Source of the DNA: a virus
Taxonomy: Duplodnaviria; Heunggongvirae; Uroviricota; Caudoviricetes
IMG/VR virus record: IMGVR_UViG_2531839475_000013
Length of the DNA: 38,377 nucleotides
Strand: one strand, 5' to 3'
In this document: positions 1-38,377 of the stretch, one piece after another
How the letters are laid out: the number at the start of each line of letters is the position of its first letter
Numbering within the stretch: position 1 is the stretch's first letter
Notes under the pieces: model-generated
Database searches by the model: none
What the model was told of the DNA's origin: nothing
The model's input: only the letters and a program-made list of their open reading frames with translations
Position numbers and translations under genes: made by a program

Positions 1-483
1 CTATCTGGTCAGGGTGTCGTACTGTTTTTCACAGACTCTTCCGGCTTCGGCTGCCCGGTCAGCATACTCTGCCAGTTGTCTGTTTCTCTCGAGAGATTTA
101 CTGAGCACGTCGGCAAGCAAAACTCCGGTGTCTGCGGCTGACGTCCCAGCGCCGACAATGGCGTTATACTGCCTGAGCTGCTCACGGATGGCAACGAGCT
201 GTTGCTGCAACCGGCCAGCGCGAGCGGCAGCATCAAGAGCATCATTGCGCGCCTGGTCGATCCTCTGCTGCGCTTCACGTTCATTGATCGCTTTCTCCTG
301 TTCGTAGTGCTGACGAATTCTCTCATCTTCGGTTTTGCGGTCTTCTTTCGCCTGCGCATACCCGGCGTCGTACTGACGACTGCCGTGTACACTCCAGGCA
401 ACAACTCCTGATATGACCAGAACAGCAAGCACCGCCATGATAATCAACTGTTTCCGGTATGCTTTTACGAATGCCAAGATCAT
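1..483 (-). CDS. Rz-like i-spanin (lysis)
   Basis: 160-aa ORF immediately after the endolysin with a 4-nt overlap; N-terminal TM helix ([14 protein letters not shown]) then a charged, Gln/Arg/Ala-rich helical domain; a lipoprotein ORF is embedded in another frame (Rz1 arrangement). Stop codon at 1..3. Confidence 0.6.
9..284 (-). CDS. Rz1-like o-spanin lipoprotein embedded in the Rz frame
   Basis: Out-of-frame ORF wholly inside the Rz-like gene; signal peptide with lipobox ([23 protein letters not shown]), then a Ser/Pro-rich mature peptide. Start could instead be the MM doublet at 245. Confidence 0.5.
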   Translation of the reverse strand: MNVKRSRGSTRRAMMLLMLPLALAGCSNSSLPSVSSSGSITPLSALGRQPQTPEFCLPTCSVNLSRETDNWQSMLTGQPKPEESVKNSTTP

Positions 484-1109
484 ACCGCCAGCACCTTACT
501 GGCATTGATGTATCGCGCGCGCCGGTCGTCGATGCCGTTCCGGCCACCATTGATAATCAGAGTTACACGTGCAATATCGCCGGTATACTTCATGCATCCT
601 TTGCTGGCAAAGAACCACGCCGCGCTACGAGCCGCGTATTCGTCCTGCGCCAGCAGTTCAGGACTCTCCAGCAGGTCAACCTTAAGACCGTTTCCACAGT
701 CACGATAGTTATTCAAACCGGTAACCTGGATAAGCCCGCGCCCACGGTAGTTCCAGCCATCACCAGGGGCATTGTTCCCCATGCGTTTGCTGTACACCAG
801 ATTGGCAATCGCTCTCTGGCGCTCAAGTGGCAATGGTGGTTCGCCTGCACGTCGCCCCAATGCGTTGGCCTGTCCCTGAGTGAGACGCCCAGCCCGAACA
901 AAGTTAGCCAGTCCGCTGACGCTGTAGTTGAAATTCTCCTGCAACCGGGTGAAGCCTCCAGACTCATGCCCGACCTGAGCAATAAACATAGCCTGATCTT
1001 CTGGTTTGCTGATACCAAACTCTTTCATCGCAGAAGTTATATGCGAGAACCAGCGTGCGGCCAGTGCCTCGCTGATACCAGCAGCTCGCTGGAATTGTTT
1101 AATCTCCAT
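480..1109 (-). CDS. endolysin, glycoside hydrolase family 19 (chitinase-like lysozyme)
   Basis: 209-aa protein with motifs [11 protein letters not shown] and [20 protein letters not shown] that I recognise as GH19 phage endolysin; sits between holin-like genes and Rz. Confidence 0.85.
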
Positions 1110-1407
1110 GTTTAGACCTCGATACTTTGAAAATTTGAACGACGTTACCGCGCGTTTTAATAACCGCAGCTAGCATGACAGCGTTGATAATGACCTCAGA
1201 TAAATCCACAGCCATTGGCGTACGTAACCAGATTGCATAGGCGACACGAACAGGAATACTGGCCGCAGCAACAATCAGGAAATAAGCAAGCCATCCTCCC
1301 CACCTTCGGTGTTGAGAGCCGTTACGCCGGAATGTGACAACGCGAATTGCTATGCCAGTGCAAATAACTGCATTGGTGATAAGCAAAAAAAACTCATGCG
1401 TTACCAT
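1099..1407 (-). CDS. holin-like small membrane protein
   Basis: 102 aa, 2-3 predicted TM helices and a charged C-terminus ([19 protein letters not shown]); overlaps the endolysin start; GGAGA RBS. Confidence 0.45.
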
Positions 1408-1807
1408 CGTCTTTTCTCCCCGGAATTAACTCGCGTGGATTATCGGAACGGTGATAGAGCCATATACCAATACGCACAGCGACAATTGCTGACACGAATG
1501 CGCCTGCAGAGAAAACAATCCCTTTTTCAAAAGAGTCCTGCGTGATGGTAGGGATCAGGCTGGCTATGCCGATAAGAATTGATGCTGCTGGTTTGTAAAA
1601 GAGAAGGCCGCAAAGAAAGCTGAGCATCGACAGGAGCACCCGGCGACGGATGGGGTACTCTACTGCAGAGGTAACAAAAATTACCGCTCCAGCCAAAGCA
1701 CCCAAAGCAACCTCAGGAGGAACTCCTGCTATCACCGCCGCCAGAGAACTCATGCTAAGCCACTGATTTAAAGTTTCACTGGTTAGTTGAGCTGACATGT
1801 TTTCCAC
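1394..1807 (-). CDS. holin/antiholin-like membrane protein
   Basis: 137 aa, 3-4 hydrophobic helices, charged C-terminal tail ([19 protein letters not shown]); first gene of the lysis cassette; RBS GGTGGAAA. Confidence 0.45.
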   Translation of the reverse strand: MENMSAQLTSETLNQWLSMSSLAAVIAGVPPEVALGALAGAVIFVTSAVEYPIRRRVLLSMLSFLCGLLFYKPAASILIGIASLIPTITQDSFEKGIVFSAGAFVSAIVAVRIGIWLYHRSDNPRELIPGRKDDGNA

Positions 1808-2000
1808 CGTTTATATGCATAACAACCTCCTGAACAGTAAAGCATTACGCATAATAAACCATTTATGGTTTTTTGTTACTTTAACATCGTCAATTCCCTG
1901 TTTTTCATGCCGAGAATAAAGCTCACCTTTTACATGACTCTGAAGAAACAAACAGTGAAGAGCAGGTTGAATACCGCACCATTTAATGGCGCGGTAGCAG

Positions 2001-2297
2001 TCAAATAGAGAAATAAACACAAAAACAAAAAACAACAGGAACAGCAAAATCCAACAGACTTCCCACATCCCACACGCGTGGATCAAAACCTCCCCACCAC
2101 GGCATGTTGATACGTTTCCCTTTCCCAAACTTTTCTATCCAGCGATATTCTGCCTGGGTGTGTTCACGCGCAATGAAGAACGTACAACCGGCTATCGCAC
2201 CGTAAGCCCAGTTTCCGGTAAAAATACCAACCAGTACCTGAGCCACAAAAGCGCAAAGCGAGTGAAGAAATGGAGTGACATCAATGCTCTTAATCAT
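2001..2297 (-). CDS. small membrane protein translationally coupled to the tailspike (function unknown)
   Basis: 98 aa; ATGA start/stop overlap with the tailspike at 2294..2297; two hydrophobic segments and a WWGGFDPRVWD motif; AT-rich. Confidence 0.5.
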   Translation of the reverse strand: MIKSIDVTPFLHSLCAFVAQVLVGIFTGNWAYGAIAGCTFFIAREHTQAEYRWIEKFGKGKRINMPWWGGFDPRVWDVGSLLDFAVPVVFCFCVYFSI

Positions 2298-4483
2298 GAA
2301 ACTTCCCCATTGGTTGAAAATATGGCTCCTCCAACGCCAAGTGTATTTCGTGTTGTGCTCAACCTCAGAGGGCTGGAGTCAGAATTAGAATATCCTGTAG
2401 CAGAAATAAAAGATCCTCCACTAATAGTCAACTGCGGAACATCGGCTATATCTGAATAAGTTCTGTCAGCAACAGTATTATTTATAGCCACATATGATCC
2501 AAAAAAACTTCTTATTGTTTGGTTTTTAACTTTACTTCCTTCAATGGTTATCCTACTACCACAGTCGGCAATAAATCCTGAATCTGCATCCAGCGTTGCA
2601 TTCATAAAAGAAGCTTCAGATCTCTCTACATCAATCCATCTAATATCTTTTGTGGGATTTGCACCAAATACATGACAAATATTAGAGTTAAACCTTACAC
2701 CATCTTGGAGGTGCATTAATTTTTTTATATCTGTACCCCATAGCCTTGGAAAATTAACAGATGCTCCTGCATGGCAATCAAATCCCAGCTCAGCCCCTGA
2801 GATATCTACAGCCTTTCCTGAAATAACAGCACCAGTGTCTGCATTAACGGCTGTTCCACAATTGCGCATATCATTACCAGCAACATCAACGCAACCCGCA
2901 CCATCAATACGCACACCAAGTGCACATCCATAAAAACCTTTTTCAATATTTGGTTCAAGGACTTTACCACTTGTTTCTGCATCACTTTCTTCAACGTCAT
3001 GTCGTCTTGCATCAACATATGCTGTATGAATGCAGGTTAATCCACGATATGAGCAATGTATAGTTTTATGGTCGCGTATATTAACATTTGAACCATCTCT
3101 TACATTCCATCCTATATAACAATAGCTTGCACTTGACCCCTGAAAATCTGCTTTAACATTATAAATACAATTAACTGACGCAACCGTACTCTCTGTGCAC
3201 CGTTCAAACTTGCTTACAGGCATTGATGCCTTGACATTATTTACCAGTTGCAGGGAAGAGTATCTGCTATAAGAAAAATCACATACGTAATACCCTTCTG
3301 GCATATATGCAGCAACACTTTCCTCATCAGGAGCACATCCGGTATGATATGCACTAATTTTTGCACCAAAACTACCATGAATTCCAACGTAGAACTTTCG
3401 AGCACCTGAATACGGATAGAAATTAAGTTCAGCTTTTTGAGTTACAATAAATGCACAAACATCGCTATCATCTCTATTTTCTTCGATCTGAATAGCAAAT
3501 ACAGGACTTTTTGCTGCATCGCAAATGTAAAATAAATACTTGTATTCGTAATACGTTCTAACGATTTTAGTAAACAAACGAGTGTCAGAGAAAACCACTG
3601 AGTCTTCTGATGTTATTTTAATCCAAGACAAATCAACACCTGAACTGAATTCAATTTGATAGTTGATAATATGCCCGGTCTTAATTCTTATTTCGCAGAA
3701 AGCATTACCACCATCCCACATAGGTCTCATTGACTGGGCTGCAATGATTGCATCTTTGAGTGTAGGGTAATCACCCCATTCGCCAACAGTAATAACAAAA
3801 GTATAATATGAGTTAAAAACAGCGGCATTTTTGCCTTTGGATATCAACTCCTTAATCATAAAAATATTATCTTCGTAATCACAAGGAGAAATTATATCCC
3901 TCATTTTGCTTTGAAATGTTCGTTGTCTTGCCCCGCTTCCTGACGGTATAAACCAACCAAAACCACCAACAACCCCGGCGATTGCAGCATCGACATAATT
4001 ACGCATTGAGCGATTATTTACAGCGTCCTGCTCAAATGATGGATCTGCAAGGTTAGAAATTTTGTTTTGCTTTGCATCGTAATATTTTGCAAGCAAAGAT
4101 GGTTTCATCAATGCACGTCTGAACCACCCAAAACATCGCTGGATCAGCATCGTCAGGTAGTCAAATGCATCTTCATGAACTTCGGGGAAAAATTTTCCCT
4201 GATTGCGAAGATCAGTCTCCTGCACCACATCAAGCACACGCTCTATCGTAATTCGCCAGCCAGCAGCAAGCGGCGACGGGAGAACCACTTCACCGCCACT
4301 ATAAGTGCCCGCTCCAGTTACCTTATAACCGGTATCCAGAACCAATTCTGTTACGTTCCCGTTCAGGTCAGACACCTGAACAACCAGGTCGGTTTTTTTG
4401 AAAATACGGAAGGTATACGGAAATGATGTCGTAACGCCGTTACCGGTGTATTCGTTGTGGTCAACTTCGGTTGAGACCGTCAT
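2294..4483 (-). CDS. tailspike / tail fibre protein (T7 gp17-like N-terminal anchor plus beta-helix-like receptor-binding domain)
   Basis: 729 aa; N-terminus (NEYTGNGVTTSFPYTFRIFKKTDLVV) resembles the conserved podophage fibre attachment domain; remainder is Gly/Asn/Ser/Thr-rich like pectin-lyase-fold spikes; GGAGAT RBS; C-terminal ~1.8 kb is AT-rich versus the N-terminal part. Confidence 0.8.
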   Translation of the reverse strand: MTVSTEVDHNEYTGNGVTTSFPYTFRIFKKTDLVVQVSDLNGNVTELVLDTGYKVTGAGTYSGGEVVLPSPLAAGWRITIERVLDVVQETDLRNQGKFFPEVHEDAFDYLTMLIQRCFGWFRRALMKPSLLAKYYDAKQNKISNLADPSFEQDAVNNRSMRNYVDAAIAGVVGGFGWFIPSGSGARQRTFQSKMRDIISPCDYEDNIFMIKELISKGKNAAVFNSYYTFVITVGEWGDYPTLKDAIIAAQSMRPMWDGGNAFCEIRIKTGHIINYQIEFSSGVDLSWIKITSEDSVVFSDTRLFTKIVRTYYEYKYLFYICDAAKSPVFAIQIEENRDDSDVCAFIVTQKAELNFYPYSGARKFYVGIHGSFGAKISAYHTGCAPDEESVAAYMPEGYYVCDFSYSRYSSLQLVNNVKASMPVSKFERCTESTVASVNCIYNVKADFQGSSASYCYIGWNVRDGSNVNIRDHKTIHCSYRGLTCIHTAYVDARRHDVEESDAETSGKVLEPNIEKGFYGCALGVRIDGAGCVDVAGNDMRNCGTAVNADTGAVISGKAVDISGAELGFDCHAGASVNFPRLWGTDIKKLMHLQDGVRFNSNICHVFGANPTKDIRWIDVERSEASFMNATLDADSGFIADCGSRITIEGSKVKNQTIRSFFGSYVAINNTVADRTYSDIADVPQLTISGGSFISATGYSNSDSSPLRLSTTRNTLGVGGAIFSTNGEVS

Positions 4484-4587
4484 GTTAAATCTCCAGATAG
4501 TCGCAGCACCCGTTGCGCCGCATATCCGGTTATTCTATTACCTGAAAAACCACATATGGATAGATAACCCATAAATACGAACAGATA

Positions 4588-4602
4588 TTACCTTTCAGGT
4601 GA
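4588..4602. promoter_or_regulatory. operator-like palindrome TTACCTTTCAGGTGA
   Basis: Member of the repeated TTACC-N5-GGTAA family; upstream of the LexA-box promoter of the small antirepressor-like gene. Confidence 0.55.
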
Positions 4603-4641
4603 TTCGCAAAACGTGCTGGATAGCAAACAAATTATTTGCTA

Positions 4642-4657
4642 CTGTATAAATATACAG
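4642..4657. promoter_or_regulatory. LexA (SOS) box CTGTATAAATATACAG
   Basis: Perfect CTGT-N8-ACAG with AT-rich spacer inside a sigma70-like promoter (TTGCTA 4636..4641; TATTGC 4659..4664), about 20 bp upstream of the ATG at 4679. Confidence 0.75.
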
Positions 4658-4678
4658 TTATTGCATGGAGAAGATAAG

Positions 4679-4936
4679 ATGCAGCAGTATCACTATCCAC
4701 TGGAAGACGGATTTACCGAAAGGATTCACACGCCGGGAGGCGTCAGGTCACTGGTGGAGGGATCGCATTTGATGAAATTACTCCGGGATCTCGATAAGGA
4801 TGGATTTAATGTCGATGGCCCACTTGCCGAACTGACTGCACTGATTAACTACGTCACCAGCTCACAGATGTCTATGCGGGATCTGCAAACACATCTCGAC
4901 TATTGTGCCGAACAATTACGAAAACAAACCAGATAA
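4679..4936 (+). CDS. small antirepressor-like protein (standalone copy of the Bro-N antirepressor C-terminal module), LexA-controlled
   Basis: 85 aa from the ATG at 4679 (RBS GGAGAAG); sequence IHTPGGVRSLVEGSHLMKLLRDLDKDGFNVDGPLAELT...RDLQTHLDY aligns with the C-terminus of the downstream Bro-N protein (IHSPSGVLGLTENSLLMNLLNQLQEDGHDVSGAAAELT...RDIQTHAEY). Confidence 0.6.
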   Translation: MQQYHYPLEDGFTERIHTPGGVRSLVEGSHLMKLLRDLDKDGFNVDGPLAELTALINYVTSSQMSMRDLQTHLDYCAEQLRKQTR

Positions 4937-4967
4937 GGTTTGCAATTGCCAAGTGGAGTGCTTATAT

Positions 4968-4982
4968 TTACCTTTGCGGTAA
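4968..4982. promoter_or_regulatory. operator-like palindrome TTACCTTTGCGGTAA inside a larger inverted repeat
   Basis: Perfect TTACC-N5-GGTAA, flanked by GGAGTGC (4955..4961) and GCACTCC (4992..4998). Confidence 0.5.
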
Positions 4983-5076
4983 ATTTACATCGCACTCCTC
5001 TTGTGCCATAGTAATCGGGCACTGGCAAAATCCAGTGCCGGGATTGGCGTCCCGAGTTACTACAGAGGCACATATG

Positions 5077-5096
5077 CCGCATAAGCGGTTTTTTTT
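5077..5096 (+). terminator. weak intrinsic terminator (CCGC-ATAA-GCGG then T8)
   Basis: Short GC stem followed by eight T; lies between the small antirepressor-like gene and the Bro-N gene. Confidence 0.35.
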
Positions 5097-5249
5097 ATGT
5101 GTAAAGCGCACCTATTCTATGGTGGGCTGTGTGGGGGCACCGAAAGGTGCGCCGGGTCCTTTGTAGCCGGTTACGCCAACCCTGCACAGTTCACCACCAA
5201 CCGATTGGCGTCGGTAGTGGTGATTAACCTAACTACAAAGGTGATCACT

Positions 5250-5936
5250 ATGACTGCTAACGTAACCCCATCTGTTTTTCATTTTGAATCAGAAGCAACC
5301 ATTCGAGCCATTGTTATTGATGGAAATCCTTGGTTTGTTGCCAAAGACGTTATTAAAGCTCTTCAACTGACAAACCCCACTATGTCAATAAAATCTCTTG
5401 ATGATGATGAAAGGGCTAAATTTAACTTAGGCCGTCAAGGCGAAACCAATATTATCAACGAGTCAGGCCTCTACACACTGATCCTCCGCTGCCGCGATGC
5501 AGTAACACCAGGCACTATCCCCTACCGCTTTCGCAAATGGGTTACAGGTGAGGTACTTCCTCAGATCCGCCGCACCGGAAGTTACATTAAAAACTCGCTC
5601 CCGCAAGAAGAACGCATAAAGATGGTTGCCGACCAGGTAGCCAACGCCACGGCGTCAGCAGTGATGCAGGCAATGAAGATAGAGAACAAAACCTACAGCG
5701 CCCCACTGAAGCCCGGCTACCGCAGCCTGATTCACTCGCCGTCTGGTGTTCTCGGCCTGACGGAGAACTCACTGCTGATGAATCTGCTGAACCAGTTACA
5801 GGAAGACGGGCACGACGTATCGGGCGCGGCGGCGGAGCTGACCACCATGTTCTGCTACATCGTCGGTGTGAGTAAATGCCTGCGTGATATCCAGACCCAC
5901 GCGGAATACATCAACGACAAAGCAGGGTTCTTCTGA
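5250..5936 (+). CDS. Bro-N domain antirepressor
   Basis: N-terminal region (VIDGNPWFVAKDVIKALQL...) matches the Bro-N/antirepressor DNA-binding domain; RBS AAAGGTGA; start chosen at the ATG at 5250 rather than the ORF-track start at 5097. Confidence 0.7.
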   Translation: MTANVTPSVFHFESEATIRAIVIDGNPWFVAKDVIKALQLTNPTMSIKSLDDDERAKFNLGRQGETNIINESGLYTLILRCRDAVTPGTIPYRFRKWVTGEVLPQIRRTGSYIKNSLPQEERIKMVADQVANATASAVMQAMKIENKTYSAPLKPGYRSLIHSPSGVLGLTENSLLMNLLNQLQEDGHDVSGAAAELTTMFCYIVGVSKCLRDIQTHAEYINDKAGFF

Positions 5937-5978
5937 CAGCGGCGGCACAGGGATGTGCCTTTAAATAATTCTGTACGA

Positions 5979-6021
5979 TTGCAGACTGGGGGTGAATAGC
6001 GTACTATTACCTTAAAGGTAA
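5979..6021 (+). promoter_or_regulatory. sigma70-like promoter (TTGCAG-17-TACTAT) overlapped by operator TTACCTTAAAGGTAA (6007..6021)
   Basis: Hexamers with 17-bp spacing; perfect TTACC-N5-GGTAA palindrome over the -10/+1 region, immediately upstream of the accessory cassette. Confidence 0.5.
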
Positions 6022-6047
6022 ACCATGTGTTTACATGAGGAGGAGAT

Positions 6048-6257
6048 ATGGGATTTTGGTTCGCTCGTACAAAAACGAGGGATAATGCACCCAGCCCTCA
6101 GGCAAAAAATGCAGAAGTTCCGGCGTCAGCGCAGGTTAACAAGCGTGGTGGTGTGTATATCTCATCACAGCAAATTTCTGAGCTTCCTGAGGTTAAGGAG
6201 ATGCGTCGTCTCGCTGCTGCAATCGTTAAACAGGATCTTGCCACTGTAAGGAAATAG
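6048..6257 (+). CDS. small hypothetical protein, first gene of the accessory cassette
   Basis: 69 aa; strong RBS GAGGAGGAG; stop overlaps the GTG start of the next gene (TAGTG). Confidence 0.5.
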   Translation: MGFWFARTKTRDNAPSPQAKNAEVPASAQVNKRGGVYISSQQISELPEVKEMRRLAAAIVKQDLATVRK

Positions 6258-7120
6258 TGTTGTTAGCTCTTCTAATTATCCCCATTCTGGTTAGTGGTTA
6301 TATTATGATAACCGCTAACCAGTATCATTATTTCCGTTTATACCGACATGAAGGCCAGCTTCTTTATATGAAAGTTGCTGCATTAGGTACATATTGCCTT
6401 GTTGCTTCGGTAATAATTGCCGCATTTATAAAATATAAATATCCTGATTTTCACCTAGTTCACGATATGGTGGAAACTTTTAATGTAACGTCAAAACCAG
6501 AAACAGATAGAATTTACATGTGGCTACTTCTTCTGTCAGTCACATCAATTTGCTTCTCTTTGTGTTATGTATCTTTTGTTTGGCTAAAAGATCTTCTTTT
6601 AGGTTGTTTTTATAAACGTGATATTTATGACAAAATATCAGAGGCAATGAAAGCTAGGGTATTGCGAAAAACGTACTCCCAGGGTTCTTTAGATTTGCTA
6701 TTGCTTGATGCAATCGAATCAGATCCTAAGAAACCAATGTTAATTACTTTATCATCAAATAAAGTATACGTTGGAATAATAAATGGTTCTGGTGAGCCAA
6801 CGGAAAATCAAGGGCCACACCAACACATATCTTTTGTTCCTTTAATGTCAGGGTACAGAAACAAAGAAAATTTATCTGTTACATTTACAAACGCTTACCC
6901 AGGTGAAATCCAAATTAAGCGCAGTGCTGCGATAAAAGGGATAAGCAAAAAGAAAGTTCAAGGTCTAGAAATTATGGTATCTATAGACGAAATAAGTCAT
7001 ATATCATGGTTTGACTTTGAAGTATATAAGGCAACAAATAACAAAGTAGAAACAAAGGGTCATGTTGTTAATGTGACCAAAAATGGTCGCAACATATACT
7101 ACAGAAGTGGCAGAAAATAA
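6257..7120 (+). CDS. membrane protein, 3 N-terminal TM helices plus ~170-aa soluble domain, no recognised family
   Basis: 287 aa from a GTG start coupled to the upstream stop (alternative ATG at 6305); TM helices LLALLIIPILVSGYIMI, AALGTYCLVASVIIAAFI, IYMWLLLLSVTSICFSLCYVSFVWL; strongly AT-rich. Confidence 0.6.
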   Translation: MLLALLIIPILVSGYIMITANQYHYFRLYRHEGQLLYMKVAALGTYCLVASVIIAAFIKYKYPDFHLVHDMVETFNVTSKPETDRIYMWLLLLSVTSICFSLCYVSFVWLKDLLLGCFYKRDIYDKISEAMKARVLRKTYSQGSLDLLLLDAIESDPKKPMLITLSSNKVYVGIINGSGEPTENQGPHQHISFVPLMSGYRNKENLSVTFTNAYPGEIQIKRSAAIKGISKKKVQGLEIMVSIDEISHISWFDFEVYKATNNKVETKGHVVNVTKNGRNIYYRSGRK

Positions 7121-7145
7121 ATTTTACGCAGTTTAGGTGGCTTAT

Positions 7146-7649
7146 ATGGATAATACTATCTTAGGCGCATTGATAGGTGCAGTTATTGCTATAGTTTCCA
7201 CTTATATAAATGCAGGACAAGGATACAAAAACAGCATAAGATTAGAGCGACAAAAAATATTAAGGGATAAACGCGAGCAATTATTTATAAATTGTATACT
7301 TACTAAAAAAGTCATAGATTCAAGCACAATTACCATTCTCAATTTCGTAAAAAATGCCAGATACCACTCTGATAGTAAATTTGACGTATCAAGAGCGAAT
7401 CCGTTGCAAACGATGGAAATGCTAATAAACATATACCTTCCTGAGTATAAAAAAGACTTACAAGAACTCAATAATGCGTATCAAGAATTTCACAAATACT
7501 ACTCTCAATATACATGTGCACATACCTTCAAAAATATGCCTGATAATGAGAAGTCGAGGTTTATTGAGGAGGCTGATTTTTATGCAAAAAAGATATATGG
7601 CAAACTTAATGATATTAAGGACAAGATATCATTAAACTCAATAGTATAA
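7146..7649 (+). CDS. membrane-anchored protein, 1 N-terminal TM helix plus helical domain, no recognised family
   Basis: 167 aa from the ATG at 7146 (RBS AGGTGG); TM helix ILGALIGAVIAIVSTYI; AT-rich like its neighbour. Confidence 0.55.
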   Translation: MDNTILGALIGAVIAIVSTYINAGQGYKNSIRLERQKILRDKREQLFINCILTKKVIDSSTITILNFVKNARYHSDSKFDVSRANPLQTMEMLINIYLPEYKKDLQELNNAYQEFHKYYSQYTCAHTFKNMPDNEKSRFIEEADFYAKKIYGKLNDIKDKISLNSIV

Positions 7650-7723
7650 CAGCGATACTGCTGCTGACGGCTCCCGCTGCGGTGGGCGTTCTGCGGATTC
7701 CCGCCCAGGCGGCGGTGGCATTC

Positions 7724-7751
7724 GTTAAAAACAAGGCCGCGAAAGCGGCCT
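7724..7751 (-). terminator. intrinsic terminator ending the late operon (AGGCCGC-GAAA-GCGGCCT, T-run on minus strand)
   Basis: 7-bp GC stem with GNRA loop; on the minus strand it is followed by TGTTTTTAAC; lies between the convergent lipoprotein gene and the accessory cassette. Confidence 0.6.
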
Positions 7752-7763
7752 GTGACATGTCAC
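7752..7763. repeat. perfect 12-bp palindrome GTGACATGTCAC (copy 1 of 3)
   Basis: Identical 12-mer also at 25171..25182 and 27436..27447; abuts the terminator hairpin. Confidence 0.8.
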
Positions 7764-7766
7764 GAC

Positions 7767-8180
7767 TTATAAAGATGACTGATATTTTACAACTCTGTTC
7801 ATGGCATCTTTTTTCACCGAGCTGATATCAGTTCTTATTTTGGCTTCGTCATTACTGCTTATCATGCTATTAATTTTTTGCACTGACATGCCGTTTCTTT
7901 CAGCCATTGCACATACAGCAGCATCGTATGAAGAACTCGCTGCGATGGATATCACCTTGTTACACTCAAACACAGCACCTTCAGCAATATCAGATGCCGA
8001 TGAGGCTGGCTTGGTATAAGTCTTGACGTAGTGATCAATACAACTATCCTTCGCCGTCTTGGCAAGAGAAAAATCCATTTTAACTTTGTCGCAATATGCC
8101 TTATCAACACCGTCATAAACATCATAGGATGTCGAGCAAGCGGATATCAAAAATACCGATAACAGCAATAATTCCTTCAT
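7767..8180 (-). CDS. Cys-rich lipoprotein, last gene of the late operon (candidate exclusion lipoprotein)
   Basis: 137 aa; signal peptide with lipobox (MKELLLLSVFLISAC); six Cys in the mature part; lower G+C than the flanking virion genes. Confidence 0.6.
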   Translation of the reverse strand: MKELLLLSVFLISACSTSYDVYDGVDKAYCDKVKMDFSLAKTAKDSCIDHYVKTYTKPASSASDIAEGAVFECNKVISIAASSSYDAAVCAMAERNGMSVQKINSMISSNDEAKIRTDISSVKKDAMNRVVKYQSSL

Positions 8181-8189
8181 TGTTGTTCC

Positions 8190-10664
8190 TTATTGCGGAG
8201 TGACATCCTGAGGTCGCCACCAGTATGTCTGGTTAAACTCTTTCTTTGAACGTTGCTCCATTTTACGCAAATAGCCTGGTGAAAAATACTCCTGCATCTG
8301 GTTAAAGATCATGTGATCGAGAGCCGCCTTTAAGTACCAGAGATTCGCACCTGGCATCAGACCTTTCCCCAGCTTAACCAGATCACCACCAGTCTGCTCA
8401 TTCTTCCCTTCCACAGCATTTAACGGTATGCCCTGAGCAATCTTCACTACGTCATCAACCAGACCAGCTACCGGGCCAAGCATCGACGCCAACGCGCCGC
8501 TTCCGTACCTGGTGTGGTCAGAGAAAAGAAAATCACCATACAACCCTGCACCACCACCTTTTAAAAATGCATTTATCCAGAATTTAACCATGTTGTCACC
8601 GGTCATTTCTTTTGGATTTCTCCCATTAATAAGATCAGTAATCTGCATGGAAAGAGCACCAAGCATGGTTGTGCTTGCTAAAAACGTTGCTATATATGCT
8701 GCACGCCCACCAGCAGACGGCATCCCCATAGCTCTATGCCAGTGACGCATAACTACCGAGATAGGGAACGATTTAAACAGGAAAACACTTCTCGTTAATT
8801 CACCTTTCCATGTTCCACGCTGAAGACCAGACCCTACGAACATCTGTTCACGTGCGCCCGGTGTAATAACAGCCATATCAACTTCTTCAGTTACGGCACC
8901 GAGCAGTTTACGCATTGCCTCAAATTTCACGCGTTCAGGCTCACCAAGATGTTTAACTGCTGAATCAGGGATACGCATAATGCTTTCCGGTGTCAGCATC
9001 GTATTATTACCGTTCCCCCAGTCCTCCTGTTGCGCCAGCTTCCATACGCTCCAGTCTGTGTCAGTAATCCCTTTGCTTTTCAGGATACGAAAATCAGAGT
9101 CATCGAGGCTACGAAGGTCTGGTGTCCGTGACACTACTTCTCCCAGGCTTCCCATCATGGTTACGCCATAGGCGCGCTTGTGCGCATCTGACCATGCTGT
9201 AAGCCCACTGGCACGCATTACCGCCGTTGCCGCCCAACGAGACACAGACGGCCCCATATTATCCATCGCCCAGCGGTTAACGCTGCCAAGTAGAGATTCC
9301 ATCGCCAGGCCAGCGCGGCGCGCCCGCGCAAGTTCTGTACGGTTCGTTGGGTCCATAGCTTCAAGCTGGTTGCGAAATAACTGGTTCATTGGAAGGTTGG
9401 TAACCTTCGCAGACAGATACATGGTTCCAAGATCAGAGAACGATGACAGCAACGCGGATCCGAGTCTGCTGGCAACCAGCCAGTTGCGGATATTGTCAGA
9501 CCATCGCGCGATGTGCGGATTCGCTACAGGCTGTGTTTTTCCGGAAATAAAGTTGTACAAGTTCTCTGTTTTGTTCGCCAGACGCTCGACGCTACCGGTT
9601 TTACTCGGGTTAGCTGTTGCCGTTTCTGCCTTAACCTGATCAAGAAGGGAGCGGAAAACATGATCGGGGTTTGGGCCATATGTTTCCACCAGTGCAATAT
9701 CTTTACTGATACCTTCCAGGTGACCGACCATGATTTCCCATAGAGAGCGATCGCCATAAAGTTGCTGATATTGCAGATAGGAATCTGCATCTTTGAAATG
9801 TATCTGTCGTGATGCATTACCACGGTTAGCACGTGCGCCGGAAATTCGCATTCCGGTATCAGTAAGCTTATTCAGCCCACCAGTAGCGATCGTGTTATAA
9901 GCCTCTCCAAGAAATTCAGACAACTCGGCATCGTTCATCAGTTGTCCATCGGCTCGGATATAATATTTGCGATCCAGCTTACCTATAACATCGCTAACCC
10001 ACTTATCCTTTGATACCGACCCAACCTTTTCCATAGAATGATGTTGAGGGATCCCCCAGTTTTCGAGATAGCCAATGTCCCCACCAGCATCATTAAACCG
10101 GCGGCGCAGCAGCTCTGTAACTTCTCTCCACGCCTTAGCACCTTTTCTTGCTTTAGCATTGCCAGTATTTTGCCCCCGCATTTCATATACCAGGTCACGC
10201 ACGCCAGCTTCATCTTCAAACAGGCCAAAAAAGCGAGGATCAACTGCTTCAAATGCCTCTTGCAATTGACTCAATGCATAATCACGAGTGGCTTTTGTTC
10301 TGGATTCAACAGAGAGGAAATTCGATTTACCGTCTGCATTAAAAGCAATAGTACGGTTAAGAGCGCCAAGTTTCCCATCAGCCCCTTGATAGCTATTGAT
10401 AAATTTATCCAATCTCTGACGTGCGGCTATAGTGAGGGCCACACGACGTTTCTTTAATGCCGCTTCTCGCTGTAATTCTTCAGATGCCAATTGTGCTGCA
10501 CGATACAACCGTTCTGATTCGGAAAGTTGTCGCCACGACATCGGGTCATCACGAGCAATGGAGCGCATATTTCGATAAATGCGGTCTTCAATGTTCTGTA
10601 TTTCTCGCGCCGTTAACGTGCGCTGCGCCGCCTGCTGGACCGCTTGTATACATTCCTGTCTCAT
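8190..10664 (-). CDS. internal virion / DNA-ejection protein (T7 gp16-like position)
   Basis: 824-aa ORF inside the tail/ejection block; start overlaps the upstream stop (TAAATG) with a GAGAGG RBS; no catalytic motif recognised. Confidence 0.5.
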   Translation of the reverse strand: MRQECIQAVQQAAQRTLTAREIQNIEDRIYRNMRSIARDDPMSWRQLSESERLYRAAQLASEELQREAALKKRRVALTIAARQRLDKFINSYQGADGKLGALNRTIAFNADGKSNFLSVESRTKATRDYALSQLQEAFEAVDPRFFGLFEDEAGVRDLVYEMRGQNTGNAKARKGAKAWREVTELLRRRFNDAGGDIGYLENWGIPQHHSMEKVGSVSKDKWVSDVIGKLDRKYYIRADGQLMNDAELSEFLGEAYNTIATGGLNKLTDTGMRISGARANRGNASRQIHFKDADSYLQYQQLYGDRSLWEIMVGHLEGISKDIALVETYGPNPDHVFRSLLDQVKAETATANPSKTGSVERLANKTENLYNFISGKTQPVANPHIARWSDNIRNWLVASRLGSALLSSFSDLGTMYLSAKVTNLPMNQLFRNQLEAMDPTNRTELARARRAGLAMESLLGSVNRWAMDNMGPSVSRWAATAVMRASGLTAWSDAHKRAYGVTMMGSLGEVVSRTPDLRSLDDSDFRILKSKGITDTDWSVWKLAQQEDWGNGNNTMLTPESIMRIPDSAVKHLGEPERVKFEAMRKLLGAVTEEVDMAVITPGAREQMFVGSGLQRGTWKGELTRSVFLFKSFPISVVMRHWHRAMGMPSAGGRAAYIATFLASTTMLGALSMQITDLINGRNPKEMTGDNMVKFWINAFLKGGGAGLYGDFLFSDHTRYGSGALASMLGPVAGLVDDVVKIAQGIPLNAVEGKNEQTGGDLVKLGKGLMPGANLWYLKAALDHMIFNQMQEYFSPGYLRKMEQRSKKEFNQTYWWRPQDVTPQ

Positions 10665-10669
10665 TTAAT

Positions 10670-12472
10670 TTAACCTCTCAAGAAACACGCCACAGCAACA
10701 TCAAACAGGCTGGAATCCTGTATTGCCTGCTCACTTTCCCTGTTCGCTTCATCCAGTACTTCACGCGCACTGCGCGATTGTGGATTACCATCATCATCCA
10801 GCACGGTGATTATCATGTCCGGAGATTCAAGCAGCGAGTCTTCAGCTATACGCAGATCAATATCTCCTGCCGGATCTGCCATCATTTTTTGTTCTGTCTG
10901 TTGCAATATCTTACCGGGCTCAAAAGGAGCTACTTCGTCTGGCGTCCTGACCTCTGCTGTTTTATAGAATGAAACAGCCTGAGCATTAAGTTCACTTTCT
11001 GCCTGCTGTCGCCGTGCCAGTTCTGCTCGAGCTTCAAAAAACTGACCTCCAGGCTCGTGCGGCGCCAACGCGTTACGGGAAAATTCCAGGCGTTCTTGTG
11101 CCTGCCGGATTCGTTGATCAATATCGCGAAGTCTGGCCTGTTTATCTGATCGAGCACGAGACAAAGCTTTACCGCTACCGGTTGGCTCTTCTGCAAGAAT
11201 TTGTGCACGCTGTTCAGTGAGATTGTCGATAATTCGTTGGCTATTAGCGATTTCAGACTGGTAAACCTGTCTATCGCCACGCGGCAAAAGCTGCGCAGCC
11301 TGTTCTTCAAGCAACCGATTTTCGATAGCGCGCGCCGTTACTCCATCATCTACAGATGACAGAGCCTCATTAACTGCCTGAGACAGCAGATTCTTGCGCC
11401 CAGGAATTTCACTGAAAGATGCAGACTCAACAATGCTGGCAACGTCTACAGGTCTCCCCTGGCTAACATCAGACATAGCTTTTCGCAGAGCCTGAATGTG
11501 AGAATTGCGCGAAAGCACGTTGATCGGCACGCCGGGAGCAATATCAATTTCAGCATGATGAGCGGCATTCGCCGCCAGTGCAGCATCGATATCAACTGGT
11601 GAAAAATTTGGTGCGCTTGTAGACTCGCCGCGAGAGTTAATAAATCTGCCGACACCACCAAACGCCACCCCAAGAACAGCATCAATAGCAATTGCCTGTC
11701 GATCCAACACATCATACTGGTTAGCCATTTCGCTATAGCCACCATCACGAAGCGTTTTTGCAGTAAGCCCACGCTGTGCCATACCGAACGCAATATTTGT
11801 ACCTGCGGCATAGGCAATATCTGGCGTTGCACGTACTGCTGTTGCTGCGGCGCGTCGCACTGAACTCTCACCCGTCCGCGCAAGCTGAGCCGCCACACCT
11901 TCCGCCAGCGCACCACCAGCACGTAACCCGAGGCTCATAGGGATCAGTGTTCCGGCACCAGCAGTAATGCCCTGCACTAATCCCGCTTCCTGCGCCGTCC
12001 TGAAATCAACACCCTGTGCTGTCAGCCGTTCAAACTCAGAAAAACCCTGTAGCGAAGTTACCGCCGCTGCACCTCCGACAGGACCACCGAGCGTTGTACC
12101 GACAACAGCCTGCCCGCCCATATCGAACAACCCATAAAGAACCTGCCCGGCGGTTCCGGTTGTCGCGGCATCAGGCGTCAGCCGCTTAACCTGCTGCTCT
12201 GCTAGTTTTCTCTGCTCAGCAATGTATGAAACTGAAGTGTCATTGAGCGAGGTGTTTTCGTTAACAAACTGAGCAATCGGGGATACGATTTTATCCATCC
12301 CTGCCCATAGCAACTGATCTGGCTTTGCCACCAGCCCGGAGTACAAACCAGACAATGCCGCTCCTACAGCGTTGTCGAAAAAACCAACATCGCTGTTAAA
12401 GCCAGCTGGATTTGATGCTGCTTCGTCAAGCTGCTGATTCTGGTTTACTGGATTAAGGCCAAAGTAACTCAT
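10670..12472 (-). CDS. internal virion protein (Gly/Ala-rich)
   Basis: 600 aa, Gly/Ala-rich N-terminal half and coiled-coil-like C-terminal half; 4-nt overlap with the upstream gene. Confidence 0.5.
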   Translation of the reverse strand: MSYFGLNPVNQNQQLDEAASNPAGFNSDVGFFDNAVGAALSGLYSGLVAKPDQLLWAGMDKIVSPIAQFVNENTSLNDTSVSYIAEQRKLAEQQVKRLTPDAATTGTAGQVLYGLFDMGGQAVVGTTLGGPVGGAAAVTSLQGFSEFERLTAQGVDFRTAQEAGLVQGITAGAGTLIPMSLGLRAGGALAEGVAAQLARTGESSVRRAAATAVRATPDIAYAAGTNIAFGMAQRGLTAKTLRDGGYSEMANQYDVLDRQAIAIDAVLGVAFGGVGRFINSRGESTSAPNFSPVDIDAALAANAAHHAEIDIAPGVPINVLSRNSHIQALRKAMSDVSQGRPVDVASIVESASFSEIPGRKNLLSQAVNEALSSVDDGVTARAIENRLLEEQAAQLLPRGDRQVYQSEIANSQRIIDNLTEQRAQILAEEPTGSGKALSRARSDKQARLRDIDQRIRQAQERLEFSRNALAPHEPGGQFFEARAELARRQQAESELNAQAVSFYKTAEVRTPDEVAPFEPGKILQQTEQKMMADPAGDIDLRIAEDSLLESPDMIITVLDDDGNPQSRSAREVLDEANRESEQAIQDSSLFDVAVACFLRG

Positions 12473-14982
12473 TGAGGAATATCTCCGGAGAATCTCTGAC
12501 GCTTCTGTGTCAGATTAAGAACAACGGGAGAACCATCGTCTTTCAGCAGATAACCAGTACCAAGTTTCACCAGGTACTGACTATCGCCGTAACTTTGCAA
12601 ACCATACTGACCAGGCGGTGTTTTTATCCCGGAGCCGACAACTTGTTCATTCCAAGCCTGATTAACCTGCTTATCGAATTGCTCTGCAGACATTCCCCAC
12701 GGCAAAAGGACATTCCCCATTCCGTTATAGTCATGCACGCCACCTGTAGCTACGTTAACAGCCTGTTTCCAGACATCATTGTCAATTTCGCCTGATACCA
12801 CGCCTTTTTTCGCCATCACACCAGCGTAATAATCCTTTGCGATCTCGTATGCCATTGATGCCCCCTGAGCGTCACCAGCAAATGCATCCTTCACCATGTC
12901 AGAAAACTCAAGGCGAAGATCAGCATCTTTAGGCATCGGAATACCTTTCGCATCATCAGTACCTTTACGAGCCGCCGCGCCAGCAATAATTGTCTGCGCA
13001 GCGGTTTCAGGAGACACGGAAACATCCGGATTAAACCAGTTTTTTTCTGCCAAAATACCACCAGGCTTATCCATCAGTATCCCGGCAACGGCAGCAGATG
13101 GAGCGTTGGCGCTGATCTGCTGTAGTGCTGACATATACACCTGCCCACCACCAGTGCTCTGCCTGATGGTATCGAGATATGCTGCCTGTTGGGAAACGGG
13201 CGCATCACGAAAGAAAACACCGATCTGATTGGCCTCGTCTTTGGAAAAGAACGTCAGTGGAGTGCCATATGACTTAGCAAGGTCACTGACCTGAGCAGCA
13301 CGCAAGGCAACGCTCTGTCCAAAGTTATCCTTATTGCTCATGTCGATAGGCTTTGCCTGTCCGGCGGAAAGAGAGAACTGTACAGGATCAGCCTGTCGCT
13401 GCTTTATCACCTGACTTGCAGCCGACACAACGTTGTCATAAAGAGCGGCTCGTGCCGCATAACCCTCCCCTGTCTCACCAGTATCCGGGCGTAATTGCTC
13501 AACATATGCTGTAATGCTGCTTGTCGGCATGTTGCGGAAAGAGCCTATATACTGTCCGGCGATTTGCGTATTTCTGAACTCGGTATATCGCAGGTTTCCT
13601 TCTCTTACTCCATAAGCTGCAATAAAATCAGCCTCACCAGGTGGGTTAGGAAATTCAACGCCACGCATATACGCAGCTGTCGCATCGCGAACCTGACTGT
13701 CAATCATCGTTTTATATTCAGCCTGCTGCTGCCGACGCAGTTGACCCGCCTGTCGCATAAAACTTGCCTGCGCCTCAGGAGATGCCGCATCGAATGCTGC
13801 ATTACCGGTATAGCGTTTGGTGTTGGTTGGAATTGTTGATAAACCAAGTGCTGCACTGACACCAGCAGTTAACTGCTGATCACTGTATGGCTGGCTACCG
13901 TTCTCATGATGGATAATGGCTGCACAAAGCGCCTTCAGGGTATCAGGATTTGATGCATCGAGAGGCTCATCAGCAGAAACGCCAAGTTGTTCGCACACCG
14001 CTTTGATATACGACATAGTGTCATTTTTATCAGCAGGCGGTGCCCAGCGATTAATTATCTCGCTGACGGTATCAATACCCTGCCTCTGATACGACATCAG
14101 GTTCCGCCCTAATGCACGAATCCCGTGTTCAGGTGTTTCGAATTTAGCAAATCGACCATCATCACCGGTCTGGCCTACCCACGGATTAGTTTTGCTGTAT
14201 TCGAGATTTCCTGGGTTATTGTTGCGTATGCCACGGGCACGCTCGGAAGAGTCACTATCTGCTACAGCACGGCGAGCTCCAGCAGCAGTATCACTTAACT
14301 CGCCATTACTTTGGATGAATGCGGTCGCATTGTTTGCCGACCACTGGGACAATGCAGCATCAGCAACCTTCTCTTTAAACTCGATTTTCTTGGCCTGGAT
14401 TTGCTCGTTGCTCCAGCCATGTGCAACACCGTACTCCTCAATTTGCTGGAAAGTTTGCTTGTTAGCCAATACGTATGCGGCGTTGTCGCCATACAATGCT
14501 GCGGCATTTTTACCATTGTTCAGCAGTGTCGCCTGAAACTGGCCTTCTTCGTAGGCATTAATTTGCCCTATCTCGTGTCGCCCGGCCTGCGTAGTGAACT
14601 GAATGCGCTGCTGCTGCGCCTGCTGCATGAAAGCATTACGAGCCTGTTCATCCGGCAGAGACATAGCCAGTTGTTCGACCTGAGCATCAAACTGCTGCGT
14701 ATACTCATGGCCTTTTCCAATAGCATTTTTCCCTTTCAGGTTAAGCAATCCTGTTTCAGGATTATTCAGCAGATCGCTGCTTATCTGACTGAGGTTAAGA
14801 GATGCCTCCTGAGCCAGAGCGATATTGGCACGCTGTTTTGCCTGCCCCAAAACATCAATTGCCTCTGCCCCTGCCCGAACAAAAGCATCACCAATACCTG
14901 GCTGAGAAAACGTCTGCAAGCCTGCTGACTGAACTCCACGGCTCTGAACCTGACGGCCGGATACTGTTGGTACGACTGGCAT
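12469..14982 (-). CDS. internal virion protein with a putative cell-wall hydrolase-like segment
   Basis: Start reassigned to the ATG at 14982 (RBS GGAGGA, 1-nt TAATG overlap with the upstream stop) rather than the ORF-track start at 15057; contains GIRNNNPGNLEY...IINRWAPPADKNDT, which I associate with phage virion peptidoglycan-active domains but cannot assign to a named family. Confidence 0.45.
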   Translation of the reverse strand: MPVVPTVSGRQVQSRGVQSAGLQTFSQPGIGDAFVRAGAEAIDVLGQAKQRANIALAQEASLNLSQISSDLLNNPETGLLNLKGKNAIGKGHEYTQQFDAQVEQLAMSLPDEQARNAFMQQAQQQRIQFTTQAGRHEIGQINAYEEGQFQATLLNNGKNAAALYGDNAAYVLANKQTFQQIEEYGVAHGWSNEQIQAKKIEFKEKVADAALSQWSANNATAFIQSNGELSDTAAGARRAVADSDSSERARGIRNNNPGNLEYSKTNPWVGQTGDDGRFAKFETPEHGIRALGRNLMSYQRQGIDTVSEIINRWAPPADKNDTMSYIKAVCEQLGVSADEPLDASNPDTLKALCAAIIHHENGSQPYSDQQLTAGVSAALGLSTIPTNTKRYTGNAAFDAASPEAQASFMRQAGQLRRQQQAEYKTMIDSQVRDATAAYMRGVEFPNPPGEADFIAAYGVREGNLRYTEFRNTQIAGQYIGSFRNMPTSSITAYVEQLRPDTGETGEGYAARAALYDNVVSAASQVIKQRQADPVQFSLSAGQAKPIDMSNKDNFGQSVALRAAQVSDLAKSYGTPLTFFSKDEANQIGVFFRDAPVSQQAAYLDTIRQSTGGGQVYMSALQQISANAPSAAVAGILMDKPGGILAEKNWFNPDVSVSPETAAQTIIAGAAARKGTDDAKGIPMPKDADLRLEFSDMVKDAFAGDAQGASMAYEIAKDYYAGVMAKKGVVSGEIDNDVWKQAVNVATGGVHDYNGMGNVLLPWGMSAEQFDKQVNQAWNEQVVGSGIKTPPGQYGLQSYGDSQYLVKLGTGYLLKDDGSPVVLNLTQKRQRFSGDIPQ

Positions 14983-15527
14983 TATAATCCTCCGGGTAAT
15001 CTGGTTCCTGCTGCTGCCCCGATTGGCGCAGGGGTGCTTTGAGTAAACGGACTCCACGTCCCACCAAACATCTGGTACGCACCGTATGCCTTCAGAGGCG
15101 CAGTGAGCAATGTTGTTGCTGCTCCCACATTCCCCTGTTTACGGGCTGAACTGGCTTCTGCTTTATAGTTGGCAGCCTGAACCTGATAACCGTAAGCCTC
15201 GCGTTGCGCGTTATTCACCGTCGTCAGCGAATCAAGAGCGCCAAACTGGGCAGTGTCGCCAAATATATCCAGCGCGTTACCGGTAGATAAATCGGCGCCG
15301 GTCGCCCCCATTGTCGCCGCTTGAGTACCAAGCCGCTGTCGGGTCTCTCTGCGCCGTTGCTCAGCTTCAGCGTTACCTCTGTTTATTGCATCATTTGCCT
15401 GAGCTGTGGCTATATCTGCGTTCGCTTCTGCAACCTTCGAGGCATACTTTCCCTGTTGGTACTGGGTGTATGCCTGAATGCCACTCATGGCGAGCATTGC
15501 GCCACCAGCAATAACCGGATCGCACAT
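14982..15527 (-). CDS. internal virion protein (T7 gp14-like position)
   Basis: 181 aa, Ala/Gln/Gly-rich; in the ejection-protein block. Confidence 0.4.
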   Translation of the reverse strand: MCDPVIAGGAMLAMSGIQAYTQYQQGKYASKVAEANADIATAQANDAINRGNAEAEQRRRETRQRLGTQAATMGATGADLSTGNALDIFGDTAQFGALDSLTTVNNAQREAYGYQVQAANYKAEASSARKQGNVGAATTLLTAPLKAYGAYQMFGGTWSPFTQSTPAPIGAAAGTRLPGGL

Positions 15528-15991
15528 TATTTTCTCTCCATGTGAAATCTGTGGAAATTAAGACCAAGAGCACCATAAGGCGCGGCTTCTTCAAGCCTGA
15601 ATCCAAGCCAGTGCAGCCATGCTTTGGCAACATGGTTTCGCTCGTCGACGTAGTTTTCCAGGCGCGGATAAACTGCCAGCATCTGCTGCAATACAGGTCG
15701 GCAGTGGCGAAGAAATGTCTTCTGATATTTTTCAATACGGCTGGTTCCGACCAGCCAGGGTGTACCATTGCCACCGATCATTGACGCCGGAGATACACCA
15801 AACATGGTTACCAGTTCTCCGTTCGCGAACCCTGACCAGGCCATAGTCGCAGTGCGAAGACCAACACGCAGCGCATCTTCGGTAGTCATCAGCGATACCG
15901 CATACAGTTCGTCAATATCAGCCTGACGAACATCCGGCAAAATCATCTGAAGATGCTCTTCGGTGGCGGGAATAATTCGAACATCGATCAT
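15527..15991 (-). CDS. virion assembly/internal protein (T7 gp13-like position)
   Basis: 154 aa; start/stop overlaps with both neighbours. Confidence 0.4.
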   Translation of the reverse strand: MIDVRIIPATEEHLQMILPDVRQADIDELYAVSLMTTEDALRVGLRTATMAWSGFANGELVTMFGVSPASMIGGNGTPWLVGTSRIEKYQKTFLRHCRPVLQQMLAVYPRLENYVDERNHVAKAWLHWLGFRLEEAAPYGALGLNFHRFHMERK

Positions 15992-18462
15992 CAGAATCCC
16001 CCAACAGTAAGACGAGGAATAACGGCAAGAACAGACAGCGGCAACGGGTCAAGCTGACGGATTCTTACACGTCCGTTTTTGCCCCAGTTACTGTCCAGTT
16101 TCACTTCTACTTTTCCGGTAGCGTCATCAACAGGATCATCGTAGAACTCGAATTCACGCTGTGGATATTCGTACCATTTACCGCCGGGCGTAGTCGCCCA
16201 GATGCCGCGACTGGCATTCACAACCAGAGTAACGGACGGGATCACCTGTTTTTTGTCCAGCAGCGTTTCCTGTCCGTTAATGTTGATATCCAGTGTTTCG
16301 AATTCAGCAGTTATTGGCAGGCCGATGTGCACAACAGCCCCAGGTGATTCCAGCGTGACGGCACCTCCGGAAACCACTTTCTGTGGTTCCACGTTCGCAT
16401 CAGAGAGAATGTTTACGGTCTGGCCTTCAAGATGAGACAGGCCTCCAAATGTCCGGCGCGCCATCTGCCAGTTCGTGGTAGCCACATTCCTGAGGGATGG
16501 CGGGACGTTCCTGTTAGCACGAACCACTACAGCGGTATTGCTGGTTACAGAAATGATGTCGCAACGTAATTCTTTTGACACTTCATCGCCAGTATCAGGA
16601 TCAGTTCCGGTATAAGGGAACTGTAGTTGAGCACCGACATCACTACTGGTGAAGTACGCACCACCAGAAACACTGATTGTATATTCCGCGCGGTAATCCC
16701 ATTCGCCAGAACCACCAGTGACGATCATCGTTCTGTCAGACGTATTTCTTCCATCATAGCTAAGGCCAGAATCAACAAAGAAAGCATCTTCATCGCTGGT
16801 AAATAAACGGCTGGACAGTCGCTCTATGTATCTCACTGTTTGCCCGTTAACGGTTCGGTTAACGACGAAATACACCGCATCTTCATTGCCTTCGCTGATA
16901 CTGCATGTGCTTTCATATTTTCCGGTACTGGATTGTGGTGCCCATGCAAAAACCTGCTGATCACGCAAATAGGTCATCACCAGTAATTTACCGTCATCAC
17001 GAATGCAGAAGGCGCTGGAGTAAGGGACAATCGAGAAGCACCAGTCAACAATGCTGTGCTTCTGAAAAAGATGATTGGCAAGGATGGTCAGGTCGTTCCC
17101 CTGATAGCCGTCAACATCGAATGAGTAGGCCAGATCACGGACAACACTGCCTTTCTCCTGGACGAACAGAGCAATATTCGCCACGGCAATTGGTGGGACA
17201 TTGCTCGAGCCATTTGATCCCTGAGAGCTGAATGCAAATGATGATGGGGTAAGCACTTTGTTCTGGTCGCCAGTGATGACGTACTCACCTCCGGAAGTCA
17301 GCGCCACCAGCGAACCAACATCAATCAGGTGACGGATCTCATTAACCTGACGCCCGGCATAGGTGTAGATAATTCTGTCGTCATCCTGCGTAGGATTGCT
17401 TTTGCCAAAATCCTTATAATCCCCGGTACGGCTGGCCCAGATAGTCTGAGGGAACGCAGTCGATGCGGCGAAGTAAAGGCGTTGTTGATAATAAACAACA
17501 GTGCCAGGATAACCGTTAATACTGTTCCAGGCATATTTAGCCCATTTATAGCTGGCATTATCCTCGCCAACTACCTGCGAAGGGATATAGGAAATCACCT
17601 CGGCAGTTGCAGTAGTTCCATTTGCAGCAGAGATACGGGCAATGCCAAAACCACTGTGCAGATACTCCCACTCAATGCCGGTATCATCATCACCGGATCC
17701 GCCCCAGCCATCCCATGATGTGCCTTCTGTATGCGAAGGGCGCAAAGTGCCTGTTTTGCCTGCTGTAACGGCGCGATAGTAGTTACTGTCTGCACGGCGA
17801 ATATCGCCAATCGACGTACTCTTACTGGTTTCCCATACCGGCACAGAATCCACTGCAGGCTGTTCCAGATAGAACAATTTGCCTACCTGCTCCGCGCCAA
17901 AAATTGAGGCGCTTGCCGTTAACGTAATTGTCCCGGTGCTGGCGCTGGCATAAACCGTCACTGACTCGTCAATATTGATATCTTCAAATGGCCCGTTCTT
18001 CGTTACCACATCAACCAGTTGCCAGTTGTCATGCGCATAGCGGCGCAACTCTTTCGGCGGGTATGCCGGATGAACCAGCGTAAGCACGTCTGCGCTTTGC
18101 GTGAATTTAATTCGGAACAGATCGGCTTCAGTATATGGCGTGGCAATTTCATAAATAACATTGCTGCTGTTCAGCACCAACGCACCATCTTTGATAACGC
18201 GCATGTACTGGTGTCCGAACTCCAGAGCATAAGTCTGAACCGTCGAGAACTGGAACGGGATTAGGCGGCATTTCCGATTTGGGTATTTGGCGGCACCGAC
18301 AAAACGCGTACCAGGTCGATTCTCAACGCCGCCATACTGCCGCACGATAAAGTTATCGCACTTGCGCAATGCCACCTGGTACTTCGCCATGTCGATACGA
18401 CCGTACAACGACGGTCCAATCTCACCACCGGCAAAGCTGGGCTGGATCCAACTGATAGCCAT
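15991..18462 (-). CDS. tail tubular (nozzle) protein B-like
   Basis: 823 aa directly after a ~200-aa gene, matching the T7 gp11/gp12 size and order; call is by synteny and size. Confidence 0.55.
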   Translation of the reverse strand: MAISWIQPSFAGGEIGPSLYGRIDMAKYQVALRKCDNFIVRQYGGVENRPGTRFVGAAKYPNRKCRLIPFQFSTVQTYALEFGHQYMRVIKDGALVLNSSNVIYEIATPYTEADLFRIKFTQSADVLTLVHPAYPPKELRRYAHDNWQLVDVVTKNGPFEDINIDESVTVYASASTGTITLTASASIFGAEQVGKLFYLEQPAVDSVPVWETSKSTSIGDIRRADSNYYRAVTAGKTGTLRPSHTEGTSWDGWGGSGDDDTGIEWEYLHSGFGIARISAANGTTATAEVISYIPSQVVGEDNASYKWAKYAWNSINGYPGTVVYYQQRLYFAASTAFPQTIWASRTGDYKDFGKSNPTQDDDRIIYTYAGRQVNEIRHLIDVGSLVALTSGGEYVITGDQNKVLTPSSFAFSSQGSNGSSNVPPIAVANIALFVQEKGSVVRDLAYSFDVDGYQGNDLTILANHLFQKHSIVDWCFSIVPYSSAFCIRDDGKLLVMTYLRDQQVFAWAPQSSTGKYESTCSISEGNEDAVYFVVNRTVNGQTVRYIERLSSRLFTSDEDAFFVDSGLSYDGRNTSDRTMIVTGGSGEWDYRAEYTISVSGGAYFTSSDVGAQLQFPYTGTDPDTGDEVSKELRCDIISVTSNTAVVVRANRNVPPSLRNVATTNWQMARRTFGGLSHLEGQTVNILSDANVEPQKVVSGGAVTLESPGAVVHIGLPITAEFETLDININGQETLLDKKQVIPSVTLVVNASRGIWATTPGGKWYEYPQREFEFYDDPVDDATGKVEVKLDSNWGKNGRVRIRQLDPLPLSVLAVIPRLTVGGF

Positions 18463-19070
18463 CAGGACAACCTCGCAATGGTAAACTCGTCAACCGGTGG
18501 CTGTGGTTCCTGTGATTCATTCTGGCTATGCGAGCCAGCACTAAGAATCACGCGATTGTACATATTGAGGGCAAACGTACCGAGGTCTGCATTCCCAGTC
18601 AGTGCCATGTTAATAGCTGCCGCAAGACGCCAGGCCAACGCCTCCATAAAAATGGCATCAAACATGTTCACATCTGAAACGCGAGAGACATACTTGAGCC
18701 ATGCCTGCGGCTGGTCTGTGTAGATCAACTTTCCTGTTCCGTTGGTGTCTGCACCAACTTCGTACTGAACGCGCATTGCTGCTGTTGGATTGCGTACACC
18801 AGGAAGCATAATTTCAGTAATGCGCAGACAATCGGACGGGTACTGGTACGCATATTCCCAGTCAGGCGGTGGATTGCTCGTATCTGCAAGCGCCACGCGT
18901 TTGGTAGCAAAGTTCCAGTCAAAATCAGAAAGAACAGCATCACGGCAGGCCTCAAAGTGCAGCGAACATTCACCCGCTTCCTTGCTGGCTTCCGTCAGGC
19001 TGTTAATACTGCGGCTGTTGCCAATATTGGACAGCGCACGATTACAGATCTCTACTACAGAGGCCATCAC
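18462..19070 (-). CDS. tail tubular (adaptor) protein A-like
   Basis: 202 aa, preceding the 823-aa tubular-B-like gene with start/stop overlap; T7 gp11-like size and position. Confidence 0.5.
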   Translation of the reverse strand: MMASVVEICNRALSNIGNSRSINSLTEASKEAGECSLHFEACRDAVLSDFDWNFATKRVALADTSNPPPDWEYAYQYPSDCLRITEIMLPGVRNPTAAMRVQYEVGADTNGTGKLIYTDQPQAWLKYVSRVSDVNMFDAIFMEALAWRLAAAINMALTGNADLGTFALNMYNRVILSAGSHSQNESQEPQPPVDEFTIARLS

Positions 19071-19396
19071 TCACCTCCGTTACCGTACAGAGTTTCAGCC
19101 GCTGATTTTTCTACATCCCTGGAAACAGGAGCGATCGCCATATCAGTGATCTGCAGATCGGCGCTGCGATTAACACCATCGTCAGTTTCTCTGGCAGACA
19201 GGCCTCGAATAACAGCCTTTGCAGTTATCATCACTTCTGTTCCGACGCCCTGAGGTTGCGCCTTCAGCTTATTCAATGTGTCGTTATTAAGAGTGATGCA
19301 CAGCCCCCACGGGTATTCATCGCGAGTTCTGGTTTCTCCGCTCTCATCCTGGTAGCTGTCAGTGCCGGTTTTGAGGTTTACGAGTTCCATATACAC
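19067..19396 (-). CDS. small virion protein (possible head-tail adaptor)
   Basis: 109-aa ORF (start possibly the second Met); between head genes and tubular proteins. Confidence 0.4.
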   Translation of the reverse strand: MYMELVNLKTGTDSYQDESGETRTRDEYPWGLCITLNNDTLNKLKAQPQGVGTEVMITAKAVIRGLSARETDDGVNRSADLQITDMAIAPVSRDVEKSAAETLYGNGGE

Positions 19397-19406
19397 TCCT
19401 GCAATA

Positions 19407-19424
19407 AAGGGGCCGAAGCCCCTT
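19407..19424 (-). terminator. stem-loop (AAGGGGC-CGAA-GCCCCTT) with partial U-tract on the minus strand
   Basis: 7-bp GC-rich stem with GNRA-like loop just after the 114-aa head gene; on the minus strand it is followed by TTTATTGC. Likely a partial terminator. Confidence 0.45.
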
Positions 19425-19440
19425 GTCGGATTCGCGAGGC

Positions 19441-19785
19441 TTACACGCCCAGTTCTTTACGCTTATCTGCGATCTTCTCGCGGAGCGTTTCGGCTTTAGC
19501 GTTATGGTGTGGCTTCTCGTTAAAGAGCAATTCGTACTCTTCACGGAGCTTATCCAGTTCACCATCATCTGACACATCGTTGATGATTTTGGTGCTGGTT
19601 GCTGCCATAGACACCTTTCCTGCTACCTTTGCTTTTGCCTGTCTGGCTGCATCGTTAACAGGTTCCAGTGCGCTACCAGGCTCACCTTCGTATTCGATTT
19701 CTGCCCCCTCCGGCCACAGTGTGTTATGGATATGAGAGAGGCGCAGAACGCGGTATCTTGGTTTCTCACCTGACATCGATATCAC
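19441..19785 (-). CDS. small head-associated protein
   Basis: 114 aa, charged/helical; in the head module after the capsid gene. Confidence 0.4.
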   Translation of the reverse strand: MISMSGEKPRYRVLRLSHIHNTLWPEGAEIEYEGEPGSALEPVNDAARQAKAKVAGKVSMAATSTKIINDVSDDGELDKLREEYELLFNEKPHHNAKAETLREKIADKRKELGV

Positions 19786-19786
19786 C

Positions 19787-20224
19787 TTAACCAGTTACTT
19801 TTGAGCGGATCGGGTACGGCGTATTGGCATCAACATCCAGACTGATACCCGCAGTGAATTTGCCGGCCGTTAGTGGGCCAGTTGCGACGGAGTAGTTAAC
19901 ACGCAGATATCGCTGAACACCGGCTGGCACCTTTGCAGAAACAACTCGCTTACCTGCTGTCAGGGTGGCCTTTGCCAACGCACCACTATCATAAATAGTG
20001 GTCCAAGAGCTGTTATTCTCACTCGTCTGCAACTGGATGTTTACAGTTGCCTCACCACTTGCCGTGGCGGCTTCGTTAACCAGCCCCCAAAACTCAAGCG
20101 GGTAACCCACACCGATATCGCGACGGTTTCCATCAATTGGACCGAGATCGATTACGTCAGTAGAAGCCGCGGTATTCGTAACCGCCTGAGCTTCGGAGAA
20201 CATCAACAGTTTGTCGGTGATCAT
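19787..20224 (-). CDS. putative capsid decoration / minor capsid protein
   Basis: 145 aa, Thr/Ser/Ala-rich, immediately downstream of the major capsid gene. Confidence 0.4.
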   Translation of the reverse strand: MITDKLLMFSEAQAVTNTAASTDVIDLGPIDGNRRDIGVGYPLEFWGLVNEAATASGEATVNIQLQTSENNSSWTTIYDSGALAKATLTAGKRVVSAKVPAGVQRYLRVNYSVATGPLTAGKFTAGISLDVDANTPYPIRSKVTG

Positions 20225-20239
20225 CTTCTTTCTCCATTA

Positions 20240-20259
20240 GTGGGTCTGTTACGACCCAC
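20240..20259 (-). other. RNA stem-loop (GTGGGTC-N6-GACCCAC) after the major capsid gene
   Basis: Perfect 7-bp inverted repeat in the gap after the capsid gene; no U-tract, so probably a stabiliser or processing site rather than a terminator. Confidence 0.4.
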
Positions 20260-20275
20260 AGGTTAATAACAGGCG

Positions 20276-21268
20276 TTACACCACGCGGGCTTCTGTTTCC
20301 AGAAGCGCATCAGTTTCACGGATTGGTACACCACGGAATGAAGTCCACCACTCGCCTTCTGTCTCTTTTACGCTGATAGCCAGAGATGTTTTCTCCAGAG
20401 ACTGCAGATCAAGAGCCTGGCCTACAGTGCGGTTCATGTAGAACACCGGGCGGCCCATGCCACGGTTTGGAATGCGATGTAGTGCTTTAACCATCAACTT
20501 CGCAATATTTGCGGCAGAGGATGGTTCTGAAAGATTGCTGACATCGATGTTTGCAATGCGAACAACATAACGCCAGTCACGCAGAGCAAGTCCGTTATCC
20601 CATTTGTAATGGGTGCGATAGCCTTCGTACTTGCCGCCATTAGCATCTTCCAGTGTCACCTGGCCTTTATCTTCCATCTGGATGCCAGCCTTCTGCCCTT
20701 TCGGGAAGATGCCATGCACGGTGTTTTCGCCCCACACCACTAACCAGATTGAGGTGTTATCTGTACCCGTGCCACCAGCATCAATGATGTTCTGAGCATT
20801 ACCCGCAGACAGGCTGGAATAGCGGGAGGACAGTCCCATAAACTGCTGAGGGTTAACGCTGGAATCACCATAAAACAGCGTCTGCGCCATCTGCTGATTC
20901 ATCGCTTCAATAAATGCGCGGTCTTCAGACAGGCGGAATTCGGCGGTATTGCCGTTCAGATCAGCCAGTGACTTATCGACTTCCGCATAGGTTTCCAGCA
21001 TGCCAACGGAATCGGTTACCTGCACTGTGGTTGATTTGCTTGGCTGTACGCCATAGTTCAGCAAACGCCAGGTAGCTGAAGGTAAACCAGAACGAATGGT
21101 GGTTCGGTGTCCGGTAGGAAGGTTCCCTTCGACAAAAGGCATATCCTGAAGGATCGGGTTAGTTTGACCGAGAAGCTCGATAATCTTATCGACTTTCCCG
21201 TTTGGATCGACGCGCTTACCCCAGTCAGCCAGCGTTAGCGCAGTTAAGCCTTTAACAGCCATTGTCAT
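20276..21268 (-). CDS. major capsid protein
   Basis: 330 aa, immediately after the scaffold-like gene; size and position as in T7-supergroup podophages. Confidence 0.8.
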   Translation of the reverse strand: MTMAVKGLTALTLADWGKRVDPNGKVDKIIELLGQTNPILQDMPFVEGNLPTGHRTTIRSGLPSATWRLLNYGVQPSKSTTVQVTDSVGMLETYAEVDKSLADLNGNTAEFRLSEDRAFIEAMNQQMAQTLFYGDSSVNPQQFMGLSSRYSSLSAGNAQNIIDAGGTGTDNTSIWLVVWGENTVHGIFPKGQKAGIQMEDKGQVTLEDANGGKYEGYRTHYKWDNGLALRDWRYVVRIANIDVSNLSEPSSAANIAKLMVKALHRIPNRGMGRPVFYMNRTVGQALDLQSLEKTSLAISVKETEGEWWTSFRGVPIRETDALLETEARVV

Positions 21269-21276
21269 TTCCTCTC

Positions 21277-21978
21277 TTATTTGCCATAGAGCACTTCGGC
21301 CGCACTACGCTGGCCTTCATTACCACCGGTGACCATGCCATCTTCAGACATCGCCTTTCCGATTTTCACGAACGTTTTGACCAGATCAGGGTGATTACCC
21401 AGTCCGGTGGTGTTCAGATATTCTTTGAGTTCAGGTGTCCCGAACTGGTCAAGCGCACGCTGTGCGGCGCTGAGGTTAGAAATTAACTTGTCGCCACCGA
21501 TTTCTTTGTCAGCTTTTACATCCGCAGCCCACTGCTCGGTTGTTTTCTGCCAGGCTTCTGCCTGGCGCTGCTGAACACCTGCCAGAATCTTCGGATAAGC
21601 ATCAACCAGCTTTTGCGCTTGCTCGTTGGTCAGGTTAAGTTCTCGCGCCACCGGCTCGAATTCCTTCAACGCTTCTGTATCCAGCTCTACGCCTTCGGCA
21701 GCCTGAAACTCGTACTTCTCAGGCGCACCCTCTGGTTTATCGCCGTCCTTTTTTTCATCCTGCTTATCGTTTTCAGGCTTTTTGTCAGCAGCAGGTTTAT
21801 CGCCATCAGCAACAGGTTGTGGCTTATCACCTTCCTGTTGTGATGGATCACCAACTGGAGCAGGGTTATCACCTGCAGGCGCTGACGGTTCTGACGCTGC
21901 CGGAGCTGCTCCACCATCGACTGGTTGCTCATTGCAAAGACGGCGATACAGCAAACGCTCAAATAAATTCATGATCAC
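21277..21978 (-). CDS. scaffolding protein
   Basis: 233 aa, acidic, low-complexity N-terminus with repeated GDKP motifs then helical C-terminus; between portal and capsid. Confidence 0.55.
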   Translation of the reverse strand: MIMNLFERLLYRRLCNEQPVDGGAAPAASEPSAPAGDNPAPVGDPSQQEGDKPQPVADGDKPAADKKPENDKQDEKKDGDKPEGAPEKYEFQAAEGVELDTEALKEFEPVARELNLTNEQAQKLVDAYPKILAGVQQRQAEAWQKTTEQWAADVKADKEIGGDKLISNLSAAQRALDQFGTPELKEYLNTTGLGNHPDLVKTFVKIGKAMSEDGMVTGGNEGQRSAAEVLYGK

Positions 21979-22271
21979 TCCTGTTCACTGGCCTCTTTGG
22001 CCATCTTCAAATACTGTTCAGGGCAATGCGCCATAACGCGCTGAAACAGTTCCAGCGCCAGATTGCGTTGCCCCTCATTAAATGCCATTGCCATAGCGTC
22101 CATCGGTGAGATAGCGGAAAACACACGGCCTTTCTCCAGCACCGACCAGACAACGCGACGCCCCTGTTCACTGCTCATGACAAAGCGAATGTCATCAATT
22201 TCACGCTGCGCCATGTCACGTTGCTTACGGGCGTTTTCTTCTTCCAGTTGATCTTCTTCGTAATCTGTCAT
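21975..22271 (-). CDS. small acidic head-morphogenesis protein (hypothetical)
   Basis: 98 aa, overlaps portal stop and scaffold start. Confidence 0.4.
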   Translation of the reverse strand: MTDYEEDQLEEENARKQRDMAQREIDDIRFVMSSEQGRRVVWSVLEKGRVFSAISPMDAMAMAFNEGQRNLALELFQRVMAHCPEQYLKMAKEASEQE

Positions 22272-23947
22272 TGTGATTGCCCACCCTGACCACTAACTGC
22301 ATTCGCCATAGCTGACAACACACTCGGATCCGAAGTTTTAGCTTCGCTTAGCGTCTTGGCCCCCTGTGCCGCCGCCATCCCCATCGCCATCATTTGTTGC
22401 TGCTGTTGTTGCTGTGCCCGTTGCTGGCGGGCCTGCTCAACCTGTTCCTGCGGAACAATGACGGTTGGAGACACTCCGGACATATCAGCGAATGCATCGA
22501 TCGCCTGATCAACGTTGAGTTTGTCGAGAGCTTCTGGTTTCGCTTGCGCAAGTTGACCAATGAAGTTAACCGTGGACGCCAGACTGGACAGGCCGATAGA
22601 CTTCTGCGCCTGAGCCATGACGGAAATGTATTCGACCTTCAGGGGCATGCCTTCCATCGCGTCAGGCGGTGGCGGCAGCATGTTTTTACGCACCATCATC
22701 GAGAAAGCGCGGTCAATGAGAGGATTAAGACATTCGTCGTTCAGACGCTCCAGAACCGGCCCCAACATCAGAAGTTTTTCTTCTTTCATTTCGATCACCG
22801 CTTCAACAGGCATCGAGCGGGTATTGATGTTCTGCAACATCATGAACAGATCGACAAAGTAGGCGCTGTTAATGATTTGACGAGTGTCCTGAATGTCTGC
22901 CACCAAATCTGCTGTACTGGGGTTAACCAGATAAGCAGGCCTGAAACCATCCTGACCAGTAATCTGATCGATATACGTGATGTCGCCAGGAAGAAGGGAG
23001 GCGCGCTGATTCTTGAGGGAAGTCGGAGCAACCATCGGCGGATTGGTGGCTTTATCAATCAACTGCGACTTGCGCTTCTGGAGAAGCTGCAATGCCTTAA
23101 CAGGTCCAAGCGCCAGCATACCCGGGCATGATGATCCATAAACATCTTCGCCATTAACTTCCCAGCGCGGAGCCATAATTGGAAACTCATCAAATCCGGA
23201 CTCACGCAACAACTTGTCGTTATCGCCACCAACCTCGTAATAAACCGATTTGAATGGCTTGTTCTTGCTATCCAGCTTCGATGTATCGCGGTCAATGTTC
23301 GGGTAAACCGAATGCATCACTTCAATCCACTTCTCGTAGGTGCCGCTTTCCCACATGCTTTTTACGGATTCGCTGACGTTATTTAGCCCGAACTCCTGAA
23401 CAAGCTGACGAACAGTCATAGAGAACTTGCGAAAACAGGTGTCCACACTGCCACGAGGTGAGTTAGCCAGGTAGTAACTGCCTATCGGGAATGGCATTGT
23501 GCGAATGATGTCCTCGTCATCCTCCAGCACCGCCATTGCACCAGTGCTGTATGTGCCGAGGCTTCCGTATAACTGCGGAAGAGACTGATAGAGATTCGAC
23601 TTATTGAACATATCGTTCATGCGGTTCTGCACCGCCTCAAGCCACAACTTAACAGGGCCATAATCCATCATTTCAGGATCTGGCGTAGCCAGGCGAAACC
23701 ACGGACGCGCGGGGCTTGTGATGCCTGACATCATGCCGCTGGCGAGAGTGCGCGCCGCCATAGTCCCGGTCGAATCAATAATGCGTGTATTGCGTCGGTC
23801 GTTACGGTTGACCTCAGAAGTCAGAAAGCGGGAACCACGCGGGTTGATGTAATCACTCAACTCGCGCCAGTGCGGCTCGAACGATTGACGCTCGCTTTCA
23901 AGTTGTGCGAACTGTTTGTTCAATCGCTCTTTAGTTGTTTCCGCCAT
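22268..23947 (-). CDS. portal (head-to-tail connector) protein
   Basis: 559 aa, first large gene after the terminase; Gln-rich C-terminal tail (QQRAQQQQQQQ). Confidence 0.8.
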   Translation of the reverse strand: MAETTKERLNKQFAQLESERQSFEPHWRELSDYINPRGSRFLTSEVNRNDRRNTRIIDSTGTMAARTLASGMMSGITSPARPWFRLATPDPEMMDYGPVKLWLEAVQNRMNDMFNKSNLYQSLPQLYGSLGTYSTGAMAVLEDDEDIIRTMPFPIGSYYLANSPRGSVDTCFRKFSMTVRQLVQEFGLNNVSESVKSMWESGTYEKWIEVMHSVYPNIDRDTSKLDSKNKPFKSVYYEVGGDNDKLLRESGFDEFPIMAPRWEVNGEDVYGSSCPGMLALGPVKALQLLQKRKSQLIDKATNPPMVAPTSLKNQRASLLPGDITYIDQITGQDGFRPAYLVNPSTADLVADIQDTRQIINSAYFVDLFMMLQNINTRSMPVEAVIEMKEEKLLMLGPVLERLNDECLNPLIDRAFSMMVRKNMLPPPPDAMEGMPLKVEYISVMAQAQKSIGLSSLASTVNFIGQLAQAKPEALDKLNVDQAIDAFADMSGVSPTVIVPQEQVEQARQQRAQQQQQQQMMAMGMAAAQGAKTLSEAKTSDPSVLSAMANAVSGQGGQSQ

Positions 23948-23961
23948 TTCAATGACTCCGG

Positions 23962-24168
23962 TTACTGACCAAGCAGCGTTTTACCGCTGGTATTAGCGGT
24001 TGATGTGTCGCCCTGAGAACCGGTAAGCAGCGTAGAACTACGACCAGCAGCAGCGCGACGGCGACGTGTTTCTTCGTCGCGGGCATCAACAACGGCGGCA
24101 TCCTGCTCCTGTGGTGCTGCCTGAACTTCTGGTGTTGCAGGCACTGATGGTGAGCTACCCATGCACAT
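23962..24168 (-). CDS. small Ser/Thr/Ala-rich protein upstream of portal (hypothetical)
   Basis: 68 aa with a GGAG RBS at correct spacing; ends 15 nt before the portal start; low-complexity, so coding status is uncertain. Confidence 0.3.
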   Translation of the reverse strand: MCMGSSPSVPATPEVQAAPQEQDAAVVDARDEETRRRRAAAGRSSTLLTGSQGDTSTANTSGKTLLGQ

Positions 24169-24236
24169 ATCAATGACTCCGTACGCAATTAAATTATTAC
24201 CAATTTAACCACATATGATTTATTTATCGTAGATAG

Positions 24237-24273
24237 TTGACATTTAACGCACAAATTATTACCTTTCAGGTAA
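24237..24273 (+). promoter_or_regulatory. promoter (-35 TTGACA at 24237..24242) with operator TTACCTTTCAGGTAA (24259..24273)
   Basis: Consensus -35 hexamer; perfect TTACC-N5-GGTAA over the -10/+1 region; module resembles 4530..4605 and 30185..30275. Confidence 0.5.
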
Positions 24274-24594
24274 CCAAAGAGTTCATTCCGGTTACTAACC
24301 TGACTGGCTTGTCGTTAAATTGAACAGGTGGAGTGAGCTTTTATTTTGAGCAGTACGGCGTATGGCACATGCGCCGATAGCGGTCTGGATACGTTTAAGG
24401 GGCACCCTCCCTTGCTCGGGCAAACGAACCAGGTAGCCGGAATGTGCAAGTCGAGCGGTTTTATTCCGCGCACGGGGATTCACCATCCCGGCGATTCGGG
24501 TGACGCCTCGGAAGAGACGAGGGTACAACGATGAGAGCATTTATGGAGCCGCGACAAAGTGTGGCGCCTTAACAGGCTAAGTGCTCTCAGCGTT

Positions 24595-24671
24595 GTGGCA
24601 TTAGCTCAGCTGGACAGAGCAACCGCCTTCTAAGCGGTTGGTCGCAGGTTCGAATCCTGCATGCCACGCCA
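24595..24671 (+). tRNA. tRNA-Arg (anticodon UCU)
   Basis: Hand-folded cloverleaf: acceptor GTGGCAT/ATGCCAC, D-arm GCTC-AGCTGGACA-GAGC, anticodon stem ACCGC/GCGGT with loop CTTCTAA (anticodon TCT), T-arm GCAGG-TTCGAAT-CCTGC, discriminator G, encoded CCA. Confidence 0.9.
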
Positions 24672-24714
24672 GAATCACGCCTAAGGACCGTGATGCCAGA
24701 AGTTCCAGGTGCTT

Positions 24715-24757
24715 GGCGGTGATGGTTTCCCTTGAAGGACTATCACCGCCCTTTTTA
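24715..24757 (+). terminator. intrinsic terminator after the tRNA (9-bp stem GGCGGTGAT/ATCACCGCC, then CTTTTTA)
   Basis: Perfect 9-bp stem with 18-nt loop followed by a T-run. Confidence 0.6.
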
Positions 24758-24835
24758 CAGCAGGACGCCATTGCGATGACTTCATGCTGTAAACCCGTAC
24801 AGCAACGGAAGGCATAACTCATTGCTTCCAGTTCG

Positions 24836-24858
24836 CCCGGTTCGCCGGGCATTTTTTT
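24836..24858 (+). terminator. second terminator/attenuator (CCCGG-TTCG-CCGGG then T7) abutting the RBS of the next gene
   Basis: GC stem with tetraloop followed by CATTTTTTT; the AAGGTGA RBS of the DUF2829-like gene follows directly. Confidence 0.55.
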
Positions 24859-24869
24859 AAGGTGAGATT

Positions 24870-25166
24870 ATGAGCGAAACATCAACAGTATCTTTCTCCA
24901 CTGCTTTGTCATCACTCAAAGATGGTAAGCGCATTGCACGTGCCGGATGGAATGGCAAAGGCATGTATCTGCAACTGGTTAAGCCACCGCAATCGGCCAC
25001 TCCGAACGATTGGCGATTTGACGTTACATGCGGTGACGAGTATACATTTGTACCTGGCGTTAAACTTCTACCGTGGATTGGGATGAAAACTGCTGACGGT
25101 TGCTTTGTACCGTGGCTGGCATCTCAAACCGATCTGCTATCTGATGATTGGATTGTAATTCAATAA
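24870..25166 (+). CDS. DUF2829-like small protein (Tad2-like candidate anti-defence sponge)
   Basis: 98 aa; N-terminal ALSSLKDGKRIARAGWNGKGMYLQLV and C-terminal ASQTDLLSDDWIVIQ match my recollection of the DUF2829 signature; RBS AAGGTGA. Not verified by HMM. Confidence 0.5.
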   Translation: MSETSTVSFSTALSSLKDGKRIARAGWNGKGMYLQLVKPPQSATPNDWRFDVTCGDEYTFVPGVKLLPWIGMKTADGCFVPWLASQTDLLSDDWIVIQ

Positions 25167-25170
25167 CACC

Positions 25171-25182
25171 GTGACATGTCAC
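25171..25182. repeat. perfect 12-bp palindrome GTGACATGTCAC (copy 2 of 3)
   Basis: Starts 5 nt after the stop of the DUF2829-like gene and 4 nt before the terminator hairpin. Confidence 0.8.
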
Positions 25183-25186
25183 AAAC

Positions 25187-25214
25187 AGCCAGCCTATGAG
25201 CTGGCTTTGTTTTA
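25187..25214 (+). terminator. intrinsic terminator (AGCCAGC-CTATGA-GCTGGCT then TTGTTTTA)
   Basis: 7-bp stem, 6-nt loop, T-rich tail; ends the plus-strand tRNA/DUF2829 unit just before the convergent TerL stop. Confidence 0.6.
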
Positions 25215-25256
25215 TCCTCACCAGAGGATATCAACGACATTATCCCCACCAGCGGA

Positions 25257-26732
25257 TTAAGCATAGGGATCGTAATCTGTGATGGCCTTGCCTTGCTGGT
25301 TCTGCTGACCGGGAATTCGCAGACGCTTCGACACAGGGAACGCAAACGTCAGCAGTAGCGCATCGCCTTTACCAGGAGAACGCCCAAGTCGTTCTTTGAT
25401 ATCTTCCTTCGGTTCGATAACGATTTTACCGTCCACTCGAACTTTGTACTCTGCCGCCGACAGATCGTCCGCTGTTTCCTGGTCATCCAGCATGCCGCCG
25501 AGCCTCAGCCATGTCTTGCATGAGTTGAACATCTCCCCACGCTTGTTGAGCATCTGCGGGTCAGTAGACGCGCCACCGAACGGAACAAGTTGCCATGTAC
25601 GACCCCAGCCGTCACCGATTGACTTCAGACCAGTTCCGTAACCGAAGTCGATGAACACTGCGTCAGCCTGATACTGGTCTTCAAAGTCAGCGATACGCTT
25701 CGCCATAATCAGATCGTCGGTAGTCTTGTTGCCAGTCCACAGCACCTTACTGTGTAGCCCCTGCCGCAGGTATATCACCGCGTCATCAACGCCTGAATAT
25801 GCCGGGTCAACACCGATTATCACCGGAGCATGCGCCACCTGCGCAGCAGTTACCACCCGTTTCATTGCCTCGTCAGTAAGGCCGGTAGGGATAAACTGCA
25901 ATTCAGATGCATCAGGGAATATGCCGCGCACACGGATTTTAACGAAGTCGCTGTCTTCCCCGTAGTCATCAACCCATTTCTGCAACTGCTGTTTGTTAGT
26001 GCCTTCCACCGTTCGGCTGTCAATCTGCGCAGTTTTCCAGCGGTGTTTATATTTGCGGAAACATTCGCGAAAACGCCCGGTATTACGCGTCGGGTTTCCG
26101 AACGCCACCCAGATAATCTCAGTGTCTTCGTCCGTAAGCGCACCCTCAGCAACTTCCCACACCAGATCCGCAATGTTCGACGCTTCATCGAATACCAAGA
26201 TGATGCGTTTGCGCTCATTGTGTAATCCGGCGAATGCCTCAGTGTTGTGCTCAGACCAGGGGATTGCGTCAGCTCGCCACCGCTTGTCGTGCCCAGGGTC
26301 ATTGCCGTACATCGCGGTAGCGGTGCAGGTGAACCAGTCTTTCGTGATAGCAAGGTTCGACCACTTGATAATTTCAGGCCAGGTCTTCGTTCGTAGCTGG
26401 TTGTCGGTGTTGGCGGTCACCACGACCTTACAATCCTCGCAAGTGGACATGCCCCAGTTGATCAGCATTGAGATGAATGCGGATTTACCAATACCGTGAC
26501 CAGAAGCACGTGCCAGCATAAGCGGCTGATATCGCGTCTCTGGATTCTGCAGGTGATCACGTATCTCTCGGAACGCATCGGCCTGCCACTGACGTGGGCC
26601 GGTGGCATGTGCCAGTTCAGTACCCTCTTCCCCCCACGGGAAAGCATAGAGGGCATAGCCAAGCGGATCGTGAGTGAACCCTGCAATATCCTCGATCAAC
26701 TGCTCTTCAGGAGATAACGCTGTATCTTTCAC
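25257..26732 (-). CDS. terminase large subunit
   Basis: 491 aa; Walker A-like ARASGHGIGKS near the N-terminus, acidic nuclease-type C-terminal half; 4-nt overlap with TerS. Confidence 0.85.
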   Translation of the reverse strand: MKDTALSPEEQLIEDIAGFTHDPLGYALYAFPWGEEGTELAHATGPRQWQADAFREIRDHLQNPETRYQPLMLARASGHGIGKSAFISMLINWGMSTCEDCKVVVTANTDNQLRTKTWPEIIKWSNLAITKDWFTCTATAMYGNDPGHDKRWRADAIPWSEHNTEAFAGLHNERKRIILVFDEASNIADLVWEVAEGALTDEDTEIIWVAFGNPTRNTGRFRECFRKYKHRWKTAQIDSRTVEGTNKQQLQKWVDDYGEDSDFVKIRVRGIFPDASELQFIPTGLTDEAMKRVVTAAQVAHAPVIIGVDPAYSGVDDAVIYLRQGLHSKVLWTGNKTTDDLIMAKRIADFEDQYQADAVFIDFGYGTGLKSIGDGWGRTWQLVPFGGASTDPQMLNKRGEMFNSCKTWLRLGGMLDDQETADDLSAAEYKVRVDGKIVIEPKEDIKERLGRSPGKGDALLLTFAFPVSKRLRIPGQQNQQGKAITDYDPYA

Positions 26733-27325
26733 TGATTACCATCCTGACGTTCTTTGAGTCGCTTCCTGGCTGCTGCTATGCGATCAGCAATTGTCACATT
26801 CACATTAACATCCAGACGTTCTTTGAACGCGTTGACATCAACATGCTTACCAATCAGCTCAAGGTTCTTCACCTTGTCAGGCCATTTAATTTTTTTGAGG
26901 ATTGTCTCTATCGAATCCTCATTCATGTTCATGATGGTCGATGACAGATCAAAGCCGCTAAGCGTAGTGCGCCAGATTTTCGGCCACTCGCGAATTGGCT
27001 TAAGGCTTCCATCGTCGTTGAGGATATCAATCACGTCCATCTGGTCGATCTCCACCAGGCGCATGAGAACGTAATCAGCACTGACGCGCATTCGTTTGTT
27101 GCGCTCCTCCATCAACTCGGCAATCCGTTTTTGAATGCGTTCATCGCGCATCATTACACTGGCTTTAACTGCCGCTGTATTTGGGGAGAATCCTGCGTTA
27201 ATCGCTGCCTGAGTCTGGTTTTCAGGCGTTTTGATGTATGACTGGCAATAAGCCTCCTGCATTGCTGTGAGCGGCTTAAATTGCGTTGATTTGCGTTTAT
27301 AGGTTTTAGGTTCAGCAGGCATCAT
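26729..27325 (-). CDS. terminase small subunit
   Basis: Start placed at the ATG doublet at 27325 (MMPAEPK...); region LTAMQEAYCQSYIKTPENQTQAAINAGFSPNTA matches the small-terminase HTH motif. The ORF-track start at 27403 is a TTG giving an implausible TITTTVTITT leader. Confidence 0.7.
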   Translation of the reverse strand: MMPAEPKTYKRKSTQFKPLTAMQEAYCQSYIKTPENQTQAAINAGFSPNTAAVKASVMMRDERIQKRIAELMEERNKRMRVSADYVLMRLVEIDQMDVIDILNDDGSLKPIREWPKIWRTTLSGFDLSSTIMNMNEDSIETILKKIKWPDKVKNLELIGKHVDVNAFKERLDVNVNVTIADRIAAARKRLKERQDGNQ

Positions 27326-27368
27326 AACCACCGTGGTAATAGTTACCGTTGTGGTAATAGTACCATGC

Positions 27369-27394
27369 AAAATAAAGCCGCCATAGTTGGCGGC
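27369..27394 (-). terminator. intrinsic terminator upstream of TerS (GCCGCC-ATAGTT-GGCGGC, then TTTATTTT on minus strand)
   Basis: 6-bp GC stem followed on the minus strand by a T-run; sits between the last early gene and TerS (tR'-like position). Confidence 0.5.
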
Positions 27395-27435
27395 AGTATT
27401 CAAAACCCGTCAAATTCATCATGCATAATCTACTC

Positions 27436-27447
27436 GTGACATGTCAC
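27436..27447. repeat. perfect 12-bp palindrome GTGACATGTCAC (copy 3 of 3)
   Basis: Overlaps the stop codon of the zinc-ribbon gene, ~45 bp upstream (minus-strand sense) of the terminator before TerS. Confidence 0.8.
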
Positions 27448-27782
27448 ACTATTAATTTCGTTTCATGCCAGCCTTTAGTCACCCAGCATTGCGAGTCACC
27501 ATTACACGGGCATGAATTAACTGGAACTCTCTCGCCGCACTTACCGCAACGTTTTCTGCTGATCGATTTTATACGCCCGCGCACGCGTGCATCATCCTGG
27601 CGGATCAGTAACGCTACATACTCACCAAATTCGTAAGGCGCACGCCCGGGGCGACGCGTGGCACAGTTACGCTCCAGCATTTCAATTTCCTGAGCATCAA
27701 GCACAATTTCCAGCTTACGCACACCAGATGCAGCTTGTCTAGCTCTCTGAGCGGCTTTGCGCTCTGCTGCTGATTTAGCCAT
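27444..27782 (-). CDS. small basic protein with C-terminal Cys-rich zinc-ribbon-like motif (candidate late-gene regulator)
   Basis: 112 aa; Arg/Lys-rich N-terminus, C-terminal CGKCGERVPVNSCPCNGDSQC; last gene before the terminator/TerS junction. Confidence 0.35.
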   Translation of the reverse strand: MAKSAAERKAAQRARQAASGVRKLEIVLDAQEIEMLERNCATRRPGRAPYEFGEYVALLIRQDDARVRGRIKSISRKRCGKCGERVPVNSCPCNGDSQCWVTKGWHETKLIV

Positions 27783-28128
27783 TCTGATTTTCCTGCATCA
27801 TGAGAAATACAATCATGGCGGCTCGGAGTGGATTATTCGCATGAAAGCAAATGTTCTCGGCATTAAAAACAGCTGACCACTCACCGCGAGATTGGTGGCA
27901 GGTTAGACTGATTTTATTATCAACAATAATAGGCCATGCATCCGATGGATTATTGCAGTAGTCAGGTAAAGGGTTTAATGGCTCAAAAGTTGTATCAGCA
28001 TTTCCGTAATACCATTTGTTGGTGTTATTCCCTGATGTTTCCGGTTTACATGCCCAAAGGCCTTTAAAAATTATGTCTCCTACCATTCTGTTAATTTCAA
28101 AATCACTTAACTGTGAATAGTCCATCAT
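27775..28128 (-). CDS. conserved prophage protein (possibly DUF2591-like)
   Basis: Start at the ATG doublet (MMDYSQLSDFEINRMVGDII...) overlapping the upstream stop; 117 aa; family assignment from memory only. Confidence 0.4.
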   Translation of the reverse strand: MMDYSQLSDFEINRMVGDIIFKGLWACKPETSGNNTNKWYYGNADTTFEPLNPLPDYCNNPSDAWPIIVDNKISLTCHQSRGEWSAVFNAENICFHANNPLRAAMIVFLMMQENQNG

Positions 28129-28937
28129 TTCGCCTCCTGCGGCGGTTCTGGTAGCGGCATCCAGTGTGACGGTTTCCACGACGCACCAGGAATTATCCAC
28201 CCATCATTAGCGTCAGGATGCCCCGGGATGTAAGTCGCCCATTTCATTCGCCAGTCACCTTTCCTGTCAAACTCCCTGGCAACAAGAACGGCTGTTTTGC
28301 TATCCGGCATTTGCTCACTACAGCTTATCCAACCATCCGGAGTTACCGGATAGTTGCCATTTACATCGAAGTTTGGCTCTGCGTCCTGAACCAGGAGGAT
28401 GTAACCATTCTTGGCCGTATCAAGTTCTAACGCCTCGGTGACGGTGCCGAAATAGCGATTACCTAAATCAGCATCACAAGTGCTTACATCAATGGAAACT
28501 TCCATGCCTTCGATTAATTCTGGCAAGTTGTAAGCTTGGCTTACAGGTTCGGCTTCCAGTTCTGCTATGCGCTTATTTGCTGCTTCCAGCTCAACACGCA
28601 GCTTCCCTACCGTTAGCGCAATTTCCTCGTTCTCCTGGTCGCGGCGTTTGATGTATTGCTGGTTTCTTTCCAGCTCATCCAGCAGCGCCAAGACGGTAGC
28701 GGGATTGGCTGCGGCGATGAATTCAGCATTGGCCTGCTGTTCCATTTGGAAATCTTCATCGAAACCGCTTTCTGGATGCGCTCCTTCAATTCTGCAAATG
28801 GGAAGATATCCAACAACTTCACGATGAATTAGTGCATCACCAGCATCAAATCTCTCCTCTCCATATTCGAGCGACCACACACCACACGTTGCTTTTTCTG
28901 CCGCTTCACGCAGTGCCTGATAATCAATCTTGCTCAC
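28125..28937 (-). CDS. Ead/Ea22-like protein with C-terminal DUF551-like domain
   Basis: GTG start at 28937 with AAGGAGG RBS; coiled-coil middle region; C-terminus (WISCSEQMP...HWMPLPEPP) matches the DUF551 signature as I recall it. Confidence 0.5.
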   Translation of the reverse strand: MSKIDYQALREAAEKATCGVWSLEYGEERFDAGDALIHREVVGYLPICRIEGAHPESGFDEDFQMEQQANAEFIAAANPATVLALLDELERNQQYIKRRDQENEEIALTVGKLRVELEAANKRIAELEAEPVSQAYNLPELIEGMEVSIDVSTCDADLGNRYFGTVTEALELDTAKNGYILLVQDAEPNFDVNGNYPVTPDGWISCSEQMPDSKTAVLVAREFDRKGDWRMKWATYIPGHPDANDGWIIPGASWKPSHWMPLPEPPQEAK

Positions 28938-29226
28938 TGGTTGCCTCCTTTGCTGGGCTTTCGAATGTATCAAACTCAAACAACTTAACCACGTCATCAA
29001 ACAGGACATAATCGCCATCAGAATCTTCAGTCATGTCAGCGCCACAATCCTGAACGAACGAGTCACAACCATCCATATCAAGCTCGTATCGCTTCAGGTT
29101 TGCGATATTTGATAAATTCAGCGCCAGTACAGCCAGGTCATAAACCTCTTCGGCAGTGACATCGCTGTTCAGTCCCATTTCATGGCGATATATGATTTTT
29201 TCTACTCGTTGTTTTGTGATTGTCAT
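28924..29226 (-). CDS. hypothetical acidic early protein
   Basis: 100 aa, acidic C-terminus; start/stop overlaps with neighbours. Confidence 0.4.
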   Translation of the reverse strand: MTITKQRVEKIIYRHEMGLNSDVTAEEVYDLAVLALNLSNIANLKRYELDMDGCDSFVQDCGADMTEDSDGDYVLFDDVVKLFEFDTFESPAKEATSEQD

Positions 29227-29786
29227 TTTTGCTCGCCTCCCTGTTCTTCCAGAAAAATACGCATAGCCTCAAGCATCTCTTCGGTGTCATACGGTGACAA
29301 CTTGTCACGCAGGATGTGTTCAATGCTGTTAATGAACTTGCGGATTGCTTTGCGTTCAATTTCAGCCAGGAAAGCGTCGGTGGCTGGGGTTTCAACACGG
29401 ATGCTGTCGCGCAAGATGAAAAATGCATCAAGCATTCCAGCCTCCGGCACTTCATCCTGATGCTTCTCATACGCATCAAGAGCCTTCATCATCTCAGGTC
29501 CGAATGGTTGAGGGTGCGCAGACTTCAGCCCCGCATTCTCCGCCGCCAGCGCCGAAAACTTCTCGTGTGCCAACTTAACAGCTGCATCAGCCTGCTTAAT
29601 TGACTCAATCGCTCTCTGGTGGTCTTCGGCCAGCGCATTAGCACGCACCAGTTGCACTTCCAGTTGCGTTGCCAAATCGCTGATCAGCTTTGCCACACTG
29701 CGCATATCAACGGCGCCACATTCTGCTTTCAGTTCCGAAGCCATCTCATGCCCGGCGGTAACTAACCCTTTGATATTACTTTCCAT
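29223..29786 (-). CDS. hypothetical early protein (coiled-coil)
   Basis: 187 aa, largely helical; in the early-left gene block. Confidence 0.4.
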   Translation of the reverse strand: MESNIKGLVTAGHEMASELKAECGAVDMRSVAKLISDLATQLEVQLVRANALAEDHQRAIESIKQADAAVKLAHEKFSALAAENAGLKSAHPQPFGPEMMKALDAYEKHQDEVPEAGMLDAFFILRDSIRVETPATDAFLAEIERKAIRKFINSIEHILRDKLSPYDTEEMLEAMRIFLEEQGGEQK

Positions 29787-29847
29787 CTTTACCCTCGCTT
29801 ATCCACATAACTTATTGATTACATTGATAACTAAAAAGATCGTCGAT

Positions 29848-30192
29848 TCAGAACTCTTCGATGTTCCAGCCACCACCTGCTTTCTTTGGTTTAACCGTTA
29901 CCCCGATGATTCGGAACGGATACTGATCTGCGGCGACTTTGGTTTTCACCCTGGCGTCGTCGGTCCAGAAACCTTTCACTTCGTGTAGTTCCATCTCGCC
30001 GGTGGCGAGCATCACAGCAAAATCGGGCGTATAGAACGTGTTGTCAGCTAACCGCAGCTTGATACCCTCGAATCGATACCAGGCGATTTCCCCTGCACGT
30101 TTACGCTGCTCAAGGTGCTGGCAATACGCAGATTCTGTTTTGTTCATTTGGCCTGTTTTGAGTCGACCAAGAGCCTGTATCTGTTTTCTCAT
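29848..30192 (-). CDS. DUF1064/VRR-NUC-like small phage protein (putative nuclease fold)
   Basis: 114 aa with YTPDFAVM...ELHEVKG pattern resembling small phage nuclease-fold proteins; the operator 30196..30210 sits right at its start/RBS. Confidence 0.4.
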   Translation of the reverse strand: MRKQIQALGRLKTGQMNKTESAYCQHLEQRKRAGEIAWYRFEGIKLRLADNTFYTPDFAVMLATGEMELHEVKGFWTDDARVKTKVAADQYPFRIIGVTVKPKKAGGGWNIEEF

Positions 30193-30195
30193 GAT

Positions 30196-30271
30196 TTACC
30201 CCTTAGGTAATTAAAAACCACATAAGACATAAAATCAATAGAGATTAGAACATTTTATTACCCTGCAGGTA
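30196..30271. promoter_or_regulatory. pair of perfect operator palindromes (TTACCCCTTAGGTAA 30196..30210; TTACCCTGCAGGTAA 30257..30271)
   Basis: Two perfect TTACC-N5-GGTAA sites 61 bp apart between the P-like gene stop and the next early gene start; intervening AACCACATA motif also seen in the other modules. Confidence 0.55.
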
Positions 30272-30309
30272 ATCATGTAGGCGTAAAAAAATGCGCTATC
30301 GCGCTGGTA

Positions 30310-31110
30310 TTACTTGATAAATCCTGCCGCCTTTCCCCGCCTGTATTCCTCCATCAGCCACTGCGCCGGTGTTATTCCCCCAAGGGTAGCGGCGTTAGGC
30401 ATGCACCCGAAACTTCGCCCTGGTGGATGGTAAACGTCTCTCCCTGTGTCCGGAGGCGTACTCATTGGTTCTGGCTTTGCCTGTATGCTGATCACCGGAT
30501 CGGGTATCTGCTGTCCGGAAGCCACCTTTTTCGCCCAATCATCGAGCAGCCTGCGCGCGTGTTTCTCAACCTCAATCTCGCTAAGCTGGCGCTGATACAT
30601 TGCACGGCGGGTATCACATACGACCCAGTACATAACCGGATGTCGCCACGGGAATCTTTCGGGACCACCAGGATATAAACTTTTTTCCTTGCTGTACCGG
30701 TGAAACTCCGCCATCACATCGTCAATGGTGACGCCAAGAACCATCTTGCTGTCTTTACACCACTTGATGAATTGCCCTGGCGACGGCCAGAACGGAGATT
30801 CACTGGCGCGGGCGTGGCGCATACCAGCAGAAACCTGTTCACGGGTTCGGATCCCCCCTTCGGCAAACGCAGCAATCCACTGCTGTTTTGCAGCAACTTC
30901 CTGCTCTGGCGTCTTCAGGTTGGTTACCACTGCCGCCGGAAACAGTTGTTTCAGCTGTTTGAAAAGGGCATCAACAAGCCTCTCTGCTGACATGTTCACC
31001 ACGTTGTCATTGTTGGTGTACTGATGCTCATAACCTGACATGCGAGAAAGGGCTTCTCCGTCACGGTTTTGTATCGCGGTAAAAACGTTGTTCACAAGAA
31101 ATCCTCCCAT
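30310..31110 (-). CDS. replication protein P-like (helicase loader)
   Basis: Segment QQWIAAFAEGGIRTREQVSAGMRHARASESPFWPSPGQFIKWCKD aligns with lambda P (RRQWVLAFRENGITTMEQVNAGMRVARRQNRPFLPSPGQFVAWCRE) from memory. Confidence 0.75.
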   Translation of the reverse strand: MGGFLVNNVFTAIQNRDGEALSRMSGYEHQYTNNDNVVNMSAERLVDALFKQLKQLFPAAVVTNLKTPEQEVAAKQQWIAAFAEGGIRTREQVSAGMRHARASESPFWPSPGQFIKWCKDSKMVLGVTIDDVMAEFHRYSKEKSLYPGGPERFPWRHPVMYWVVCDTRRAMYQRQLSEIEVEKHARRLLDDWAKKVASGQQIPDPVISIQAKPEPMSTPPDTGRDVYHPPGRSFGCMPNAATLGGITPAQWLMEEYRRGKAAGFIK

Positions 31111-31883
31111 GCTTCAGGGCTGTTCCAGTGCGGAACGTTGTTATCAGGTAATGTTGATTGCTTCTGTCTGCTAATCTGCAGCCGCCTTGCCAGCTTCTGC
31201 TCCCACTGTGCCTGATGGTATGCCTTACCCTCAGCCATCCAGTAAATTCTGAACTCTGCAAGTTCCTGTGCCGTTGGCAGACTGTCCAGGTAGATTCCCT
31301 GCAATGAGCTTTTCCGAAGAAAGTCATCTGATGGTTGCCATTGTTCATGCATGACAAATTTGCCTAATTGCCCTGGCCCACCAGGAGGAACAAAGTTATT
31401 CATCACGGCGTTGTTTGCGCCGGGGTCATGAGGCACAGAATCCCCGGTTTTTGTCCTGCTCTCCCTCTCTTGGTTAAATGACTGGTTATATGACTGGTTC
31501 TGGATCCCGTTTTTGGGATCATTCAACATCCCGTTTTTGGGTATATTCCCGTTTTCGGGAACATTACCGTTTTCGGGTTCGTTACGTCCTTCTAGGTTGC
31601 CTTTAATGTTCCCTTTTTTGGTTATATTAAGAGAGAAAACCCGCACTCTTTTTGTCGCTCCCTTTCTCTCTCCGGTATCTGAAATAAGCCCCATTTTCAT
31701 GAGCGATATAAGCCCGGCCTGCACGGTTTTTTTATTCAGGCAAGTGTCTTTAACGAGGCGTTCTATGCTGGGGTAGCAGAGGTTATATTCATCGGCTCTG
31801 TCAGCCATCGAGAGCAGTATGAGCTTTAATGATGAGCTACCTGTATCTGTCTCCCAGGCCCAATCTGTTGCATGTCTGCTCAT
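31092..31883 (-). CDS. replication initiator (lambda O-like), origin iterons inside the gene
   Basis: 263 aa; N-terminal HTH-like region, central Asn/Gly-rich repeat linker encoded by the iterons, C-terminal domain; GGAG RBS; directly upstream of the P-like gene. Confidence 0.65.
   Translation of the reverse strand: MSRHATDWAWETDTGSSSLKLILLSMADRADEYNLCYPSIERLVKDTCLNKKTVQAGLISLMKMGLISDTGERKGATKRVRVFSLNITKKGNIKGNLEGRNEPENGNVPENGNIPKNGMLNDPKNGIQNQSYNQSFNQERESRTKTGDSVPHDPGANNAVMNNFVPPGGPGQLGKFVMHEQWQPSDDFLRKSSLQGIYLDSLPTAQELAEFRIYWMAEGKAYHQAQWEQKLARRLQISRQKQSTLPDNNVPHWNSPEAWEDFL
31504..31626. repeat. origin-type iterons (4-5 copies of ~17-bp (A/T)TCCCGTTTT(T/C)GGGA-like repeat) followed by an AT-rich tract
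   Basis: Repeats at 31504..31519, 31528..31544, 31547..31563, 31565..31581 and a degenerate copy at 31610..31626, inside the O-like gene. Confidence 0.65.
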
Positions 31884-31898
31884 GATTAATCTCCGCTA

Positions 31899-32099
31899 TC
31901 AGCTTGAGTGTTGTGGGGAGGAATTAATCATGATCTGCTTAATCTCTGCCCTGATGCGACGGTTTGATTCCATGGTGCACTCAACACAGTGTCCGTTGTA
32001 AACCCAGCGTTCACTGTCATGTCCGTGCTTACATGGTTTTCCGGTGTAGTAGCGTTTAAGTCCGCGCTTTGCGGCATCAATACGTGTAATGATTTCCAT
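31899..32099 (-). CDS. small Cys/His-containing protein (possible zinc-binding regulator)
   Basis: Start placed at the internal Met (MEIITRIDAAKRG...; 66 aa); contains CKHGH...CVEC; between the cro-proximal terminator and the O-like gene. Confidence 0.35.
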   Translation of the reverse strand: MEIITRIDAAKRGLKRYYTGKPCKHGHDSERWVYNGHCVECTMESNRRIRAEIKQIMINSSPQHSS

Positions 32100-32179
32100 G
32101 GTAAGCCCTGTTATTAGTATTGGGATTACGGTTATTTTGTGCTGACACAAAAAAAAGATCAACCATATTTGGTTTTTTA

Positions 32180-32194
32180 TTACCTTTGAGGTAC
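32180..32194. promoter_or_regulatory. operator-like palindrome TTACCTTTGAGGTAC
   Basis: One mismatch to TTACC-N5-GGTAA; preceded by ATTATT and an AACCATAT motif as at the other modules; upstream of the replication genes. Confidence 0.45.
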
Positions 32195-32200
32195 GAATAG

Positions 32201-32228
32201 ATATGAAAAGACCGCCGGATGGCGGTCT
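32201..32228 (-). terminator. intrinsic terminator downstream of the cro-like gene (AGACCGCC-GGAT-GGCGGTCT, then TTTTCATAT on minus strand)
   Basis: Perfect 8-bp stem with 4-nt loop, followed on the minus strand by a U-rich tract; tR1-like position. Confidence 0.6.
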
Positions 32229-32249
32229 ACAGAGGGTTGTGGCTGGATA

Positions 32250-32480
32250 TCATGAGTAGAAGAAGTATGCCAGTTCTGCTTTTGAGCGCAGCCATTGTCT
32301 TGATTTACAGGCTTTAAAAAGCCCATCCATCAATACCTTACCTGGCATTTTGCGCTTACCTGTTAAGTGAGTCTGGATATAGTGACTCGTCGTTCCGGCT
32401 TCCTGTGCGAAGGCTTCACGCTCATCCGGAGTAAGTGCAAGCCAGTGCTTTTTGAAATCGAAATGTCCGTTATTGCTCAT
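32250..32480 (-). CDS. Cro-like HTH regulator
   Basis: 76 aa, divergent from the repressor gene across an operator-rich 154-bp spacer; HTH-like segment FAQEAGTTSHYIQTHLTGKR. Confidence 0.55.
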   Translation of the reverse strand: MSNNGHFDFKKHWLALTPDEREAFAQEAGTTSHYIQTHLTGKRKMPGKVLMDGLFKACKSRQWLRSKAELAYFFYS

Positions 32481-32516
32481 AGCTATTGCCTGATATTTAT
32501 TTCAGATAATAAATAT

Positions 32517-32579
32517 TCACCTATAAGGTAACAAAAATCAAGGATAGTTACCCATGAGGTGCATTTACCTGTTGGGTAA
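32517..32579. promoter_or_regulatory. immunity-region operators: three TTACC-N5-GGTAA-type sites (32517..32531, 32548..32562, 32565..32579)
   Basis: TCACCTATAAGGTAA, TTACCCATGAGGTGC, TTACCTGTTGGGTAA in the spacer between the divergent cro-like and repressor genes. Confidence 0.6.
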
Positions 32580-32634
32580 TATTGCTTTAAATTGAATCAT
32601 CTTCTGATTCAGATATGAGGCGATTTTCCAGAAA

Positions 32635-33219
32635 ATGAAAAGTATCCAGGACGTCCGCAGGCAAAATCTCAACGACTTGATCGACCGTGAATTCAATGGT
32701 GTTCAGACGCGGATGGCTGAAAAACTTGGAACTCAGGCAAATCTGGTAAACCGCTGGGCTCTTGGCAAGAAGGTTATCGGCGACCAGGTTGCGCGAAAAA
32801 TTGAAGCTGCCGCCAATAAACCCCGTAACTGGCTTGATATCGATCGCTCGCTTTCTCAGGAAGGTTTTCAGCCTGTCGGACCAAGCGACATTGGTCAACT
32901 GGCGGCTCACAACCTGGAACGCTGGATGAGCGAAAGCCGCGACCTTTCAACGCAGGGAAAACTTCACCGCGCATCCGGCGTCGCCCAGGTGACAATCAGC
33001 CGCCTGTTAAACAATGAGGTCAGCGTTTCCATTTCCACCCTGGAGAATGTTGCATCCGCATTCGGGCGTCACGGCTATGAATTACTGATTCACCCGCACG
33101 ACCCTGCGACTATCAACTATGACCGCTCGCGCTACGCTTTGTTACCCGAAACCGAGAAAGCAAAGATCGAAAGTTACATTGAATTTGTCATCAACCAGAA
33201 CGAAAAAAACAAACAATAA
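32635..33219 (+). CDS. prophage repressor, two HTH domains, no S24 peptidase domain
   Basis: 194 aa; two HTH-like segments (TRMAEKLGTQANLVNRWALGKK and ASGVAQVTISRLLNNEVSVS); no Ala-Gly/Ser-Lys autocleavage module visible; little or no RBS, so possibly leaderless. Confidence 0.6.
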   Translation: MKSIQDVRRQNLNDLIDREFNGVQTRMAEKLGTQANLVNRWALGKKVIGDQVARKIEAAANKPRNWLDIDRSLSQEGFQPVGPSDIGQLAAHNLERWMSESRDLSTQGKLHRASGVAQVTISRLLNNEVSVSISTLENVASAFGRHGYELLIHPHDPATINYDRSRYALLPETEKAKIESYIEFVINQNEKNKQ

Positions 33220-33239
33220 AATCATATTTTTCAGTAAGT

Positions 33240-33265
33240 AAGCCGCCTTCTGGCGGCTTTTTTAT
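33240..33265 (+). terminator. intrinsic terminator after the repressor gene (AAGCCGCC-TTCT-GGCGGCTT then T-run)
   Basis: 8-bp stem, 4-nt loop, six T; 20 nt after the repressor stop. Confidence 0.7.
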
Positions 33266-33276
33266 TGCCTGTTCGA

Positions 33277-33353
33277 TTACCTAACGGGTAATTTTTTTAA
33301 CTCATATCTATTGACATCAAACCATATACGCATAATTATTACCTCAACGGTAA
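33277..33353 (+). promoter_or_regulatory. early promoter (-35 TTGACA 33311..33316) bracketed by two perfect operators (33277..33291 and 33339..33353)
   Basis: TTACCTAACGGGTAA and TTACCTCAACGGTAA; the proximal one overlaps the -10/+1 of a promoter driving the recombination operon. Confidence 0.55.
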
Positions 33354-33372
33354 CAGACCGAGGTAACAAGTT

Positions 33373-33525
33373 ATGCAGTGGAAAATCATCAACGGTTGGT
33401 ACTGCGTTACTGCATGCGGATTCATGAGCTGGAAGTTCCGCACCTTACAGGAAGGCATTAAATGGGCTTTCGTCAGCAAAGAAGCTCGCGATGTGGCCAA
33501 CGATAACGAGATATGGGAGGGCTGA
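33373..33525 (+). CDS. small ORF (50 aa), first in the recombination operon (hypothetical)
   Basis: Not in the ORF track (<60 aa); GAGGTAA RBS 6 nt upstream; Trp/Cys-containing peptide; stop 2 nt before the next start. Confidence 0.3.
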   Translation: MQWKIINGWYCVTACGFMSWKFRTLQEGIKWAFVSKEARDVANDNEIWEG

Positions 33526-33527
33526 TA

Positions 33528-33827
33528 ATGAACGTTAATCAGCAGAAAAATCTTCAAAAAATCATGCTGGCATTCGACAAGGACTACCGTCTGTCAGAAC
33601 AGCTATATGACCGACAAGTTGAACTGATTGAGAGTATCCGGCTTCATCAACTGGCATCAACTTTCGACGTTGTAACAGTTAAAGGCGTTCGCCAGGAAGT
33701 ACTGGAGGCCGCTAAAGACAGCCCTGAGTTCGAAGAACTAATGGATGCCTACCGGCGCGAGGCAATGGCAATTATCGCCCGCTGGGATCTGGCTGATCAG
33801 CTTGATGGGCAGAGGGACGCGGCATGA
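33528..33827 (+). CDS. hypothetical early protein
   Basis: 99 aa from the ATG at 33528 (RBS GGGAGGG); 4-nt overlap with the exonuclease gene. Confidence 0.4.
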   Translation: MNVNQQKNLQKIMLAFDKDYRLSEQLYDRQVELIESIRLHQLASTFDVVTVKGVRQEVLEAAKDSPEFEELMDAYRREAMAIIARWDLADQLDGQRDAA

Positions 33828-34645
33828 AACCGGGAATTTATTTCGACATCAGCAACGAAGACTACCACGCCGGTGACGGCGTGAGTAAGTCGCAACTGGA
33901 CATGGTTGCCAAGAATCCGGCGCTTCTTAAATGGGTTCAGGCAGCACCAGAAGACGAAGAGAAAAAGTCTGCACTGGATATGGGAACCGCATTGCACTGT
34001 CTGCTTCTGGAGCCTGGAGAGTTCGACAAACGCTTCATTGTTTCACCGAAATTCGATCGTCGGACGAAACAAGGTAAAGCTGACGAAGAGGAATTTCTTC
34101 GTGATGTGGCGGATATGGGGATTACGGTACTTGATGCCGAGCAGTGGCGGAAACTGGAGCTGATGCGTGATAGCGCAATGGCTCACCCGGCGGCACGCTG
34201 GATGCTGGAAGCACCTGGTTACTGCGAAGCATCAATGTACTGGAACGATGAAGAGACGGGGGAGTTGTGCCGAATTCGTCCAGACAAATGGCTGAACGAG
34301 CACAACGTGATCGTCGACGTGAAAAAGGTTGCAGATATGGACCGTTTTGCACGCCACATCGAGGAATTCCGCTACCACGTGCAGGACGCAATGTACCGCG
34401 AAGGCGCAATGAGGGTTACTGGTCAGCCGCATGGTTTTTTCTTTCTTGCCGTGAGCGAAAGCATTGATTGTGGTCGGTATCCGGTACGCGTGTTCGAGCT
34501 GGATGCGCAGGATGTCGATGCCGGGCACGCTCTGTTCCGCCGGGATCTGAATACCTATCACGAATGCCGCATCAATGATGAATGGGGCGGTGTGGAAATC
34601 ATTAAACGCCCTGAGTGGGCACGCAAACAGGATATGTACATATGA
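33824..34645 (+). CDS. RecE-like PD-(D/E)XK exonuclease
   Basis: 273 aa; resembles RecE C-terminal-type phage exonucleases; translationally coupled (ATGA) to the RecT gene. Confidence 0.6.
   Translation: MKPGIYFDISNEDYHAGDGVSKSQLDMVAKNPALLKWVQAAPEDEEKKSALDMGTALHCLLLEPGEFDKRFIVSPKFDRRTKQGKADEEEFLRDVADMGITVLDAEQWRKLELMRDSAMAHPAARWMLEAPGYCEASMYWNDEETGELCRIRPDKWLNEHNVIVDVKKVADMDRFARHIEEFRYHVQDAMYREGAMRVTGQPHGFFFLAVSESIDCGRYPVRVFELDAQDVDAGHALFRRDLNTYHECRINDEWGGVEIIKRPEWARKQDMYI

Positions 34646-38377: not shown

Follow-up and report, generated by a model that had tools for sequence, protein, structure and literature searches.

A LexA-repressed antirepressor and a small RNA-gated second antirepressor with a diverged copy of its module: a predicted induction switch of a phiV10/epsilon15-like E. 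coli prophage

The stretch of DNA analysed here (the window, 38,377 nucleotides) carries the predicted switch of a phiV10/epsilon15-like E. coli prophage, in which a small antirepressor gene repressed by LexA is followed by a gene for a second antirepressor, gated by small RNAs and ending in a diverged copy of the same module. This locus very probably controls the induction of a Uetakevirus (phiV10/epsilon15/SPC32H-like) prophage, as a module with two inputs. The first would be DNA damage, assigned by orthology to the experimentally characterised SPC32H system. The second, we infer, is the other antirepressor, the C-terminal 80 residues of which appear to be a diverged Ant copy fused to a Bro-N domain. 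A sequence-only reading of the same DNA had proposed SOS induction in which an antirepressor under LexA repression counters a repressor without self-cleavage, and this proposal is supported by homology to chains E and A of PDB 5D50 and by an orthologous LexA box.

The small gene is, judging from its sequence, a new example of the known SPC32H Ant/Rep system, and its mechanism is not new. The Ant/Rep/LexA antirepression switch of Salmonella phage SPC32H is that of Kim & Ryu (2013) and Kim et al. (2016), with PDB entries 5D4Z and 5D50. The gene, ant (4679-4936, plus strand; Shine-Dalgarno GGAG at 4667-4670; phrog_450), encodes an 85-aa SPC32H-type antirepressor, residues 2-84 of which match residues 3-85 of 5D50 chain E ('Anti-repressor protein' of phage SPC32H) with E=1.4e-46, and by tblastn the protein shares 86.7% identity with the product of SPC32H ant. 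The homology is full-length and the protein stands alone, as does SPC32H Ant (~86 aa), and the gene lies divergent from the tailspike gene as in SPC32H. Ant has no Pfam family; the Pfam and PHROG searches returned no family of the Tum/GfoA type and only phrog_450. RefSeq labels the gene 'hypothetical protein'. PDB 5D50 is the structure of SPC32H Ant in complex with its repressor. In that phage LexA controls Ant, which inactivates Rep (PMC7380047); a tetramer of Ant engages two dimers of Rep (PMC9638917), and reviews describe Ant as breaking the Rep tetramer (PMC7380047, PMC9638917, PMC9986798).

The perfect SOS box noted in the sequence-only reading is present: CTGTATAAATATACAG at 4642-4657 has an exact CTGT-N8-ACAG core. 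The putative LexA box, the 20-mer TACTGTATAAATATACAGTT at 4640-4659, agrees with the consensus TACTGTATATATATACAGTA at 18 of 20 positions and is the one site in the 38 kb with three or fewer mismatches, none of 100 shuffled sequences having any. Scoring with a LexA position weight matrix, which had been recommended as a check, gave 27.4 bits, more than any of the 21 E. coli LexA sites from which the matrix was built (12.8-26.7 bits). The second-best site in the window scored 13.7 bits, and the maxima of shuffled sequences had a mean of 12.1 and a peak of 18.8 bits. Two other CTGT-N8-ACAG matches, at 20246 and 24787, were set aside as chance occurrences, having GC-rich spacers and, for the better one, a score (the 13.7 bits above) inside the range of the shuffled maxima. 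With its palindrome, AT-rich spacer and high matrix score the box is a predicted E. coli-type LexA operator. It ends 21 bp before the ATG at 4679, in agreement with the distance of about 20 bp and the 85-aa ORF first reported. The promoter said to contain it fared less well, since the promoter scan found no sigma-70 promoter above threshold around the box; the best conserved candidate, TGGATA-17-TACTGT (4617-4645, plus strand), lies below that threshold, has its -10 element within the box and is suggested by alignment. In relatives CTGGATAG and TACTGT are kept while the interior of the box varies, the CTGT and ACAG half-sites being kept as well, and the LexA box apparently overlaps the ant promoter at the orthologous position. 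SPC32N differs from SPC32H by a single base in the ant box, ACAG to AAAG, at the position homologous to 4655; by alignment, the box at 4640-4659 is orthologous to the SPC32H ant box, which is the one altered in SPC32N.

The presumed target of Ant is encoded by rep (32635-33219, plus strand). The 194-aa product is by sequence a homologue of SPC32H Rep, matching 5D50 chain A ('Repressor') with E=4e-42 at 42% identity to SPC32H Rep. It had been described as having two HTH domains and no visible autocleavage domain, and the domain search bears this out: HTH_3 covers residues 104-147, a weak Cro/YdaS-like HTH match covers residues 21-61, and no S24 peptidase match was found. A cognate two-domain Rep lacking an autocleavage domain is present in the same genome as Ant. 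Rep and Ant are found together in 35-36 phage records, and with the C-terminal (AntC) module of the second antirepressor included, the three share very nearly one set of 34-36 records. The C-terminal domain of Rep serves both tetramerisation and Ant binding (PMC9986798). Because the Rep studied here is just 42% identical to that of SPC32H, the Ant-Rep contact is extrapolated from the SPC32H complex.

A palindrome, TTACC-N5-GGTAA, occurs at 13 sites in the window against 0.66 expected and at 18 sites in SPC32H against 0.65 expected, and it clusters round rep and on promoters. Two copies (32517-32531 and 32565-32579) lie between rep and a divergent Cro-like gene (32250-32480, minus strand); SPC32H has three equivalent palindromes next to rep. 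Two more, 62 bp apart (33277-33353), flank TTGACA-17-AATTAT, the promoter serving the early operon that follows rep. Another copy, TTACCTTAAAGGTAA (6007-6021), overlaps a promoter-like TTGCAG-17-TACTAT (5979-6021 with the operator, plus strand) ahead of cargo genes (6048-7649), for which PADLOC and Pfam gave nothing. An operator-like copy with one mismatch, TTACCTTTCAGGTGA (4588-4602), is situated 54 bp upstream of the LexA box, and a palindrome is found at the same spacing in phiV10, TL-2011b, SPC32H, Tyrion and the locus L010. A promoter at 24259 with its -10 overlapped by an operator was considered and rejected, the spacer to the TTGACA there being too short. From its position and conservation, TTACC-N5-GGTAA is the probable Rep operator, and the 76-aa Cro-like protein could share these sites or own them.

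The same palindrome occurs between the two antirepressor genes. The promoter scan gave a promoter-like TTGCAA-17-TATATT (4940-4968, plus strand), the last base of which is the first base of the operator palindrome TTACCTTTGCGGTAA (4968-4982), and a TAnnAT-like hexamer abuts TTACC in all six aligned relatives. This operator precedes the isrK 5' end by 51 bp, and in phiV10, TL-2011b, Tyrion, two Klebsiella phages, L010 and L011 the palindrome stands 48-51 bp ahead of isrK, with invariant half-sites and a variable centre. A further promoter-like sequence, TTTACA-17-CATAGT with an extended-10 TG (4984-5012, plus strand), puts the transcript start near 5019 and belongs to a block kept in six of six relatives. 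As the operator at 4968-4982 overlaps its promoters, the Bro-N gene is probably repressed by Rep.

The 314-bp gap between ant and the Bro-N gene holds two RNA genes recognised at the level of Rfam families, isrK and C4. The isrK sRNA (5019-5095, plus strand) matches RF01394 with 74.2 bits (gathering score 50), ends in an intrinsic terminator (stem 5076-5089 followed by T8) and lies upstream of the antirepressor gene. It carries decoy targets for C4, b1 at 5044-5050 and a1 at 5060-5068, and the c4-a1b1 model RF03163 scores 44.3 bits there, slightly below its gathering score. The C4 antisense RNA (5115-5201, plus strand; RF01695, 79.5 bits, gathering score 45) has the loops a' CCUUUGUAG (5158-5166) and b' ACGCCAA (5173-5179). 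Its targets in the leader of the Bro-N gene (5205-5241, plus strand) are b2, UUGGCGU (5205-5211), and a2, CUACAAAGG (5233-5241), the latter including the Shine-Dalgarno sequence AAAGG 8 nt ahead of the ATG at 5250. Of the features of a P1-type immI region, the RF01695 match, the targets of both loops upstream and downstream, and a ribosome-binding site as target before the antirepressor gene are present.

Pairing was scored by explicit loop-target pairs and covariation counts, as prediction of whole-molecule duplexes gave long, uninformative duplexes. Between C4 loops and targets 100% of cells were paired, against 26-49% in controls with slid partners, and C4-leader covariation comprised compensatory double changes in four of the seven b pairs. 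Pairing of C4 with both the leader and IsrK is fully kept across relatives, with compensatory changes and a co-ordinated 1-nt deletion. Among the relatives the specificities, each internally compensated, are GGCGU, GGUCU and GAGAC for b and CUACAAAGG, CUAAAAGG and CUAAGUGG for a, to which L010 adds a fourth a-specificity. IsrK and C4 recur in all nine other fusion-carrying loci examined, a set which includes phiV10, TL-2011b, Tyrion, two Klebsiella phages, vB_EcoP_ZX5, L010 and L011. No conserved coupling ORF of the icd/orf45 type was found between C4 and the ant-type gene among six phages. Counted from the conserved ATG, the upstream ORF measures 279 (in-frame fusion), 24, 24, 4, 37 and 45 codons in these phages, and a coding role of this ORF across C4 was rejected since it is not conserved; the 279-aa product that many pipelines predict is probably artefactual, a result of the open frame. 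The IsrK/C4 riboregulators and the operator would make the control of the Bro-N gene unlike that of the small gene.

The second antirepressor gene (5250-5936, plus strand; phrog_130 'anti-repressor Ant' and phrog_450) encodes a 228-aa protein with Bro-N (Pfam PF02498) at residues 18-104 (nt 5301-5561; 72.3 bits against a cut-off of 25.6, E=5e-20) and a C-terminal Ant-like module at nt 5688-5921. Residues 2-79 of Ant, nearly all of the protein, align with residues 147-224 of the Bro-N protein at 41% identity (E=2e-16); the identity of roughly 40% given in the sequence-only reading is correct, and the 78 aligned residues are a longer span than the last 65 or so that it had described. The C-terminus of the Bro-N protein also matches residues 3-79 of the crystallised Ant (E=1.1e-13), and 17 columns of the alignment, spread over the whole length of the module, are invariant across both subfamilies. 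A word-indexed protein search with the C-terminal fragment returned 20 proteins and missed full-length fusions, which were recovered by a profile search of representatives and with the full-length query. In other prophages of the lineage the slot of the fusion is occupied by AntA::Ant or Rha::Ant instead, and the N-terminal domains found on the Ant module, Bro-N, AntA, Rha and ORF6N, are all of DNA-binding type. As the N-terminal domain is swapped freely in one slot with the Ant module kept, the module would be the constant functional part. An AlphaFold2 model of the fusion from a 20-sequence alignment had a mean pLDDT of 58 (about 50-64 in the Ant-like part), and Foldseek with this model, poor at the C-terminus, found no PDB match with E<0.1. 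The earlier suggestion that the shared module is a candidate repressor-binding domain is reasonable; the module aligns to the crystallised Ant and, within the phage collection, occurs only in phages with this Rep family, and it would be expected to bind Rep in the fusion too. With just 41% identity to Ant, however, its partner may differ. The AntA::Ant and Rha::Ant fusions, the IsrK/C4 pair and the operator palindrome are all absent from that reading.

The proposed sequence of events is as follows. In the lysogen, host LexA bound at 4640-4659 would shut off ant. DNA damage would remove LexA and allow the 85-aa Ant to be made, which would assemble, as a tetramer if it behaves as in SPC32H, bind Rep and split the DNA-binding Rep tetramer into dimers. 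Rep would then leave the TTACC-N5-GGTAA operators and the early promoters would fire. At the second gene, most transcripts from the isrK promoter would end at the isrK terminator; in the read-through RNA, C4 would pair by its two loops with b2 and with a2, the Shine-Dalgarno site, blocking translation, and IsrK, having copies of both targets, could titrate C4. With the Rep operator and the C4 block combined, the fusion would be made only once Rep is failing, or on entering a cell without a matching C4. It would most likely sequester Rep by its Ant module, and so either reinforce the commitment to lysis or overcome the repressor of a resident relative. From the stop codon of ant up to the terminator of isrK the scan found no other terminator, so SOS-induced ant transcripts may end in IsrK sequence and titrate C4, which may couple the two tiers. 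The second antirepressor is apparently dispensable for basic induction, since SPC32H induces with the small Ant alone and the fusion gene of phiV10 is frameshifted.

P1/P7 immI and P22 Ant work as anti-immunity weapons, and it is a serious possibility, if short of a probable one, that the Bro-N::Ant fusion is mainly such a weapon, by which an infecting genome inactivates the Rep of a related resident prophage, the C4 of the resident conferring immunity. Control by C4 and IsrK is a hallmark of immI-type superinfection immunity, and the relatives fall into distinct, internally compensated C4 specificities, three or four in number, which would define immunity groups if this reading holds. The phiV10 record, moreover, names the gene 'putative anti-immunity protein'. 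A precedent is the repressor-controlled FsoA of Fels-1, which hits the repressor of another prophage and has no role in its own induction (Lemire et al., PMC3121763). The results with vB_EcoP_ZX5 speak against it. The fusion protein is 82% identical to ZX5 ORF4, and identical from about residue 72, and the Rep of ZX5 is identical to the one in the window; overexpression of ORF4 lowered the lysogens of its own phage about 1000-fold and rep mRNA by 75% (PMC9782041). In that study, the only functional one on an E. coli member, the Bro-N protein was taken as 'the' anti-repressor, and the small Ant, LexA and sRNAs are unmentioned (PMC9782041). The anti-immunity role is compatible with the two-input switch and does not exclude it.

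Since the SPC32H structure shows Ant as a tetramer, the fusion's Ant-like module could alternatively be an oligomerisation domain only, with the activity residing in a DNA-binding Bro-N and no contact to Rep, as the DNA-binding type of all four heads would also allow. This we regard as unlikely, for the heads (Bro-N, AntA and Rha) are exchanged in the same slot with the Ant module retained, the module accompanies only this Rep family in the phage collection, and its invariant columns are distributed over its whole length and not on one face. Mixed tetramers of the fusion module and the small Ant, which would damp or boost the SOS trigger with no direct action on Rep, might be expected of side-by-side paralogues of an obligate oligomer, but 41% identity is low for co-assembly and SPC32H works without the fusion, and we consider this explanation very improbable. 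That the LexA box and the small ORF arose by chance, a view favoured by nothing but the small size of the ORF, can be given practically no credence, being already refuted by the homology to the crystallised protein of 5D50, the strength and uniqueness of the box, the conservation of its half-sites, the single-base change in SPC32N and the presence of the module, with a coverage of at least 80%, in 292 of the 5426 complete E. coli genomes (~5%).

Returning to the two-input switch, no description of this two-input antirepressor locus was found in the literature searched. As a generalisation, tentative and on balance doubtful, Uetakevirus prophages may share a conserved two-tier locus in which one repressor-binding module is used twice, once as the LexA-gated Ant and once as a copy fused to an exchangeable Bro-N, AntA or Rha head and held by the operator and by IsrK/C4 of several specificities; the second tier would then be a commitment latch or a cross-prophage anti-immunity factor. 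The identity of the small protein as an SPC32H-type Ant would explain how DNA damage is sensed by these common prophages, among them the O157-converting phiV10 group, and the identity of the C-terminal part of the fusion supplies one class of the numerous 'Bro-N antirepressor' annotations with a partner that can be tested. The locus, being compact, also lends itself to the question of why one phage should maintain the same antirepressor module twice, each copy under its own wiring.

Of the known systems, SPC32H is the closest, having both protein families (Ant ~87% and Rep 42% identical, Rep having thus diverged far more than Ant), the ant slot divergent from the tailspike gene, an orthologous LexA box at a distance of 21 bp from the start codon, and TTACC-N5-GGTAA palindromes round rep and upstream of ant. 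In contrast to the locus described here, it has the small ant only, without isrK, C4 and the Bro-N::Ant fusion. With the immI region of P1/P7 (c4 - icd - ant) the locus shares a C4 RNA (RF01695) between upstream a1/b1 and downstream a2/b2 sites, a downstream site that covers the ribosome-binding site ahead of the antirepressor gene, and the existence of specificity variants. It differs in that the target of C4 is the antirepressor gene's own Shine-Dalgarno sequence, that a conserved icd-like coupling ORF is absent (the upstream ORF having 4 to 45 codons in relatives), that the antirepressor is a Bro-N::Ant fusion and not P1 Ant, and that the promoters carry a predicted repressor operator.

In the isrK - orf45 - anrP region of Gifsy-1, IsrK governs prophage induction and the translation of AnrP, the antirepressor encoded downstream (Hershko-Shalev et al. 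2016, PMC4825925). Both loci have an IsrK with its own terminator and read-through into a C4-like RNA (STnc1160 in Gifsy-1) and an antirepressor gene; in Gifsy-1 translation of anrP depends on IsrK, with a link to induction. Here, however, orf45 is not conserved, and a LexA-controlled paralogous antirepressor lies directly upstream. The sequence-only reading had likened the switch to those of coliphage 186 Tum and the Gifsy prophages, a comparison which is apt as one of functional analogues, although Ant apparently belongs to another sequence family and its true homologue, SPC32H Ant, had gone unnamed. According to the abstract of the SPC32H authors, Ant is reportedly distinct in structure from the antirepressors of the Tum, AntC and Gifsy types. 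The 186 Tum, N15 AntC and Gifsy GfoA/GftA proteins are LexA-controlled antirepressors (Lemire et al. 2011, PMC3121763). The logic is the same, in that a small LexA-controlled protein encoded outside the immunity region binds and inactivates a non-cleavable repressor; Ant, in a family of its own (phrog_450, without a Pfam family), is related to them by analogy and not by demonstrated homology. Finally, the fusion resembles the modular Bro-N/AntA/Rha/ORF6N proteins, which join such an N-terminal domain to a variable C-terminal domain. It differs from them in having as its C-terminal domain a homologue of a structurally characterised repressor-binding protein, and this homology to the crystallised Ant gives the fusion a specific predicted partner.

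The tailspike N-terminus, lysis genes, virion genes and megablast matches identify the window as an E. coli prophage of the phiV10/epsilon15-like podoviruses, genus Uetakevirus; phiV10, TL-2011b, vB_EcoP_ZX5 and phiv142-3 match it at 93-97% identity. The small gene, ant (4679-4936, + strand), encodes 85 aa and has GGAG 8 nt upstream of its ATG. Ant matched one solved structure, chain E ('Anti-repressor protein', E=1.4e-46) of 5D50, the complex of phage SPC32H Ant with its repressor Rep, and the 194-aa product of rep matched chain A ('Repressor', E=4e-42) as well as 5D4Z. The SPC32H homologues of both genes are named ant and rep in GenBank KC911856, and SPC32H ant occupies this same slot, where it is transcribed divergently from the tailspike gene. 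As the sequence-only reading had stated, the repressor (ORF 32635-33219) carries two HTH domains, matching HTH_3 at residues 104-147 and, weakly, a Cro/YdaS-like HTH at 21-61, and no visible autocleavage domain; the domain search found no S24 peptidase match. PMC7380047 describes Ant as made after LexA self-cleavage and the repressor as inactivated by Ant binding, PMC9638917 has the Ant tetramer bind two Rep dimers, and PMC9986798 assigns both tetramerisation and Ant binding to the Rep C-terminal domain.

The SOS box of the form CTGT-N8-ACAG proposed in front of ant, CTGTATAAATATACAG, was found at 4642-4657 and ends 21 bp before the ATG, close to the 20 bp estimated. The 20-mer TACTGTATAAATATACAGTT agrees with the E. 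coli LexA consensus at 18/20 positions and is the sole site in the window with at most three mismatches, none being found in 100 shuffles. With a position weight matrix trained on 21 chromosomal LexA sites, the box scored 27.4 bits, above all 21 training sites; the window's runner-up reached 13.7 bits and the maxima of shuffled sequences averaged 12.1. A second CTGT-N8-ACAG palindrome, TGCTGTAAACCCGTACAGCA at 24785-24804, is probably due to chance, having a GC-rich spacer and 13.7 bits, inside the range of the shuffled maxima. The alignment showed the box position to be kept in phiV10, TL-2011b, SPC32H and Tyrion, with invariant half-sites and a variable spacer, and Klebsiella relatives have ATGT...ACAG there. 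SPC32N differs from SPC32H in the box region by a single base, ACAG to AAAG, homologous to window position 4655; SPC32N is reportedly a variant with constitutive Ant synthesis. By orthology to the SPC32H system, we are highly confident that LexA would keep ant off, that DNA damage would free it, and that Ant would then disassemble Rep. The mechanism first proposed, SOS induction through a LexA-repressed antirepressor, is judged correct because of the 5D50 homology, the shared slot, the conserved box and the SPC32N change, and the system is directly orthologous to the characterised one of SPC32H.

The downstream Bro-N protein (5250-5936, 228 aa) had been said to repeat the small protein over about 65 residues at roughly 40% identity. 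The identity was borne out (41%, E=2e-16) and the length had to be extended: BLASTP aligned Ant 2-79 with residues 147-224, and since this covers 78 residues the copy spans the small protein essentially from end to end. Residues 18-104 form the Bro-N domain. A two-subfamily profile of the module retrieved only 64 clusters (50% identity) among 1.84 billion representatives, either standalone (85-95 aa) or as the C-terminal part of larger proteins (about 150-320 aa) whose N-terminal head is Bro-N, AntA, Phage_pRha or ORF6N. Among sequenced phages Rep was present in 36 records, Ant in 35 and the fusion-type module in 34, essentially the same Uetakevirus-like genomes. Two prophages with other fusions, AntA::Ant (L010) and Rha::Ant (L011), share the order of the window: tailspike, LexA-type box, small ant, operator, isrK, C4, fusion, virion genes. 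Because these fusions occupy the same layout, the Ant module is constant and the head exchangeable, which argues that the lineage-specific function would reside in the module and not in the Bro-N domain; most simply, this function would be binding of this Rep family. The corresponding regions of these Uetakevirus-like prophages are 9230-10651 (L010) and 9404-10960 (L011); the 319 aa called for the Rha fusion include an N-terminal stretch that reads through isrK and C4 and is an artefact.

Direct though limited experimental support for an antirepressor function of the fusion comes from vB_EcoP_ZX5, whose Rep is identical to that of the window and whose ORF4 matches the window fusion at 82% identity over its whole length, with no differences from about residue 72 on. 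When ORF4 was overexpressed, lysogens fell about 1000-fold and rep mRNA dropped by 75% (PMC9782041, which mentions neither SPC32H, LexA, the small gene nor sRNAs). The balance tips modestly towards the fusion acting by binding Rep through its Ant module. It may serve as a commitment latch, as anti-immunity against related residents, or as both. The gene is accessory, since SPC32H and epsilon15 are entirely without it and the phiV10 copy (2340-3016 of that genome) is frameshifted inside the Ant-like module and annotated as two ORFs, p23 and p22. The region 4484-5940 (1.46 kb) occurs at no less than 80% coverage in 292 of 5426 complete E. coli genomes, whose annotations read 'hypothetical protein' for the small gene and 'BRO-N domain-containing protein' for the larger.

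Two RNA genes overlooked in the earlier reading sit between ant and the Bro-N gene: isrK (5019-5095; Rfam, 74 bits), with an intrinsic terminator (stem 5076-5089 plus T8), and the C4 antisense RNA (5115-5201; Rfam, 79.5 bits). The Rfam model of the a1/b1 target of C4 overlaps isrK. C4 exposes CCUUUGUAG (5158-5166) and ACGCCAA (5173-5179). The first is exactly complementary to CUACAAAGG (5233-5241) in the Bro-N leader, whose AAAGG is the Shine-Dalgarno sequence located 8 nt ahead of ATG 5250, and the second to leader UUGGCGU (5205-5211). IsrK offers the same two segments further complementary sites, CUACAGAGG (5060-5068, with one G-U pair) and UUGGCGU (5044-5050). Across six phages every cell of both C4 interactions pairs, against 26-49% in slid controls. 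Compensatory double changes were seen in 4/7 b pairs (GGCGU/ACGCC, GGUCU/AGACC, GAGAC/GUCUC), a 1-nt deletion common to phiV10 and TL-2011b is found in C4, IsrK and leader simultaneously, and the AntA::Ant prophage has CCACUUAG/CUAAGUGG at all three places. This covariation across relatives makes it very likely that C4 would block the ribosome-binding site of the fusion and that IsrK would compete for C4. The frame is open over 5097-5936, from ATG 5097 just past the isrK terminator via C4 into the Bro-N gene, and many gene callers report a 279-aa product from this ATG. The ATG is kept in relatives, but the ORFs starting there run for 4 to 45 codons in various frames, so conservation is at the RNA level.

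The palindrome TTACC-N5-GGTAA occurs 13 times in the window (0.66 expected; 11/13 intergenic) and 18 times in SPC32H (0.65 expected), at equivalent places. Copies at 32517 and 32565 bracket rep and the Cro-like gene divergent from it, and others at 33277 and 33339, 62 bp apart, flank the early promoter downstream of rep. The motif was assigned to Rep because of this clustering and the same pattern in SPC32H; from position and conservation it is likely the Rep operator, so that the isrK-C4-fusion unit would be Rep-repressed. Site 4588 precedes the LexA box by 54 bp, and relatives, SPC32H among them, keep this distance. All relatives have site 4968, 48-51 bp ahead of isrK, its half-sites invariant and its centre variable; in the window it overlaps the -10 of TTGCAA-17-TATATT and borders on the -35 of TTTACA-17-CATAGT. 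The wiring of the Bro-N gene thus differs from that of the small gene: it lacks a LexA box and is equipped with an operator for the repressor, a terminator and an antisense RNA. Operator pairs at 62-bp centre-to-centre spacing (window 30196-30272 and 33277-33353; 35972-36048 in the compared sequence L008) are consistent with a tetrameric repressor touching two sites. Operator half-sites are the same here and in SPC32H; Ant is about 87% identical to its SPC32H counterpart and Rep only 42%, the antirepressor being far more conserved than its target. Another operator (24259-24273), immediately behind a TTGACA hexamer, lies about 320 bp upstream of tRNA-Arg(TCT) (24595-24671), which sits in the portal-terminase gap; a tRNA-Arg and an operator are also present at the corresponding position of SPC32H. 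Site 6007 (6007-6021) overlaps a promoter-like TTGCAG-17-TACTAT in front of a cargo block (6048-8180) between the Bro-N and virion genes, which holds orf69, orf287 (hydrophobic N-terminus) and orf170 on the + strand and a 137-aa lipoprotein-like ORF on the - strand. The block is missing at this slot in phiV10 and SPC32H, Pfam and PADLOC found nothing in it, its PHROG matches are all of unknown function, and it could be superinfection-exclusion or defence cargo.

Since the terminator scan detected none from the ant stop codon up to the terminator of isrK, SOS-induced ant transcripts may, speculatively, run on into IsrK sequence, end there and titrate C4. Any such link must be dispensable, as TL-2011b carries an insertion of about 1.1 kb on the opposite strand between ant and isrK (2780-3868 of that genome), where an extra operator copy (3529) adjoins the usual one (3622). 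The ant-isrK spacer (window 4937-5018; phiV10 2028-2106) contains a long hairpin centred on the operator palindrome, with z=-4.5 here and, in phiV10, arms perfect over 18 bp and z=-7.0. The hairpin is without a U tract and could serve as an extended operator or an attenuator, or else act in RNA processing or stability where ant mRNA has its 3' end.

The core of the locus is the SPC32H-type LexA/Ant/Rep switch, which is already known; the original finding is real and was correctly interpreted. Added to this are the recognition of the Bro-N antirepressor C-terminus as an Ant paralogue, the predicted control of the Bro-N gene by an IsrK/C4 switch and operator, and the conservation of the paired antirepressor arrangement with swapped head domains, of which no description was found in the searchable literature (the primary SPC32H papers lying outside it). 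The antirepressors of 186 (Tum) and Gifsy, to which the small gene had been likened, hold as functional analogues, the direct orthologue being the SPC32H system. No conserved coupling ORF like those of P1 immI and Gifsy-1 is present here, but the C4/IsrK/antirepressor locus otherwise has the same arrangement as P1 immI and as Gifsy-1 isrK-orf45-anrP, where, according to PMC4825925, IsrK promotes induction and lifts a block on translation of the antirepressor AnrP.

Follow-up and report, generated by a model that had tools for sequence, protein, structure and literature searches.

Among described systems, lambda RexA/RexB, one of the two-gene prophage abortive-infection systems with a membrane effector, is close in organization to the locus analyzed here. 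It pairs a soluble protein with RexB, a polytopic inner-membrane protein with four transmembrane (TM) segments, and rexAB is cotranscribed with cI. In phage P22, the immI/sieA region is flanked by the ejection genes and the tailspike gene and lies beside the ant genes, and SieA, an inner-membrane protein, is expressed in the lysogen. A defense gene of a prophage is typically not repressed in the lysogen. At the level of protein architecture, the core of the MscS channel consists of three TM helices followed by an Sm-like beta domain.

How does the present locus compare? It lies in a viral DNA window of 38,377 nucleotides (the whole stretch analyzed; IMG/VR record IMGVR_UViG_2531839475_000013) and encodes proteins of 69, 287, and 167 aa (Table 1). 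The first two genes form, like rexAB, a prophage unit of one soluble and one polytopic inner-membrane protein, and the logic proposed below, in which the soluble partner would control a membrane-perturbing one, is also Rex-like. However, the membrane protein here has three TM segments and a predicted Sm-like domain, the soluble partner is only ~60 to 90 aa long across the family, repression of the promoter is predicted for the lysogen, and neither sequence nor profile comparison links the module to any PADLOC model. With P22 sieA it shares the relative position, on the opposite strand and beside antirepressor genes, and an inner-membrane product, but it is predicted to stand under the operator of the main repressor, and it is restricted neither to this slot nor to one type of phage. 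The 287-aa protein is similar to MscS in length (286 aa for MscS) and, by prediction, in topology and in the order of TM helices and Sm-like domain, yet in the model it has a helical linker of ~45 residues and lacks a C-terminal alpha/beta domain, and its small partner gene is obligatory. From Sm, LSm, and Hfq proteins, its predicted domain differs in being fused to a membrane anchor, in showing no significant sequence similarity to them, and in a ~25-residue, low-confidence insertion between strands 4 and 5 of the model.

The best explanation of these features, tentative as a whole and falling just short of probable, is that positions 6027 to 7650 are horizontally acquired cargo in a variable, repressor-controlled slot of a phiV10/epsilon15-like Escherichia coli prophage and that the coupled pair is a conflict system. 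The makeup of the cargo is best explained as two independent parts, a 69-aa/287-aa module and a separately added 167-aa protein.

Table 1. Features of the slot and its cargo (positions in the window)
Feature	Position	Strand	Basis
Slot promoter, backbone sequence outside the AT-rich cargo	5979..6007	+	Direct reading and conservation
Operator TTACCTTAAAGGTAA	6007..6021		Covers the last -10 base and the start of transcription
Small, basic, soluble 69-aa protein, paired across taxa with the membrane protein	6048..6257	+	Ribosome binding site (RBS), phrog_5739, pairing
RNA structure spanning the 69-aa ORF/287-aa gene junction	6250..6335	+	Folding energy, conservation
287-aa inner-membrane protein, three N-terminal TM helices	6257..7120	+	Hydropathy, AF2 model
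167-aa protein, probably later and separately acquired cargo	7146..7649	+	Narrow distribution; always after the 287-aa gene in E. coli
Remnant (3' half) of a backbone gene for a 53-aa "transmembrane anchored protein"	7650..7728	+	Alignment, RefSeq pseudogene
G+C-rich hairpin terminator	7734..7751	-	Terminator scan; phiV10 annotation; kept in all aligned relatives

AT-rich cargo between the ejection genes and the tailspike

All three open reading frames (ORFs) of the original prediction are present, and RefSeq carries the identical three-gene annotation in a 99.9%-identical prophage. The AT-richness that had been judged by eye holds up when computed. The G+C content is 0.343 in the 287-aa gene and 0.313 in the 167-aa gene, against 0.487 for the whole window, and GC3 is 0.27 and 0.30, respectively, against 0.45 to 0.57 in the flanking genes. 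The 69-aa ORF has a G+C content of 0.481, and the adjoining Bro-N gene has one of 0.51. Hydropathy gives the expected three membrane segments in the 287-aa protein and one in the 167-aa protein. The position is likewise as described: both the ORF map and the RefSeq annotation of the 99.9%-identical prophage place the cargo between the ejection-protein genes and the tailspike gene, with antirepressor genes adjoining, a position that resembles that of P22 immI/sieA. The suggested link to P22 does not extend to homology, as neither membrane protein matches any P22-like phage record by tblastn. The block is as foreign in composition and as membrane associated as had been proposed, and no characterized relatives were found for it.

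Is the cargo a moron in the sense of Hendrix? Its base composition is deviant (0.31 to 0.34 versus ~0.49 to 0.51 in flanking phage genes), but a promoter and terminator of its own, arriving with the insert, are not part of it; both belong to the backbone. The right-hand cargo junction is marked by the remnant of the 53-aa gene. In relatives that lack the 167-aa gene, an intrinsic terminator comes straight after the 287-aa gene, and alignment shows that the arrival of the 167-aa gene replaced this terminator and the 5' half of the 53-aa gene here. The segment from 7650 to 7766 has a G+C content of 0.64. A convergent terminator had been proposed to end the unit, and the hairpin is indeed there, although its T-run is on the minus strand and it serves primarily as the terminator of the convergent virion/ejection operon. 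The intrinsic terminator that relatives have after the 287-aa gene follows different cargo in phages TL-2011b and phiv142-3 and so is backbone too. The slot region (query 5900 to 7800) is matched by 492 E. coli genomes, 28 of which carry the module.

A backbone promoter under a prophage operator

The slot promoter consists of TTGCAG (5979 to 5984), a 17-nt spacer, and TACTAT (6002 to 6007). The hexamers and spacing of the sigma70-like promoter in the original prediction are thus in place, but only 7 of 12 positions agree with the consensus, and a consensus scan does not list it. It is nonetheless credible, because it is conserved and because its geometry is common to other operator-bearing promoters in the window. 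Those at 4940 to 4968 and 33311 to 33339 have the same arrangement of a -35 hexamer, a spacer of ~17 nt, and a -10 hexamer that abuts an operator; at 24259, the -10 hexamer lies inside the operator. The cassette had been credited with a promoter of its own. Instead, promoter and operator are backbone sequence, kept in TL-2011b, phiv142-3, and E. coli prophages with differing cargo downstream.

The idea that the cassette is autonomously regulated gives way for a similar reason. The operator, TTACCTTAAAGGTAA, is the perfect palindrome that had been described, but it matches sites that flank the prophage repressor gene. The window holds 13 TTACC-N5-GGTAA sites with at most one mismatch, where 0.66 would be expected, and they cluster to either side of the gene for the 194-aa repressor (32635 to 33219), with sites at 32517 and 32565 before it and at 33277 and 33339 beyond it. 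This repressor is 100% identical to that of phiV10/ZX5, and experimental repressor data support the regulon (PMC9782041). Because the operator is of the immunity-region type and covers the -10/+1 region, repression is predicted in the lysogen, where the cassette is probably silent. The sequence thus predicts the opposite of what is expected of a classical exclusion gene expressed in the lysogen. SOS control was considered and set aside: no LexA box occurs near 5940 to 6050, and the sole perfect one (4640 to 4659) is upstream of a different gene. In an epsilon15-like prophage of Providencia, the copy of the module is preceded by an analogous palindrome, TTAACC-N5-GGTTAA.

The 69-aa protein and its conserved pairing

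The small ORF has the strong RBS attributed to it, GAGGAGGAG, at 6037 to 6045, two bases before the ATG, with the GGAGG core 4 nt upstream of that codon. Its product has no membrane segment by hydropathy and no Pfam or PDB match, while phrog_5739 does match it. It contains the motif ...KRGGVYISSQQISELPEVKEMRRLAAAIVKQ; the form seen in most relatives is VVGRGTVxIDPxEV...A..IV.

Which genes make up the module? The original prediction paired the 287-aa gene with the 167-aa gene downstream. Across taxa, however, the conserved partner of the 287-aa gene is the small ORF upstream. Among 52 loci that encode full-length homologues of the 287-aa protein, retrieved by profile from the closer family alignment, a homologous small ORF with the common motif abuts or overlaps the gene in 49, at a gap of -1 to +24 nt. 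The pair is seen in phage phiES15, in P2-like phages of Klebsiella and Salmonella, on an IncC plasmid, and in lambdoid prophages, and clustering of the neighbors revealed no third conserved module gene across taxa.

At the present locus, the GTG that starts the 287-aa gene shares 1 nt with the TAG that ends the 69-aa ORF, and the junction lies in a predicted RNA structure. A 15-bp hairpin (6287 to 6322) is enclosed by an outer stem in which 6250 to 6259, the stop/start region, pairs with 6326 to 6335. The folding energy is -32.5 kcal/mol (z = -6.2 versus shuffles), and a terminator scan flags the hairpin as terminator-like. The sequence of this element is identical in E. coli lineages even though the 287-aa gene is otherwise only 87% identical, and other Enterobacterales keep a weaker core hairpin with two compensatory pairs. 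With overlapping stop and start codons, the latter enclosed in a stable predicted structure, the two genes are likely to be translationally coupled.

A small upstream gene coupled in translation to a larger downstream gene is an arrangement found in type II toxin-antitoxin systems. Does the 69-aa protein resemble an antitoxin? A Pfam search with 30 small-protein homologues at an E value of ≤1 returned none of the antitoxin DNA-binding folds (RHH, AbrB/MazE, HTH, or Phd), and the small-protein profile found nothing below an E value of 0.28 in the PDB. An AbrB/MazE-like fold, suspected from the string VVGRGTVxIDP, accordingly finds support neither in Pfam with these homologues nor in the PDB profile search.

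The 287-aa membrane protein

Hydropathy places the membrane segments at residues 1 to 19, 40 to 58, and 90 to 108, and the AF2 model, of moderate confidence (pLDDT, 70.7), agrees. The predicted topology has the N terminus out and the C terminus in. A helical linker of the length given above would lead from the membrane to a predicted cytoplasmic Sm/LSm-like beta-barrel at about residues 145 to 255; in the model, this domain has the helix and five-stranded bent beta-sheet of the Sm fold. Invariant residues of the soluble part (residues ~140 to 287) include Y171, S198, G199, R201, and Y214. Comparison of the family profile with E. coli Hfq (hhalign) brings helix 1, strand 1, and strand 2 into register, but at an E value of 0.26 this is not significant similarity. 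No LSM match was obtained in Pfam for the 287-aa protein or for 60 family members, and a BFVD fold search gave just weak helical or TM-driven matches.

A physiological MscS-like channel, conferring an ionic or osmotic benefit on the host as a form of lysogenic conversion outside genetic conflict, would fit the three TM segments, the predicted N-out/C-in topology with a cytoplasmic Sm-like domain in the order of the MscS core, and stable syntenic inheritance in one Pseudomonas clade (below), but it is very improbable. The MS_channel Pfam profiles match none of 60 family members, hhalign of the family profile with E. coli MscS gives an E value of 0.46, and MscS is absent from the top structural matches of the model.

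The 167-aa protein

The product of the third gene has one TM segment, at residues 1 to 19 by hydropathy, and is otherwise all-helical; the AF2 model (pLDDT, 49.5) is unusable for structure-based annotation. The family has only 13 members, nearly all from E. coli. Of 5,426 E. coli genomes, 8 have the gene, in each case after the 287-aa gene; 20 of the 28 E. coli genomes with the 287-aa gene lack it, as do all distant loci. No match to the protein was found in phage and plasmid collections. One metagenome contig encodes a 58%-identical homologue after a different upstream ORF. This distribution points to a later add-on in one sublineage. Two possible relatives were examined and discarded. Likeness to the 1-TM effector of an RT-nitrilase system came down to a single BLASTP comparison (E = 0.05) confined to the TM region. 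The validated P2-hotspot system "2TM + 1TM + TIR" of phage AC1 (Rousset et al.) has membrane proteins of 126 aa (2 TM) and 186 aa (1 TM) (PMC9122126, Table S2A) that are unrelated in sequence to those here; BLASTP of the 167-aa protein with the 1-TM protein of AC1 gives an E value of 5.4.

Distribution, mobility, and database matches

The 287-aa family is large, with 2,780 clusters at 50% identity. The pair is found in Proteobacteria, Bacteroidota, and Acidobacteria, and its settings comprise three prophage types, IncC plasmids, and chromosomes. Several relatives occupy positions typical of accessory or defense genes, as the original prediction would lead one to expect: (i) the P2 gpA-gpQ hotspot (as defined in PMC9122126), where the copy adjoins a bSEFIR gene (PADLOC E = 6.9e-103); (ii) the ends of lambdoid prophages, between int and att; and (iii) IncC plasmids. 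In 43 of the 52 loci, the module has a lower G+C content than its flanks. The neighbors of family members are mostly housekeeping genes; among 150 ORFs at 31 loci, PADLOC matches were to CBASS cyclase plus NucC, AbiE, AbiL, PD-T4-6, AriA, MADS, GajA, and PDC-S08. Many species of the Pseudomonas oryzihabitans/luteola clade have the module in synteny and at a G+C content close to that of the host, which gives it the look of a stable resident there and not of a defense gene with fast turnover.

The statement that the two membrane proteins belong to no recognized family stands, since neither has a match in Pfam, NCBIfam, PADLOC, or PDB sequences. PHROGs families exist for all three proteins, each of unknown function. 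PADLOC-DB v2.0.0 returned nothing at an E value of ≤1 for the 69-, 287-, and 167-aa proteins or for a 137-aa neighbor, only two isolated weak matches for 60 diverse family members, and none for homologues from four phages. No validated defense, exclusion, or toxin homologue of the module was found. Among 50,697 phage records, tblastn with the 287-aa protein matched only Cronobacter, Klebsiella, Salmonella SEN4/5 (P2-like), and Pseudomonas phages, and with the 167-aa protein it matched nothing. The module's accessions and PHROG identifiers were not mentioned in the literature searched or in the DefensePredictor supplement, and a keyword search on Sm-like membrane defense proteins yielded nothing relevant.

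What might the module do?

In the favored reading, a self-contained mobile module would join a small, basic, cytoplasmic protein, by translational coupling, to a 3-TM inner-membrane protein. The 287-aa protein may oligomerize via its Sm-like domain, bringing 18 to 21 TM helices together in a ring that could perturb or gate the inner membrane, and the 69-aa partner would control or neutralize it in the manner of a toxin-antitoxin pair. Such a conflict system might abort infection or exclude competing phages and mobile elements. In this prophage, absence or inactivation of the repressor would be needed to switch it on, i.e., during infection, induction, or attack by an antirepressor, and together with the antirepressor genes. 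A toxin-antitoxin-like membrane effector in phage conflict is a plausible candidate, held with moderate to low confidence. In its favor speak the conserved pairing, the mobility and accessory positions, the defense genes among the neighbors, and the toxin-antitoxin-like payload of TL-2011b; against it speak the mostly housekeeping neighbors, the resident look of the module in Pseudomonas, the predicted repression in the lysogen, and the small protein's lack of an antitoxin-type DNA-binding domain. If the module is active, a large family without a Pfam, NCBIfam, or PADLOC model would join the catalogue of accessory systems, with an unusual domain combination in which a membrane anchor is fused to an Sm-like ring.

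A bolder and rather unlikely version would have the membrane-tethered ring of this large, unnamed family sense a nucleic acid or nucleotide on the cytoplasmic side of the inner membrane and gate a pore of its 18 to 21 TM helices, with the small partner as plug, trigger, or antitoxin. Were it true, abortive infection or exclusion would gain an effector architecture of a new kind, spread over prophages, plasmids, and islands in several phyla.

Could the pair be a pure addiction module, with the 287-aa protein as toxin and the 69-aa protein as antitoxin, that stabilizes its carrier elements and has no antiphage role? The order of the genes, small one first with overlapping stop and start, suits this idea, as do the copies on conjugative IncC plasmids and at prophage ends and the YafO-type pair in the equivalent slot of TL-2011b (below), and the RNA hairpin could lower the output of the 287-aa protein relative to that of the 69-aa protein. 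It is nevertheless unlikely. The small protein has no detected antitoxin-like DNA-binding domain, control here is by a repressor-governed backbone promoter and not by autoregulation, and a module kept silent in the lysogen could not stabilize the prophage by addiction.

Improbable too is a lytic-cycle phage accessory, expressed early after infection or induction along with the antirepressors and acting in exclusion of secondary infection, in membrane potential or lysis timing, or in counterdefense. T4 Imm and Sp exclude secondary infections during lytic growth. Such a role accords with a promoter that the repressor operator overlaps, with a regulon common to the ant genes and the early promoters, and with the analogous palindrome in front of the Providencia copy. 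However, the module also resides on plasmids and at nonprophage chromosomal loci, including the syntenic Pseudomonas locus, where a phage-specific lytic role makes no sense, and most phiV10-like phages do without it, judging from its carriage by 28 of the slot-matching genomes.

Quite improbable, finally, is the reading closest to the exclusion module first proposed for the locus, a classical SieA-like superinfection exclusion in which the 287- and 167-aa proteins, expressed in the lysogen under regulation of their own, jointly block phage DNA entry. The slot does mirror that of P22 immI/sieA, both proteins are of the membrane type, and the cargo is AT-rich. Yet the backbone promoter with its immunity-region operator predicts silence in the lysogen, the second of the two genes is dispensable in most E. 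coli carriers and missing from distant loci, and neither protein matches a P22-like phage.

A cargo socket in phiV10-like phages

The slot itself may be of wider use. In phiV10-like phages it amounts to a fixed, repressor-controlled "cargo socket" of promoter, operator, small backbone gene, and terminator that is filled with differing two-gene payloads. The predicted wiring is unusual for prophage cargo, in that the payload would be coregulated with the antirepressors and off in the lysogen; might it be meant for induction or infection and not for the lysogenic state? TL-2011b provides a second example. Its slot holds a toxin-antitoxin-like pair of a small ORF and a YafO-family toxin gene, with a small gene followed by a larger one at the same position and behind the same backbone promoter and operator, as in the module described here. 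The two payloads differ in that the second gene of the present module encodes a membrane protein and not an mRNA interferase and in that the product of the first has no recognizable antitoxin fold. The 492 E. coli genomes with a match to the slot region could be mined for more payloads of this socket.

The prophage and its three ORFs

The window is a nearly complete phiV10/epsilon15-like (Uetakevirus-type) E. coli prophage whose nearest annotated relatives are phiV10, TL-2011b, phiv142-3, and vB_EcoP_ZX5; E. coli FDAARGOS_1257 carries a 99.9%-identical prophage adjoining guaA. The ORF map contains the 69-aa ORF, the 287-aa ORF (gene 1), and the 167-aa ORF (gene 2) just as the original prediction described them. 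The AT-richness of the two larger ones, then judged by eye, is borne out by calculation: G+C is 0.343 in gene 1 and 0.313 in gene 2 versus 0.487 in the window, and GC3 is 0.27 and 0.30 versus 0.45-0.57 in flanking genes. The 69-aa ORF, at 0.481 G+C, is not deviant. By hydropathy, gene 1 has three membrane segments and gene 2 has one, as had been counted, and the 69-aa protein has none. Because the K+R count of gene 1 peaks after TM3, the positive-inside rule points to an outside N-terminus and a cytoplasmic C-terminal domain (N-out/C-in).

Features of the cassette, its surroundings, and the operator family (window coordinates)
Feature	Position	Strand	Remarks
Repressor-type operator	4588-4602
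LexA box, perfect	4640-4659		TACTGTATAAATATACAGTT
Small gene, 85 aa	4679-4936		begins MQQYHYPLEDGF
Promoter-like TTGCAA-17-TATATT	from 4940
Operator	4968-4982
Strong intrinsic terminator	5076-5097		GCCGCATAAGCGGTTTTTTTT
Bro-N antirepressor gene	5097-5936		likely true start, ATG at about 5250
Slot promoter	5979-6007		TTGCAG-17-TACTAT
Slot operator	6007-6021		TTACCTTAAAGGTAA
69-aa ORF	6048-6257	+	RefSeq: hypothetical protein
Predicted RNA fold	6250-6335		-32.5 kcal/mol, z = -6.2
Gene 1, 287 aa	6257-7120	+	RefSeq: hypothetical protein
Promoter-like GTGACC-16-TATACT	7073-7100		9/12
Gene 2, 167 aa	7146-7649	+	RefSeq: hypothetical protein
Remnant of 53-aa "transmembrane anchored protein" gene	7650-7728		alignment with relatives
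Hairpin	7734-7751		T-run on minus strand
137-aa ORF	7767-8180	-	lipoprotein-type signal MKELLLLSVFLISAC; G+C 0.39; phrog_8691 (function unknown)
TTACC-N5-GGTAA sites (<= 1 mismatch)	4588, 4968, 6007, 24259, 27325/27343, 30196/30258, 32180, 32517/32565, 33277/33339

The conserved unit

Which of these genes belong together? Gene 1 and gene 2 had been proposed as a pair, and the distribution of the genes speaks against this. A match to the slot region (query 5900-7800) occurs in 492 of 5,426 complete E. coli genomes, gene 1 in 28, and gene 2 in 8, each time downstream of gene 1; in many E. coli prophages, gene 1 and the 69-aa ORF (identical protein WP_000508164) are present and gene 2 is missing. 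Alignment with such relatives shows gene 1 followed by an intrinsic terminator and then an intact gene for the 53-aa protein, and in the window both the terminator and the 5' half of the 53-aa gene have given way to gene 2. A metagenome contig has a gene 2 homologue (58% identical) downstream of an unrelated ORF.

The conserved partner of gene 1 is instead the small upstream ORF, which accompanies it in all contexts examined: Providencia epsilon15-like prophages, Cronobacter phage phiES15 (between int and attP), P2-like Klebsiella and Salmonella phages, the ends of Citrobacter and other lambdoid prophages, the commonest E. coli variant (between int and the prophage end), IncC plasmids, and a non-prophage chromosomal site. 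We sampled 61 genome loci from Enterobacterales, Pseudomonas, Asticcacaulis, Lautropia, Flavobacterium, and Acidobacteria, 52 of which hold a full-length gene 1 homologue; in 49 of the 52, the small ORF ends -1 to +24 nt from the gene 1 start. The small proteins have a motif in common, VVGRGTVxIDPxEV...A..IV in most of them and VNKRGGVYISSQQISELPEVKEMRRLAAAIVKQ in the window's 69-aa protein. When all neighbouring ORFs of the retrieved loci were clustered, no other neighbour was conserved across taxa, the leftover common ones being ordinary synteny inside one Pseudomonas clade. Since this pairing alone is kept across taxa, the 69-aa ORF and gene 1 make up the functional module; gene 2 came later as separate cargo, an unrelated add-on. 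A promoter-like sequence inside the 3' end of gene 1 precedes the start of gene 2 by 46 nt, so gene 2 might also be transcribed separately.

The predicted RNA fold at the junction of the module's two ORFs covers the stop of the 69-aa ORF and gene 1 from its start codon through the first 25 codons; within it, a 15-bp hairpin precedes a U-rich tract. Because the start codon is sequestered in this stable structure, the fold would tie translation of gene 1 to that of the 69-aa ORF; it might also lower gene 1 output. Between E. coli lineages in which gene 1 is elsewhere 87% identical, the nucleotide sequence of the fold does not differ, identity extending over the 5' ~100 nt; in other Enterobacterales, the core hairpin persists in weaker form, with two compensatory pairs.

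The slot promoter and the prophage operators

A strong RBS upstream of the 69-aa ORF, the hexamers TTGCAG-17-TACTAT, and the perfect palindrome of the operator at 6007 all lie where the original prediction put them; the hexamers match 7/12 consensus positions and are absent from the consensus-scan list. Does this promoter belong to the cassette? TL-2011b and phiv142-3 retain both promoter and operator, their sequences diverging only after GGTAAAC, at ~6024-6027. In the same position, TL-2011b (L086 2685-3384) carries a 59-aa ORF and a YafO-family toxin, and phiv142-3 (L087 2637-3113) carries two small ORFs. Because it is conserved above this other cargo, the slot promoter is a backbone "socket" and not, as had been claimed, the cassette's own. 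The 492 E. coli genomes that match the socket could be searched systematically for further cargo. The convergent terminator said to end the unit is present as a hairpin but, because its T-run is on the minus strand, is primarily the terminator of the convergent virion operon.

The operator belongs to a family of 13 sites in the window, versus 0.66 expected. Those at 32517 and 32565 lie between a divergent 76-aa ORF and a 194-aa HTH gene, with a weaker third operator-like site (by eye) between them, and those at 33277 and 33339 lie directly downstream of the HTH gene, before the rightward early genes. Such a layout is what one expects of OR- and OL-type operators. The repressor of phiV10, phiv142-3, and vB_EcoP_ZX5 and the 194-aa protein are 100% identical, and overexpression of that repressor shut down lytic genes experimentally (PMC9782041). 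Single operators precede two antirepressor-type genes (4588, 4968) and the cassette (6007). The sites at 4968, 6007, and 33339 share a geometry in which a TTGxxx -35 is followed after 16-17 nt by a TAxxxT-like -10 that overlaps or abuts the operator start; at 24259, a TTGACA -35 lies 17 nt upstream and the -10 is inside the operator. Operators 24259 and 27343 are in or near late and replication regions. Because the sites are scattered through at least seven prophage regions, beyond the repressor gene, they suggest a dispersed repressor regulon. A comparable one is that of P1 C1.

The cassette is therefore not autonomously regulated, as had been thought, since its operator is of the family flanking the repressor gene and so tied to prophage immunity. 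From this arrangement we infer that the cassette would be silent in the lysogen and switched on by infection, induction, or inactivation of the repressor. In the Providencia prophage (L010), the analogous palindrome TTAACC-N5-GGTTAA stands upstream of the module copy (7632-7649) and again upstream of a 211-aa gene (9969-9986), consistent with the same regulatory logic and another immunity specificity, as for a heteroimmune relative.

Families and predicted structure

The 69-aa, gene 1, and gene 2 proteins have no significant match in Pfam, NCBIfam, PADLOC, or PDB sequences, in keeping with the earlier remark that no family was recognised; PHROGs has one family per protein (phrog_5739, phrog_3630, and phrog_36918), all of unknown function. 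Gene 1 forms one large unnamed family. A profile of its homologues matched 2,780 cluster representatives (clustering at 50% identity) at E <= 1e-3 and 1,615 at the stricter E <= 1e-10; 60 diverse members have no Pfam or PADLOC domain, and the family profile has zero PDB matches. Another profile search returned 110 proteins, the named ones all "hypothetical" or "uncharacterized" and none with a fused domain. Gene 2 is the opposite case, with 13 relatives, nearly all E. coli, and no homologues in phage and plasmid collections. No prior description of the module was found in literature searches or in the supplements of a recent study predicting defence by machine learning.

The AlphaFold2 model of gene 1, built on 23 homologues (mean pLDDT 70.7), has three long TM helices and two linker helices, then a helix and a five-stranded bent sheet (residues ~145-255). 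Aligned with E. coli Hfq by hhalign, helix 1, strand 1, and strand 2 are in register without reaching significance (E = 0.26); the Sm-like domain is a prediction of the model. Invariant family residues are found mainly in the barrel (Y171, S198, G199, R201, and Y214), with others in the first cytoplasmic loop and TM region (L11, G14, G33, Y37, and G44). The predicted order resembles that of the MscS core, in which three TM helices precede a cytoplasmic Sm-like domain. Membership of gene 1 in the MscS family was tested and not supported.

Possible function

What survives of the original reading, a horizontally acquired accessory system, is the view that the cargo slot holds an uncharacterised accessory module; the gene pair, own promoter, and autonomous regulation do not survive. 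Beyond gene content, pairing, mobility, and operator sharing, we infer the mechanism. As the likeliest reading, held with slightly less than even confidence, we take the module for a mobile, TA-like membrane effector for phage or mobile-element conflict, its membrane protein predicted to form an Sm-like ring, expressed in this phage on derepression and unrelated to gene 2.

A conflict or accessory role is favoured by gene 1 relatives between int and att at lambdoid prophage ends and on conjugative IncC plasmids, and by their G+C, below that of the flanks in 43/52 loci (median difference, -5.8 points). Relatives also occur directly beside a bSEFIR gene in the P2 gpA-gpQ locus, a defined defence hotspot (PMC9122126); there, Klebsiella phage ST15-OXA48phi14.1 (L015 3786-6495) has the small ORF and 3-TM module, then a 69-aa ORF and a 477-aa bSEFIR/TIR protein, all in one orientation. 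The 150 ORFs flanking 31 diverse loci include PADLOC matches (E <= 1e-5) to CBASS cyclase+NucC, AbiEi/Eii, AbiLi, PD-T4-6, AriA, MADS, GajA, and PDC-S08. The gene order, the stop/start overlap, and the YafO-type pair in the TL-2011b socket fit a TA-like design. The stable RNA fold at the ORF junction and its conservation also speak for a conflict or accessory role. Four points count against such a role. (i) Neighbours of family members are mostly housekeeping genes. (ii) One Pseudomonas clade holds the module at a syntenic site with G+C near the host's. (iii) No component resembles anything validated. (iv) The predicted silence in the lysogen would be unusual among prophage defence genes.

Neighbouring regions

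The 85-aa gene, a homologue of the Bro-N antirepressor's C-terminal part, lies just downstream of the LexA box, itself immediately preceded by a repressor-type operator. It looks like an SOS-inducible mini-antirepressor, which would account for how the prophage is induced when no peptidase domain is annotated in its repressor. The next promoter-like sequence, with its operator, is followed ~100 nt on by the intrinsic terminator, ahead of the likely true Bro-N start; 4940-5097 could be a short leader, attenuator, or small RNA of the antirepressor region. On the other side of the cassette, the 137-aa ORF is the final gene of the virion/ejection operon, and related prophages have other small genes in its place (98, 119, 126, and 149 aa). 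Its position may be a second variable slot, possibly with a Cor/Llp-type exclusion lipoprotein.

Follow-up and report, generated by a model that had tools for sequence, protein, structure and literature searches.

The three look-alike segments found in a 38,377-nucleotide stretch of viral DNA (the window) are best explained, with a probability of about 0.7, as repressor-controlled promoter regions of the Uetakevirus backbone, in which each leftward core promoter is accompanied by paired positions for the prophage repressor Rep. These segments share a set of sites and are not copies of an 80-bp cassette. The window is a phiV10/ε15-like (Uetakevirus) prophage of E. coli, 97% identical to phage phiv142-3 and also related to ε15, and prophages of this type are very common in E. 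coli. The operator sites themselves are already annotated in ε15 and the finding is to that extent an ordinary one. Segment 2 is alone in having a distal operator that overlaps, in addition, a predicted plus-strand promoter directed at a variable moron slot.

The original prediction described a common layout for the three segments, and every element that it listed was found at its indicated place. Each segment combines a full TTACC-N5-GGTRA palindrome (the distal operator), an exact copy of the 9-mer AACCACATA and a second, half or full, palindrome (the proximal site). The 9-mer is located at 4548, 24207 and 30216, reads AACCACATA on the plus strand in all cases and has no other exact copy in the 38 kb. 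The proximal site is a TTACC half-site at 4538 and 24197 and a full site at 30196-30210, and its gap to the 9-mer amounts to exactly 5 bp in the three segments. The paired sites are 50 bp apart in segment 1 and 62 bp apart in segments 2 and 3. Other parts of the description did not withstand measurement: the interval from the 9-mer to the distal site, given as uniform at about 40 bp, is 40, 52 and 42 bp, and the motif ATTATTACC occurs literally in segment 2 only, TATTACC being what all three have in common. When the intervals from the 9-mer to the distal operator were aligned globally, with shuffles as the control, the p values came to 0.03, 0.33 and 0.46, in disagreement with a similarity extending over some 80 bp. 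Because the resemblance is confined to discrete sites and the DNA between the elements is unlike, a portable cassette of that size finds no support.

A pattern search for TTACC-N5-GGTRA returned 20 strand-matches, or 11 sites, in the window where 0.06 were expected. The half-site positions match at 10/10 at 24259 and 30258, and at 9/10 at 4588 (GGTGA). The distal operators and the sites located elsewhere are listed below, with the strand indicated where one applies:

4588-4602, distal Rep operator of segment 1 (TTACCTTTCAGGTGA), from the pattern search; its ε15 orthologue (19895-19911) is annotated as a repressor site
24259-24273, distal Rep operator of segment 2 (TTACCTTTCAGGTAA); its ε15 orthologue (2931-2947) is annotated 'protein_bind repressor'
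30258-30272, distal Rep operator of segment 3 (TTACCCTGCAGGTAA); its ε15 orthologue (35906-35922) is annotated as a repressor site
33277-33353, plus strand, PL-type region with operators at 33277-33291 and 33339-33353, which repeat the 62-bp spacing
33311-33339, plus strand, PL promoter TTGACA-17-AATTAT, whose spacer holds the 9-mer variant AACCATATA (33320-33328)
32517-32531 and 32565-32579, operators between the cro-like gene and rep
27343-27357, operator directly upstream of terS, adjoining a degenerate second site; the ε15 site (12-27) is annotated
4940-4982, plus strand, isrK/C4 RNA/Bro-N-Ant promoter TTGCAA-17-TATATT, its start site covered by operator 4968-4982
6007-6021, Rep operator 3 bp upstream of ORF 6025-6249

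That these palindromes belong to the prophage's own repressor circuit, as had been proposed, is borne out by the annotated ε15 sites and by the Rep homologue encoded in the element:

32635-33219, plus strand, repressor (Rep), full-length homologue of SPC32H Rep (PDB 5D50_A)

The match to 5D50_A covers residues 1-190 (E = 4e-42). A Pfam search identified an HTH_3 domain in this protein and no match to peptidase S24. The Bro-N protein matches SPC32H Ant at its C-terminus. The same combination of a homologous repressor lacking a Pfam S24 match and a Bro-N/Ant antirepressor is encountered in ε15 (AY150271.2) and SPC32H (5D50), which also share the 17-bp consensus ATTACC-N5-GGTAAT. SPC32H Rep is reported to bind DNA in tetrameric form, through two pairs of DNA-binding domains (PMC9638917). 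The operator sequence changes with repressor specificity: the heteroimmune Providencia prophage L013, whose Rep is 33% identical, has another operator type, ATAAACA-N3-TGTTTAT, at PL-like and post-replication positions and carries its own half-site type, TGTTTAT, just before the gp3 ribosome-binding site. Sequence comparison thereby supports the palindromes of the three segments as operators of the prophage's own SPC32H-type repressor, the cognate gene being carried by the same element. A literature text search for one candidate form of the consensus, ATTACCWDWWNGGTAAT, gave no match.

The ε15 record (AY150271.2) marks 'protein_bind repressor' before terS, gp3, the tailspike gene and gp43, and at PL; ε15 and the window thus share operators before terS, gp3, the tailspike gene and the gene after replication, and at PL. 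The three orthologous ε15 sites listed above sit in modules that align with segments 1, 2 and 3, 9-mer included. The record differs in marking only single full sites, and it carries no annotation of the 50/62-bp pairs, the proximal half-sites, the 9-mer, the divergent TTGACA promoter or the lysis-gene module. The latter is a fourth module, located before the lysis genes in ε15 and phiV10, downstream of opposite-strand serotype-conversion morons. The gp3 module is kept in 12/13 prophage loci from different genera. The degenerate form T[AT]T[AG][AT]GGTT of the 9-mer is present at orthologous positions in ε15, phiV10, phiv142-3 and BUCT554, and at the gp3 position in 9/13 enterobacterial prophage loci, the three Rahnella-type loci carrying TAATATGGTT.

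The 9-mer and the proximal site of each segment point to a core gene on the minus strand, and not to plus-strand cargo as the original prediction had it:

4532-4560, minus strand, predicted tailspike promoter TCCATA-17-TAGAAT (-35 TCCATA at 4560-4555, -10 TAGAAT at 4537-4532)
2294-4483, minus strand, tailspike gene, served by segment 1
24207-24215, minus strand, 9-mer of segment 2, TATGTGGTT (AACCACATA on the plus strand)
24197-24201, proximal operator half-site of segment 2 (GGTAA on the minus strand), 62 bp from the distal site
24191-24219, minus strand, putative gp3/portal promoter ATCATA-17-TAATTT (-35 ATCATA at 24219-24214, -10 TAATTT at 24196-24191)
23962-24168, minus strand, gp3-like gene, first of the head/portal operon, from tblastn synteny (phrog_831)
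30196-30238, minus strand, predicted leftward promoter of segment 3 (-35 TTGATT at 30238-30233, 17-bp spacer, -10 TTTAAT at 30215-30210)
29848-30192, minus strand, DUF1064 gene (Pfam PF06356), served by segment 3 and the first to follow the replication-gene terminator

The spacer of the tailspike promoter holds TGTGGTT and the GGTAA half-site (4542-4538), with the 9-mer at 4548-4556. Across 38 distinct natural variants the blocks of this promoter are invariant and their flanks variable, and in the recombinant L023 the region is kept only from ATCCATA onward, placing the breakpoint just upstream of the -35. The corresponding promoter of ε15 and BUCT554 reads TTCATA-17-TAGAAT/TAAACT. The gp3/portal promoter is tentatively assigned from its likeness to the tailspike module; the block TAT[GA]TGGTTAAATTGGTAATAATTTAAT found there is nearly invariant across genera. 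In segment 3, the 9-mer (30216-30224) lies inside the spacer and the proximal full operator (30196-30210) over the predicted transcription start, a -10/operator geometry identical to that of PL and of the 4968 promoter; this leftward promoter is kept as TTGAAA-17-TTAAAT in ε15 and L007. A generic sigma70 scan recovers PL and the 4968 promoter and misses all three leftward promoters, whose hexamers were read by eye, the first (TCCATA-17-TAGAAT) being backed by the variant footprint and the breakpoint.

Segment 2 additionally faces a slot on the plus strand:

24237-24265, plus strand, rightward promoter-like element facing the moron slot (-35 TTGACA at 24237-24242, 17-bp spacer, -10 TACCTT at 24260-24265 inside the operator)
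24354-24594, plus strand, structured RNA leader, first cargo of the rightward promoter, from covariation (5' domain 24354-24530)
24595-24671, plus strand, tRNA-Arg(UCU), at the position of a tRNA-like variable insert in relatives
24870-25166, plus strand, Tad2-like (formerly DUF2829) gene (Pfam PF11195, E = 3e-24)

The slot of the window thus contains the RNA leader, the tRNA and the Tad2-like gene, the latter preceded by two terminator-like hairpins (24715-24750 and 24835-24850, terminator scan). The distal operator of segment 2 is kept in 12/13 enterobacterial prophage loci, and TTGAC[A/G] stands exactly 16 nt from TTACC in 12/12 loci with the operator, the spacer sequence being variable. 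The strict pattern TTGAC[AGT]-N16-TTACC was found in 27/35 IMG/VR Uetakevirus contexts, and the remaining eight have TTGACC or TTGGCA at the same spacing when read by eye. In more than 40 relatives the predicted rightward -35 keeps this 16-nt distance to the operator, over a spacer of variable sequence. The element TTGACA-17-TACCTT escapes the generic sigma70 scan because its -10 fits the consensus at only 3/6 positions (T1, A2 and T6). From its sequence, this promoter would put the moron slot under Rep control.

These observations bear on the proposal that copies of a single promoter-operator cassette of about 80 bp, arisen by duplication, accompany acquired genes of the plus strand and plug them into the repressor circuit. 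Operators do precede plus-strand cargo at 24259, 4968 and 6007, the slots beside the modules hold different genes in different relatives, and L013, which has no terL-gp3 insert, lacks both the distal operator and the TTGACA promoter. Against this stand the non-homologous DNA between the sites and the synteny of the three modules in ε15, where the adjoining cargo differs or is absent; all copies found (in ε15, phiV10, BUCT554 and the prophage loci) occupy the same backbone junctions. Plus-strand promoters were sought in segments 1 and 3 and rejected, as neither has a -35 at the spacing that segment 2 conserves. Segment 3, besides, is followed on the plus strand by no gene start, only by the 3' end of the convergent replication gene. 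What moves, in the case of segment 2, is the cargo: the same RNA-led cassette is found across phage families, each time behind that family's own, unrelated promoter-operator. Alignment and synteny largely refute the travelling cassette, which we consider quite improbable. What persists of the proposal is the wiring of acquired, opposite-strand genes to the prophage's own repressor, through operator 24259 with its TTGACA promoter directed to the slot and through operator 4968 before the isrK/C4/antirepressor unit; in relatives, extra operator-promoters precede other morons as well.

The significance of the 9-mer requires separate consideration. It could be a mere coincidence of AT-rich promoter DNA, the palindromes alone being meaningful: a 9-mer common to at least three operator neighbourhoods arose in 198/5000 flank shuffles (about 4%), which makes the within-window statistic only moderate, and one-mismatch copies (16 observed, 8.4 expected) are not clearly enriched. 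The three exact copies nevertheless share strand, order and the exact 5-bp offset, and the 9-mer is kept at orthologous sites in distant relatives where the neighbouring bases vary, leaving coincidence very improbable. BUCT554 has an exact AACCACATA at the PL position, an observation that speaks against chance for the copy AACCATATA at 33320 of the window; the PL copy is probably real, though inverted relative to PL. Several known elements were considered for the 9-mer. By eye, it agrees with the IHF consensus WATCAANNNNTTR at 5-7 of 9 specified positions at best and inconsistently, and the ε15 record places its predicted IHF sites in other parts of the modules. A DnaA box (TGTGNAWAA) matches at 8/9 in segment 2 and at only 6/9 in segments 1 and 3, and CRP, sigma54 (-24/-12) and Fis sites, compared by eye, gave no consistent fit. 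An extended -10 (TRTGn) was rejected as the hexamers that follow (TTAAAT, TTTTTA and TTTTTC) have no -11 A; the G/A polymorphism of the 9-mer falls on the R of this motif.

Because it is kept in a relative with a different operator sequence, the 9-mer appears distinct from the Rep operator and would be a promoter-specific recognition element, contacted by RNA polymerase or by a dedicated factor. In L013, indeed, TTTATGGTT stands 6 nt before the full operator that follows the replication genes. The opposite reading makes the 9-mer a degenerate extra Rep contact, the flexibly tethered N-terminal domains of the tetramer settling on palindrome, half-site and 9-mer. (A/T)AACC does resemble a TTACC half-site and is separated from the proximal site by one helical turn, the 5-bp gap of all three segments imposing a 10-bp phasing between TTACC/GGTAA and AACCA. 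Among natural variants, the bases that separate GGTT from GGTAAT vary and their flanks are fixed, like the N5 of a true operator, and Rep is reported to pair domains drawn from different dimers (PMC9638917). This reading has to contend with the persistence of the 9-mer beside the other operator type in L013, with the lysis and PL copies that have no adjacent half-site, and with a half-site match of only 3-4/5 in direct rather than inverted orientation; we hold it to be unlikely.

A further reading extends the preferred explanation instead of opposing it. The 9-mer TATGTGGTT, together with the weak -35, would be the site of a second regulator, either a phage late activator or a host factor; Rep would keep the modules shut in the lysogen, and this factor would activate them in lytic growth. 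Conservation of the 9-mer across genera and in heteroimmune L013 is independent of Rep specificity, the promoters that carry it have poor -35 hexamers and escape the consensus scan, and the genes that it precedes for the tailspike, the head and lysis have late functions. Promoter spacers hold it in either orientation; its inversion in the PL spacer is more in keeping with a bound factor than with a core promoter element. A conserved candidate activator is encoded at the end of the early operon:

27444-27782, Zn-finger/arginine-rich protein of the ε15 gp49 family (phrog_536, 'transcriptional regulator')

Binding of the 9-mer by a protein is, on the other hand, conjectural. The region upstream of terS has no 9-mer, the early DUF1064 promoter and PL do possess it, making it not exclusively late, and its distance to the best -10 candidate varies (10 nt for tailspike and gp3, 7 nt for the lysis genes of ε15 and phiV10, 1 nt for DUF1064). 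None of the 120 homologues listed, of 668, for the candidate protein has an informative name, and this gp49 homologue has no Pfam, NCBIfam or PDB sequence match. A second regulator is possible but rather doubtful.

The explanation that we favor, paired Rep positions at each leftward core promoter, would operate as follows. Each segment would offer Rep two positions, a full ATTACC-N5-GGTAAT and, at a distance of 50 or 62 bp (roughly five or six helical turns), a second operator, full or half. A Rep tetramer bound to both positions simultaneously could silence the promoter located between them, although the half-sites may not bind Rep at all. The promoters common to the three segments would be the leftward ones, restarting the transcription of core genes past a terminator or an opposite insert: tailspike in segment 1, gp3/portal and head in segment 2 and the DUF1064/nin-like block in segment 3. 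The 9-mer would be placed inside these promoters, abutting or overlapping the weak -35, 5 bp from the proximal operator and in helical register with it. In segment 2, the distal operator, lying over the -10 of the divergent TTGACA-17-TACCTT, would bring the slot under Rep as well.

The first cargo of the rightward promoter deserves attention in its own right. The RNA 5' domain, of about 150-175 nt, comprises six covariation-supported helices and is followed by a long hairpin (ACAACG...CGTTGT) that abuts the tRNA. After the 5' domain and the long hairpin come a tRNA or a variable tRNA-acceptor-like insert, intrinsic terminators (one or two) and, last, a gene that varies and is of early or anti-defence type. 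In unrelated temperate phages this RNA is found directly behind immunity-repressor-controlled promoters: in the P1/P7 ban operon, in ε15-like phages, and at PL in SfV-like, cdtI and Stx2c phages. Of complete E. coli genomes, 34% carry the RNA, as do P1/P7, and it is unannotated in every record examined, several deposited phage records carrying spurious ORF calls on the opposite strand. Rfam covariance models (including tmRNA, group I introns, ROOL and GOLLD), run on the window and the L006 slots at the gathering score and at a permissive E <= 1-5, matched only tRNA; blastn-short of the RNA against the HK022 genome (putL, putR) produced only chance 10-17-mers, and full-text literature searches for its conserved strings gave no match. 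At somewhat less than even odds, the rightward promoter of segment 2 drives an undescribed class of structured phage RNA, which may act in cis on polymerase or RNA processing, one possibility being terminator read-through like that of HK022 put. As in HK022, a cis RNA would lie just downstream of repressor-controlled early promoters and ahead of intrinsic terminators; the two differ in having no sequence similarity, in length (about 160 nt or longer here, about 70 nt for put) and in the tRNA or tRNA-like linkage found here.

Comparable regulatory networks are known. In the C1 regulon of phage P1 (Op(ban), Op51), one immunity repressor directly controls many scattered operons, among them an isrK/C4-antirepressor (immI-like) unit and a tRNA operon with the same structured RNA. 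P1 operators are, however, asymmetric 17-mers that do not resemble the Rep sites, nor is C1 a relative of Rep; in the window, even the structural and tailspike operons carry operators. Mycobacteriophage L5 possesses 'stoperators', many repressor sites distributed through early and late operons. These are asymmetric 13-mers placed inside transcription units in one orientation, whereas the sites of the window are palindromes located at promoters. The OL/OR regions of phage λ likewise have two or more helically phased sites per promoter, over the -10, the start and upstream DNA, but the pairs of the window are 50-62 bp apart and not adjacent; moreover, the repressor is reported here as a preformed tetramer, with induction through an antirepressor instead of RecA cleavage. 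Lambdoid morons occupy similar slots (terL-gp3, pre-tailspike, pre-lysis) with variable opposite-strand genes that have their own promoter and terminator. In contrast to classical lysogenic-conversion morons, the immunity operator overlays the promoter here and the insert is predicted to be silent in the lysogen.

The present analysis provides a corrected regulatory map of these prophages, in which nearly every operon (head, tailspike and, in relatives, lysis) begins at a promoter that paired sites of a single tetrameric repressor are predicted to guard. Opposite-strand morons lie between the end of one operon, marked by a palindrome and a terminator, and the next guarded start. This guarded layout explains how anti-defence and tRNA cargo could stay silent in the lysogen and be released together by the antirepressor.

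The window carries a Uetakevirus prophage that is 97% identical to Escherichia phage phiv142-3 across most of its 38 kb and is also close to phiV10 and TL-2011b; its packaging genes share about 80% identity with those of Salmonella phage ε15. The replication, packaging, head, injection, tailspike and lysis genes lie on the minus strand, and the plus strand carries the genes for the repressor and for recombination, together with the antirepressor and tRNA-Arg/DUF2829 blocks. The gene at 32635-33219 encodes a protein with HTH domains that is homologous over its full length to Rep, the SPC32H repressor (PDB 5D50_A, E = 4e-42); the domain search returned no S24 peptidase match for it. The Bro-N protein (5097-5936) is similar to the SPC32H antirepressor at its C-terminal end. 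The ε15 GenBank record places 'protein_bind: repressor' annotations, of consensus ATTACC-N5-GGTAAT, before terS, gp3, the tailspike gene and the gene after the replication genes, and also at PL, the operator/promoter region near rep. Since annotated ε15 sites are orthologous to the three look-alike stretches of about 80 bp analyzed here (segments 1, 2 and 3, at 4530..4605, 24195..24275 and 30185..30275), these operators are already known for this phage group.

The original prediction interpreted the segments as a duplicated block serving as a mobile cassette that connects acquired genes to the repressor circuit. The elements it named were found in all three. TTACC-N5-GGT[AG]A has 11 sites in the window (20 strand-matches against 0.06 expected), and an exact 9-mer, AACCACATA, has three copies, all on the plus strand and one per segment. 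Every segment presents the same order: a proximal site, a gap of exactly 5 bp, the 9-mer, 31-43 bp and a full palindrome, with proximal-to-distal distances of 50, 62 and 62 bp in segments 1, 2 and 3.

4538: half-site, proximal site of segment 1
4588: full palindrome, distal site of segment 1
24197: half-site, proximal site of segment 2
24259: full palindrome, distal site of segment 2
30196: full site, proximal site of segment 3
30258: full palindrome, distal site of segment 3

Because the sequences that separate the 9-mer from the distal palindrome show no significant similarity between segments (p = 0.03, 0.33, 0.46), the resemblance amounts to a common set of short elements, and the duplicated 80-bp block has to be abandoned. 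The same applies to the mobile cassette, the segments being syntenic backbone promoter regions directed at core genes. Some common 9-mer arose in 198 of 5000 shuffles, which makes the shared motif only moderately unlikely by chance within the window alone; we consider it real because it is conserved elsewhere. The ε15 sites orthologous to segments 2, 1 and 3 carry TATGTGGTT, TATAAGGTT and TTTGTGGTT at its position.

Read on the minus strand, each segment starts with the distal operator, which a variable stretch separates from a weak -35; TATGTGGTT comes next, then 5 bp, the proximal site and a core gene. Among 38 distinct natural variants of the tailspike upstream region, segment 1 retains two invariant blocks, CTATCCATAT-TGGTTTT and GGTAATAGAAT, and varies only within the operator N5, in the stretch past the distal operator, at the R of the motif and in the three bases that precede GGTAAT; in one recombinant (L023), foreign DNA reaches up to ATCCATA of this region. 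These blocks and this breakpoint support a predicted tailspike promoter, TCCATA (-35) and TAGAAT (-10) 17 bp apart, whose counterparts in ε15 and BUCT554 are TTCATA-17-TAGAAT/TAAACT. Segment 3, located past a short terminator that comes after the replication gene, contains TTGATT-17-TTTAAT, the last -10 base being the first base of the proximal operator, a geometry common to PL (33311-33339) and to a promoter at 4940-4968; the DUF1064 gene starts 4 bp past the segment 3 operator. In segment 2, the block TAT[GA]TGGTTAAATTGGTAATAATTTAAT is nearly invariant among prophages of Scandinavium, Kluyvera, Citrobacter, Buttiauxella, Pseudescherichia, Erwinia and others, and the sequence closer to the distal operator is variable; by analogy with the tailspike module, TAATTT would be the -10 of the gp3 promoter. 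A generic consensus promoter scan of the window detected none of these three predicted leftward promoters, which would be weak or factor-dependent.

A fourth module of this kind precedes the lysis genes of ε15 and phiV10, where the serotype-conversion or oac genes on the opposite strand lie upstream of it.

24704-24761 in ε15: lysis module
about 24692-24749 in phiV10: lysis module

The ε15 operator (24704-24718), absent from the annotation of that record, is followed by TATGTGGTT/TATATGGTT and its phiV10 counterpart has one mismatch; a near-perfect -10 comes next (TATGAT in ε15, TATAAT in phiV10). At about 33700-33790 on the minus strand of ε15, between gp39 (cro-like) and gp40 and opposite the early-right genes, TATATGGTT-TTTTA-TTACCAGAAAGGTGT is followed by ATG; this module-like arrangement, also found in two relatives (L007 and L015) and without exact counterpart in the window, may be a small gene or a promoter for antisense transcription.

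On sequence grounds, the 9-mer appears to be no part of the Rep operator. The specificity control is a heteroimmune Providencia alcalifaciens prophage (L013) whose Rep is only 33% identical. It carries a different palindrome, ATAAACA-N3-TGTTTAT, at the PL-like and post-replication positions and a TGTTTAT half-site directly before gp3; five direct TGTTTAT repeats also lie between its rep and cro-like genes. This operator type and these repeats are at L013 positions 237-550, 1244-1350, 3483-3515 and 9745. L013 keeps TTTATGGTT, the sole plus-strand match of the degenerate 9-mer motif in its 21.6-kb locus, 6 nt from a full operator of this different type, and constitutes a useful natural specificity swap. 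We rank first the reading of the 9-mer as a putative recognition element for some dedicated factor; the host-factor consensus sequences tried gave no match. A contact for RNA polymerase ranks second and an auxiliary Rep contact third. In the tailspike, gp3 and lysis modules, the motif overlaps or adjoins the weak -35; it falls within the spacer of the DUF1064 promoter and is inverted within that of PL. It stands one helical turn from the proximal site. The dedicated factor is possibly the conserved Zn-finger/arginine-rich protein encoded at 27444-27782 on the minus strand, an ε15 gp49 homologue assigned to phrog_536 ('transcriptional regulator'). Its arginine-rich N-terminus, MAKSAAERKAAQRARQ, is reminiscent of N-protein ARMs, cysteines C40, C79, C82 and C91 are invariant and C93 and C99 nearly so, and its gene immediately precedes a palindrome, a strong terminator, operators and terS. 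None of the 120 homologues listed, of 668, bears an informative name; the protein is a candidate late regulator or antiterminator.

On the plus strand of segment 2, 12 of 13 prophage loci have TTGAC[A/G] at a distance of exactly 16 nt from the operator. The strict pattern recurs in 27 of 35 IMG/VR Uetakevirus contexts, and the others show by eye TTGACC or TTGGCA at unchanged spacing. Fixed distance together with 16 freely varying nucleotides is the signature of a -35, whose predicted -10 (TACCTT) falls inside the operator; no comparable plus-strand -35 was found in segments 1 and 3. This predicted rightward promoter is directed at the terL/gp3 slot, an insert of 890-1580 bp with a different opposite-strand ORF in nearly all relatives; Sf6 gp66-like products and unknowns of 139-273 aa are encoded there. 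L013 has no such insert, no distal operator and no TTGACA. The 'DUF2829' gene of the window (24870-25166, plus strand) matches Pfam Tad2-like (Thoeris anti-defence 2, E = 3e-24), so that the slot likely holds an anti-defence gene under Rep control. The original prediction is partly supported: the repressor circuit also reaches acquired genes, but the look-alike segments are not its mobile vehicle.

The predicted rightward transcript opens with a conserved non-coding region.

24354-24594 (about), plus strand: conserved non-coding region
24595-24671: tRNA-Arg
24715-24750: terminator-like hairpin
24835-24850: terminator-like hairpin
24295-24540, minus strand: ORF of 81 aa, antisense
24601-24852, minus strand: ORF of 83 aa, antisense

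Covariation strongly supports a structured RNA leader: in an alignment of 27 non-redundant copies, 27 consensus pairs are paired in 98.8% of cells, 11 of them with compensatory changes (shuffle mean 5.9; none of 500 shuffles reached 11), for a covariation score of 0.289 versus 0.129 (slid controls at most 0.09). No Rfam family matches it, and our limited literature search found no description. At least 120 IMG/VR contigs contain a 17-mer from this leader. The Uetakevirus operator precedes it in only 35 of them; in the rest, it comes with unrelated promoter-operator units or follows a tRNA. The element lies between trnI and ban in P1/P7, in P7 within the operon under the C1 operator Op(ban); directly past the CI-like repressor gene of mEp460, in PL position and beneath spurious ORF calls; at PL position in SfV-like, cdtI and Stx2c phages; and in Klebsiella phages. 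Its 5' domain is present in 1831 of 5426 complete E. coli genomes; among 25 records listed, 24 are featureless under the match and one has a hypothetical protein. Relatives carry at the tRNA position variable inserts closed by a tRNA-acceptor-like helix (GTTGTGGTG...CACCACAAC, then CCA). The leader shares no sequence similarity with HK022 put RNAs; because it lies between early promoters and terminators, a put-like function or one in processing is worth testing. The two ORFs antisense to the structured RNA and the tRNA, the second annotated in phiV10 as PhiV10p04, match no family and probably do not represent real genes.

The plus-strand antirepressor block is similar to P1 immI and carries signals of its own.

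4640-4658: LexA-box-like palindrome TACTGTATAAATATACAGT, before the first ORF of the block
4940-4968, plus strand: Rep-operated predicted promoter TTGCAA-17-TATATT, operator at 4968
5019-5095: isrK (Rfam), past this promoter, overlapping the Bro-N/Ant gene start
5115-5201: C4 antisense RNA (Rfam), past this promoter, overlapping the Bro-N/Ant gene start

According to a secondary description, SPC32H Rep is a DNA-binding tetramer in which the domain pairs reading each palindrome are drawn from different dimers, a single tetramer being enough for repression (PMC9638917). Paired sites are separated by 62 bp in segments 2 and 3 and PL, 50 bp in segment 1 and 48 bp in the cro/rep region, distances that would fit one tetramer on two positions on roughly one DNA face; so bound, it would enclose the promoter.

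A perfect palindrome, GTGACATGTCAC, occurs at 7752-7763, 25171-25182 and 27436-27447 (three copies against 0.07 expected), each time between a stop codon and an intrinsic terminator along transcription, at three operon ends. Syntenic copies exist in ε15, phiV10 and BUCT554, and L013 has two, counted without regard to location; it appears to be another site for protein binding, independent of immunity, that marks operon ends. As predicted from its promoters and operators, the genome is a chain of operons, every one starting at a putative Rep-guarded promoter. Opposite-strand inserts sit between the end of one operon and the start of the next: the terL/gp3 slot and the antirepressor block in the window, gp19 and the serotype-conversion genes in ε15, oac in phiV10 and gtrABC in BUCT554.

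Follow-up and report, generated by a model that had tools for sequence, protein, structure and literature searches.

The lambda N/nutL region and the lambda pR'-6S RNA-tR' segment with Q share with the unit described below an order of early promoter, structured leader, strong terminators and then genes. The P4 CI and P1/P7 C4 RNAs are processed by RNase P, and processing at a tRNA-like junction would be a further common feature. The put RNA of HK022 and HK639, by comparison, acts in cis and binds the zinc-binding domain of the RNA polymerase β' subunit; for lambdoid phages without N, recent phage-genome authors have reportedly guessed at "put-like" mechanisms. Phage-encoded tRNAs for rare codons are represented by argN/argO of Stx phages and likewise by trnA/trnT/trnI of P1. 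Finally, the known Tad2 anti-Thoeris sponges (SPO1 Gp34.65; HgmTad2, which is AcrIIA7; SptTad2; ModTad2) contain the domain PF11195/DUF2829, which they have in common with a 98-aa protein of the phage described here.

The stretch of DNA analysed, in the following called the window (38,377 nucleotides), belongs to a phiV10/epsilon15-like Uetakevirus. Its minus-strand portal and terminase genes flank a plus-strand unit for which the initial annotation had listed an operator-controlled promoter, a tRNA and two terminators, and every one of these parts was found. The order of the unit is promoter and operator, 5' segment, structured RNA, cargo RNA slot, terminator T1, hairpins, terminator T2, SD, cargo ORF and terminator T3:

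22268-23947, minus strand: portal gene, flanking the unit
24237..24273, plus strand: promoter with repressor operator, read from the sequence
24274..24355, plus strand: 5' leader segment, conserved among uetakevirus-type copies
24356..24527, plus strand: structured RNA core, from covariation and a covariance model
24525..24596, plus strand: P7 module, a long closing stem around a variable hairpin
24595-24671, plus strand: tRNA-Arg(UCU), ARAGORN; Rfam RF00005, 71.7 bits against a gathering score of 29
24674..24694, plus strand: trailer hairpin AUCACG-CCUAAGGAC-CGUGAU, conserved in an alignment of 27 distinct relatives
24715..24756, plus strand: T1, 14-bp stem (24715-24750) and U5, dG about -22 kcal/mol
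24758..24834, plus strand: inter-terminator segment, conserved, with two hairpins, kept even in epsilon15
24835..24858, plus strand: T2, GCCCGG-UUCG-CCGGGC, stem and loop 24835-24850, U7 24852-24858
24860-24865, plus strand: SD AGGUGA, ahead of the ATG at 24870
24870-25166, plus strand: Tad2-family CDS, 98 aa, Pfam PF11195 'Tad2-like'
25187..25214, plus strand: T3, stem 25187-25206, separating the cargo gene from the convergent terL
25257-26732, minus strand: TerL, flanking the unit
26729-27403, minus strand: TerS, flanking the unit
32635-33219: HTH repressor gene, around which operator copies are grouped

We read this as an accessory transcription unit that a phiV10-like Uetakevirus expresses early and under repressor control, organized as a modular RNA cassette in which the structured RNA would promote read-through of the terminators, and assign this joint reading a probability of roughly 45%.

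The promoter consists of a -35 hexamer TTGACA (24237-24242, plus strand) and a weak -10, TACCTT at 24260-24265, which agrees at 3 of 6 positions. Owing to this weak -10 it was left uncalled by a sigma-70 promoter scan of positions 23800-25500, which called no promoter anywhere. The -10 is overlapped by a perfect palindrome, TTACCTTTCAGGTAA (24259-24273), of which the window contains 15 copies with up to 2 mismatches, compared to 0.84 expected. These cluster at the HTH repressor gene and in the antirepressor region, and the equivalent site is annotated as a repressor binding site in the epsilon15 record. Judged by these matches, the operator on the promoter is the phage's own. The operator-controlled promoter proposed earlier is present, as a sequence prediction, with its -35, weak -10 and palindrome. 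Since the repressor operator overlaps the promoter, lytic-only timing would be set there and not by the terminators, which the initial annotation had credited with confining the Tad2 gene to lytic growth and which are probably not needed for this. The term 'moron' used for the unit is also a poor fit: a moron is expressed whether or not the phage is repressed, whereas here the operator of the phage repressor spans the promoter -10 and the sequence predicts a unit that stays off in the lysogen. The epsilon15 record has a predicted RNase III site in the region equivalent to the 5' segment (24274..24355).

What had been described as a structured leader of ~320 nt is indeed structured, as its 321 nt fold better than shuffles (z = -3.2), but it is more than a mere leader and contains an RNA whose family is widespread and so far undescribed. 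This element (24356-24596, plus strand) is a conserved, pseudoknotted RNA of ~240 nt with at least seven helices, whose core is composed of the following parts:

24356-24376, plus strand: P1 hairpin
24381-24387 with 24430-24439, plus strand: P2, enclosing the variable P3
24440-24450, plus strand: invariant single strand GAAUGUGCAAG
24450-24452 with 24490-24492, plus strand: P4
24475-24478 with 24486-24489, plus strand: P5
24481-24484 (CACC) with 24499-24502 (GGUG), plus strand: pseudoknot
24506-24522, plus strand: P6

Covariation was evaluated in 53 diverged copies of the element, each with <93% identity. Across these copies 97.4% of cells are paired, whereas slid controls reach 30-44%; compensatory changes occur in 12 of the 32 pairs, and none of 500 shuffles matched the observed pairing values. 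The covariance model matches the window at 148.8 bits and in a single copy. The core is followed by the P7 stem, ACAACG-AU-GAGAGCA ... UGCUCUC-AG-CGUUGU, whose 3' strand reaches the first two bases of the tRNA and which exists in several compensatory types (GAGAGCA/UGCUCUC, AAGAGCA/UGCUCUU, GAGCGCA/UGCGCUC and GAUGGCU/AGUCAUC). A boxA/nut reading of P7 was rejected: the boxA-like sequence, UGCUCUU, makes up the 3' side of this stem, its changes are matched by changes in the opposite strand, and several lineages no longer agree with boxA at this position.

The element was found in 1831 of 5426 complete E. coli genomes, and also in P1, Stx phages, mEp460-like prophages and phage SopranoGao, always at one location per phage record. 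Its contexts comprise the pL leader, the gap between terL and the portal gene in uetakeviruses, the P1 ban operon, where it lies ~15 nt downstream of tRNA-Ile, and a position after the Rz gene in SopranoGao. In none of these genomes is it annotated as an RNA. A scan with Rfam 15 returned the tRNA as sole match at the gathering threshold and no family that fits the element; relaxing E up to 10 for the window copy and up to 5 for the mEp460 copy gave nothing meaningful, and literature searches with the invariant sequence strings found no match. The element is an undescribed, widespread phage RNA family with P7, the cargo RNA slot and T1 as modular partners. From epsilon15 the core, the tRNA and the 5' arm of T1 are gone, although T2 and the cargo gene remain. 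Use of put has been proposed in the literature for phage LLS; both put and the core are missing there, and of the modules only P7, cargo RNA and T1 are present.

In the window, the cargo RNA slot is occupied by the tRNA-Arg(UCU), which has a cloverleaf, the anticodon TCT and an encoded CCA, so that ARAGORN and Rfam bear out the earlier assignment. Many close relatives (Tyrion, PAT1, epsilon15) lack this tRNA. AGA accounts for 7.6 per 1000 codons of the phage, with none in head genes and many in tail genes; E. coli K-12 uses ~2 per 1000, and the usage in phage ORFs is thus ~3.5 times higher. For tRNA-less copies, a tRNA-like reading of GUGGUGAAU-GCGCAGGCUGAUGCGC after P7 was discarded, as ARAGORN detected no tRNA there. 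A different cargo is sRNA-17, a virulence-associated RNA from an mEp460-like prophage of E. coli K1 RS218 (PMC7719688), which was located on mEp460 via the published primers. It corresponds to mEp460 L002 2737-2930, starting at the last base of P7 and ending at a T1-type terminator. Its 3' end had been mapped at this T1 homologue (PMC7719688); as these in vivo transcripts end there, termination does happen at the site. The sRNA-17 unit and the window have a conserved unit in common, in which tRNA-Arg replaces the sRNA-17 body. In the published work, the mapped 5' end was taken as the transcription start and the upstream block was not seen as a structured RNA (PMC7719688). The 'sRNA-17 promoter' fragment used there for ArcA binding (L002 2488-2737) is the element itself, and because the forward primer of the sRNA-17 qRT-PCR sits at the 5' end of the element, the element is transcribed (PMC7719688). 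It appears that sRNA-17 is a processed piece of the pL leader and that its "promoter" is an RNA. In mEp460, a closing stem of GUUGUGGUGA with UCACCACAAC around the sRNA-17-type cargo was seen by eye; an automated test of this stem was confounded by internal matches.

Downstream of the cargo slot, T1 is of a type, UUGGCGG...CCGCC-CUUUUUACA, that accompanies the P7/cargo module and is found at 75 of 154 element loci compared to 0 of 50 put loci. Its stem covaries among relatives. T2 has six G-C pairs and a UUCG loop (dG about -11 to -13 kcal/mol) and ends 11 nt upstream of the cargo start codon; in relatives its stem covaries as well (GCCCAC...GUGGGC), and they also preserve its junction with the SD. 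A terminator scan gave 4 terminator-like sites against 1.7 expected, and the phiV10 and epsilon15 records annotate a terminator at the position of T3. With their G+C-rich hairpins, U tracts and conserved structure, T1 and T2 are predicted intrinsic terminators, in agreement with the pair noted earlier at 24715..24757 and 24836..24858. The initial annotation had also seen no room for an internal promoter; in fact, the scan detected none from T1 up to the gene, the space after T2 is too short for one, and translation of Tad2 therefore requires read-through transcripts. The T2-SD junction is followed by at least nine alternative cargo ORFs in relatives, the Tad2-like gene being one of them, and the architecture of the cassette is consequently not specific to Tad2. 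A terminator placed directly against the next ORF recurs in many contexts of the element.

The cargo gene of the window had been associated with DUF2829 and Tad2, and all lines of evidence agree with this assignment. The HMM search matched PF11195 with E 3.2e-24 (85.7 bits, cut-off 25) over profile positions 2-73 of 73, and phmmer matched the solved Tad2 structures 8kbi, 9eib, 8v3e, 9kzr, 8wjd, 8sme and 8wje with E values from 3e-15 to 6e-12, at 30-37% identity to solved members. An AlphaFold model (pLDDT 80.7) compared by Foldseek with the PDB recovered the Tad2 fold as predicted, the best 24 matches all being Tad2 (probability 1.0, TM 0.62-0.83). The gcADPR site of HgmTad2 is formed by W21/N22/G23 and W87/L88/S90/T92/D93 (PMC10680739), and in the alignment, on which this comparison rests, GWNG and PWLASQTD of the 98-aa protein are identical at these residues, which are invariant or nearly so in 41 homologues. 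The protein is, according to model and alignment, of the Tad2-type fold with an intact predicted gcADPR pocket. It differs from solved Tad2 proteins in the short middle between the N- and C-terminal blocks (residues 41-60, pLDDT ~53), and the cyclic-dinucleotide pocket of HgmTad2 (S47, F70, N85) has no clear counterparts. The ligands of the family vary and include 3'cADPR, His-ADPR, N7-cADPR, cUMP/cCMP and CDNs (PMC12393519). HgmTad2 furthermore doubles as an anti-CRISPR (PMC13133391).

In lambdoid phages, the element is the first RNA from pL. The order in mEp460 is cI stop, terminator, two operator-like repeats and promoter, with the element ~25-35 nt further on and no N-like gene between pL and the first gene. 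A cI-like S24/HTH repressor gene is encoded just upstream on the same strand in ~15 of 50 representative element loci, and strong terminators (dG -16 to -23) separate the element from the first early-left gene in 12 of the 16 cI-adjacent loci examined. This slot is identical to that of HK022 putL and of the annotated putL-like RNA of HK639. A location after an early promoter and before terminators, as for put, applies to the cI-adjacent loci and to the window; it does not apply to P1 and SopranoGao, where no terminator follows the element.

In the mechanism that we favour, host RNA polymerase would transcribe the unit once the repressor is absent, that is, upon infection or induction. Cleavage by RNase P at the 5' end of the tRNA, which is the end of P7, would free both the structured RNA and the tRNA-Arg, and the latter could aid the decoding of AGA, which is enriched in tail and accessory genes of the phage. 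Tad2 mRNA would stem only from polymerases that pass T1 and T2. By analogy, and at somewhat less than even odds, we suggest that the elongating polymerase is a cis target of the structured RNA and reads through terminators more often as a result, which would make this RNA an analogue of the HK022 put RNA, whose pL-proximal slot it holds in lambdoids. The Tad2 sponge might then be abundant early in infection and sequester Thoeris gcADPR signals. Covariation of T1 and T2 and the conserved T2-SD junction with variable cargo speak for this mechanism, as do the slot at pL in common with put, the mutual exclusion of put and the element, the strong terminators ahead of the early-left genes without an N-like gene in mEp460, the position of the sRNA-17 ends at P7 and at the T1 homologue, and the AGA usage. 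Against it stand the in vivo termination of sRNA-17 at the T1 homologue, the single copy, the lack of detectable put homology, the loss of the core in epsilon15 and its absence from LLS, as well as the weak -10 and the missing terminator after the element in P1 and SopranoGao. Moreover, a polymerase that no longer responds to terminators should pass T3 as well and would then transcribe terL in antisense. It seems rather unlikely, although conceivable, that the ~240-nt RNA represents a new class of phage RNAs reprogramming the host transcription complex in the manner of a large put analogue, or a ribozyme-like processing module, and forms with the terminators a portable 'RNA-gated expression cassette' by which uetakeviruses, lambdoids and P1, as temperate phages of enterobacteria, supply tRNAs, sRNAs and anti-defence genes immediately once repression lifts.

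Instead of acting in cis, the structured RNA might be a processed, stable trans-acting RNA (a regulator, decoy or anti-defence RNA) freed by tRNA-type processing, with T1 and T2 as ordinary RNA-gene terminators and the cargo expressed by passive leakage. In the window the element joins the 5' end of the tRNA without a gap, and in P1 it closely follows a tRNA; the 5' end of sRNA-17 lies at the same P7 junction, the genomic contexts are unrelated, a dedicated terminator type accompanies the module, and single strands that never vary hint at a conserved host target. We nevertheless consider this explanation doubtful. In lambdoids, every early-left gene is separated from pL by the unit, and plain termination at T1 would therefore silence the integration, excision and recombination genes; the conserved T2-SD-cargo junction points to selection for expression through T2; and neither a target nor a stable species of the element has been reported. 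The earlier model, an ordinary structured leader and tRNA with tandem terminators as a timing gate that limits Tad2 to lytic growth via inefficient read-through, was right about the terminators, the missing internal promoter and the Tad2 assignment. It appears improbable, however, as the operator on the promoter already sets the timing, what was taken for the leader belongs to a conserved RNA family that one in three complete E. coli genomes contains, the same scaffold bears many other cargo ORFs, and a stoichiometric sponge would be hard to reconcile with leakage past two strong terminators. That the conserved block acts as DNA, either as the ArcA-bound promoter for which exactly L002 2488-2737 was used in an EMSA (PMC7719688) or as a minus-strand protein gene (as in the Ayreon and mEp460 annotations, the latter with the 122-aa CDS mEp460_037 over the element; 81 aa in the window, an ORF we rejected), is very improbable, because the covariation is strand-specific with invariant or frequent G-U pairs that are sensible only in a plus-strand RNA, 1- and 2-nt indels within conserved blocks break the frame, PGAP made zero CDS calls there in the listed E. 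coli genomes, the element is transcribed according to the qRT-PCR primer, the EMSA needed 20-80 uM ArcA (PMC7719688), and no sigma-70-like promoter lies inside the window element.

The favoured action in cis invites comparison with put and nut. While put has ~70 nt and two stems, the element has ~240 nt, at least seven helices and a pseudoknot and, unlike put, also occurs outside pL leaders. Neither nhmmer with filters off (HK022, HK639) nor the covariance model run on HK022, HK639 and three put loci gave a match up to E 10. Where put has paired sites at pL and pR, the element has a single copy, with no putR-like second one. A 16-nt identity with HK022, ACGGTGTGACACCTGG, lies inside the nun coding sequence and was treated as chance. 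Put and the element co-occur in 0 of 205 loci; their loci have small downstream modules in common. Both RNAs also contain the motif ACGGCG...CAUGCGUCG with the same CGGCG:CGUCG pairing, which in put constitutes the base of stem I and the RNAP-contacting CAUG bulge (PMC9378689). As the IMG/VR probe ACGGCG-N(9-13)-CATGCGTCG yielded many chance matches, only the 47 with a put-type spacer were used. By sequence comparison, the element is not a detectable put homologue, and any relation would be positional plus this one 15-nt composite motif. A lambda-type nut site would have a single-stranded boxA, a boxB hairpin and a cognate N, but the boxA-like sequence is here a helix strand, and no N-like ORF was found between pL and the first gene of mEp460; the hairpins after P7 differ by lineage, and a protein partner encoded elsewhere could therefore be involved. 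In contrast to the lambda N/Q and the P4/P1/P7 switches, neither N nor Q nor an antisense target was identified for the element.

In lambdoid phages that lack N, the element may be the device for early antitermination that has been missing so far. About one third of complete E. coli genomes contain it, as do P1 and Stx-converting and typing phages, yet neither Rfam nor genome annotation includes it. The T2-SD junction, a swap site for small genes including Tad2-family sponges, provides a practical hunting ground for anti-defence genes. Taken alone, the tRNA and the Tad2 gene are ordinary additions to already known kinds, and the structured RNA is the main new result; compared to other phage tRNAs, the one in the window is distinguished by its place inside a conserved non-coding cassette.

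The 1.1-kb gap that holds the plus-strand unit lies between terL (25257–26732, −) and a small ORF/portal pair (23962–24168 and 22268–23947, −). It is ~98% identical to phiV10, TL-2011b, O157 typing phages 9 and 10, and vB_EcoP_ZX5, and has more distant matches in epsilon15-like phages of Salmonella, Klebsiella, and Enterobacter. On the strength of these matches, the window is assigned to a Uetakevirus genome or prophage. Megablast of the region also returned 64 Synechococcus phage records, presumably via the tRNA-Arg gene only. A 112-aa ORF without Pfam match (27444–27782, −), located immediately upstream of terS and possibly a regulator of late genes, combines an Arg-rich N-terminus with a CxxC...CxC motif.

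Features of the plus-strand unit (coordinates, strand, description)
24237–24242, +, consensus −35 (TTGACA) of the promoter, read from the sequence
24259–24273, +, perfect palindrome TTACCTTTCAGGTAA, operator
24355–24594, +, conserved structured part of the leader, with core (24356–24527) and closing stem P7 (24525–24596)
24595–24671, +, tRNA-Arg(UCU), the sole tRNA called (ARAGORN and Rfam)
24715–24750, +, terminator T1, 14-bp stem followed by U5, dG about −22 kcal/mol (terminator scan and folding)
24835–24850, +, terminator T2, six G-C pairs with a UUCG loop followed by U7, dG −11 to −13 kcal/mol
24870–25166, +, 98-aa Tad2-like ORF, the cargo gene
25187–25206, +, terminator T3, dG about −12 kcal/mol (terminator scan and folding)

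The initial annotation described the leader simply as structured. Structured it is, but it was overlooked that this segment belongs to an undescribed RNA family of wide distribution, set within a modular cassette. A BLAST search with 24274–24594 found 24355–24594 at ~70–83% identity in unrelated phages. These include the lambdoids mEp460, cdtI, 2H10, Ayreon, and Stx2c and Stx2a phages, furthermore P1, P7, D6, SJ46, and RCS47, several Klebsiella, Enterobacter, and Salmonella phages, and one phage listed as infecting Stenotrophomonas. The element occurs in 1831 of 5426 complete E. coli genomes, and none of the listed E. coli records carries an annotation over it. Copies were gathered from species-representative genomes and IMG/VR via an invariant 15–19-mer and reduced to 53 at <93% identity. 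In this set, 97.4% of the cells pair in helices P1, P2, P4, P5, and P6 and a pseudoknot, and 12 of the 32 pairs have changed on both sides (117 cells). This pairing and covariation was reached by none of 500 shuffles, and sliding the partners by 1–3 columns lowers pairing to 30–44%. The pseudoknot between loop CACC and GGUG becomes AACC:GGUU in five sequences and is unpaired at that position in none, and P7 shows at least five compensatory types. G-U pairs are frequent or invariant, which sets the strand of the RNA as plus. Between the helices, GAAUGUGCAAG, parts of GAUACGGUGUGAC, and GGAAGAG never vary. Two copies searched against Rfam 15 matched no family even at permissive thresholds, and a literature search for the invariant strings gave no match. 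When these 53 copies were made into a covariance model, it detected a single complete element in the window (148.8 bits) and a truncated version in epsilon15. The exact invariant 19-mer was also present on two contigs labeled as Oscillospiraceae/Bacillota MAGs, one of them (L031) with the full element; these are likely mis-binned enterobacterial phage DNA.

The promoter ahead of the element combines its consensus −35 with a weak −10 (TACCTT), and a sigma-70 scan of 23800–25500 reported no promoter-like site, thus missing this one too. Calling it a promoter under operator control, as initially proposed, rests instead on the palindrome TTACCTnnnAGGTAA, of which the window contains 15 copies with up to two mismatches (0.84 expected), and on the epsilon15 record, where the equivalent of 24259–24273 is annotated as a repressor binding site.

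Operator palindrome copies: 4588, 4968, 6007, 9709, 14729, 24259, 27343, 30196, 30258, 32180, 32356, 32517, 32565, 33277, 33339
5019–5201, +, isrK (74 bits) and C4 antisense RNA (79.5 bits) in tandem
5097–5936, Bro-N antirepressor-like ORF
32635–33219, HTH repressor gene

The copies group on either side of the repressor gene and around the isrK/C4/Bro-N region: the space between the divergent cro-like and repressor genes holds four, a further two are downstream of the repressor, and another two are upstream of replication genes. They appear to delimit a repressor regulon, and this clustering together with the epsilon15 annotation argues for direct control of the plus-strand unit by the prophage repressor. 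Silence in the lysogen should then follow from repression; terminator read-through, to which confinement to lytic growth had been attributed, is not what imposes it. The isrK/C4 tandem immediately precedes and overlaps the start of the Bro-N ORF and is flanked by the palindromes at 4588, 4968, and 6007. The region resembles an immI module of the P1/P7 type, here in a Uetakevirus.

ARAGORN and Rfam agree on the proposed tRNA-Arg(UCU), whose CCA end is encoded in the DNA. AGA accounts for 7.6 per 1000 codons in the window ORFs (86 of 674 Arg codons), compared with about 2 per 1000 in E. coli K-12. The head/terminase genes (19787–27331) contain no AGA codon and the tail and accessory genes many (2294–4483, for instance, has 13 and 8190–10664 has 9), which makes codon supplementation a plausible role.

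The Tad2 assignment of the 98-aa protein is likewise upheld by Pfam PF11195 (E 3.2e-24). The protein matches all solved Tad2 structures (HgmTad2/AcrIIA7, 8kbi; ModTad2, 9eib; SptTad2, 8wjd; SPO1 Tad2, 8sme/8wje) with E-values of 3e-15 to 6e-12, and the top 24 PDB matches of its AlphaFold model (pLDDT 80.7) are exclusively Tad2. In HgmTad2, gcADPR is held by W21/N22/G23 and W87/L88/S90/T92/D93 according to mutagenesis and crystallography (PMC10680739). These residues align with identical ones here (GWNG, PWLASQTD) that vary little or not at all among 41 homologues. A short stretch, modeled with low confidence, connects the conserved N- and C-terminal blocks, and counterparts of the cyclic-dinucleotide pocket residues were not evident. 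Since Tad2 homologues bind very different signals (PMC12393519), the family membership is firm, but the ligand is not. The tRNA and the Tad2 gene are ordinary additions to known families; the RNA and the cassette architecture are the parts worth pursuing.

Both terminators that had been proposed ahead of the cargo gene were recovered by the terminator scan. The U tract of T2 ends at 24858, directly followed by the Shine-Dalgarno sequence AGGUGA (24860–24865) and the ATG at 24870, and this spacing leaves no room for initiation between T2 and the gene, as previously suggested. T1 belongs to a shared terminator type, UUGGCGG...CCGCC-CUUUUUACA (dG −16 to −23). Across 27 distinct uetakevirus-type copies, the stems of T1 (for example, GGCGGUGAU/AUCACCGCC versus GGCGGUACC/GGUACCGCC) and T2 (GCCCGG/CCGGGC versus GCCCAC/GUGGGC) covary, conservation extends to the inter-terminator segment, and the junction U7-AAGGUGA-N4-ATG is invariable. 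The ORF behind it belongs to at least nine families: gp49/66 (the most frequent), Tad2-like proteins of 98 or 173 aa, HNH, a membrane protein, and several unknowns. A terminator whose end is 15–35 nt upstream of the following ORF recurs in other contexts too. Taken together, these patterns argue that the placement of a gene behind terminators is under selection and, given the range of cargo, is not specific to Tad2. The P3 loop (~24405–24412) and the T1 loop (24729–24736) usually include UCCUU or CCUUG, also in relatives. They resemble the 16S anti-Shine-Dalgarno and are complementary to AAGG of the conserved cargo Shine-Dalgarno, and might connect element, T1, and cargo translation.

In mEp460, the cI stop is followed by a terminator and then by a promoter with two operator-like repeats; the element comes 25–35 nt further on. 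Judging by this order, the element is the first RNA from pL in the lambdoid setting. A cI-type HTH/S24 repressor lies directly upstream on the same strand in about 15 of 50 representative loci; the uetakevirus portal is present in three and P1 tciA in two. The P1 copy is located in the C1-controlled ban operon, ~15 nt past tRNA-Ile and ~100 nt ahead of ban. Genes downstream of the element vary widely, encoding DnaB, Exc, RdgC, gp49/66, HNH, and Tad2-like proteins, and strong terminators of the shared type separate it from the first early-left gene in 12 of the 16 cI-adjacent loci examined.

Outside evidence is provided by sRNA-17, a 193-nt transcript characterized by 5'/3' RACE and Northern blot in E. 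coli K1 RS218, where an mEp460-like prophage encodes it (PMC7719688). The published primers place it at mEp460 2737–2930, from the last base of P7 to the U tract of a T1-type terminator. The tRNA-Arg occupies this slot in the window, where the P7 boundary is its RNase P site; many relatives have no tRNA. The 'promoter' fragment of the ArcA gel shifts (mEp460 2488–2737; PMC7719688) is the element itself, and the qRT-PCR forward primer for sRNA-17 is located at the element's 5' end, indicating that both are co-transcribed. These data give transcription of the unit in the plus sense, termination at a T1-type terminator in vivo, and formation of an RNA 5' end at the P7 boundary. Given that the 'promoter' fragment is structured RNA and that P7 ends where sRNA-17 begins, the latter probably arises by processing of the pL leader and not as a primary transcript.

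We propose that the unit would fire once the repressor is absent, that RNase P would split the structured RNA from the tRNA, and that Tad2 mRNA would be made solely by polymerases passing T1 and T2. The structured RNA may aid this passage in cis, like the antiterminator RNA put of HK022 and HK639, a reading to which we assign a probability of roughly 0.4. It is favored by the pL-proximal slot, by the mutual exclusivity with put, and by the strong terminators that, in lambdoid relatives lacking N, precede every early-left gene. The invariant single strands, which point to a host target that is conserved, and the abundant expression that a stoichiometric sponge needs speak for it as well. Against it stand the lack of homology to put, the single copy per phage, and the terminated sRNA-17 present in vivo; furthermore, P1 and SopranoGao have no terminator behind the element, P7, cargo, and T1 occur in phage LLS although the core does not, and passage of T3 would run antisense into terL. 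In epsilon15 (2030–2136, compared with window 24335–24757), a deletion covers the core of the element and the tRNA as well as T1's 5' arm, while T2 and the phage's own cargo gene were retained. Its end points lie within a ~13-nt repeat, UUCCCUUGAUGCU, which in close relatives has one copy in the P3 loop and another in the T1 loop. The main rival, a processed, trans-acting RNA with the cargo fed by passive leakage, is somewhat less likely in our view.

For cis-acting read-through, put is the known system to compare. In HK022 and HK639 it occupies the same pL slot as the element in lambdoids (PMC9378689), and the two co-occur in none of the 205 loci gathered here. A simple pattern for the T1-type terminator matched 75 of 154 element loci and none of 50 put loci. 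Small modules that can occur downstream of either are a GU-rich GUGGUGAAU tract, the hairpin GCGCAGGCUGAUGCGC, and AAGCCGGAGAUCAGC. Common to both is ACGGCG...CAUGCGUCG with the same CGGCG:CGUCG pairing, which in put flanks the RNAP-contacting CAUG bulge. As neither nhmmer nor a covariance model detected put RNA with the element, its membership in the put family is not demonstrable. A 16-nt identity between the invariant segment ACGGTGTGACACCTGG and HK022 (413–428, minus strand) falls within the nun coding sequence and is probably due to chance. LLS, which lacks an N gene and was guessed by the authors of its genome to use put, has neither put nor the core element. What it carries behind a different 5' module (~7870–8270, minus strand) is P7, a stretch like sRNA-17, a terminator of the T1 type, and the post-T1 module. 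Accordingly, pL leaders seem to be mosaics assembled from small RNA modules.

Follow-up and report, generated by a model that had tools for sequence, protein, structure and literature searches.

The 12-bp palindrome GTGACATGTCAC, found three times in the window (the whole 38,377-nucleotide stretch of viral DNA that was analysed), very probably forms a cognate protein-DNA pair with the gp49-family gene at 27444..27782 on the minus strand, as judged from their co-occurrence, the specificity of the motif and the selection acting on it. The fuller reading, to which a probability of about 0.55 is given, is that a 14-bp site is bound by a dimer of a ribbon-helix-helix (RHH)/zinc-ribbon protein that controls RNA polymerase traffic at boundaries. 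In the genomes compared, the pair of protein and site was seen to recur in many unrelated phages, and the finding is more general than is visible from the window alone.

Copies of the palindrome in the window

The window was found to be an epsilon15/phiV10-type prophage (Uetakevirus) with the late genes on the minus strand. Exact copies of GTGACATGTCAC, none of them assigned to a strand, were located at 7752-7763 (site 1), 25171-25182 (site 2) and 27436-27447 (site 3) and nowhere else in the window, where the next-best match contained two mismatches. The 12-mer was present in 0 of 100 dinucleotide-preserving shuffles of the window, against the three copies observed. The sequence-only reading had put the chance expectation far below one copy, and this was confirmed together with the exact positions; a chance origin is ruled out by the shuffles and by the spacing counts given below.

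Site 1, the core of YGTGAC-NN-GTCACR at this position, lies 3 nt past the stop of the ORF 7767..8180 (minus strand; PHROG 8691), a variable ORF with which the late operon ends, and divides the end of the late structural operon from an accessory island. The ORF occupying the slot next to site 1 was found to vary among the relatives. Site 2 lies 4 nt past the stop of the ORF 24870..25166 (plus strand), a Tad2-like (anti-Thoeris) accessory gene (Pfam PF11195, E=3.2e-24) that is convergent with TerL, and divides the Tad2-like gene/tRNA island from the 3′ end of TerL. At site 3 the TGA stop of the gp49-family gene falls inside the palindrome; this gene closes the early-right operon, which the site divides from TerS. 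The TerS-TerL packaging operon (25257..27322, minus strand), recognised by Pfam Terminase_2 and by homology with the phiV10/epsilon15 terminase, is located between sites 3 and 2, and the start of TerS is placed by homology with epsilon15 at about 27322 and not at 27403. Both the proximity of each copy to a stop codon (within 5 nt) and the placement of the copies at module junctions, as first read from the window, hold for all three. A tRNA-Arg gene (anticodon TCT) was found at 24595-24671 on the plus strand, within the accessory island that separates TerL from the portal gene.

A pattern scan revealed hairpins followed by T-tracts at 7751..7734 (minus strand), 25187..25206 (plus strand) and 27394..27377 (minus strand), and on folding all three were found to contain the G+C-rich stem and subsequent U-tract of an intrinsic (Rho-independent) terminator. 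The terminator of the late operon (7724..7751, minus strand; fold -17.7 kcal/mol) adjoins site 1 at a distance of 0 nt, that of the Tad2-like unit (25187..25214, plus strand) follows 4 nt past site 2, and that of the early-right operon/TerS interval (27369..27394, minus strand) follows 41 nt past site 3. The earlier description of each copy as directly upstream of a terminator is accurate for copies 1 and 2 and loose for copy 3, because of the 41 nt that separate it from its hairpin. The palindrome itself was outside the terminator hairpin at all three sites. Both the phiV10 and the epsilon15 record mark the equivalent of 25187..25214 as a terminator, and the epsilon15 record does so for the equivalent of 27369..27394 too.

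Conservation of the sites among Uetakeviruses

Epsilon15 was found to contain the exact 12-mer three times at the same syntenic places, with DNA only about 80% identical to the window and with unlike flanks. Enterobacter phage Tyrion contained three exact copies at the same three syntenic places, and phiV10 contained two, with the third lying across the record junction with one mismatch. The GenBank record of phiV10 (L004) starts inside site 3, and the circularised junction 39101/1 reads GTGACATGTTAC. A cos/pac site or genome end was considered as the identity of the palindrome and rejected; the start of the phiV10 record merely follows the stop of the last gene, and the epsilon15 record starts elsewhere.

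The sites were also retained in SPN9TCW, Klebsiella BUCT711 and ST11-OXA245phi3.2. The syntenic site 1 was kept in epsilon15, phiV10, Tyrion, SPN9TCW, BUCT711 and ST11-OXA245phi3.2, with a varying ORF adjoining it, and the syntenic site 2 was kept in epsilon15, phiV10 and Tyrion. In ST11-OXA245phi3.2 and L213 the centre of site 2 was AC and not AT, which shows that it is the half-sites that are conserved. Site 2 was present in 47 of the 72 close relatives and point-mutated in 8 of the 72, so that it may be dispensable. At site 3 the exact motif at the stop was missing in 6 of 85 relatives, by a point mutation in the example examined.

Among about 80 close relatives, 25 were found to have an ORF rather than a terminator 3′ of site 3, and at these 25 loci the terminator after site 3 was absent. 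The inserted ORF (L015, L033 and 23 similar loci) lies directly after the site, reads MPKIRYDLEDM... and has its own ribosome-binding site. The association of the palindrome with terminators, which the first reading of the window had proposed to look for in related prophages, is seen among the Uetakeviruses and is not general, failing for the intragenic copies of ZF40 and N15 and in the 25 relatives just described. The link with the terminator is local, and the general link is with the gene 27444..27782.

Linkage of the site with the gp49-family gene

The stop codon of the homolog was found inside GTGAC-NN-GTCAC in about 180 of the 196 homolog loci of the gene 27444..27782, and the remaining loci include others in which the motif lies 1-30 nt beyond the stop. 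The motif was retained when shifted 5-9 nt beyond the stop, and the link between gene and site was also seen in subgroups that are only 30-35% identical. The lineages concerned are the Uetakeviruses, Pectobacterium ZF40, the N15/phiKO2 telomere phages, the Yersinia P2-like phages and Vibrio K303. The centre dinucleotide differed by lineage and was AT in the Uetakeviruses, TG in the N15-like phages and GC in the Yersinia P2-like phages. Most genomes contained three sites (the window, epsilon15, Tyrion, ZF40, N15, phiKO2 and Vibrio K303), L213 contained four, and the Yersinia P2-like phages contained one site only.

Pectobacterium ZF40 is a myovirus whose genome is laid out in lambdoid fashion and includes a Q-like gene. 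It was found to contain exactly three GTGACATGTCAC copies, one of them 2 nt past the stop of the homolog and the other two within other genes. Intragenic copies are known in repA, in cII-like genes and in other genes. In N15 the stop of gp46 lies within GTGACTGGTCAC, and this 12-mer is present again in repA and upstream of the terminator preceding the N15 homologues of the phiKO2 genes icd-antA-antB; the same three sites were found in phiKO2. The intergenic site of N15 (L008; 28496-28561) precedes a promoter-like TTGACG-18-TAGAGT by about 25 nt; behind this element come the annotated terminator and then the icd-antA-antB homologues. This site may bear on anti-repressor control, since it is close to a promoter-like element and a terminator ahead of these homologues.

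In the Yersinia P2-like phage the stop of the homolog was found within GTGACGCGTCAC. Vibrio K303 contained a homolog of 32% identity and three GTGAC-NN-GTCAC sites in its genome, and some of the K303 and N15 sites were located just before ribosome-binding sites, about 20 nt ahead of start codons. The negative controls PY54, which carries a homologous repA, and P2, both without the gene, contained 0 sites. The idea of a binding site for a phage factor gains strong comparative-genomic support from this linkage, and the zinc-ribbon protein of 27444..27782, one of the binders suggested for assay from the sequence alone, stands out as the candidate, with gene and site travelling together through at least six unrelated lineages.

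The partition sites of N15/phiKO2, the SopB centromere sites, are likewise a few identical palindromes scattered in the phage genome, some of them in or near replication and late-control regions. They were rejected as the identity of the palindrome, from which they differ in sequence (GTGCGACCACGGTCGCAC), in positions and in the ParB-type binder.

Two departures from the common motif were noted. At about 9830-9860 of L191, the sequence past a homolog that shares 70% identity with ZF40 gp22 is ATTACCGCGCCGGTAAT, which is not a site of the GTGAC type and resembles the epsilon15 repressor-type operator. One subgroup (L197, Aeromonas phage 13AhydR10PP; L205, L208 and L210) was found to carry an asymmetric form of the site, GTGACCGGACAC, in many cases as two inverted copies with 6 bp between them just past the gene. 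In L197 the variant copies are at 116, 809, 2563 and 28983, and one copy lies 14 nt before the start of the gene. No covariation of the protein with the half-site variant was found, the GTGACCGGACAC copies being imperfect members of paired sites in one subgroup.

Architecture of the motif and selection

The 3.48 Mb of homolog loci contained 311 GTGAC-N2-GTCAC motifs, whereas half-sites set 0, 1, 3 or 4 bp apart, or everted, were seen 0-1 times. The 12-mer was flanked by a 5′ pyrimidine and a 3′ purine in 99% of the 134 distinct contexts, and by this regularity the unit is extended to the 14-bp palindrome YGTGAC-NN-GTCACR. Position 5 of the half-site was C in every site. In the copy inside the N15-type repA, compared over 21 distinct sequences, 0 of the 12 site columns varied against 40 of the 120 flank columns, and nearly all of the variable flank columns were codon third positions. 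The invariance of the site among variable third positions amounts to selection on the DNA itself. A lone GTGAC-AACTT-GTCAC with a 5-bp spacer was seen in the early region of the window (29294-29308) and is probably due to chance.

The literature searched contained no mention of the 12-mer, and searches on Uetakevirus transcription and on SPC32H found nothing relevant to the element.

The CRP site is TGTGA-N6-TCACA, with a 6-bp spacer. The half-sites of the palindrome had been likened to it on first reading, and this resemblance proved superficial; GTGA and TCAC are 4 bp apart, not 6, and the conserved unit is GTGAC-N2-GTCAC with its pyrimidine and purine flanks.

The gp49-family protein

The product of 27444..27782 is a protein of 112 aa, homologous to epsilon15 gp49 and N15 gp46 and belonging to PHROG 536, for which the annotation is 'transcriptional regulator'. 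Pfam and NCBIfam were found to contain no family for it, and its sub-threshold matches there were to CopG/RHH_5 and zinc-ribbon families. An AF2 model built from a deeper alignment reached a pLDDT of 93, against only 63 for the model from a shallow alignment, and it contained an extended segment at 20-29 followed by helices at 30-42 and 52-74. The best structural matches of the model were RHH repressors and antitoxins. The protein is thus confidently predicted to have an RHH fold together with a Cys4 zinc ribbon.

The family conserves four cysteines, a basic helix at the N terminus (RK..QR.R) and a PY..EY..LIR segment. At 50% identity it forms 148 clusters in a set of 1.8 billion representatives; its members are about 105-135 aa long throughout, and it was limited to phages and phage-plasmids. 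No match for the protein was obtained in a sequence search against solved structures, the BFVD fold search returned only a fragment of the same family, and PADLOC gave no match to a defence system.

The RHH repressors and antitoxins (P22 Arc/Mnt, CopG, MazE, ParD and TacA) are likewise small and bind as dimers to short palindromic or repeated DNA, and the predicted RHH fold and a short palindromic site co-occurring with the protein were both found here. Their operator is located in the promoter of their own operon, whereas the phage site lies at the 3′ end, over the stop. The constant site was found at or over the stop codon and not upstream, which does not agree with an autoregulatory operator in the gene's own promoter. 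Unlike these regulators, the phage protein has further dispersed sites, some of them intragenic, and an extra zinc ribbon. For a small RHH regulator with a palindromic operator, the placement of the site on the protein's own stop codon is unusual; also unusual is that identical half-sites persist across the family down to about 30% identity and that they are the half-sites of the host matS.

Proposed function of the site

A dimer of the 27444..27782 protein would recognise Y-GTGAC-NN-GTCAC-R in double-stranded DNA. The predicted target of the protein is a duplex that carries YGTGACATGTCACR. The basic helix (RK..QR.R) and the RHH sheet would read the two GTGAC half-sites; this assignment to an RHH dimer rests on the fold, on the invariant basic helix, on a two-fold symmetry in which the flanks take part and on the free centre of 2 bp. 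The protein would be produced from the early-right operon in lytic growth, and it would then occupy three sites at boundaries of transcription units, each next to a one-directional intrinsic terminator. Since the sites adjoin such terminators where convergent or consecutive units meet, the bound protein may form a roadblock or insulator on the side not covered by the terminator and block polymerase arriving from there, or it may be a modulator that alters read-through.

Control of transcription boundaries at the three sites of the window is put forward tentatively, at odds somewhat short of even. Several findings stand against a general boundary role, namely the ZF40 and N15 sites that lie within genes, the K303 and N15 sites immediately ahead of ribosome-binding sites, and the ORF inserted after site 3 in 25 close relatives. 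A classical upstream activator was rejected as a general model; in epsilon15, sites 1 and 2 lie 380-790 bp from the next late promoter-like operator, and some K303/N15 sites lie about 20 nt before start codons.

A wider reading, more doubtful than boundary control in the window, is that of a widespread phage module in which an RHH/zinc-ribbon protein marks 1-4 YGTGAC-NN-GTCACR sites per genome, one of them at its own stop, and in which the marked sites serve as a transcription boundary element or as a MatP-like bridge. Within this module the matS-like half-sites would reflect either a distant kinship with MatP or mimicry of the host chromosome-organising system. The evolutionary relation to MatP deserves study, because the site differs from matS only in the spacer and the fold class is common to both proteins.

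The exact predicted DNA target makes the function of a family that is annotated as 'hypothetical' almost everywhere testable. The three sites mark the early, late and accessory-gene junctions and bear in this way on gene control in the Uetakeviruses. As a rule for annotation, a stop codon lying in GTGAC-NN-GTCAC can be used to flag its gene as belonging to the family, and if the roadblock or insulator function is true, the protein would provide a compact and portable part for the control of transcription.

Alternative explanations

The alternative that survives best, itself improbable, is that the gp49-family protein is a late-gene antiterminator (lambda Q/RfaH-like) that would load on RNA polymerase at the sites and pass terminators, with a single long late transcript over TerS-TerL, the structural genes and beyond as the consequence. 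The early-right operon ends with this gene, and the site, a terminator and TerS come after it, which is the position of Q in lambdoid phages and the same order as in lambda Q with QBE/pR′-tR′, where the regulator gene at the end of the early-right operon is followed by the DNA site, a terminator and the late genes. A place at the early/late junction is shared by the gene in the Uetakeviruses, K303 and several metagenomic phages. The homolog is located just upstream of lysis/packaging genes in K303, L201, L202 and L209, and the order in K303 is site, promoter-like element, strong terminator and holin. All three window sites precede terminators in the acting direction of the terminators, and the epsilon15 and phiV10 records annotate no Q-like gene.

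Against antitermination, N15, phiKO2 and ZF40 were found to have genuine Q-like proteins of their own besides this gene, and the Yersinia P2-like phage has an Ogr-sized regulator besides it. The phage protein, unlike lambda Q, gave no Q-family match in Pfam/NCBIfam. No convincing conserved promoter or pause element was found adjoining the sites, which, again unlike those of lambda Q, are also present at operon ends and within genes; a weak promoter-like match overlaps site 3 in the window and is not conserved among the relatives. The terminator at site 2 faces opposite to late transcription, the lysis genes of epsilon15 are without a preceding site, and TerS apparently has its own extended -10 promoter under a repressor-type operator.

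Rather improbable too, and placed after antitermination, is a MatP-like role, in which site-bound dimers would bridge dispersed sites and organise the phage genome for replication, packaging or protection, transcription being affected indirectly. It draws on the small and fixed number of sites, about three per genome whatever the local gene context, and on the two sites that bracket TerS-TerL in the Uetakeviruses. The host site matS, GTGACRNYGTCAC, is the 13-bp GTGAC-RNY-GTCAC with a 3-bp centre. MatP-matS and the phage pair are alike in their palindromic sites with identical GTGAC/GTCAC half-sites, in an RHH domain for dimerisation and DNA binding (predicted in the phage protein) and in the limited number of dispersed sites. 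They are unlike in the spacer, which is 2 bp in the phage and 3 bp in matS, and in sequence, where no homology was detectable; profile comparison by hhalign against MatP gave a probability of 0.1. MatP contains a four-helix bundle and a coiled coil, whereas the phage protein has a basic helix towards its N terminus and a Cys4 zinc ribbon towards its C terminus, with neither a MatP-type four-helix bundle nor a predicted coiled coil, and no evidence for tetramerisation was found. The phage sites, unlike matS, are on the phage genome and tied to the protein's own gene. The single site of the Yersinia P2-like phages argues further against bridging, which cannot be the general function because of it.

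Less probable again is a recombination boundary, the other role suggested on first reading, in which the palindrome and its terminator would serve as an exchange point for accessory cassettes between phages. The homology between the window and phiV10 ends exactly at the edge of site 1. At site 2, ungapped clustering at 80% identity beginning at the site gave 3 clusters on the TerL side, which is almost constant, and 12 on the other side, and at least five clearly different sequence types were found on the accessory side among the relatives. The epsilon15/phiV10-type phages also encode RecT and an exonuclease. Variable flanks of this kind would, on the other hand, be just as likely to surround any site under constraint in an island of accessory genes, and 12-14 bp is short for homology-driven exchange. 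Recombination leaves unexplained the strict 2-bp spacing with its pyrimidine and purine flanks and the attachment of the site, across unrelated phages, to a single gene's stop codon. Of this suggestion the variable DNA adjoining sites 1 and 2 is borne out, and the invariant copies within repA, cII-like and other genes, like the link with the gene, do not fit it.

An RNA element, in which the small hairpin GUGA-CNNG-UCAC would signal processing, stability or protein binding at 3′ ends and between cistrons, is very improbable. All window copies are transcribed and lie just past stop codons, copy 3 forms a small hairpin in the minimum-free-energy structure, and several N15 and K303 sites are located just ahead of ribosome-binding sites. 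Copies 1 and 2, by contrast, formed no hairpin in the predicted fold, and the 2-nt centre cannot loop, so that at most 4 base pairs would be available. The half-sites are invariant, without compensatory changes, in a family that reaches down to 30% identity, which is the opposite of a structural stem; the symmetric pyrimidine and purine flanks fit a two-fold DNA site, and the asymmetric N15 site is found both along and against the direction of transcription.

The host range of the family (Enterobacterales, Vibrio and Aeromonas) is roughly that of MatP. Binding of the sites by a host factor (MatP, SlmA or CRP) in place of the phage protein, which would account for the resemblance of the site to matS, to the SlmA site and loosely to CRP half-sites, is the least probable reading of all, since a matS-type 3-bp centre was found once in 3.48 Mb against 311 motifs with a 2-bp centre, SlmA needs G at position 5 where C is always found, CRP needs a 6-bp spacer, and sites for a host factor would neither keep to the stop of a single phage gene nor be missing from PY54 and P2.

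As an identity for the palindrome itself, matS was rejected on the 2-bp centre of all sites. The SlmA site, GTGAGTACTCAC, requires G at position 5, and its mutation impairs binding. It shares with the palindrome a length of 12 bp and the geometry GTGA-x-NN-x-TCAC, and it was rejected because position 5 is C here in every site; SlmA is, moreover, a TetR-type HTH protein.

A second palindrome in the window

The epsilon15 record annotates TTACC-N5/6-GGTAA palindromes as repressor binding sites near places equivalent to those of the window. These 'repressor' operators are a different palindrome and were rejected as the identity of the 12-mer. TTACC-N5-GGTAA was found nine times in the window, at 4968, 6007, 24259, 27343, 30196, 30258, 32565, 33277 and 33339, some of them surrounding the repressor gene and others a short way ahead of late blocks (TerS and the gp3-like gene). 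The copy at 27343..27357, not assigned to a strand, overlaps the extended -10-like element TGGTACTAT (27365..27357, minus strand) just upstream of TerS, and this element is conserved in epsilon15. The operator copies upstream of the late blocks, one of them overlapping TGGTACTAT, suggest that the prophage repressor represses late promoters directly. A Bro-N-domain antirepressor-like gene was found at 5097-5936 on the plus strand, in the accessory island past site 1, flanked by the TTACC-N5-GGTAA copies at 4968 and 6007.

Follow-up and report, generated by a model that had tools for sequence, protein, structure and literature searches.

The last early gene ahead of the terminase genes of an epsilon15/phiV10-like temperate phage most likely encodes, to judge from its predicted model, a small and probably dimeric ribbon-helix-helix (RHH) DNA-binding protein of 112 amino acids, and the 12-bp palindrome that overlaps its stop codon is very probably the cognate DNA site of that protein. 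From the distribution of the two we infer that they travel together as a portable cassette, present in the early operons of many types of temperate phage, in which the site overlaps or adjoins the stop codon of the gene. As to function, the reading that we prefer, tentative and falling somewhat short of probable, is that the RHH protein binds (Y)GTGAC-N2-GTCAC(R) and that the gene-plus-site cassette serves as a local boundary element at operon borders. The features concerned are given below, with positions in the window, by which we mean the whole stretch of 38,377 nucleotides that was analysed.

27444..27782, minus strand: gene for a predicted RHH plus Cys4 zinc-ribbon protein (epsilon15 gp49/N15 gp46 family, PHROG 536), 112 aa, ATG start
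27436..27447, no strand: site S1, palindrome GTGACATGTCAC, perfect over 12 bp and including the TGA stop at 27446..27444
27369..27394, minus strand: intrinsic terminator ending the early operon, stem GCCGCCAACTATGGCGGC (27394..27377), T-tract TTTATTTT (27376..27369)
27343..27365, minus strand: candidate extended -10 promoter TGGTACTAT (27365..27357) overlapping operator TTACCACAACGGTAA (27357..27343), ahead of TerS
26729..27325, minus strand: gene for the terminase small subunit TerS (PF03592, E 1.4e-29; phrog_51), likely start ATG at 27325
25171..25182, no strand: site S2, second exact copy of GTGACATGTCAC, between the 3' end of TerL and the 3' end of a reverse-strand Tad2-like moron
25183..25212, no strand: bidirectional terminator-like hairpin at S2 (z -2.7 and -2.9), with a poor U-tract on the TerL side and a good one on the plus strand
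7752..7763, no strand: site S3, third exact copy of GTGACATGTCAC, after the last gene of the structural operon
7727..7750, minus strand: intrinsic terminator after S3, GGCCGCTTTCGCGGCC plus TTGTTTTT, -16.5 kcal/mol, z -3.3

The last early gene and its family

In the window we have a nearly complete temperate podophage of the epsilon15/phiV10-like (Uetakevirus) kind, read on the minus strand; its closest relatives are TL-2011b (94%) and vB_EcoP_ZX5 and HEMP4 (98%). A sequence-only reading of the same DNA had taken the ORF at 27444..27782 (minus strand) for the last early gene ahead of TerS, coding for a basic protein with a C-terminal Cys cluster, and both points hold. An AGGAA Shine-Dalgarno sequence lies about 9 nt upstream of the ORF, and the genes at the junction run in the order lambda-P-like loader, DUF1064, Ead/Ea22-DUF551, NinX, 112-aa ORF, TerS, TerL. 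The product has a pI of 9.8, with 23 Lys and Arg residues against 13 Asp and Glu; its cysteines are at positions 40, 79, 82, 91, 93, and 99, five of them C-terminal, and the string CGKCGERVPVNSCPCNGDSQC is present.

The protein matches the profile of PHROG 536, labeled "transcriptional regulator", along its whole length (residues 1-111, E 3.5e-54) and is 76 to 98% identical to other Uetakevirus proteins, the figure for the epsilon15 protein being 76%; the epsilon15 record itself notes the similarity of gp49 to N15 gp46. No Pfam family was found for it, PADLOC gave no match, and the junction contains no Rfam family. Two apparent additions to the family were rejected: the "gp46" of telomere phage NAR688, considered with regard to expression in lysogens, is the cB repressor and lies outside the gp46/PHROG 536 family, and matches on conjugative plasmids are prophages integrated in those plasmids. 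The paper on phage ZX5 leaves the PHROG 536 gene untreated. Another candidate regulator of this phage is a PerC-like "transcriptional activator" (phrog_868, E 6e-62), encoded at 35991..36290 (plus strand) in the early-left operon.

A predicted ribbon-helix-helix fold with a zinc ribbon

In an alignment of 62 family sequences, R13, C79, C82, and C99 are invariant and R8, E54, L59, P87, and G95 nearly so. The AF2 model of the 112-aa protein (pLDDT 92.9) consists of a helix (residues 5-19), an extended segment (20-29), two further helices (30-42 and 52-74), a zinc knuckle, and a final helix (100-108). A β-strand followed by two helices, with a DNA-reading ribbon in the dimer, is the arrangement that characterizes the RHH superfamily, and it is present in the predicted model; weak HMM matches were obtained to RHH families, to RepB, and to the RHH protein YbfE. 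Judging from the model and the fold search, the reading head would comprise the N-terminal basic helix (R13, R8) and the β-ribbon, and a C-terminal Cys4 zinc ribbon (C79, C82, C91 or C93, and C99) would prolong the second RHH helix. DNA is thus predicted to be read through the RHH motif and the basic helix, not through the zinc cluster.

The C-terminal part has a likeness to the DksA/TraR zinc-finger proteins, in which a helix is likewise followed by CxxCGxx(I/L/V)P...G..C, but the second CxxC pair of their CxxC-x17-CxxC finger is absent from the phage protein. Profile matches to YbiI and TraR were weak (E 0.016-0.03; hhalign probability, 46%) and disappeared when the C-terminal profile was used alone, and no structural search confirmed them. 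With respect to the RHH regulators of phages and plasmids (Arc, Mnt, CopG, omega, ParG, TraY/TraM, AmrZ), the predicted protein differs in its additional N-terminal basic reading helix and its C-terminal zinc ribbon. It differs from regulators of the Arc/Mnt/CopG type also in the position of its presumptive sites, which lie at operon 3' ends and terminators and not at the gene's own promoter.

A palindrome that accompanies the gene

As had been noticed from the sequence, the TGA stop of the gene (27446..27444) is contained in the palindrome at 27436..27447. The window contains the 12-mer in three exact copies (starting at 7752, 25171, and 27436), where 0.0022 copies are expected from base composition (P for three or more, about 2e-9). 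Epsilon15 carries three copies at equivalent places, namely, at the gp49 stop, after TerL (2142), and at the end of gp18 (19517), and phiV10 has the same three-copy arrangement (S2 equivalent at 2262, S3 equivalent at 19493); the S2 position is also kept in Klebsiella and Citrobacter relatives. TL-2011b keeps the gene and lacks S2 and S3. Counted per genome, there are three 12-bp sites each in epsilon15, phiV10, N15, and the Vibrio phage K308. The palindrome is thus not peculiar to the early/late junction: its three copies mark three borders, and nothing promoter-like was found near S2 or S3. Compared with the consensus sequences for CRP and SlmA, it was rejected as a site for either on the basis of its spacing and center bases. 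In Klebsiella relatives (L004 4283..4360; L020 6340..6420), S1 and TerS are separated by an insertion with a LexA box, TACTGTTTAAATATACAGTA, and a umuD-like gene, and the 41-nt spacer in the window retains a remnant of that region, GCATGATG.

The link between gene and site extends well beyond these phages. In a census of 621 kb of non-redundant loci carrying PHROG 536 homologues, GTGAC-N2-GTCAC was found 62 times against 0.6 expected, the other spacers from 0 to 8 and the everted arrangement 0 to 2 times each, and the flanks prolong the symmetry to (Y)GTGAC-N2-GTCAC(R). In a genome scan, the exact site lay between -3 and +11 nt from the gene's stop in 21 of 27 bacterial species; a one-mismatch copy is at the stop in two more, and six of the 27 loci have no exact site there. 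The sequence at the stop is GTGACGCGTCAC in the Yersinia P2-like phage and GTGACTGGTCAC in N15 gp46 and Kpn74, as it is in a Pseudomonas prophage homologue with 31% protein identity; in IMG/VR contigs, too, the site is on or just past the stop of the homologue. Aeromonas phages carry a variant, GTGACCGGACAC, in two or three repeats. In Xenorhabdus, the site begins 5 nt past a separate TGA, so it is no by-product of coding. A Mu-like prophage on a Serratia plasmid (L021 6337..6348; proteins P0143 and P0173) has the site embedded as the codons V-T-G-H, and in this Mu-like subfamily the site keeps its place at the 3' end of the gene even where the reading frame continues.

It is because of this strong co-occurrence that we take the palindrome as, very probably, the protein's cognate site. 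In the library of papers that was searched, none was found to describe the gene-site cassette, its matS-like target, the motif, or MatP-like phage proteins. The sites differ in their position: some are inside genes (N15 repA; lambdoid prophage L018), and some are directly upstream of the Shine-Dalgarno sequence of the next gene (N15 gp47, Kpn74, K308 ORF32 and TerS, and the Aeromonas phage's own gene). The three N15 sites (28550, 33237, and 39269) enclose the region of replication and primary immunity; one comes after gp33, where the leftward early operon ends, another is within repA, and the remaining one coincides with the gp46 stop and adjoins the gp47 Shine-Dalgarno sequence.

Sites beside terminators at transcription-unit borders

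An intrinsic terminator had been proposed between the 112-aa ORF and TerS, and its folding energy (-14.5 kcal/mol; z = -4.1; none of 200 shuffles folds as well) and its conservation and annotation in epsilon15 (39646..39672) and phiV10 bear this out. All three palindromes have a hairpin for a neighbor: S1 lies 41 nt upstream of it and S3 2 nt upstream, and S2 adjoins it (0-3 nt), the hairpin at S2 coming before the site in the TerL direction. The borders so marked are those between the early operon and TerS (S1), between TerL and the reverse-strand moron (S2), and between the end of the structural operon and convergent genes (S3). The moron, located between TerL and the portal gene, consists of tRNA-Arg(TCT) (24595..24671, plus strand) and a Tad2-like anti-Thoeris gene (24870..25166, plus strand; PF11195, E 3e-24). 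S3 comes directly after the stop codon of the last gene of the structural operon (phrog_8691; 7767..8180, minus strand), for which Pfam gives a weak linker-histone-like match that does not reach its cut-off (E 0.001).

In the mechanism that we propose, the protein would be made at the end of early transcription and would occupy the three exact sites, each by a terminator hairpin at a unit border. There it would act as a local boundary element, that is, as a roadblock or termination helper, possibly bridging sites, and the bound protein would insulate neighboring transcription units; it would probably be neither a Q-type antiterminator nor an Ogr-type activator. The boundary or roadblock role is the weakest step of this proposal. 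In its favor, TL-2011b, which has no S2, has a strong canonical terminator there instead. Against it, site positions vary, from just before a Shine-Dalgarno sequence (N15 gp47, K308 TerS) to the interior of a gene (N15 repA, L018). The terminator after TerL in TL-2011b (about 18480..18510) reads GCCCGC...GCGGGC followed by TTTATTTTT, with no palindrome; in the window, epsilon15, phiV10, and the Klebsiella relatives, TerL is followed by a hairpin with a poor U-tract and then at once by the palindrome.

Transcription of TerS itself would, on the same proposal, probably start downstream of the terminator. Direct repeats before TerS, considered as sites for a regulator or for terminase, turned out to be the inverted repeat TTACC-N5-GGTAA, the operator of the prophage repressor. 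This operator occurs nine times in the window (4968, 6007, 24259, 27343, 30196, 30258, 32565, 33277, and 33339) and is annotated "repressor" seven times in epsilon15, where the equivalent of the site in front of TerS is 12..27. Since it overlaps an extended -10-like element, TGnTACTAT, which is conserved in epsilon15 as TGTTACTAT, TerS may have a repressor-controlled promoter of its own. Operators outside the immunity region are found ahead of TerS, the tRNA/Tad2 moron, and the antirepressor region, so the repressor may directly control late and accessory units. Near the moron, at about 24230-24273, a TTGACA promoter-like element accompanies the operator. In the antirepressor region, Rfam matches to isrK (5019..5095, plus strand, 74 bits) and C4 antisense RNA (5115..5201, plus strand, 80 bits) lie just upstream of and overlapping a Bro-N ORF (5097..5936), in the manner of the P1 immI antisense control region.

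Is the protein a late-gene regulator?

An alternative reading, which we regard as unlikely, is that the protein, bound at the palindromes beside the terminators, enables RNA polymerase, on leaving the early operon, to go on into TerS-TerL, the structural operon, and the tail-fiber unit, or else that it activates late promoters. The gene is the last early one before TerS, S1 and S3 are directly upstream of intrinsic terminators, each site is ahead of one late unit, and a search of the window revealed no homologue of Q, N, Ogr, or Mor. In Vibrio phage K308 and Pseudomonas prophage L016, moreover, the succession of family gene, site, promoter, leader, terminator(s), and holin resembles lambda Q-pR'-tR'; no other late regulator is recognizable in these two or in the Uetakeviruses, and the gene sits where Q would. 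The promoter in L016 (10450..10660) is a near-consensus sigma70-like TTGACA-17-TATCTT and that in K308 (L014, 33336..33495) a weaker TTGAAA-17-TATGTT, and the leader is followed in both by one to three strong terminators directly ahead of the holin gene.

The sequence-only reading had likened the junction to the lambda Q-pR'-tR' unit, and this stands in part: in Uetakeviruses, as with lambda Q (and Q21 and Q82), the last early gene is followed by a DNA site and a terminator before the late genes. The palindrome, however, is neither specific to the junction nor, as in lambda, part of a conserved promoter, a promoter-like match that uses it as -35 not being conserved among close relatives. The distance from site to candidate promoter varies likewise (about -74, -92, -92, and -138). 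There are several sites per genome, unlike the situation in lambda; at S2, the hairpin comes ahead of the site in the TerL direction, TL-2011b keeps the gene in the absence of S2 and S3, and the candidate repressor-operated promoter of TerS is downstream of the terminator. Profile and structure searches (Pfam, NCBIfam, PDB, and fold search) yielded no similarity to Q or Ogr, including the Q families PF03589, PF06530, and Q21 type, nor was similarity to any other known antiterminator found.

The company that the family keeps points the same way. In N15, gp46 is accompanied by a Q-like gp40, which has a late promoter and terminator of its own 1.9 kb away; the family gene of the lambdoid prophage L018 is in the pL operon, and this prophage also has a PF03589 Q; the Mu-like prophage has the family gene together with Mor; and the Yersinia P2-like phage vB_YenM_201.16 has both the family gene and a gene in the Ogr position (identified as Ogr from gene position alone). 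Other copies are in nin regions, at the end of pL operons, or just before xis-int, often far from late genes. At the level of the family, these observations speak against the suggestion of a new antiterminator, and because the family co-exists with Q-, Ogr-position-, or Mor-type regulators in N15-, P2-, Mu-, and lambda-like phages, it is unlikely to be a late-gene master switch. A local late-regulatory role in Uetakeviruses, where Q, N, and Ogr are not recognized, may exist.

A compact zinc-finger activator on the model of Ogr had also been suggested. The protein does share with P2 Ogr and P4 Delta its small size, its basic character, and a Cys4 cluster in a temperate phage, but its Cys spacing differs, no HMM match to them was found, and its DNA reading is predicted to be by the RHH motif and basic helix. 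Ogr and Delta sites are TGT-N12-ACA at about -55 of late promoters, unlike GTGAC-N2-GTCAC. In the P2-like Yersinia phage, replacement of Ogr by the family gene was ruled out, the Ogr-position gene being already there.

Resemblance to MatP and matS

MatP, the organizer of the Ter macrodomain in enterobacteria and vibrios, is among the known systems that come nearest to the phage protein and its palindrome. Its target, matS, is GTGAC-RNY-GTCAC (E. coli consensus, GTGACATTGTCAC) and is read by helix α4 and strand β1 of MatP (PMC3603311, PMC8669397). The phage half-sites GTGAC/GTCAC and their Y/R flanks are those of matS, and the site in the window equals the consensus minus one central T; in both systems, a few sites are dispersed over the replicon. 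The phage spacer is, in contrast, strictly 2 (62 sites, against one with a spacer of 3, in the 621-kb census). That single exception is a true 13-bp matS-type motif, GTGACACCGTCAC, which lies at 19491..19503 in Vibrio phage K308 (L014) beside its three 12-bp sites.

The predicted reading head has the same order as that of MatP, a basic helix, a β-strand, and the two RHH helices. The protein lacks the N-terminal four-helix bundle of MatP, having one N-terminal helix only in the model, and it has a Cys4 zinc ribbon in place of the C-terminal coiled coil; it is, besides, phage encoded and expressed from early lytic operons, with a site on its own stop codon. No match to the MatP Pfam families (PF06303/PF17414) was obtained, and similarity by hhalign was not significant (E 0.054; probability, 1%). 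With the family HMM, MatP scores 7 to 9 bits in a collinear match of 73 positions, and 0.2 to 0.4% of shuffles score as high; a search for MatP homologues gave only near-identical sequences and no useful profile. The inverted GTGAC/GTCAC half-sites recognized by MatP are shared through the inferred site only (62 sites). We infer that the phage protein works like MatP in DNA recognition, the sequence similarity between the two being not significant. The family is also found in Pseudomonas, a genus without MatP, which argues that the phage protein, and not host MatP, reads the sites.

Could the protein do for the phage what MatP does for the chromosome? It would then condense or loop phage DNA by bridging or marking the two or three sites there, or would unload or block a host SMC complex (MukBEF, MksBEF, Wadjet-type) as MatP-matS does for MukBEF, and this we consider quite unlikely. 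The identity of half-sites and flanks and the layout of the reading head speak for it, as do the few dispersed sites with the gene next to one of them, a pattern typical of centromere-like systems (parB-parS, sopB-sopC), and the hosts, most of which belong to the MatP/MukBEF clade. Prophages, moreover, avoid the true 13-bp matS (PMC3603311). On the other side are the nonsignificant sequence similarity, the absence of the MatP domains for MukBEF contact and tetramerization, the occurrence in Pseudomonas, and the fact that oligomerization through the zinc ribbon would be hypothetical. The same doubt attaches to the broader view that a minimal MatP-like protein and its "matS minus one" sites, found in many temperate phages and orthogonal to host MatP/matS, mark phage DNA at operon borders so that it is bridged or insulated there or so that host SMC complexes (MukBEF, Mks, Wadjet) are evicted or blocked, and that they are a mobile ancestor or derivative of the chromosomal system; we would rate this as improbable to much the same degree.

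RNA-level and packaging alternatives

It is very unlikely, in our estimation, that the palindrome acts in the transcript, as a small hairpin (4-bp stem, tetraloop) bound by the arginine-rich N terminus and serving as a nut-like element or translational operator. Such a hairpin is predicted beside the terminator hairpins, and the sites that directly precede Shine-Dalgarno sequences (N15 gp47, Kpn74, K308 ORF32 and TerS, the Aeromonas phage's own gene) would suit it, but the RNA stem has only 4 pairs, RHH folds read DNA, and the sites are strand independent, S2 serving convergent units. Symmetry that continues through the Y/R flanks, a strict spacing of 2, and a variable, often self-complementary center fit recognition of duplex DNA by a dimer. 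That protein and sites help terminase to recognize the genome, as a pac- or cos-proximal factor, seems to us hardly credible. TerS-TerL is flanked by S1 and S2 in Uetakeviruses as well as in Klebsiella relatives, K308 has a site 19 nt ahead of TerS, and the gene of the P2-like phage is in the A-to-Q interval, where P2 has cos. But the three sites per genome are dispersed, one of them 17 kb away, TL-2011b lacks S2, and family members are found in nin regions, where pL operons end, and in the early region of the Mu-like prophage, the N15 gene being 7 kb from cos.

Implications for the PHROG 536 family

The family would belong to a known class, that of the RHH site-specific DNA binders, and its new part would be the gene-site cassette with a matS-like target. 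As this target is one base short of matS, and prophages avoid the true matS, the question arises whether the phage system runs parallel to host MatP or interferes with it. An uncharacterized family, PHROG 536, gains a precise predicted target, (Y)GTGAC-N2-GTCAC(R), a predicted reading head, and, in this phage, three defined sites. For late-gene switching in Uetakeviruses, the candidate elements are the three palindromes by terminators together with the repressor operators ahead of each late unit.

Follow-up and report, generated by a model that had tools for sequence, protein, structure and literature searches.

The genome of the type phage epsilon15 (Uetakevirus) was reportedly described by Kropinski et al. 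in 2007. In its RefSeq record (NC_004775.2), seven ATTACC-N5-GGTAAT sites are annotated as 'protein_bind: repressor' with a role in lysogeny, an annotation that may be bioinformatic only. The motif sequence was not found in a full-text literature search, and the records of phiV10-type phages carry no operator annotation. For phage SPC32H, Kim and Ryu in 2013 and Kim et al. in 2016 are said to have described a Rep-Ant switch (PDB 5D50/5D4Z), in which the antirepressor Ant takes the repressor Rep off DNA. Two papers report that SPC32H Rep forms tetramers, recognises palindromic sites through pairs of its DNA-binding domains, keeps lytic genes repressed and is removed from DNA by Ant (PMC9638917; PMC9986798). 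A 2023 paper describes an N-terminal DNA-binding domain, a dimerisation domain in the middle and a C-terminal tetramerisation domain with the TetDloop fold of DNA-looping regulators; it places two dimerisation-domain pairs about 100 Å apart, and remarks that how repression works structurally 'has not been extensively characterized' (PMC9986798).

Three other phage systems invite comparison. Phage P1 has an asymmetric 17-mer as its operator, persists as a plasmid prophage and uses a dedicated late activator, Lpa. The CI repressor of phage lambda is cleaved upon induction. The 'stoperators' of mycobacteriophages L5/L1 are orientation-dependent and often lie inside operons. The P1 repressor C1 also controls the immI antirepressor operon (c4 antisense RNA, icd, ant) (PMC8201110), and the L5/L1 repressor is reported to bind many asymmetric sites genome-wide (PMC1934351).

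Here we analysed a stretch of 38,377 nt (the window) that represents a phiV10/epsilon15-like (Uetakevirus) E. coli prophage, 96-97% identical to phiV10-type phages. It shares the motif, the genus and the gene order with epsilon15, and its sites are positional orthologues of the annotated epsilon15 sites: before terS, in the gp3 and the ant/tail-fibre divergent regions, around the leftward early promoter and past the replication genes. The epsilon15 genome contains 11 perfect copies as compared with seven annotated sites, and its two rep-cro copies are among the unannotated ones. The window differs from epsilon15 by extra sites before an isrK/C4/Bro-N module and before an accessory cassette. 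With SPC32H it shares homologous Rep and Ant proteins, the palindrome at matching places and a LexA box before ant, whereas SPC32H is devoid of the Bro-N-type antirepressor module. The layout is shared with SPC32H, phiV10, Tyrion, BUCT711 and, over the part covered, with an E. coli prophage encoding a 59%-identical Rep. Orthologous sites and spacings (62, 17/18 and 30/31 bp) are also found in 80 IMG/VR loci, and a Serratia prophage has the motif with a different close-pair spacing.

Results

A repeated palindrome in non-coding DNA

An exact search of the window found nine perfect copies of TTACC-N5-GGTAA, starting at 4968, 6007, 24259, 27343, 30196, 30258, 32565, 33277 and 33339, against a mean of 0.01 and a maximum of 1 in dinucleotide shuffles. 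Copies with one mismatch start at 4588, 27325, 32180 and 32517, and the two-mismatch copy at 32548 was counted as credible, giving a set of 14 sites spread over about nine separate loci. All 14 are located in non-coding DNA, which makes up 7.2% of the window. The remaining 26 two-mismatch matches, every one of them inside a gene, were rejected as background because equal counts occur at other spacings: the half-sites at spacings N0-N4 and N6-N11 gave 12-37 two-mismatch matches and zero perfect copies. When all 5+5 hyphenated palindromes were counted without bias, TTACC-N5-GGTAA ranked at the top with nine copies, the runner-up having four. No perfect copy was found in phage lambda (48.5 kb) or in 50 kb of the E. 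coli chromosome.

These numbers bear out the first-pass annotation of this DNA, which had regarded the repeated palindrome as very unlikely by chance, had proposed a genome-wide scan for intergenic enrichment, and had named equal frequency within genes or in unrelated genomes as the outcome that would speak against it. Its list of sites needs amendment. Seven of the eight perfect copies were placed correctly and the eighth, listed at 30257..30271, lies at 30258..30272 instead; two copies were overlooked, a perfect one at 27343..27357 and its one-mismatch neighbour at 27325..27339; and 'at least 13 copies' were announced with 12 actually listed. Its imperfect copies were right, with one mismatch at 4588, 32180 and 32517 and two at 32548.

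The operator consensus derived from 70 sites is 17 bp long, A-TTACC-W-rich N5-GGTAA-T. Invariance is limited to the two half-sites of 5 bp and the 5-bp distance between them; the spacer and flanks vary among copies and genomes, which is the signature of a dimer-binding site and not of duplicated DNA. A hairpin or terminator reading was also rejected from the predicted shape of such an element, with 5-bp arms, a 5-nt loop and no T-run.

Three candidate operators between rep and cro

The predicted prophage repressor Rep (194 aa) is encoded at 32635..33219 (+), and a Cro-like small regulator of 76 aa is encoded divergently at 32250..32480 (-). The Cro-like protein matches PHROG 35 'transcriptional repressor' (E 3e-12), and the position of its gene is orthologous to that of epsilon15 gp39. 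The 154-bp rep-cro spacer holds three candidate operators. The cro-proximal one (32517..32531, one mismatch) lies within the spacer of the leftward cro promoter. The middle one (32548..32562, two mismatches) is 31 bp from the 32517 site and 17 bp from the rep-proximal one (32565..32579, perfect), the right half of which overlaps a conserved TAATAT (32577..32582), a candidate -10 of the rep promoter. This three-operator layout with spacings of 17 and 30/31 bp is identical in the seven enterobacterial genomes compared, and the Serratia prophage also has three copies between rep and cro.

Just past the cro terminator (32228..32209, -) and before the replication genes, a further candidate operator with one mismatch (32180..32194) is conserved in phiV10, Tyrion and BUCT711. 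A near-palindrome, AACCATATTTGGTT (32161..32174), adjoins it.

Dispersed sites and a fixed promoter register

Six units have sites that overlap or abut sigma70-type promoters: the recombination and terminase operons, the post-replication block, the isrK/C4/Bro-N module, the accessory cassette and the tRNA/Tad2-like unit. The recombination operon (33373 onward, +) has the promoter TTGACA(33311)-17-AATTAT(33334), and the perfect promoter-proximal operator 33339..33353 begins at the final T of its -10. Its perfect partner 33277..33291 lies 62 bp away, upstream of this leftward-early-type promoter and 18 nt past the rep terminator (33240..33259). Both have orthologues annotated as repressor-binding in epsilon15 (32554-32570 and 32616-32632, respectively). 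The post-replication unit on the minus strand is arranged likewise: the promoter TTGATT(30238..30233)-17-TTTAAT(30215..30210) is followed by the perfect proximal operator 30196..30210 and the ATG of a DUF1064 gene at 30192, and a second perfect operator (30258..30272; annotated as repressor-binding in epsilon15 at 35906-35922) lies exactly 62 bp upstream of the first, past the T-run ending the replication operon. Across 80 related loci, the 62-bp spacing was found in 149 of 152 close pairs.

The terminase operon has a conserved extended -10 promoter, TGGTACTAT (27365..27357, -), and the perfect operator 27343..27357 begins at the last T of this -10, past a terminator at 27394..27377; the epsilon15 orthologue (12-27) is annotated as repressor-binding. 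The second terS operator, 18 bp downstream of the first (27325..27339, one mismatch), is 2 nt upstream of the terS ATG (27322, -) and contains the likely terS ribosome-binding site. The accessory cassette (6025..7649, +) is preceded by the promoter TTGCAG(5979)-17-TACTAT(6002) and by the perfect operator 6007..6021, whose first base is the final T of this -10; an orthologue is present in phiv142-3. Between ant and the isrK/C4/Bro-N module, the perfect operator 4968..4982 is flanked by two promoter candidates. It begins at the last T of TTGCAA(4940)-17-TATATT(4963), and it also abuts the -35 of a candidate isrK promoter, TTTACA(4984)-17-CATAGT(5007), with a predicted +1 at 5019. Orthologues of this site are present in phiV10, phiv142-3, Tyrion and BUCT711.

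At five promoters (recombination, post-replication, terS, accessory cassette and isrK/Bro-N), the first base of the operator thus coincides with the final T of the -10, which places the operator over roughly -7 to +8. All five share one -35/17/-10/operator register, and it is conserved across genomes, with varying spacers and flanks. The tRNA/Tad2-like unit differs. Here a conserved TTGACA (24237) is followed after 16 nt by the perfect operator 24259..24273 (annotated as repressor-binding in epsilon15 at 2931-2947), which covers the likely -10 of a plus-strand promoter toward tRNA-Arg (24595..24671) and the Tad2-like gene (24870..25166). The same operator is 62 bp from a half-site inside a late box upstream of gp3.

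The late box, CCATATGTGGTT, is a second conserved motif, probably asymmetric in form, and with the palindrome GTGACATGTCAC it makes two further motifs in addition to the operator. We rejected AACCA-N4-TGGTT as a second symmetric operator (two perfect copies; 32 matches against 18 expected at two mismatches or fewer) and favoured the asymmetric box because of its conservation across genomes.

The one-mismatch site 4588..4602, TTACCTTTCAGGTGA, lies where the tailspike gene (start 4483, -) and the small ant gene diverge, and it has perfect orthologues in phiv142-3, epsilon15 (19895-19911, annotated as repressor-binding), SPC32H, Tyrion and BUCT711. No recognisable -10 or -35 overlaps the sites 4588, 32180, 30258 and 33277. 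An intrinsic terminator or a terminator tail lies no more than about 10-20 nt before four sites (33277, 32180, 27343/27325 and 30258). The lysis cassette of the window lacks the site present in relatives.

Most sites therefore overlap or abut sigma70-type promoter elements, in line with the promoter-proximal placement originally proposed. The TTGACA boxes noted at 24237 and 33311 are both present, but an operator at -10/+1 was confirmed only for 33311; we rejected this register at 24237, where the 16 nt between TTGACA and the operator make the operator cover the -10 instead of -7/+8. The network extends beyond non-structural units, as the terS pair and the sites upstream of the gp3 (head) and tailspike late regions show.

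Rep, two antirepressor modules and a LexA box

Rep matches SPC32H Rep (PDB 5d50_A) with an E value of 4e-42 and is 43% identical to epsilon15 gp38. Its Pfam matches are of the HTH type only, HTH_3 among them, and it has no peptidase domain. The first-pass annotation had called it a two-HTH repressor. Going by the description of SPC32H Rep, however, the DNA-binding domain is the N-terminal HTH alone; the other HTH-like region (Pfam match at residues 106-147) lies at the position of the dimerisation domain of SPC32H Rep. Reps of 43-100% identity all share an unchanged NLVNRW motif, presumably their recognition helix. Neither an IMG/VR scan, which returned identical Reps only, nor a protein search found a Rep variant combining a different presumed recognition motif with a different palindrome. 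The 86 Rep homologues of the protein search, down to 52% identity, are all of the (N/S)RW type at the motif position, and TTACC-N5-GGTAA is still the top palindrome in two divergent prophages. The specificity is invariant among the relatives found and offers no Rep-site covariation that would link the site to Rep rather than to Cro. Rep is identical to the repressor of the near-identical phage vB_EcoP_ZX5; when that repressor was overexpressed, transcripts of endolysin and holin fell by more than 99.9% (PMC9782041).

The small antirepressor Ant is encoded at 4679..4936 (+) and matches the SPC32H antirepressor (PDB 5d50_E, E 4.5e-46, about 87% identity). A LexA box, CTGTATAAATATACAG (4642..4657, +), conserved across the genus, precedes the gene. 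A second antirepressor module (5019..5936, +) follows the operator 4968. It consists of an isrK-like sRNA (5019..5095, +), a C4-like antisense RNA (5115..5201, +) and, with a probable start at 5250 and its end at 5936 (+), a Bro-N protein whose C terminus resembles Ant; the two RNAs score 74.2 and 79.5 bits in Rfam, both above gathering, and the protein has Bro-N and anti-repressor PHROG matches. The antirepressor genes are thus preceded by sites, as had been proposed. For the small ant gene, LexA is probably the primary control, since the gene has a LexA box with the Rep site further upstream.

Discussion

The palindrome very probably serves as the operator for Rep, which would be the prophage's main repressor. 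The window contains the motif of the Uetakevirus Rep operators in nine perfect and five near-perfect copies, the cognate Rep gene beside the site cluster with a divergent cro-like gene, the conserved genomic positions, and the small Ant with its LexA box. The match of an invariant NLVNRW to an invariant half-site also points to Rep as the binder. The earlier proposal of one phage repressor acting at dispersed promoter operators to silence many units is likewise supported by the epsilon15 record, the rep-cro sites, the homology of Rep to SPC32H Rep and the position of most sites on or beside sigma70-type promoter elements.

The three rep-cro operators would form the lysis/lysogeny switch, and in a lysogen Rep would occupy every site and block RNA polymerase at each unit. 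We infer the role of the sites 4588, 32180, 30258 and 33277; the upstream partners and the post-terminator sites could allow the tetramer to bridge cooperatively, act as roadblocks against read-through, or do both. By homology with the SPC32H system, DNA damage would cause LexA to leave the box at 4642..4657, Ant (4679..4936) would then be made and would remove Rep tetramers from DNA, and all Rep-controlled promoters would be released simultaneously.

A more specific version can be put forward tentatively, namely an essentially one-tier circuit with promoters of every class under the direct control of one Ant-sensitive Rep tetramer in a fixed geometry. These classes would include the late terS promoter with its extended -10 and two operators, and the promoters of the anti-defence and accessory genes. 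One pair of DNA-binding domains would sit at the transcription start and the other at the partner 62 bp upstream, giving a tight promoter loop. At the late promoters of gp3 and the tailspike gene, the tetramer would make its second contact with a hybrid half-site, TGGTT-N5-GGTAAT, in the late box.

A different role for the dispersed copies deserves consideration, which overlaps with the Rep-operator explanation without being exclusive of it. Only the three rep-cro sites might be classical operators, and the dispersed Rep-bound copies might serve mainly as roadblocks or insulators close behind terminators, or as bridging anchors, instead of occluding promoters directly. The four sites that closely follow a terminator or its tail, the near-constant 62-bp pairs and the tetrameric SPC32H Rep, with its TetDloop fold and its domain spacing (PMC9986798), are all consistent with such a role. 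However, the exact -10 register at five sites, conserved in divergent genomes, fits promoter occlusion, and a pure roadblock would need no register, making this reading unlikely.

It is improbable that the main binder of the dispersed sites is another protein, acting in lytic growth. The Cro-like protein and a gp49-like regulator (27444..27782) both match PHROG transcription-regulator families, and Cro-type proteins commonly share operators with their repressor. Nevertheless, the epsilon15 curators assigned the sites to the repressor, the presumed recognition motif of Rep is invariant together with the half-site, tetrameric SPC32H Rep is reported to bind palindromic sites, and late transcripts were shut down when the identical Rep was overexpressed (PMC9782041). 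We can hardly credit that the repeats bind no protein and are promoter or module-boundary copies spread by recombination, despite several sites at mosaic-module boundaries and shared promoter hexamers, or that they arose by chance, because only half-sites and spacing are invariant and chance is excluded by the shuffles and by the absence of perfect copies at the other spacings.

The Rep-operator reading can be set against the better-known systems. As in P1, a single repressor has many operators dispersed genome-wide, and a C4-family RNA lies downstream of the operator 4968. The site is a symmetric 5-N5-5 element, unlike that of P1, and no C1-type family is among the Pfam and PHROG matches of Rep; C1 is not known to be a relative of Rep, and the resemblance is one of logic only. 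As in lambda, three operators lie between divergent repressor and cro genes, with a second cluster at the leftward early promoter. In the lambda record, by contrast, CI operators are annotated only at OL and OR, as compared with about nine loci in the window. CI is a LexA-family protein, whereas Rep has HTH-type matches only and no S24 self-cleavage domain, and induction would proceed through an antirepressor, unlike with CI. In contrast to 'stoperators', the sites have symmetry and a link to promoters: 14 of 14 are palindromic and intergenic, and at least six are tied to promoter hexamers.

Judged by the epsilon15 GenBank features and the citing papers, the finding is correct and largely known, the motif and its dispersed distribution being already annotated in the type phage, and no new kind of system is opened. 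The exact 62-bp operator pairs, the fixed -10/operator register and the conserved late box look under-described. Since operator and presumed recognition motif are invariant across 43%-identical Reps, mutual immunity at the operator level might extend to the whole genus.

Prophages of this type are common: at least 80% of the 10-kb regulatory region is present in 267 of 5,426 complete E. coli genomes. Phages of the phiV10 type serve as reporter phages for E. coli O157:H7 (PMC11854483). The map corrects gene starts, such as that of terS in the phiV10 record, and supplies a compact set of Rep-controlled promoters for engineering. For the biology of these prophages, the operator/promoter map would explain how a single antirepressor-sensitive protein silences the antirepressor and anti-defence (Tad2-like) genes along with those for replication, recombination and packaging, and then releases them jointly.

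A repeated palindrome in non-coding DNA

An exact search of the 38,377-bp window found nine copies of TTACC-N5-GGTAA, starting at 4968, 6007, 24259, 27343, 30196, 30258, 32565, 33277 and 33339 (sites are named by the first base of the 15-bp palindrome), against a mean of 0.01 in dinucleotide-preserving shuffles. The repeat described in the first-pass annotation is therefore real. The perfect copies listed there hold, except that the one placed at 30257..30271 should read 30258..30272, and all four listed imperfect copies are genuine (4588, 32180 and 32517 with one mismatch, 32548 with two); the perfect copy 27343 and its one-mismatch neighbour 27325 had been overlooked. When all hyphenated 5+5 palindromes in the window were counted without bias, TTACC-N5-GGTAA ranked first, with nine copies versus four for the runner-up. 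No perfect half-site pair occurs in the window at spacings N0-N4 or N6-N11. The consensus of 70 sites is A-TTACC-(A/T-rich 5)-GGTAA-T, with A or T as the central base in 94%.

On a gene map curated from the ORF list and annotated relatives, non-coding DNA makes up 7.2% of the window and holds 32548 as well as each of the 13 sites that have one mismatch or none. The remaining 26 two-mismatch matches are all intragenic and represent background, because half-sites respaced to N0-N4 or N6-N11 yield 12-37 such matches per spacing. Equal frequency in coding DNA or unrelated genomes would, by the first-pass annotation, have refuted the observation; the sites are non-coding, and phage lambda and 50 kb of the E. 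coli chromosome contain no perfect copy, so the observation stands.

Corresponding sites in related phages

Between 24 and 34 kb, the window is 96-97% identical to the Uetakevirus Escherichia phages vB_EcoP_PAS61, phiv142-3, TL-2011b, ZX5 and phiV10, and this stretch resembles prophages in 267 complete E. coli genomes. The gene order is that of the type phage epsilon15 reversed: lysis, tailspike, virion, terminase, nin-like block, replication, cro, rep, recombination and integrase. The RefSeq record of epsilon15 carries seven features labelled "protein_bind, repressor, lysogeny", all reading ATTACC-N5-GGTAAT, which are located ahead of terS, within the divergent region that precedes gp3, between the tail-fibre gene and gp19, at three points close to the end of the repressor gene, and after the replication genes. 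The gp19 gene is annotated just as hypothetical, and its counterpart in SPC32H is ant. Copies in the window occupy the same places as those of epsilon15, as do the copies in SPC32H, phiV10, Tyrion (Enterobacter) and BUCT711 (Klebsiella). The phiV10-type records inspected contain no operator annotation.

Spacings are conserved as well, with 62-bp pairs at two promoters, an 18-bp pair before terS, and a rep-cro triple at 17 and 30/31 bp. Among 80 related IMG/VR loci, 149 of the 152 close operator pairs are exactly 62 bp apart. TTACC-N5-GGTAA is also the top palindrome, with 7 copies in 20 kb, in each of two prophages with more divergent repressors (Rep), one from Serratia (Rep 54% identical) and one from E. 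coli (59%).

All relatives have a one-mismatch variant, TTACC-N5-GGTAT, some 45 nt ahead of the integrase gene within a strongly conserved block (at 35733, 26882, 26960, 26870, 28568 and 12620 in L001 to L006, respectively, L004 being phiV10, NC_007804.2). The window ends inside int, and any such copy would fall outside it. Relatives also have a site upstream of the lysis cassette, where the window has none.

Operator register at promoters

Five promoters show a fixed register, with the -10 hexamer and the operator sharing one base, the last T of the former and the first T of the latter; in this register, Rep would cover roughly -7 to +8. These promoters are TTGACA(33311)-17-AATTAT (+) for the recombination operon, TTGATT(30238)-17-TTTAAT (-) for the DUF1064 gene and the block after the replication genes, the extended -10 TGGTACTAT at 27365..27357 (-) for terS, TTGCAG(5979)-17-TACTAT (+) for the accessory cassette 6025..7649, and TTGCAA(4940)-17-TATATT (+) for the isrK/C4/Bro-N antirepressor module. 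Alignments of five or six genomes revealed conserved half-sites, -35 and -10 elements amid divergent spacers and flanks. The recombination-operon and DUF1064 promoters are each accompanied by another perfect operator, 33277 and 30258 respectively, at exactly 62 bp upstream; the additional operator of terS (27325, one mismatch) lies 18 bp downstream and includes the likely ribosome-binding site.

Site 24259 starts 16 nt past a conserved TTGACA and, given this gap, covers the probable -10 of a plus-strand promoter reading toward tRNA-Arg (24595..24671) and a Thoeris anti-defence 2-like (Tad2-like) gene (24870..25166). Site 4968 is also directly adjacent to the -35 of another candidate promoter, TTTACA(4984)-17-CATAGT(5007). 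The 154-bp spacer between cro (start 32480, -) and rep (start 32635) contains 32517, 32548 and 32565. The first falls in the spacer of a leftward promoter (conserved candidate TTGATT-17-GAATAT, alternatively TTGTTA-17-TATTAT), and 32565, the last of them, extends with its right half into a conserved TAATAT, a candidate -10 for rep. Sites 4588, between the tailspike gene and ant, and 32180, just past the cro terminator, are conserved and overlap no recognisable core promoter element; four sites or pairs lie within about 20 nt after a terminator or terminator tail. Some of the dispersed sites could be purely architectural or serve as roadblocks, but such a role leaves the exact -10 register unexplained.

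The tRNA-Arg has a TCT anticodon and, like the Tad2-like gene (formerly DUF2829), runs opposite to the structural genes. Two terminator-like hairpins separate the two, so the Tad2-like gene may be transcribed from a promoter of its own. In both the window and phiv142-3, ARAGORN puts the tRNA on the plus strand, whereas the phiv142-3 record annotates the other strand. The terS start in the phiV10 RefSeq record (NC_007804.2, 41-715) puts both terS operators inside the CDS, and the equivalent TTG-start ORF of the window, 26729-27403 (-), likewise encloses them. Aligned with epsilon15, Tyrion and phiv142-3, the terS sequences point to the ATG at window position 27322 as the real start, so the annotated one is probably too far upstream.

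The repressor as the likely binder

The ORF at 32635..33219 (194 aa) matches the SPC32H repressor (PDB 5d50_A) over its full length (E 4e-42). The repressor of phiV10, ZX5 and others has the identical sequence (100%), and Rep of epsilon15 and SPC32H shares 42-43% identity with it. The N-terminal NLVNRW, presumably the recognition helix, is invariant across the Reps of the window, the phiV10-type phages, epsilon15 and SPC32H, and nearly so in 86 database homologues, which fits an invariant half-site. Papers referring to the SPC32H work describe for Rep an N-terminal DNA-binding, a middle dimerisation and a C-terminal tetramerisation domain, and a tetramer on palindromic sites in which each pair of DNA-binding domains comes from different dimers; Rep represses lytic genes and is disassembled by the tetrameric antirepressor Ant (PMC9638917; PMC9986798). 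The Pfam HTH_3 match lies mid-protein, at Rep residues 106-147, where PMC9986798 puts the dimerisation domain. The term "two-HTH repressor" used in the first-pass annotation thus describes the sequence correctly, but the N-terminal HTH alone is credited with reading DNA.

Overexpression of the same repressor in the near-identical phage ZX5 abolished free phage and reduced endolysin and holin transcripts by >99.9% (PMC9782041). This result, the epsilon15 curation assigning the sites to the repressor, and the conservation of NLVNRW make it less likely that a Cro-like (32250..32480, -) or gp49-like protein binds the dispersed sites instead of Rep, a reading left some room by the lack of specificity variants among the Rep homologues searched with which covariation between Rep and site could be followed. 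Chance or duplicated DNA as the origin of the repeats is excluded by the shuffles, the restriction of perfect copies to N5, and the diverging spacers and flanks. On sequence grounds, the palindromes are very probably the operator set of an epsilon15/SPC32H-type Rep, all of whose defining features that sequence can test are found here. The proposal of a single repressor behind the network is supported, with the corrections given.

Induction and antirepressor modules

The ant gene, at 4679..4936 (+), encodes a protein with ~87% identity to the antirepressor of SPC32H (PDB 5d50_E, E 4.5e-46); a perfect LexA box, CTGTATAAATATACAG at 4642..4657, lies ahead of the gene and is conserved across the genus. 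Kim and Ryu reportedly found in 2013 that SPC32H Rep is uncleaved in the SOS response and inactivated by Ant instead, and that LexA represses the ant promoter. Every sequence component of this induction scheme is present in the window. The partners have diverged unevenly: Rep is only ~42% identical to its SPC32H counterpart, a value that covers the C-terminal region to which Ant is reported to bind.

Between operator 4968 and a Bro-N antirepressor-like gene lie an isrK-family sRNA (5019..5095, +; Rfam, 74 bits) and a C4-family antisense RNA (5115..5201, +; Rfam, 79.5 bits). The +1 of the candidate promoter 4984/5007 would coincide with the first base of the isrK-like sRNA. The Bro-N protein combines a Bro-N domain with a C-terminal part that shows homology to the small Ant, both being matched by PHROG 450, so the prophage carries two Ant-type modules, one with the LexA box and the other with sRNAs downstream of a Rep operator. 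The 279-aa ORF 5097-5936 (+) is probably over-extended at its 5' end, with ATG 5250 as the likely start. The layout of the isrK/C4/Bro-N module recalls the Gifsy-1 isrK-orf45-anrP locus (PMC4825925) and the repressor-controlled immI operon of P1 (PMC8201110).

Additional conserved motifs

A second conserved motif, the partly palindromic (AACCA-N4-TGGTT) "late box" CCATATGTGGTT, precedes the tailspike, gp3 (head), post-replication, lysis and post-cro units (4537-4560, 24196-24219, 30210-30228, 1850-1875 and 32155-32180, respectively; all -), always on the strand that carries rightward/late transcription. Together with a Rep half-site, the box of the gp3 and tailspike units makes up a hybrid element, TGGTT-N5-GGTAAT, and a full Rep operator lies 50-62 bp upstream; seven genomes share an invariant gp3 block. 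Three copies of a 12-bp palindrome, GTGACATGTCAC, are present (7752-7763, 25171-25182 and 27436-27447), at 3' ends of units beside terminators. One of them shares bases with the stop codon of the gp49-like regulator and lies some 80 bp ahead of the terS promoter. In most of the Uetakevirus genomes checked, this palindrome recurs at equivalent positions, namely past terL, past the last virion gene and at the end of gp49; the Serratia prophage lacks it.

Known systems and a model of the network

The C1 network of P1 is alike in logic, with dispersed operators, one of them before a C4-RNA/antirepressor operon, whereas the lambda record annotates operators at OL and OR alone and mycobacteriophage stoperators are asymmetric. 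The type phage already carries the motif and its dispersed distribution as annotation, and the repressor family is structurally solved. The exact 62-bp pairing, the fixed operator/-10 register, the putative direct Rep control of the terS promoter and of the Tad2-like and isrK/C4 modules, and the second conserved motifs may be undescribed so far.

In the lysogen, Rep would occupy all 14 sites and block RNA polymerase at each unit, and the upstream partners and post-terminator sites would add cooperative bridging, a roadblock, or both. A separation of 62 bp is about 5.9 helical turns, and both sites of a pair therefore face the same side of the DNA. The two dimerisation-domain pairs of the Rep tetramer lie about 100 Å apart (PMC9986798); together, these geometries make a tight bend or loop around the promoter plausible. 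Ant would then free all units simultaneously.
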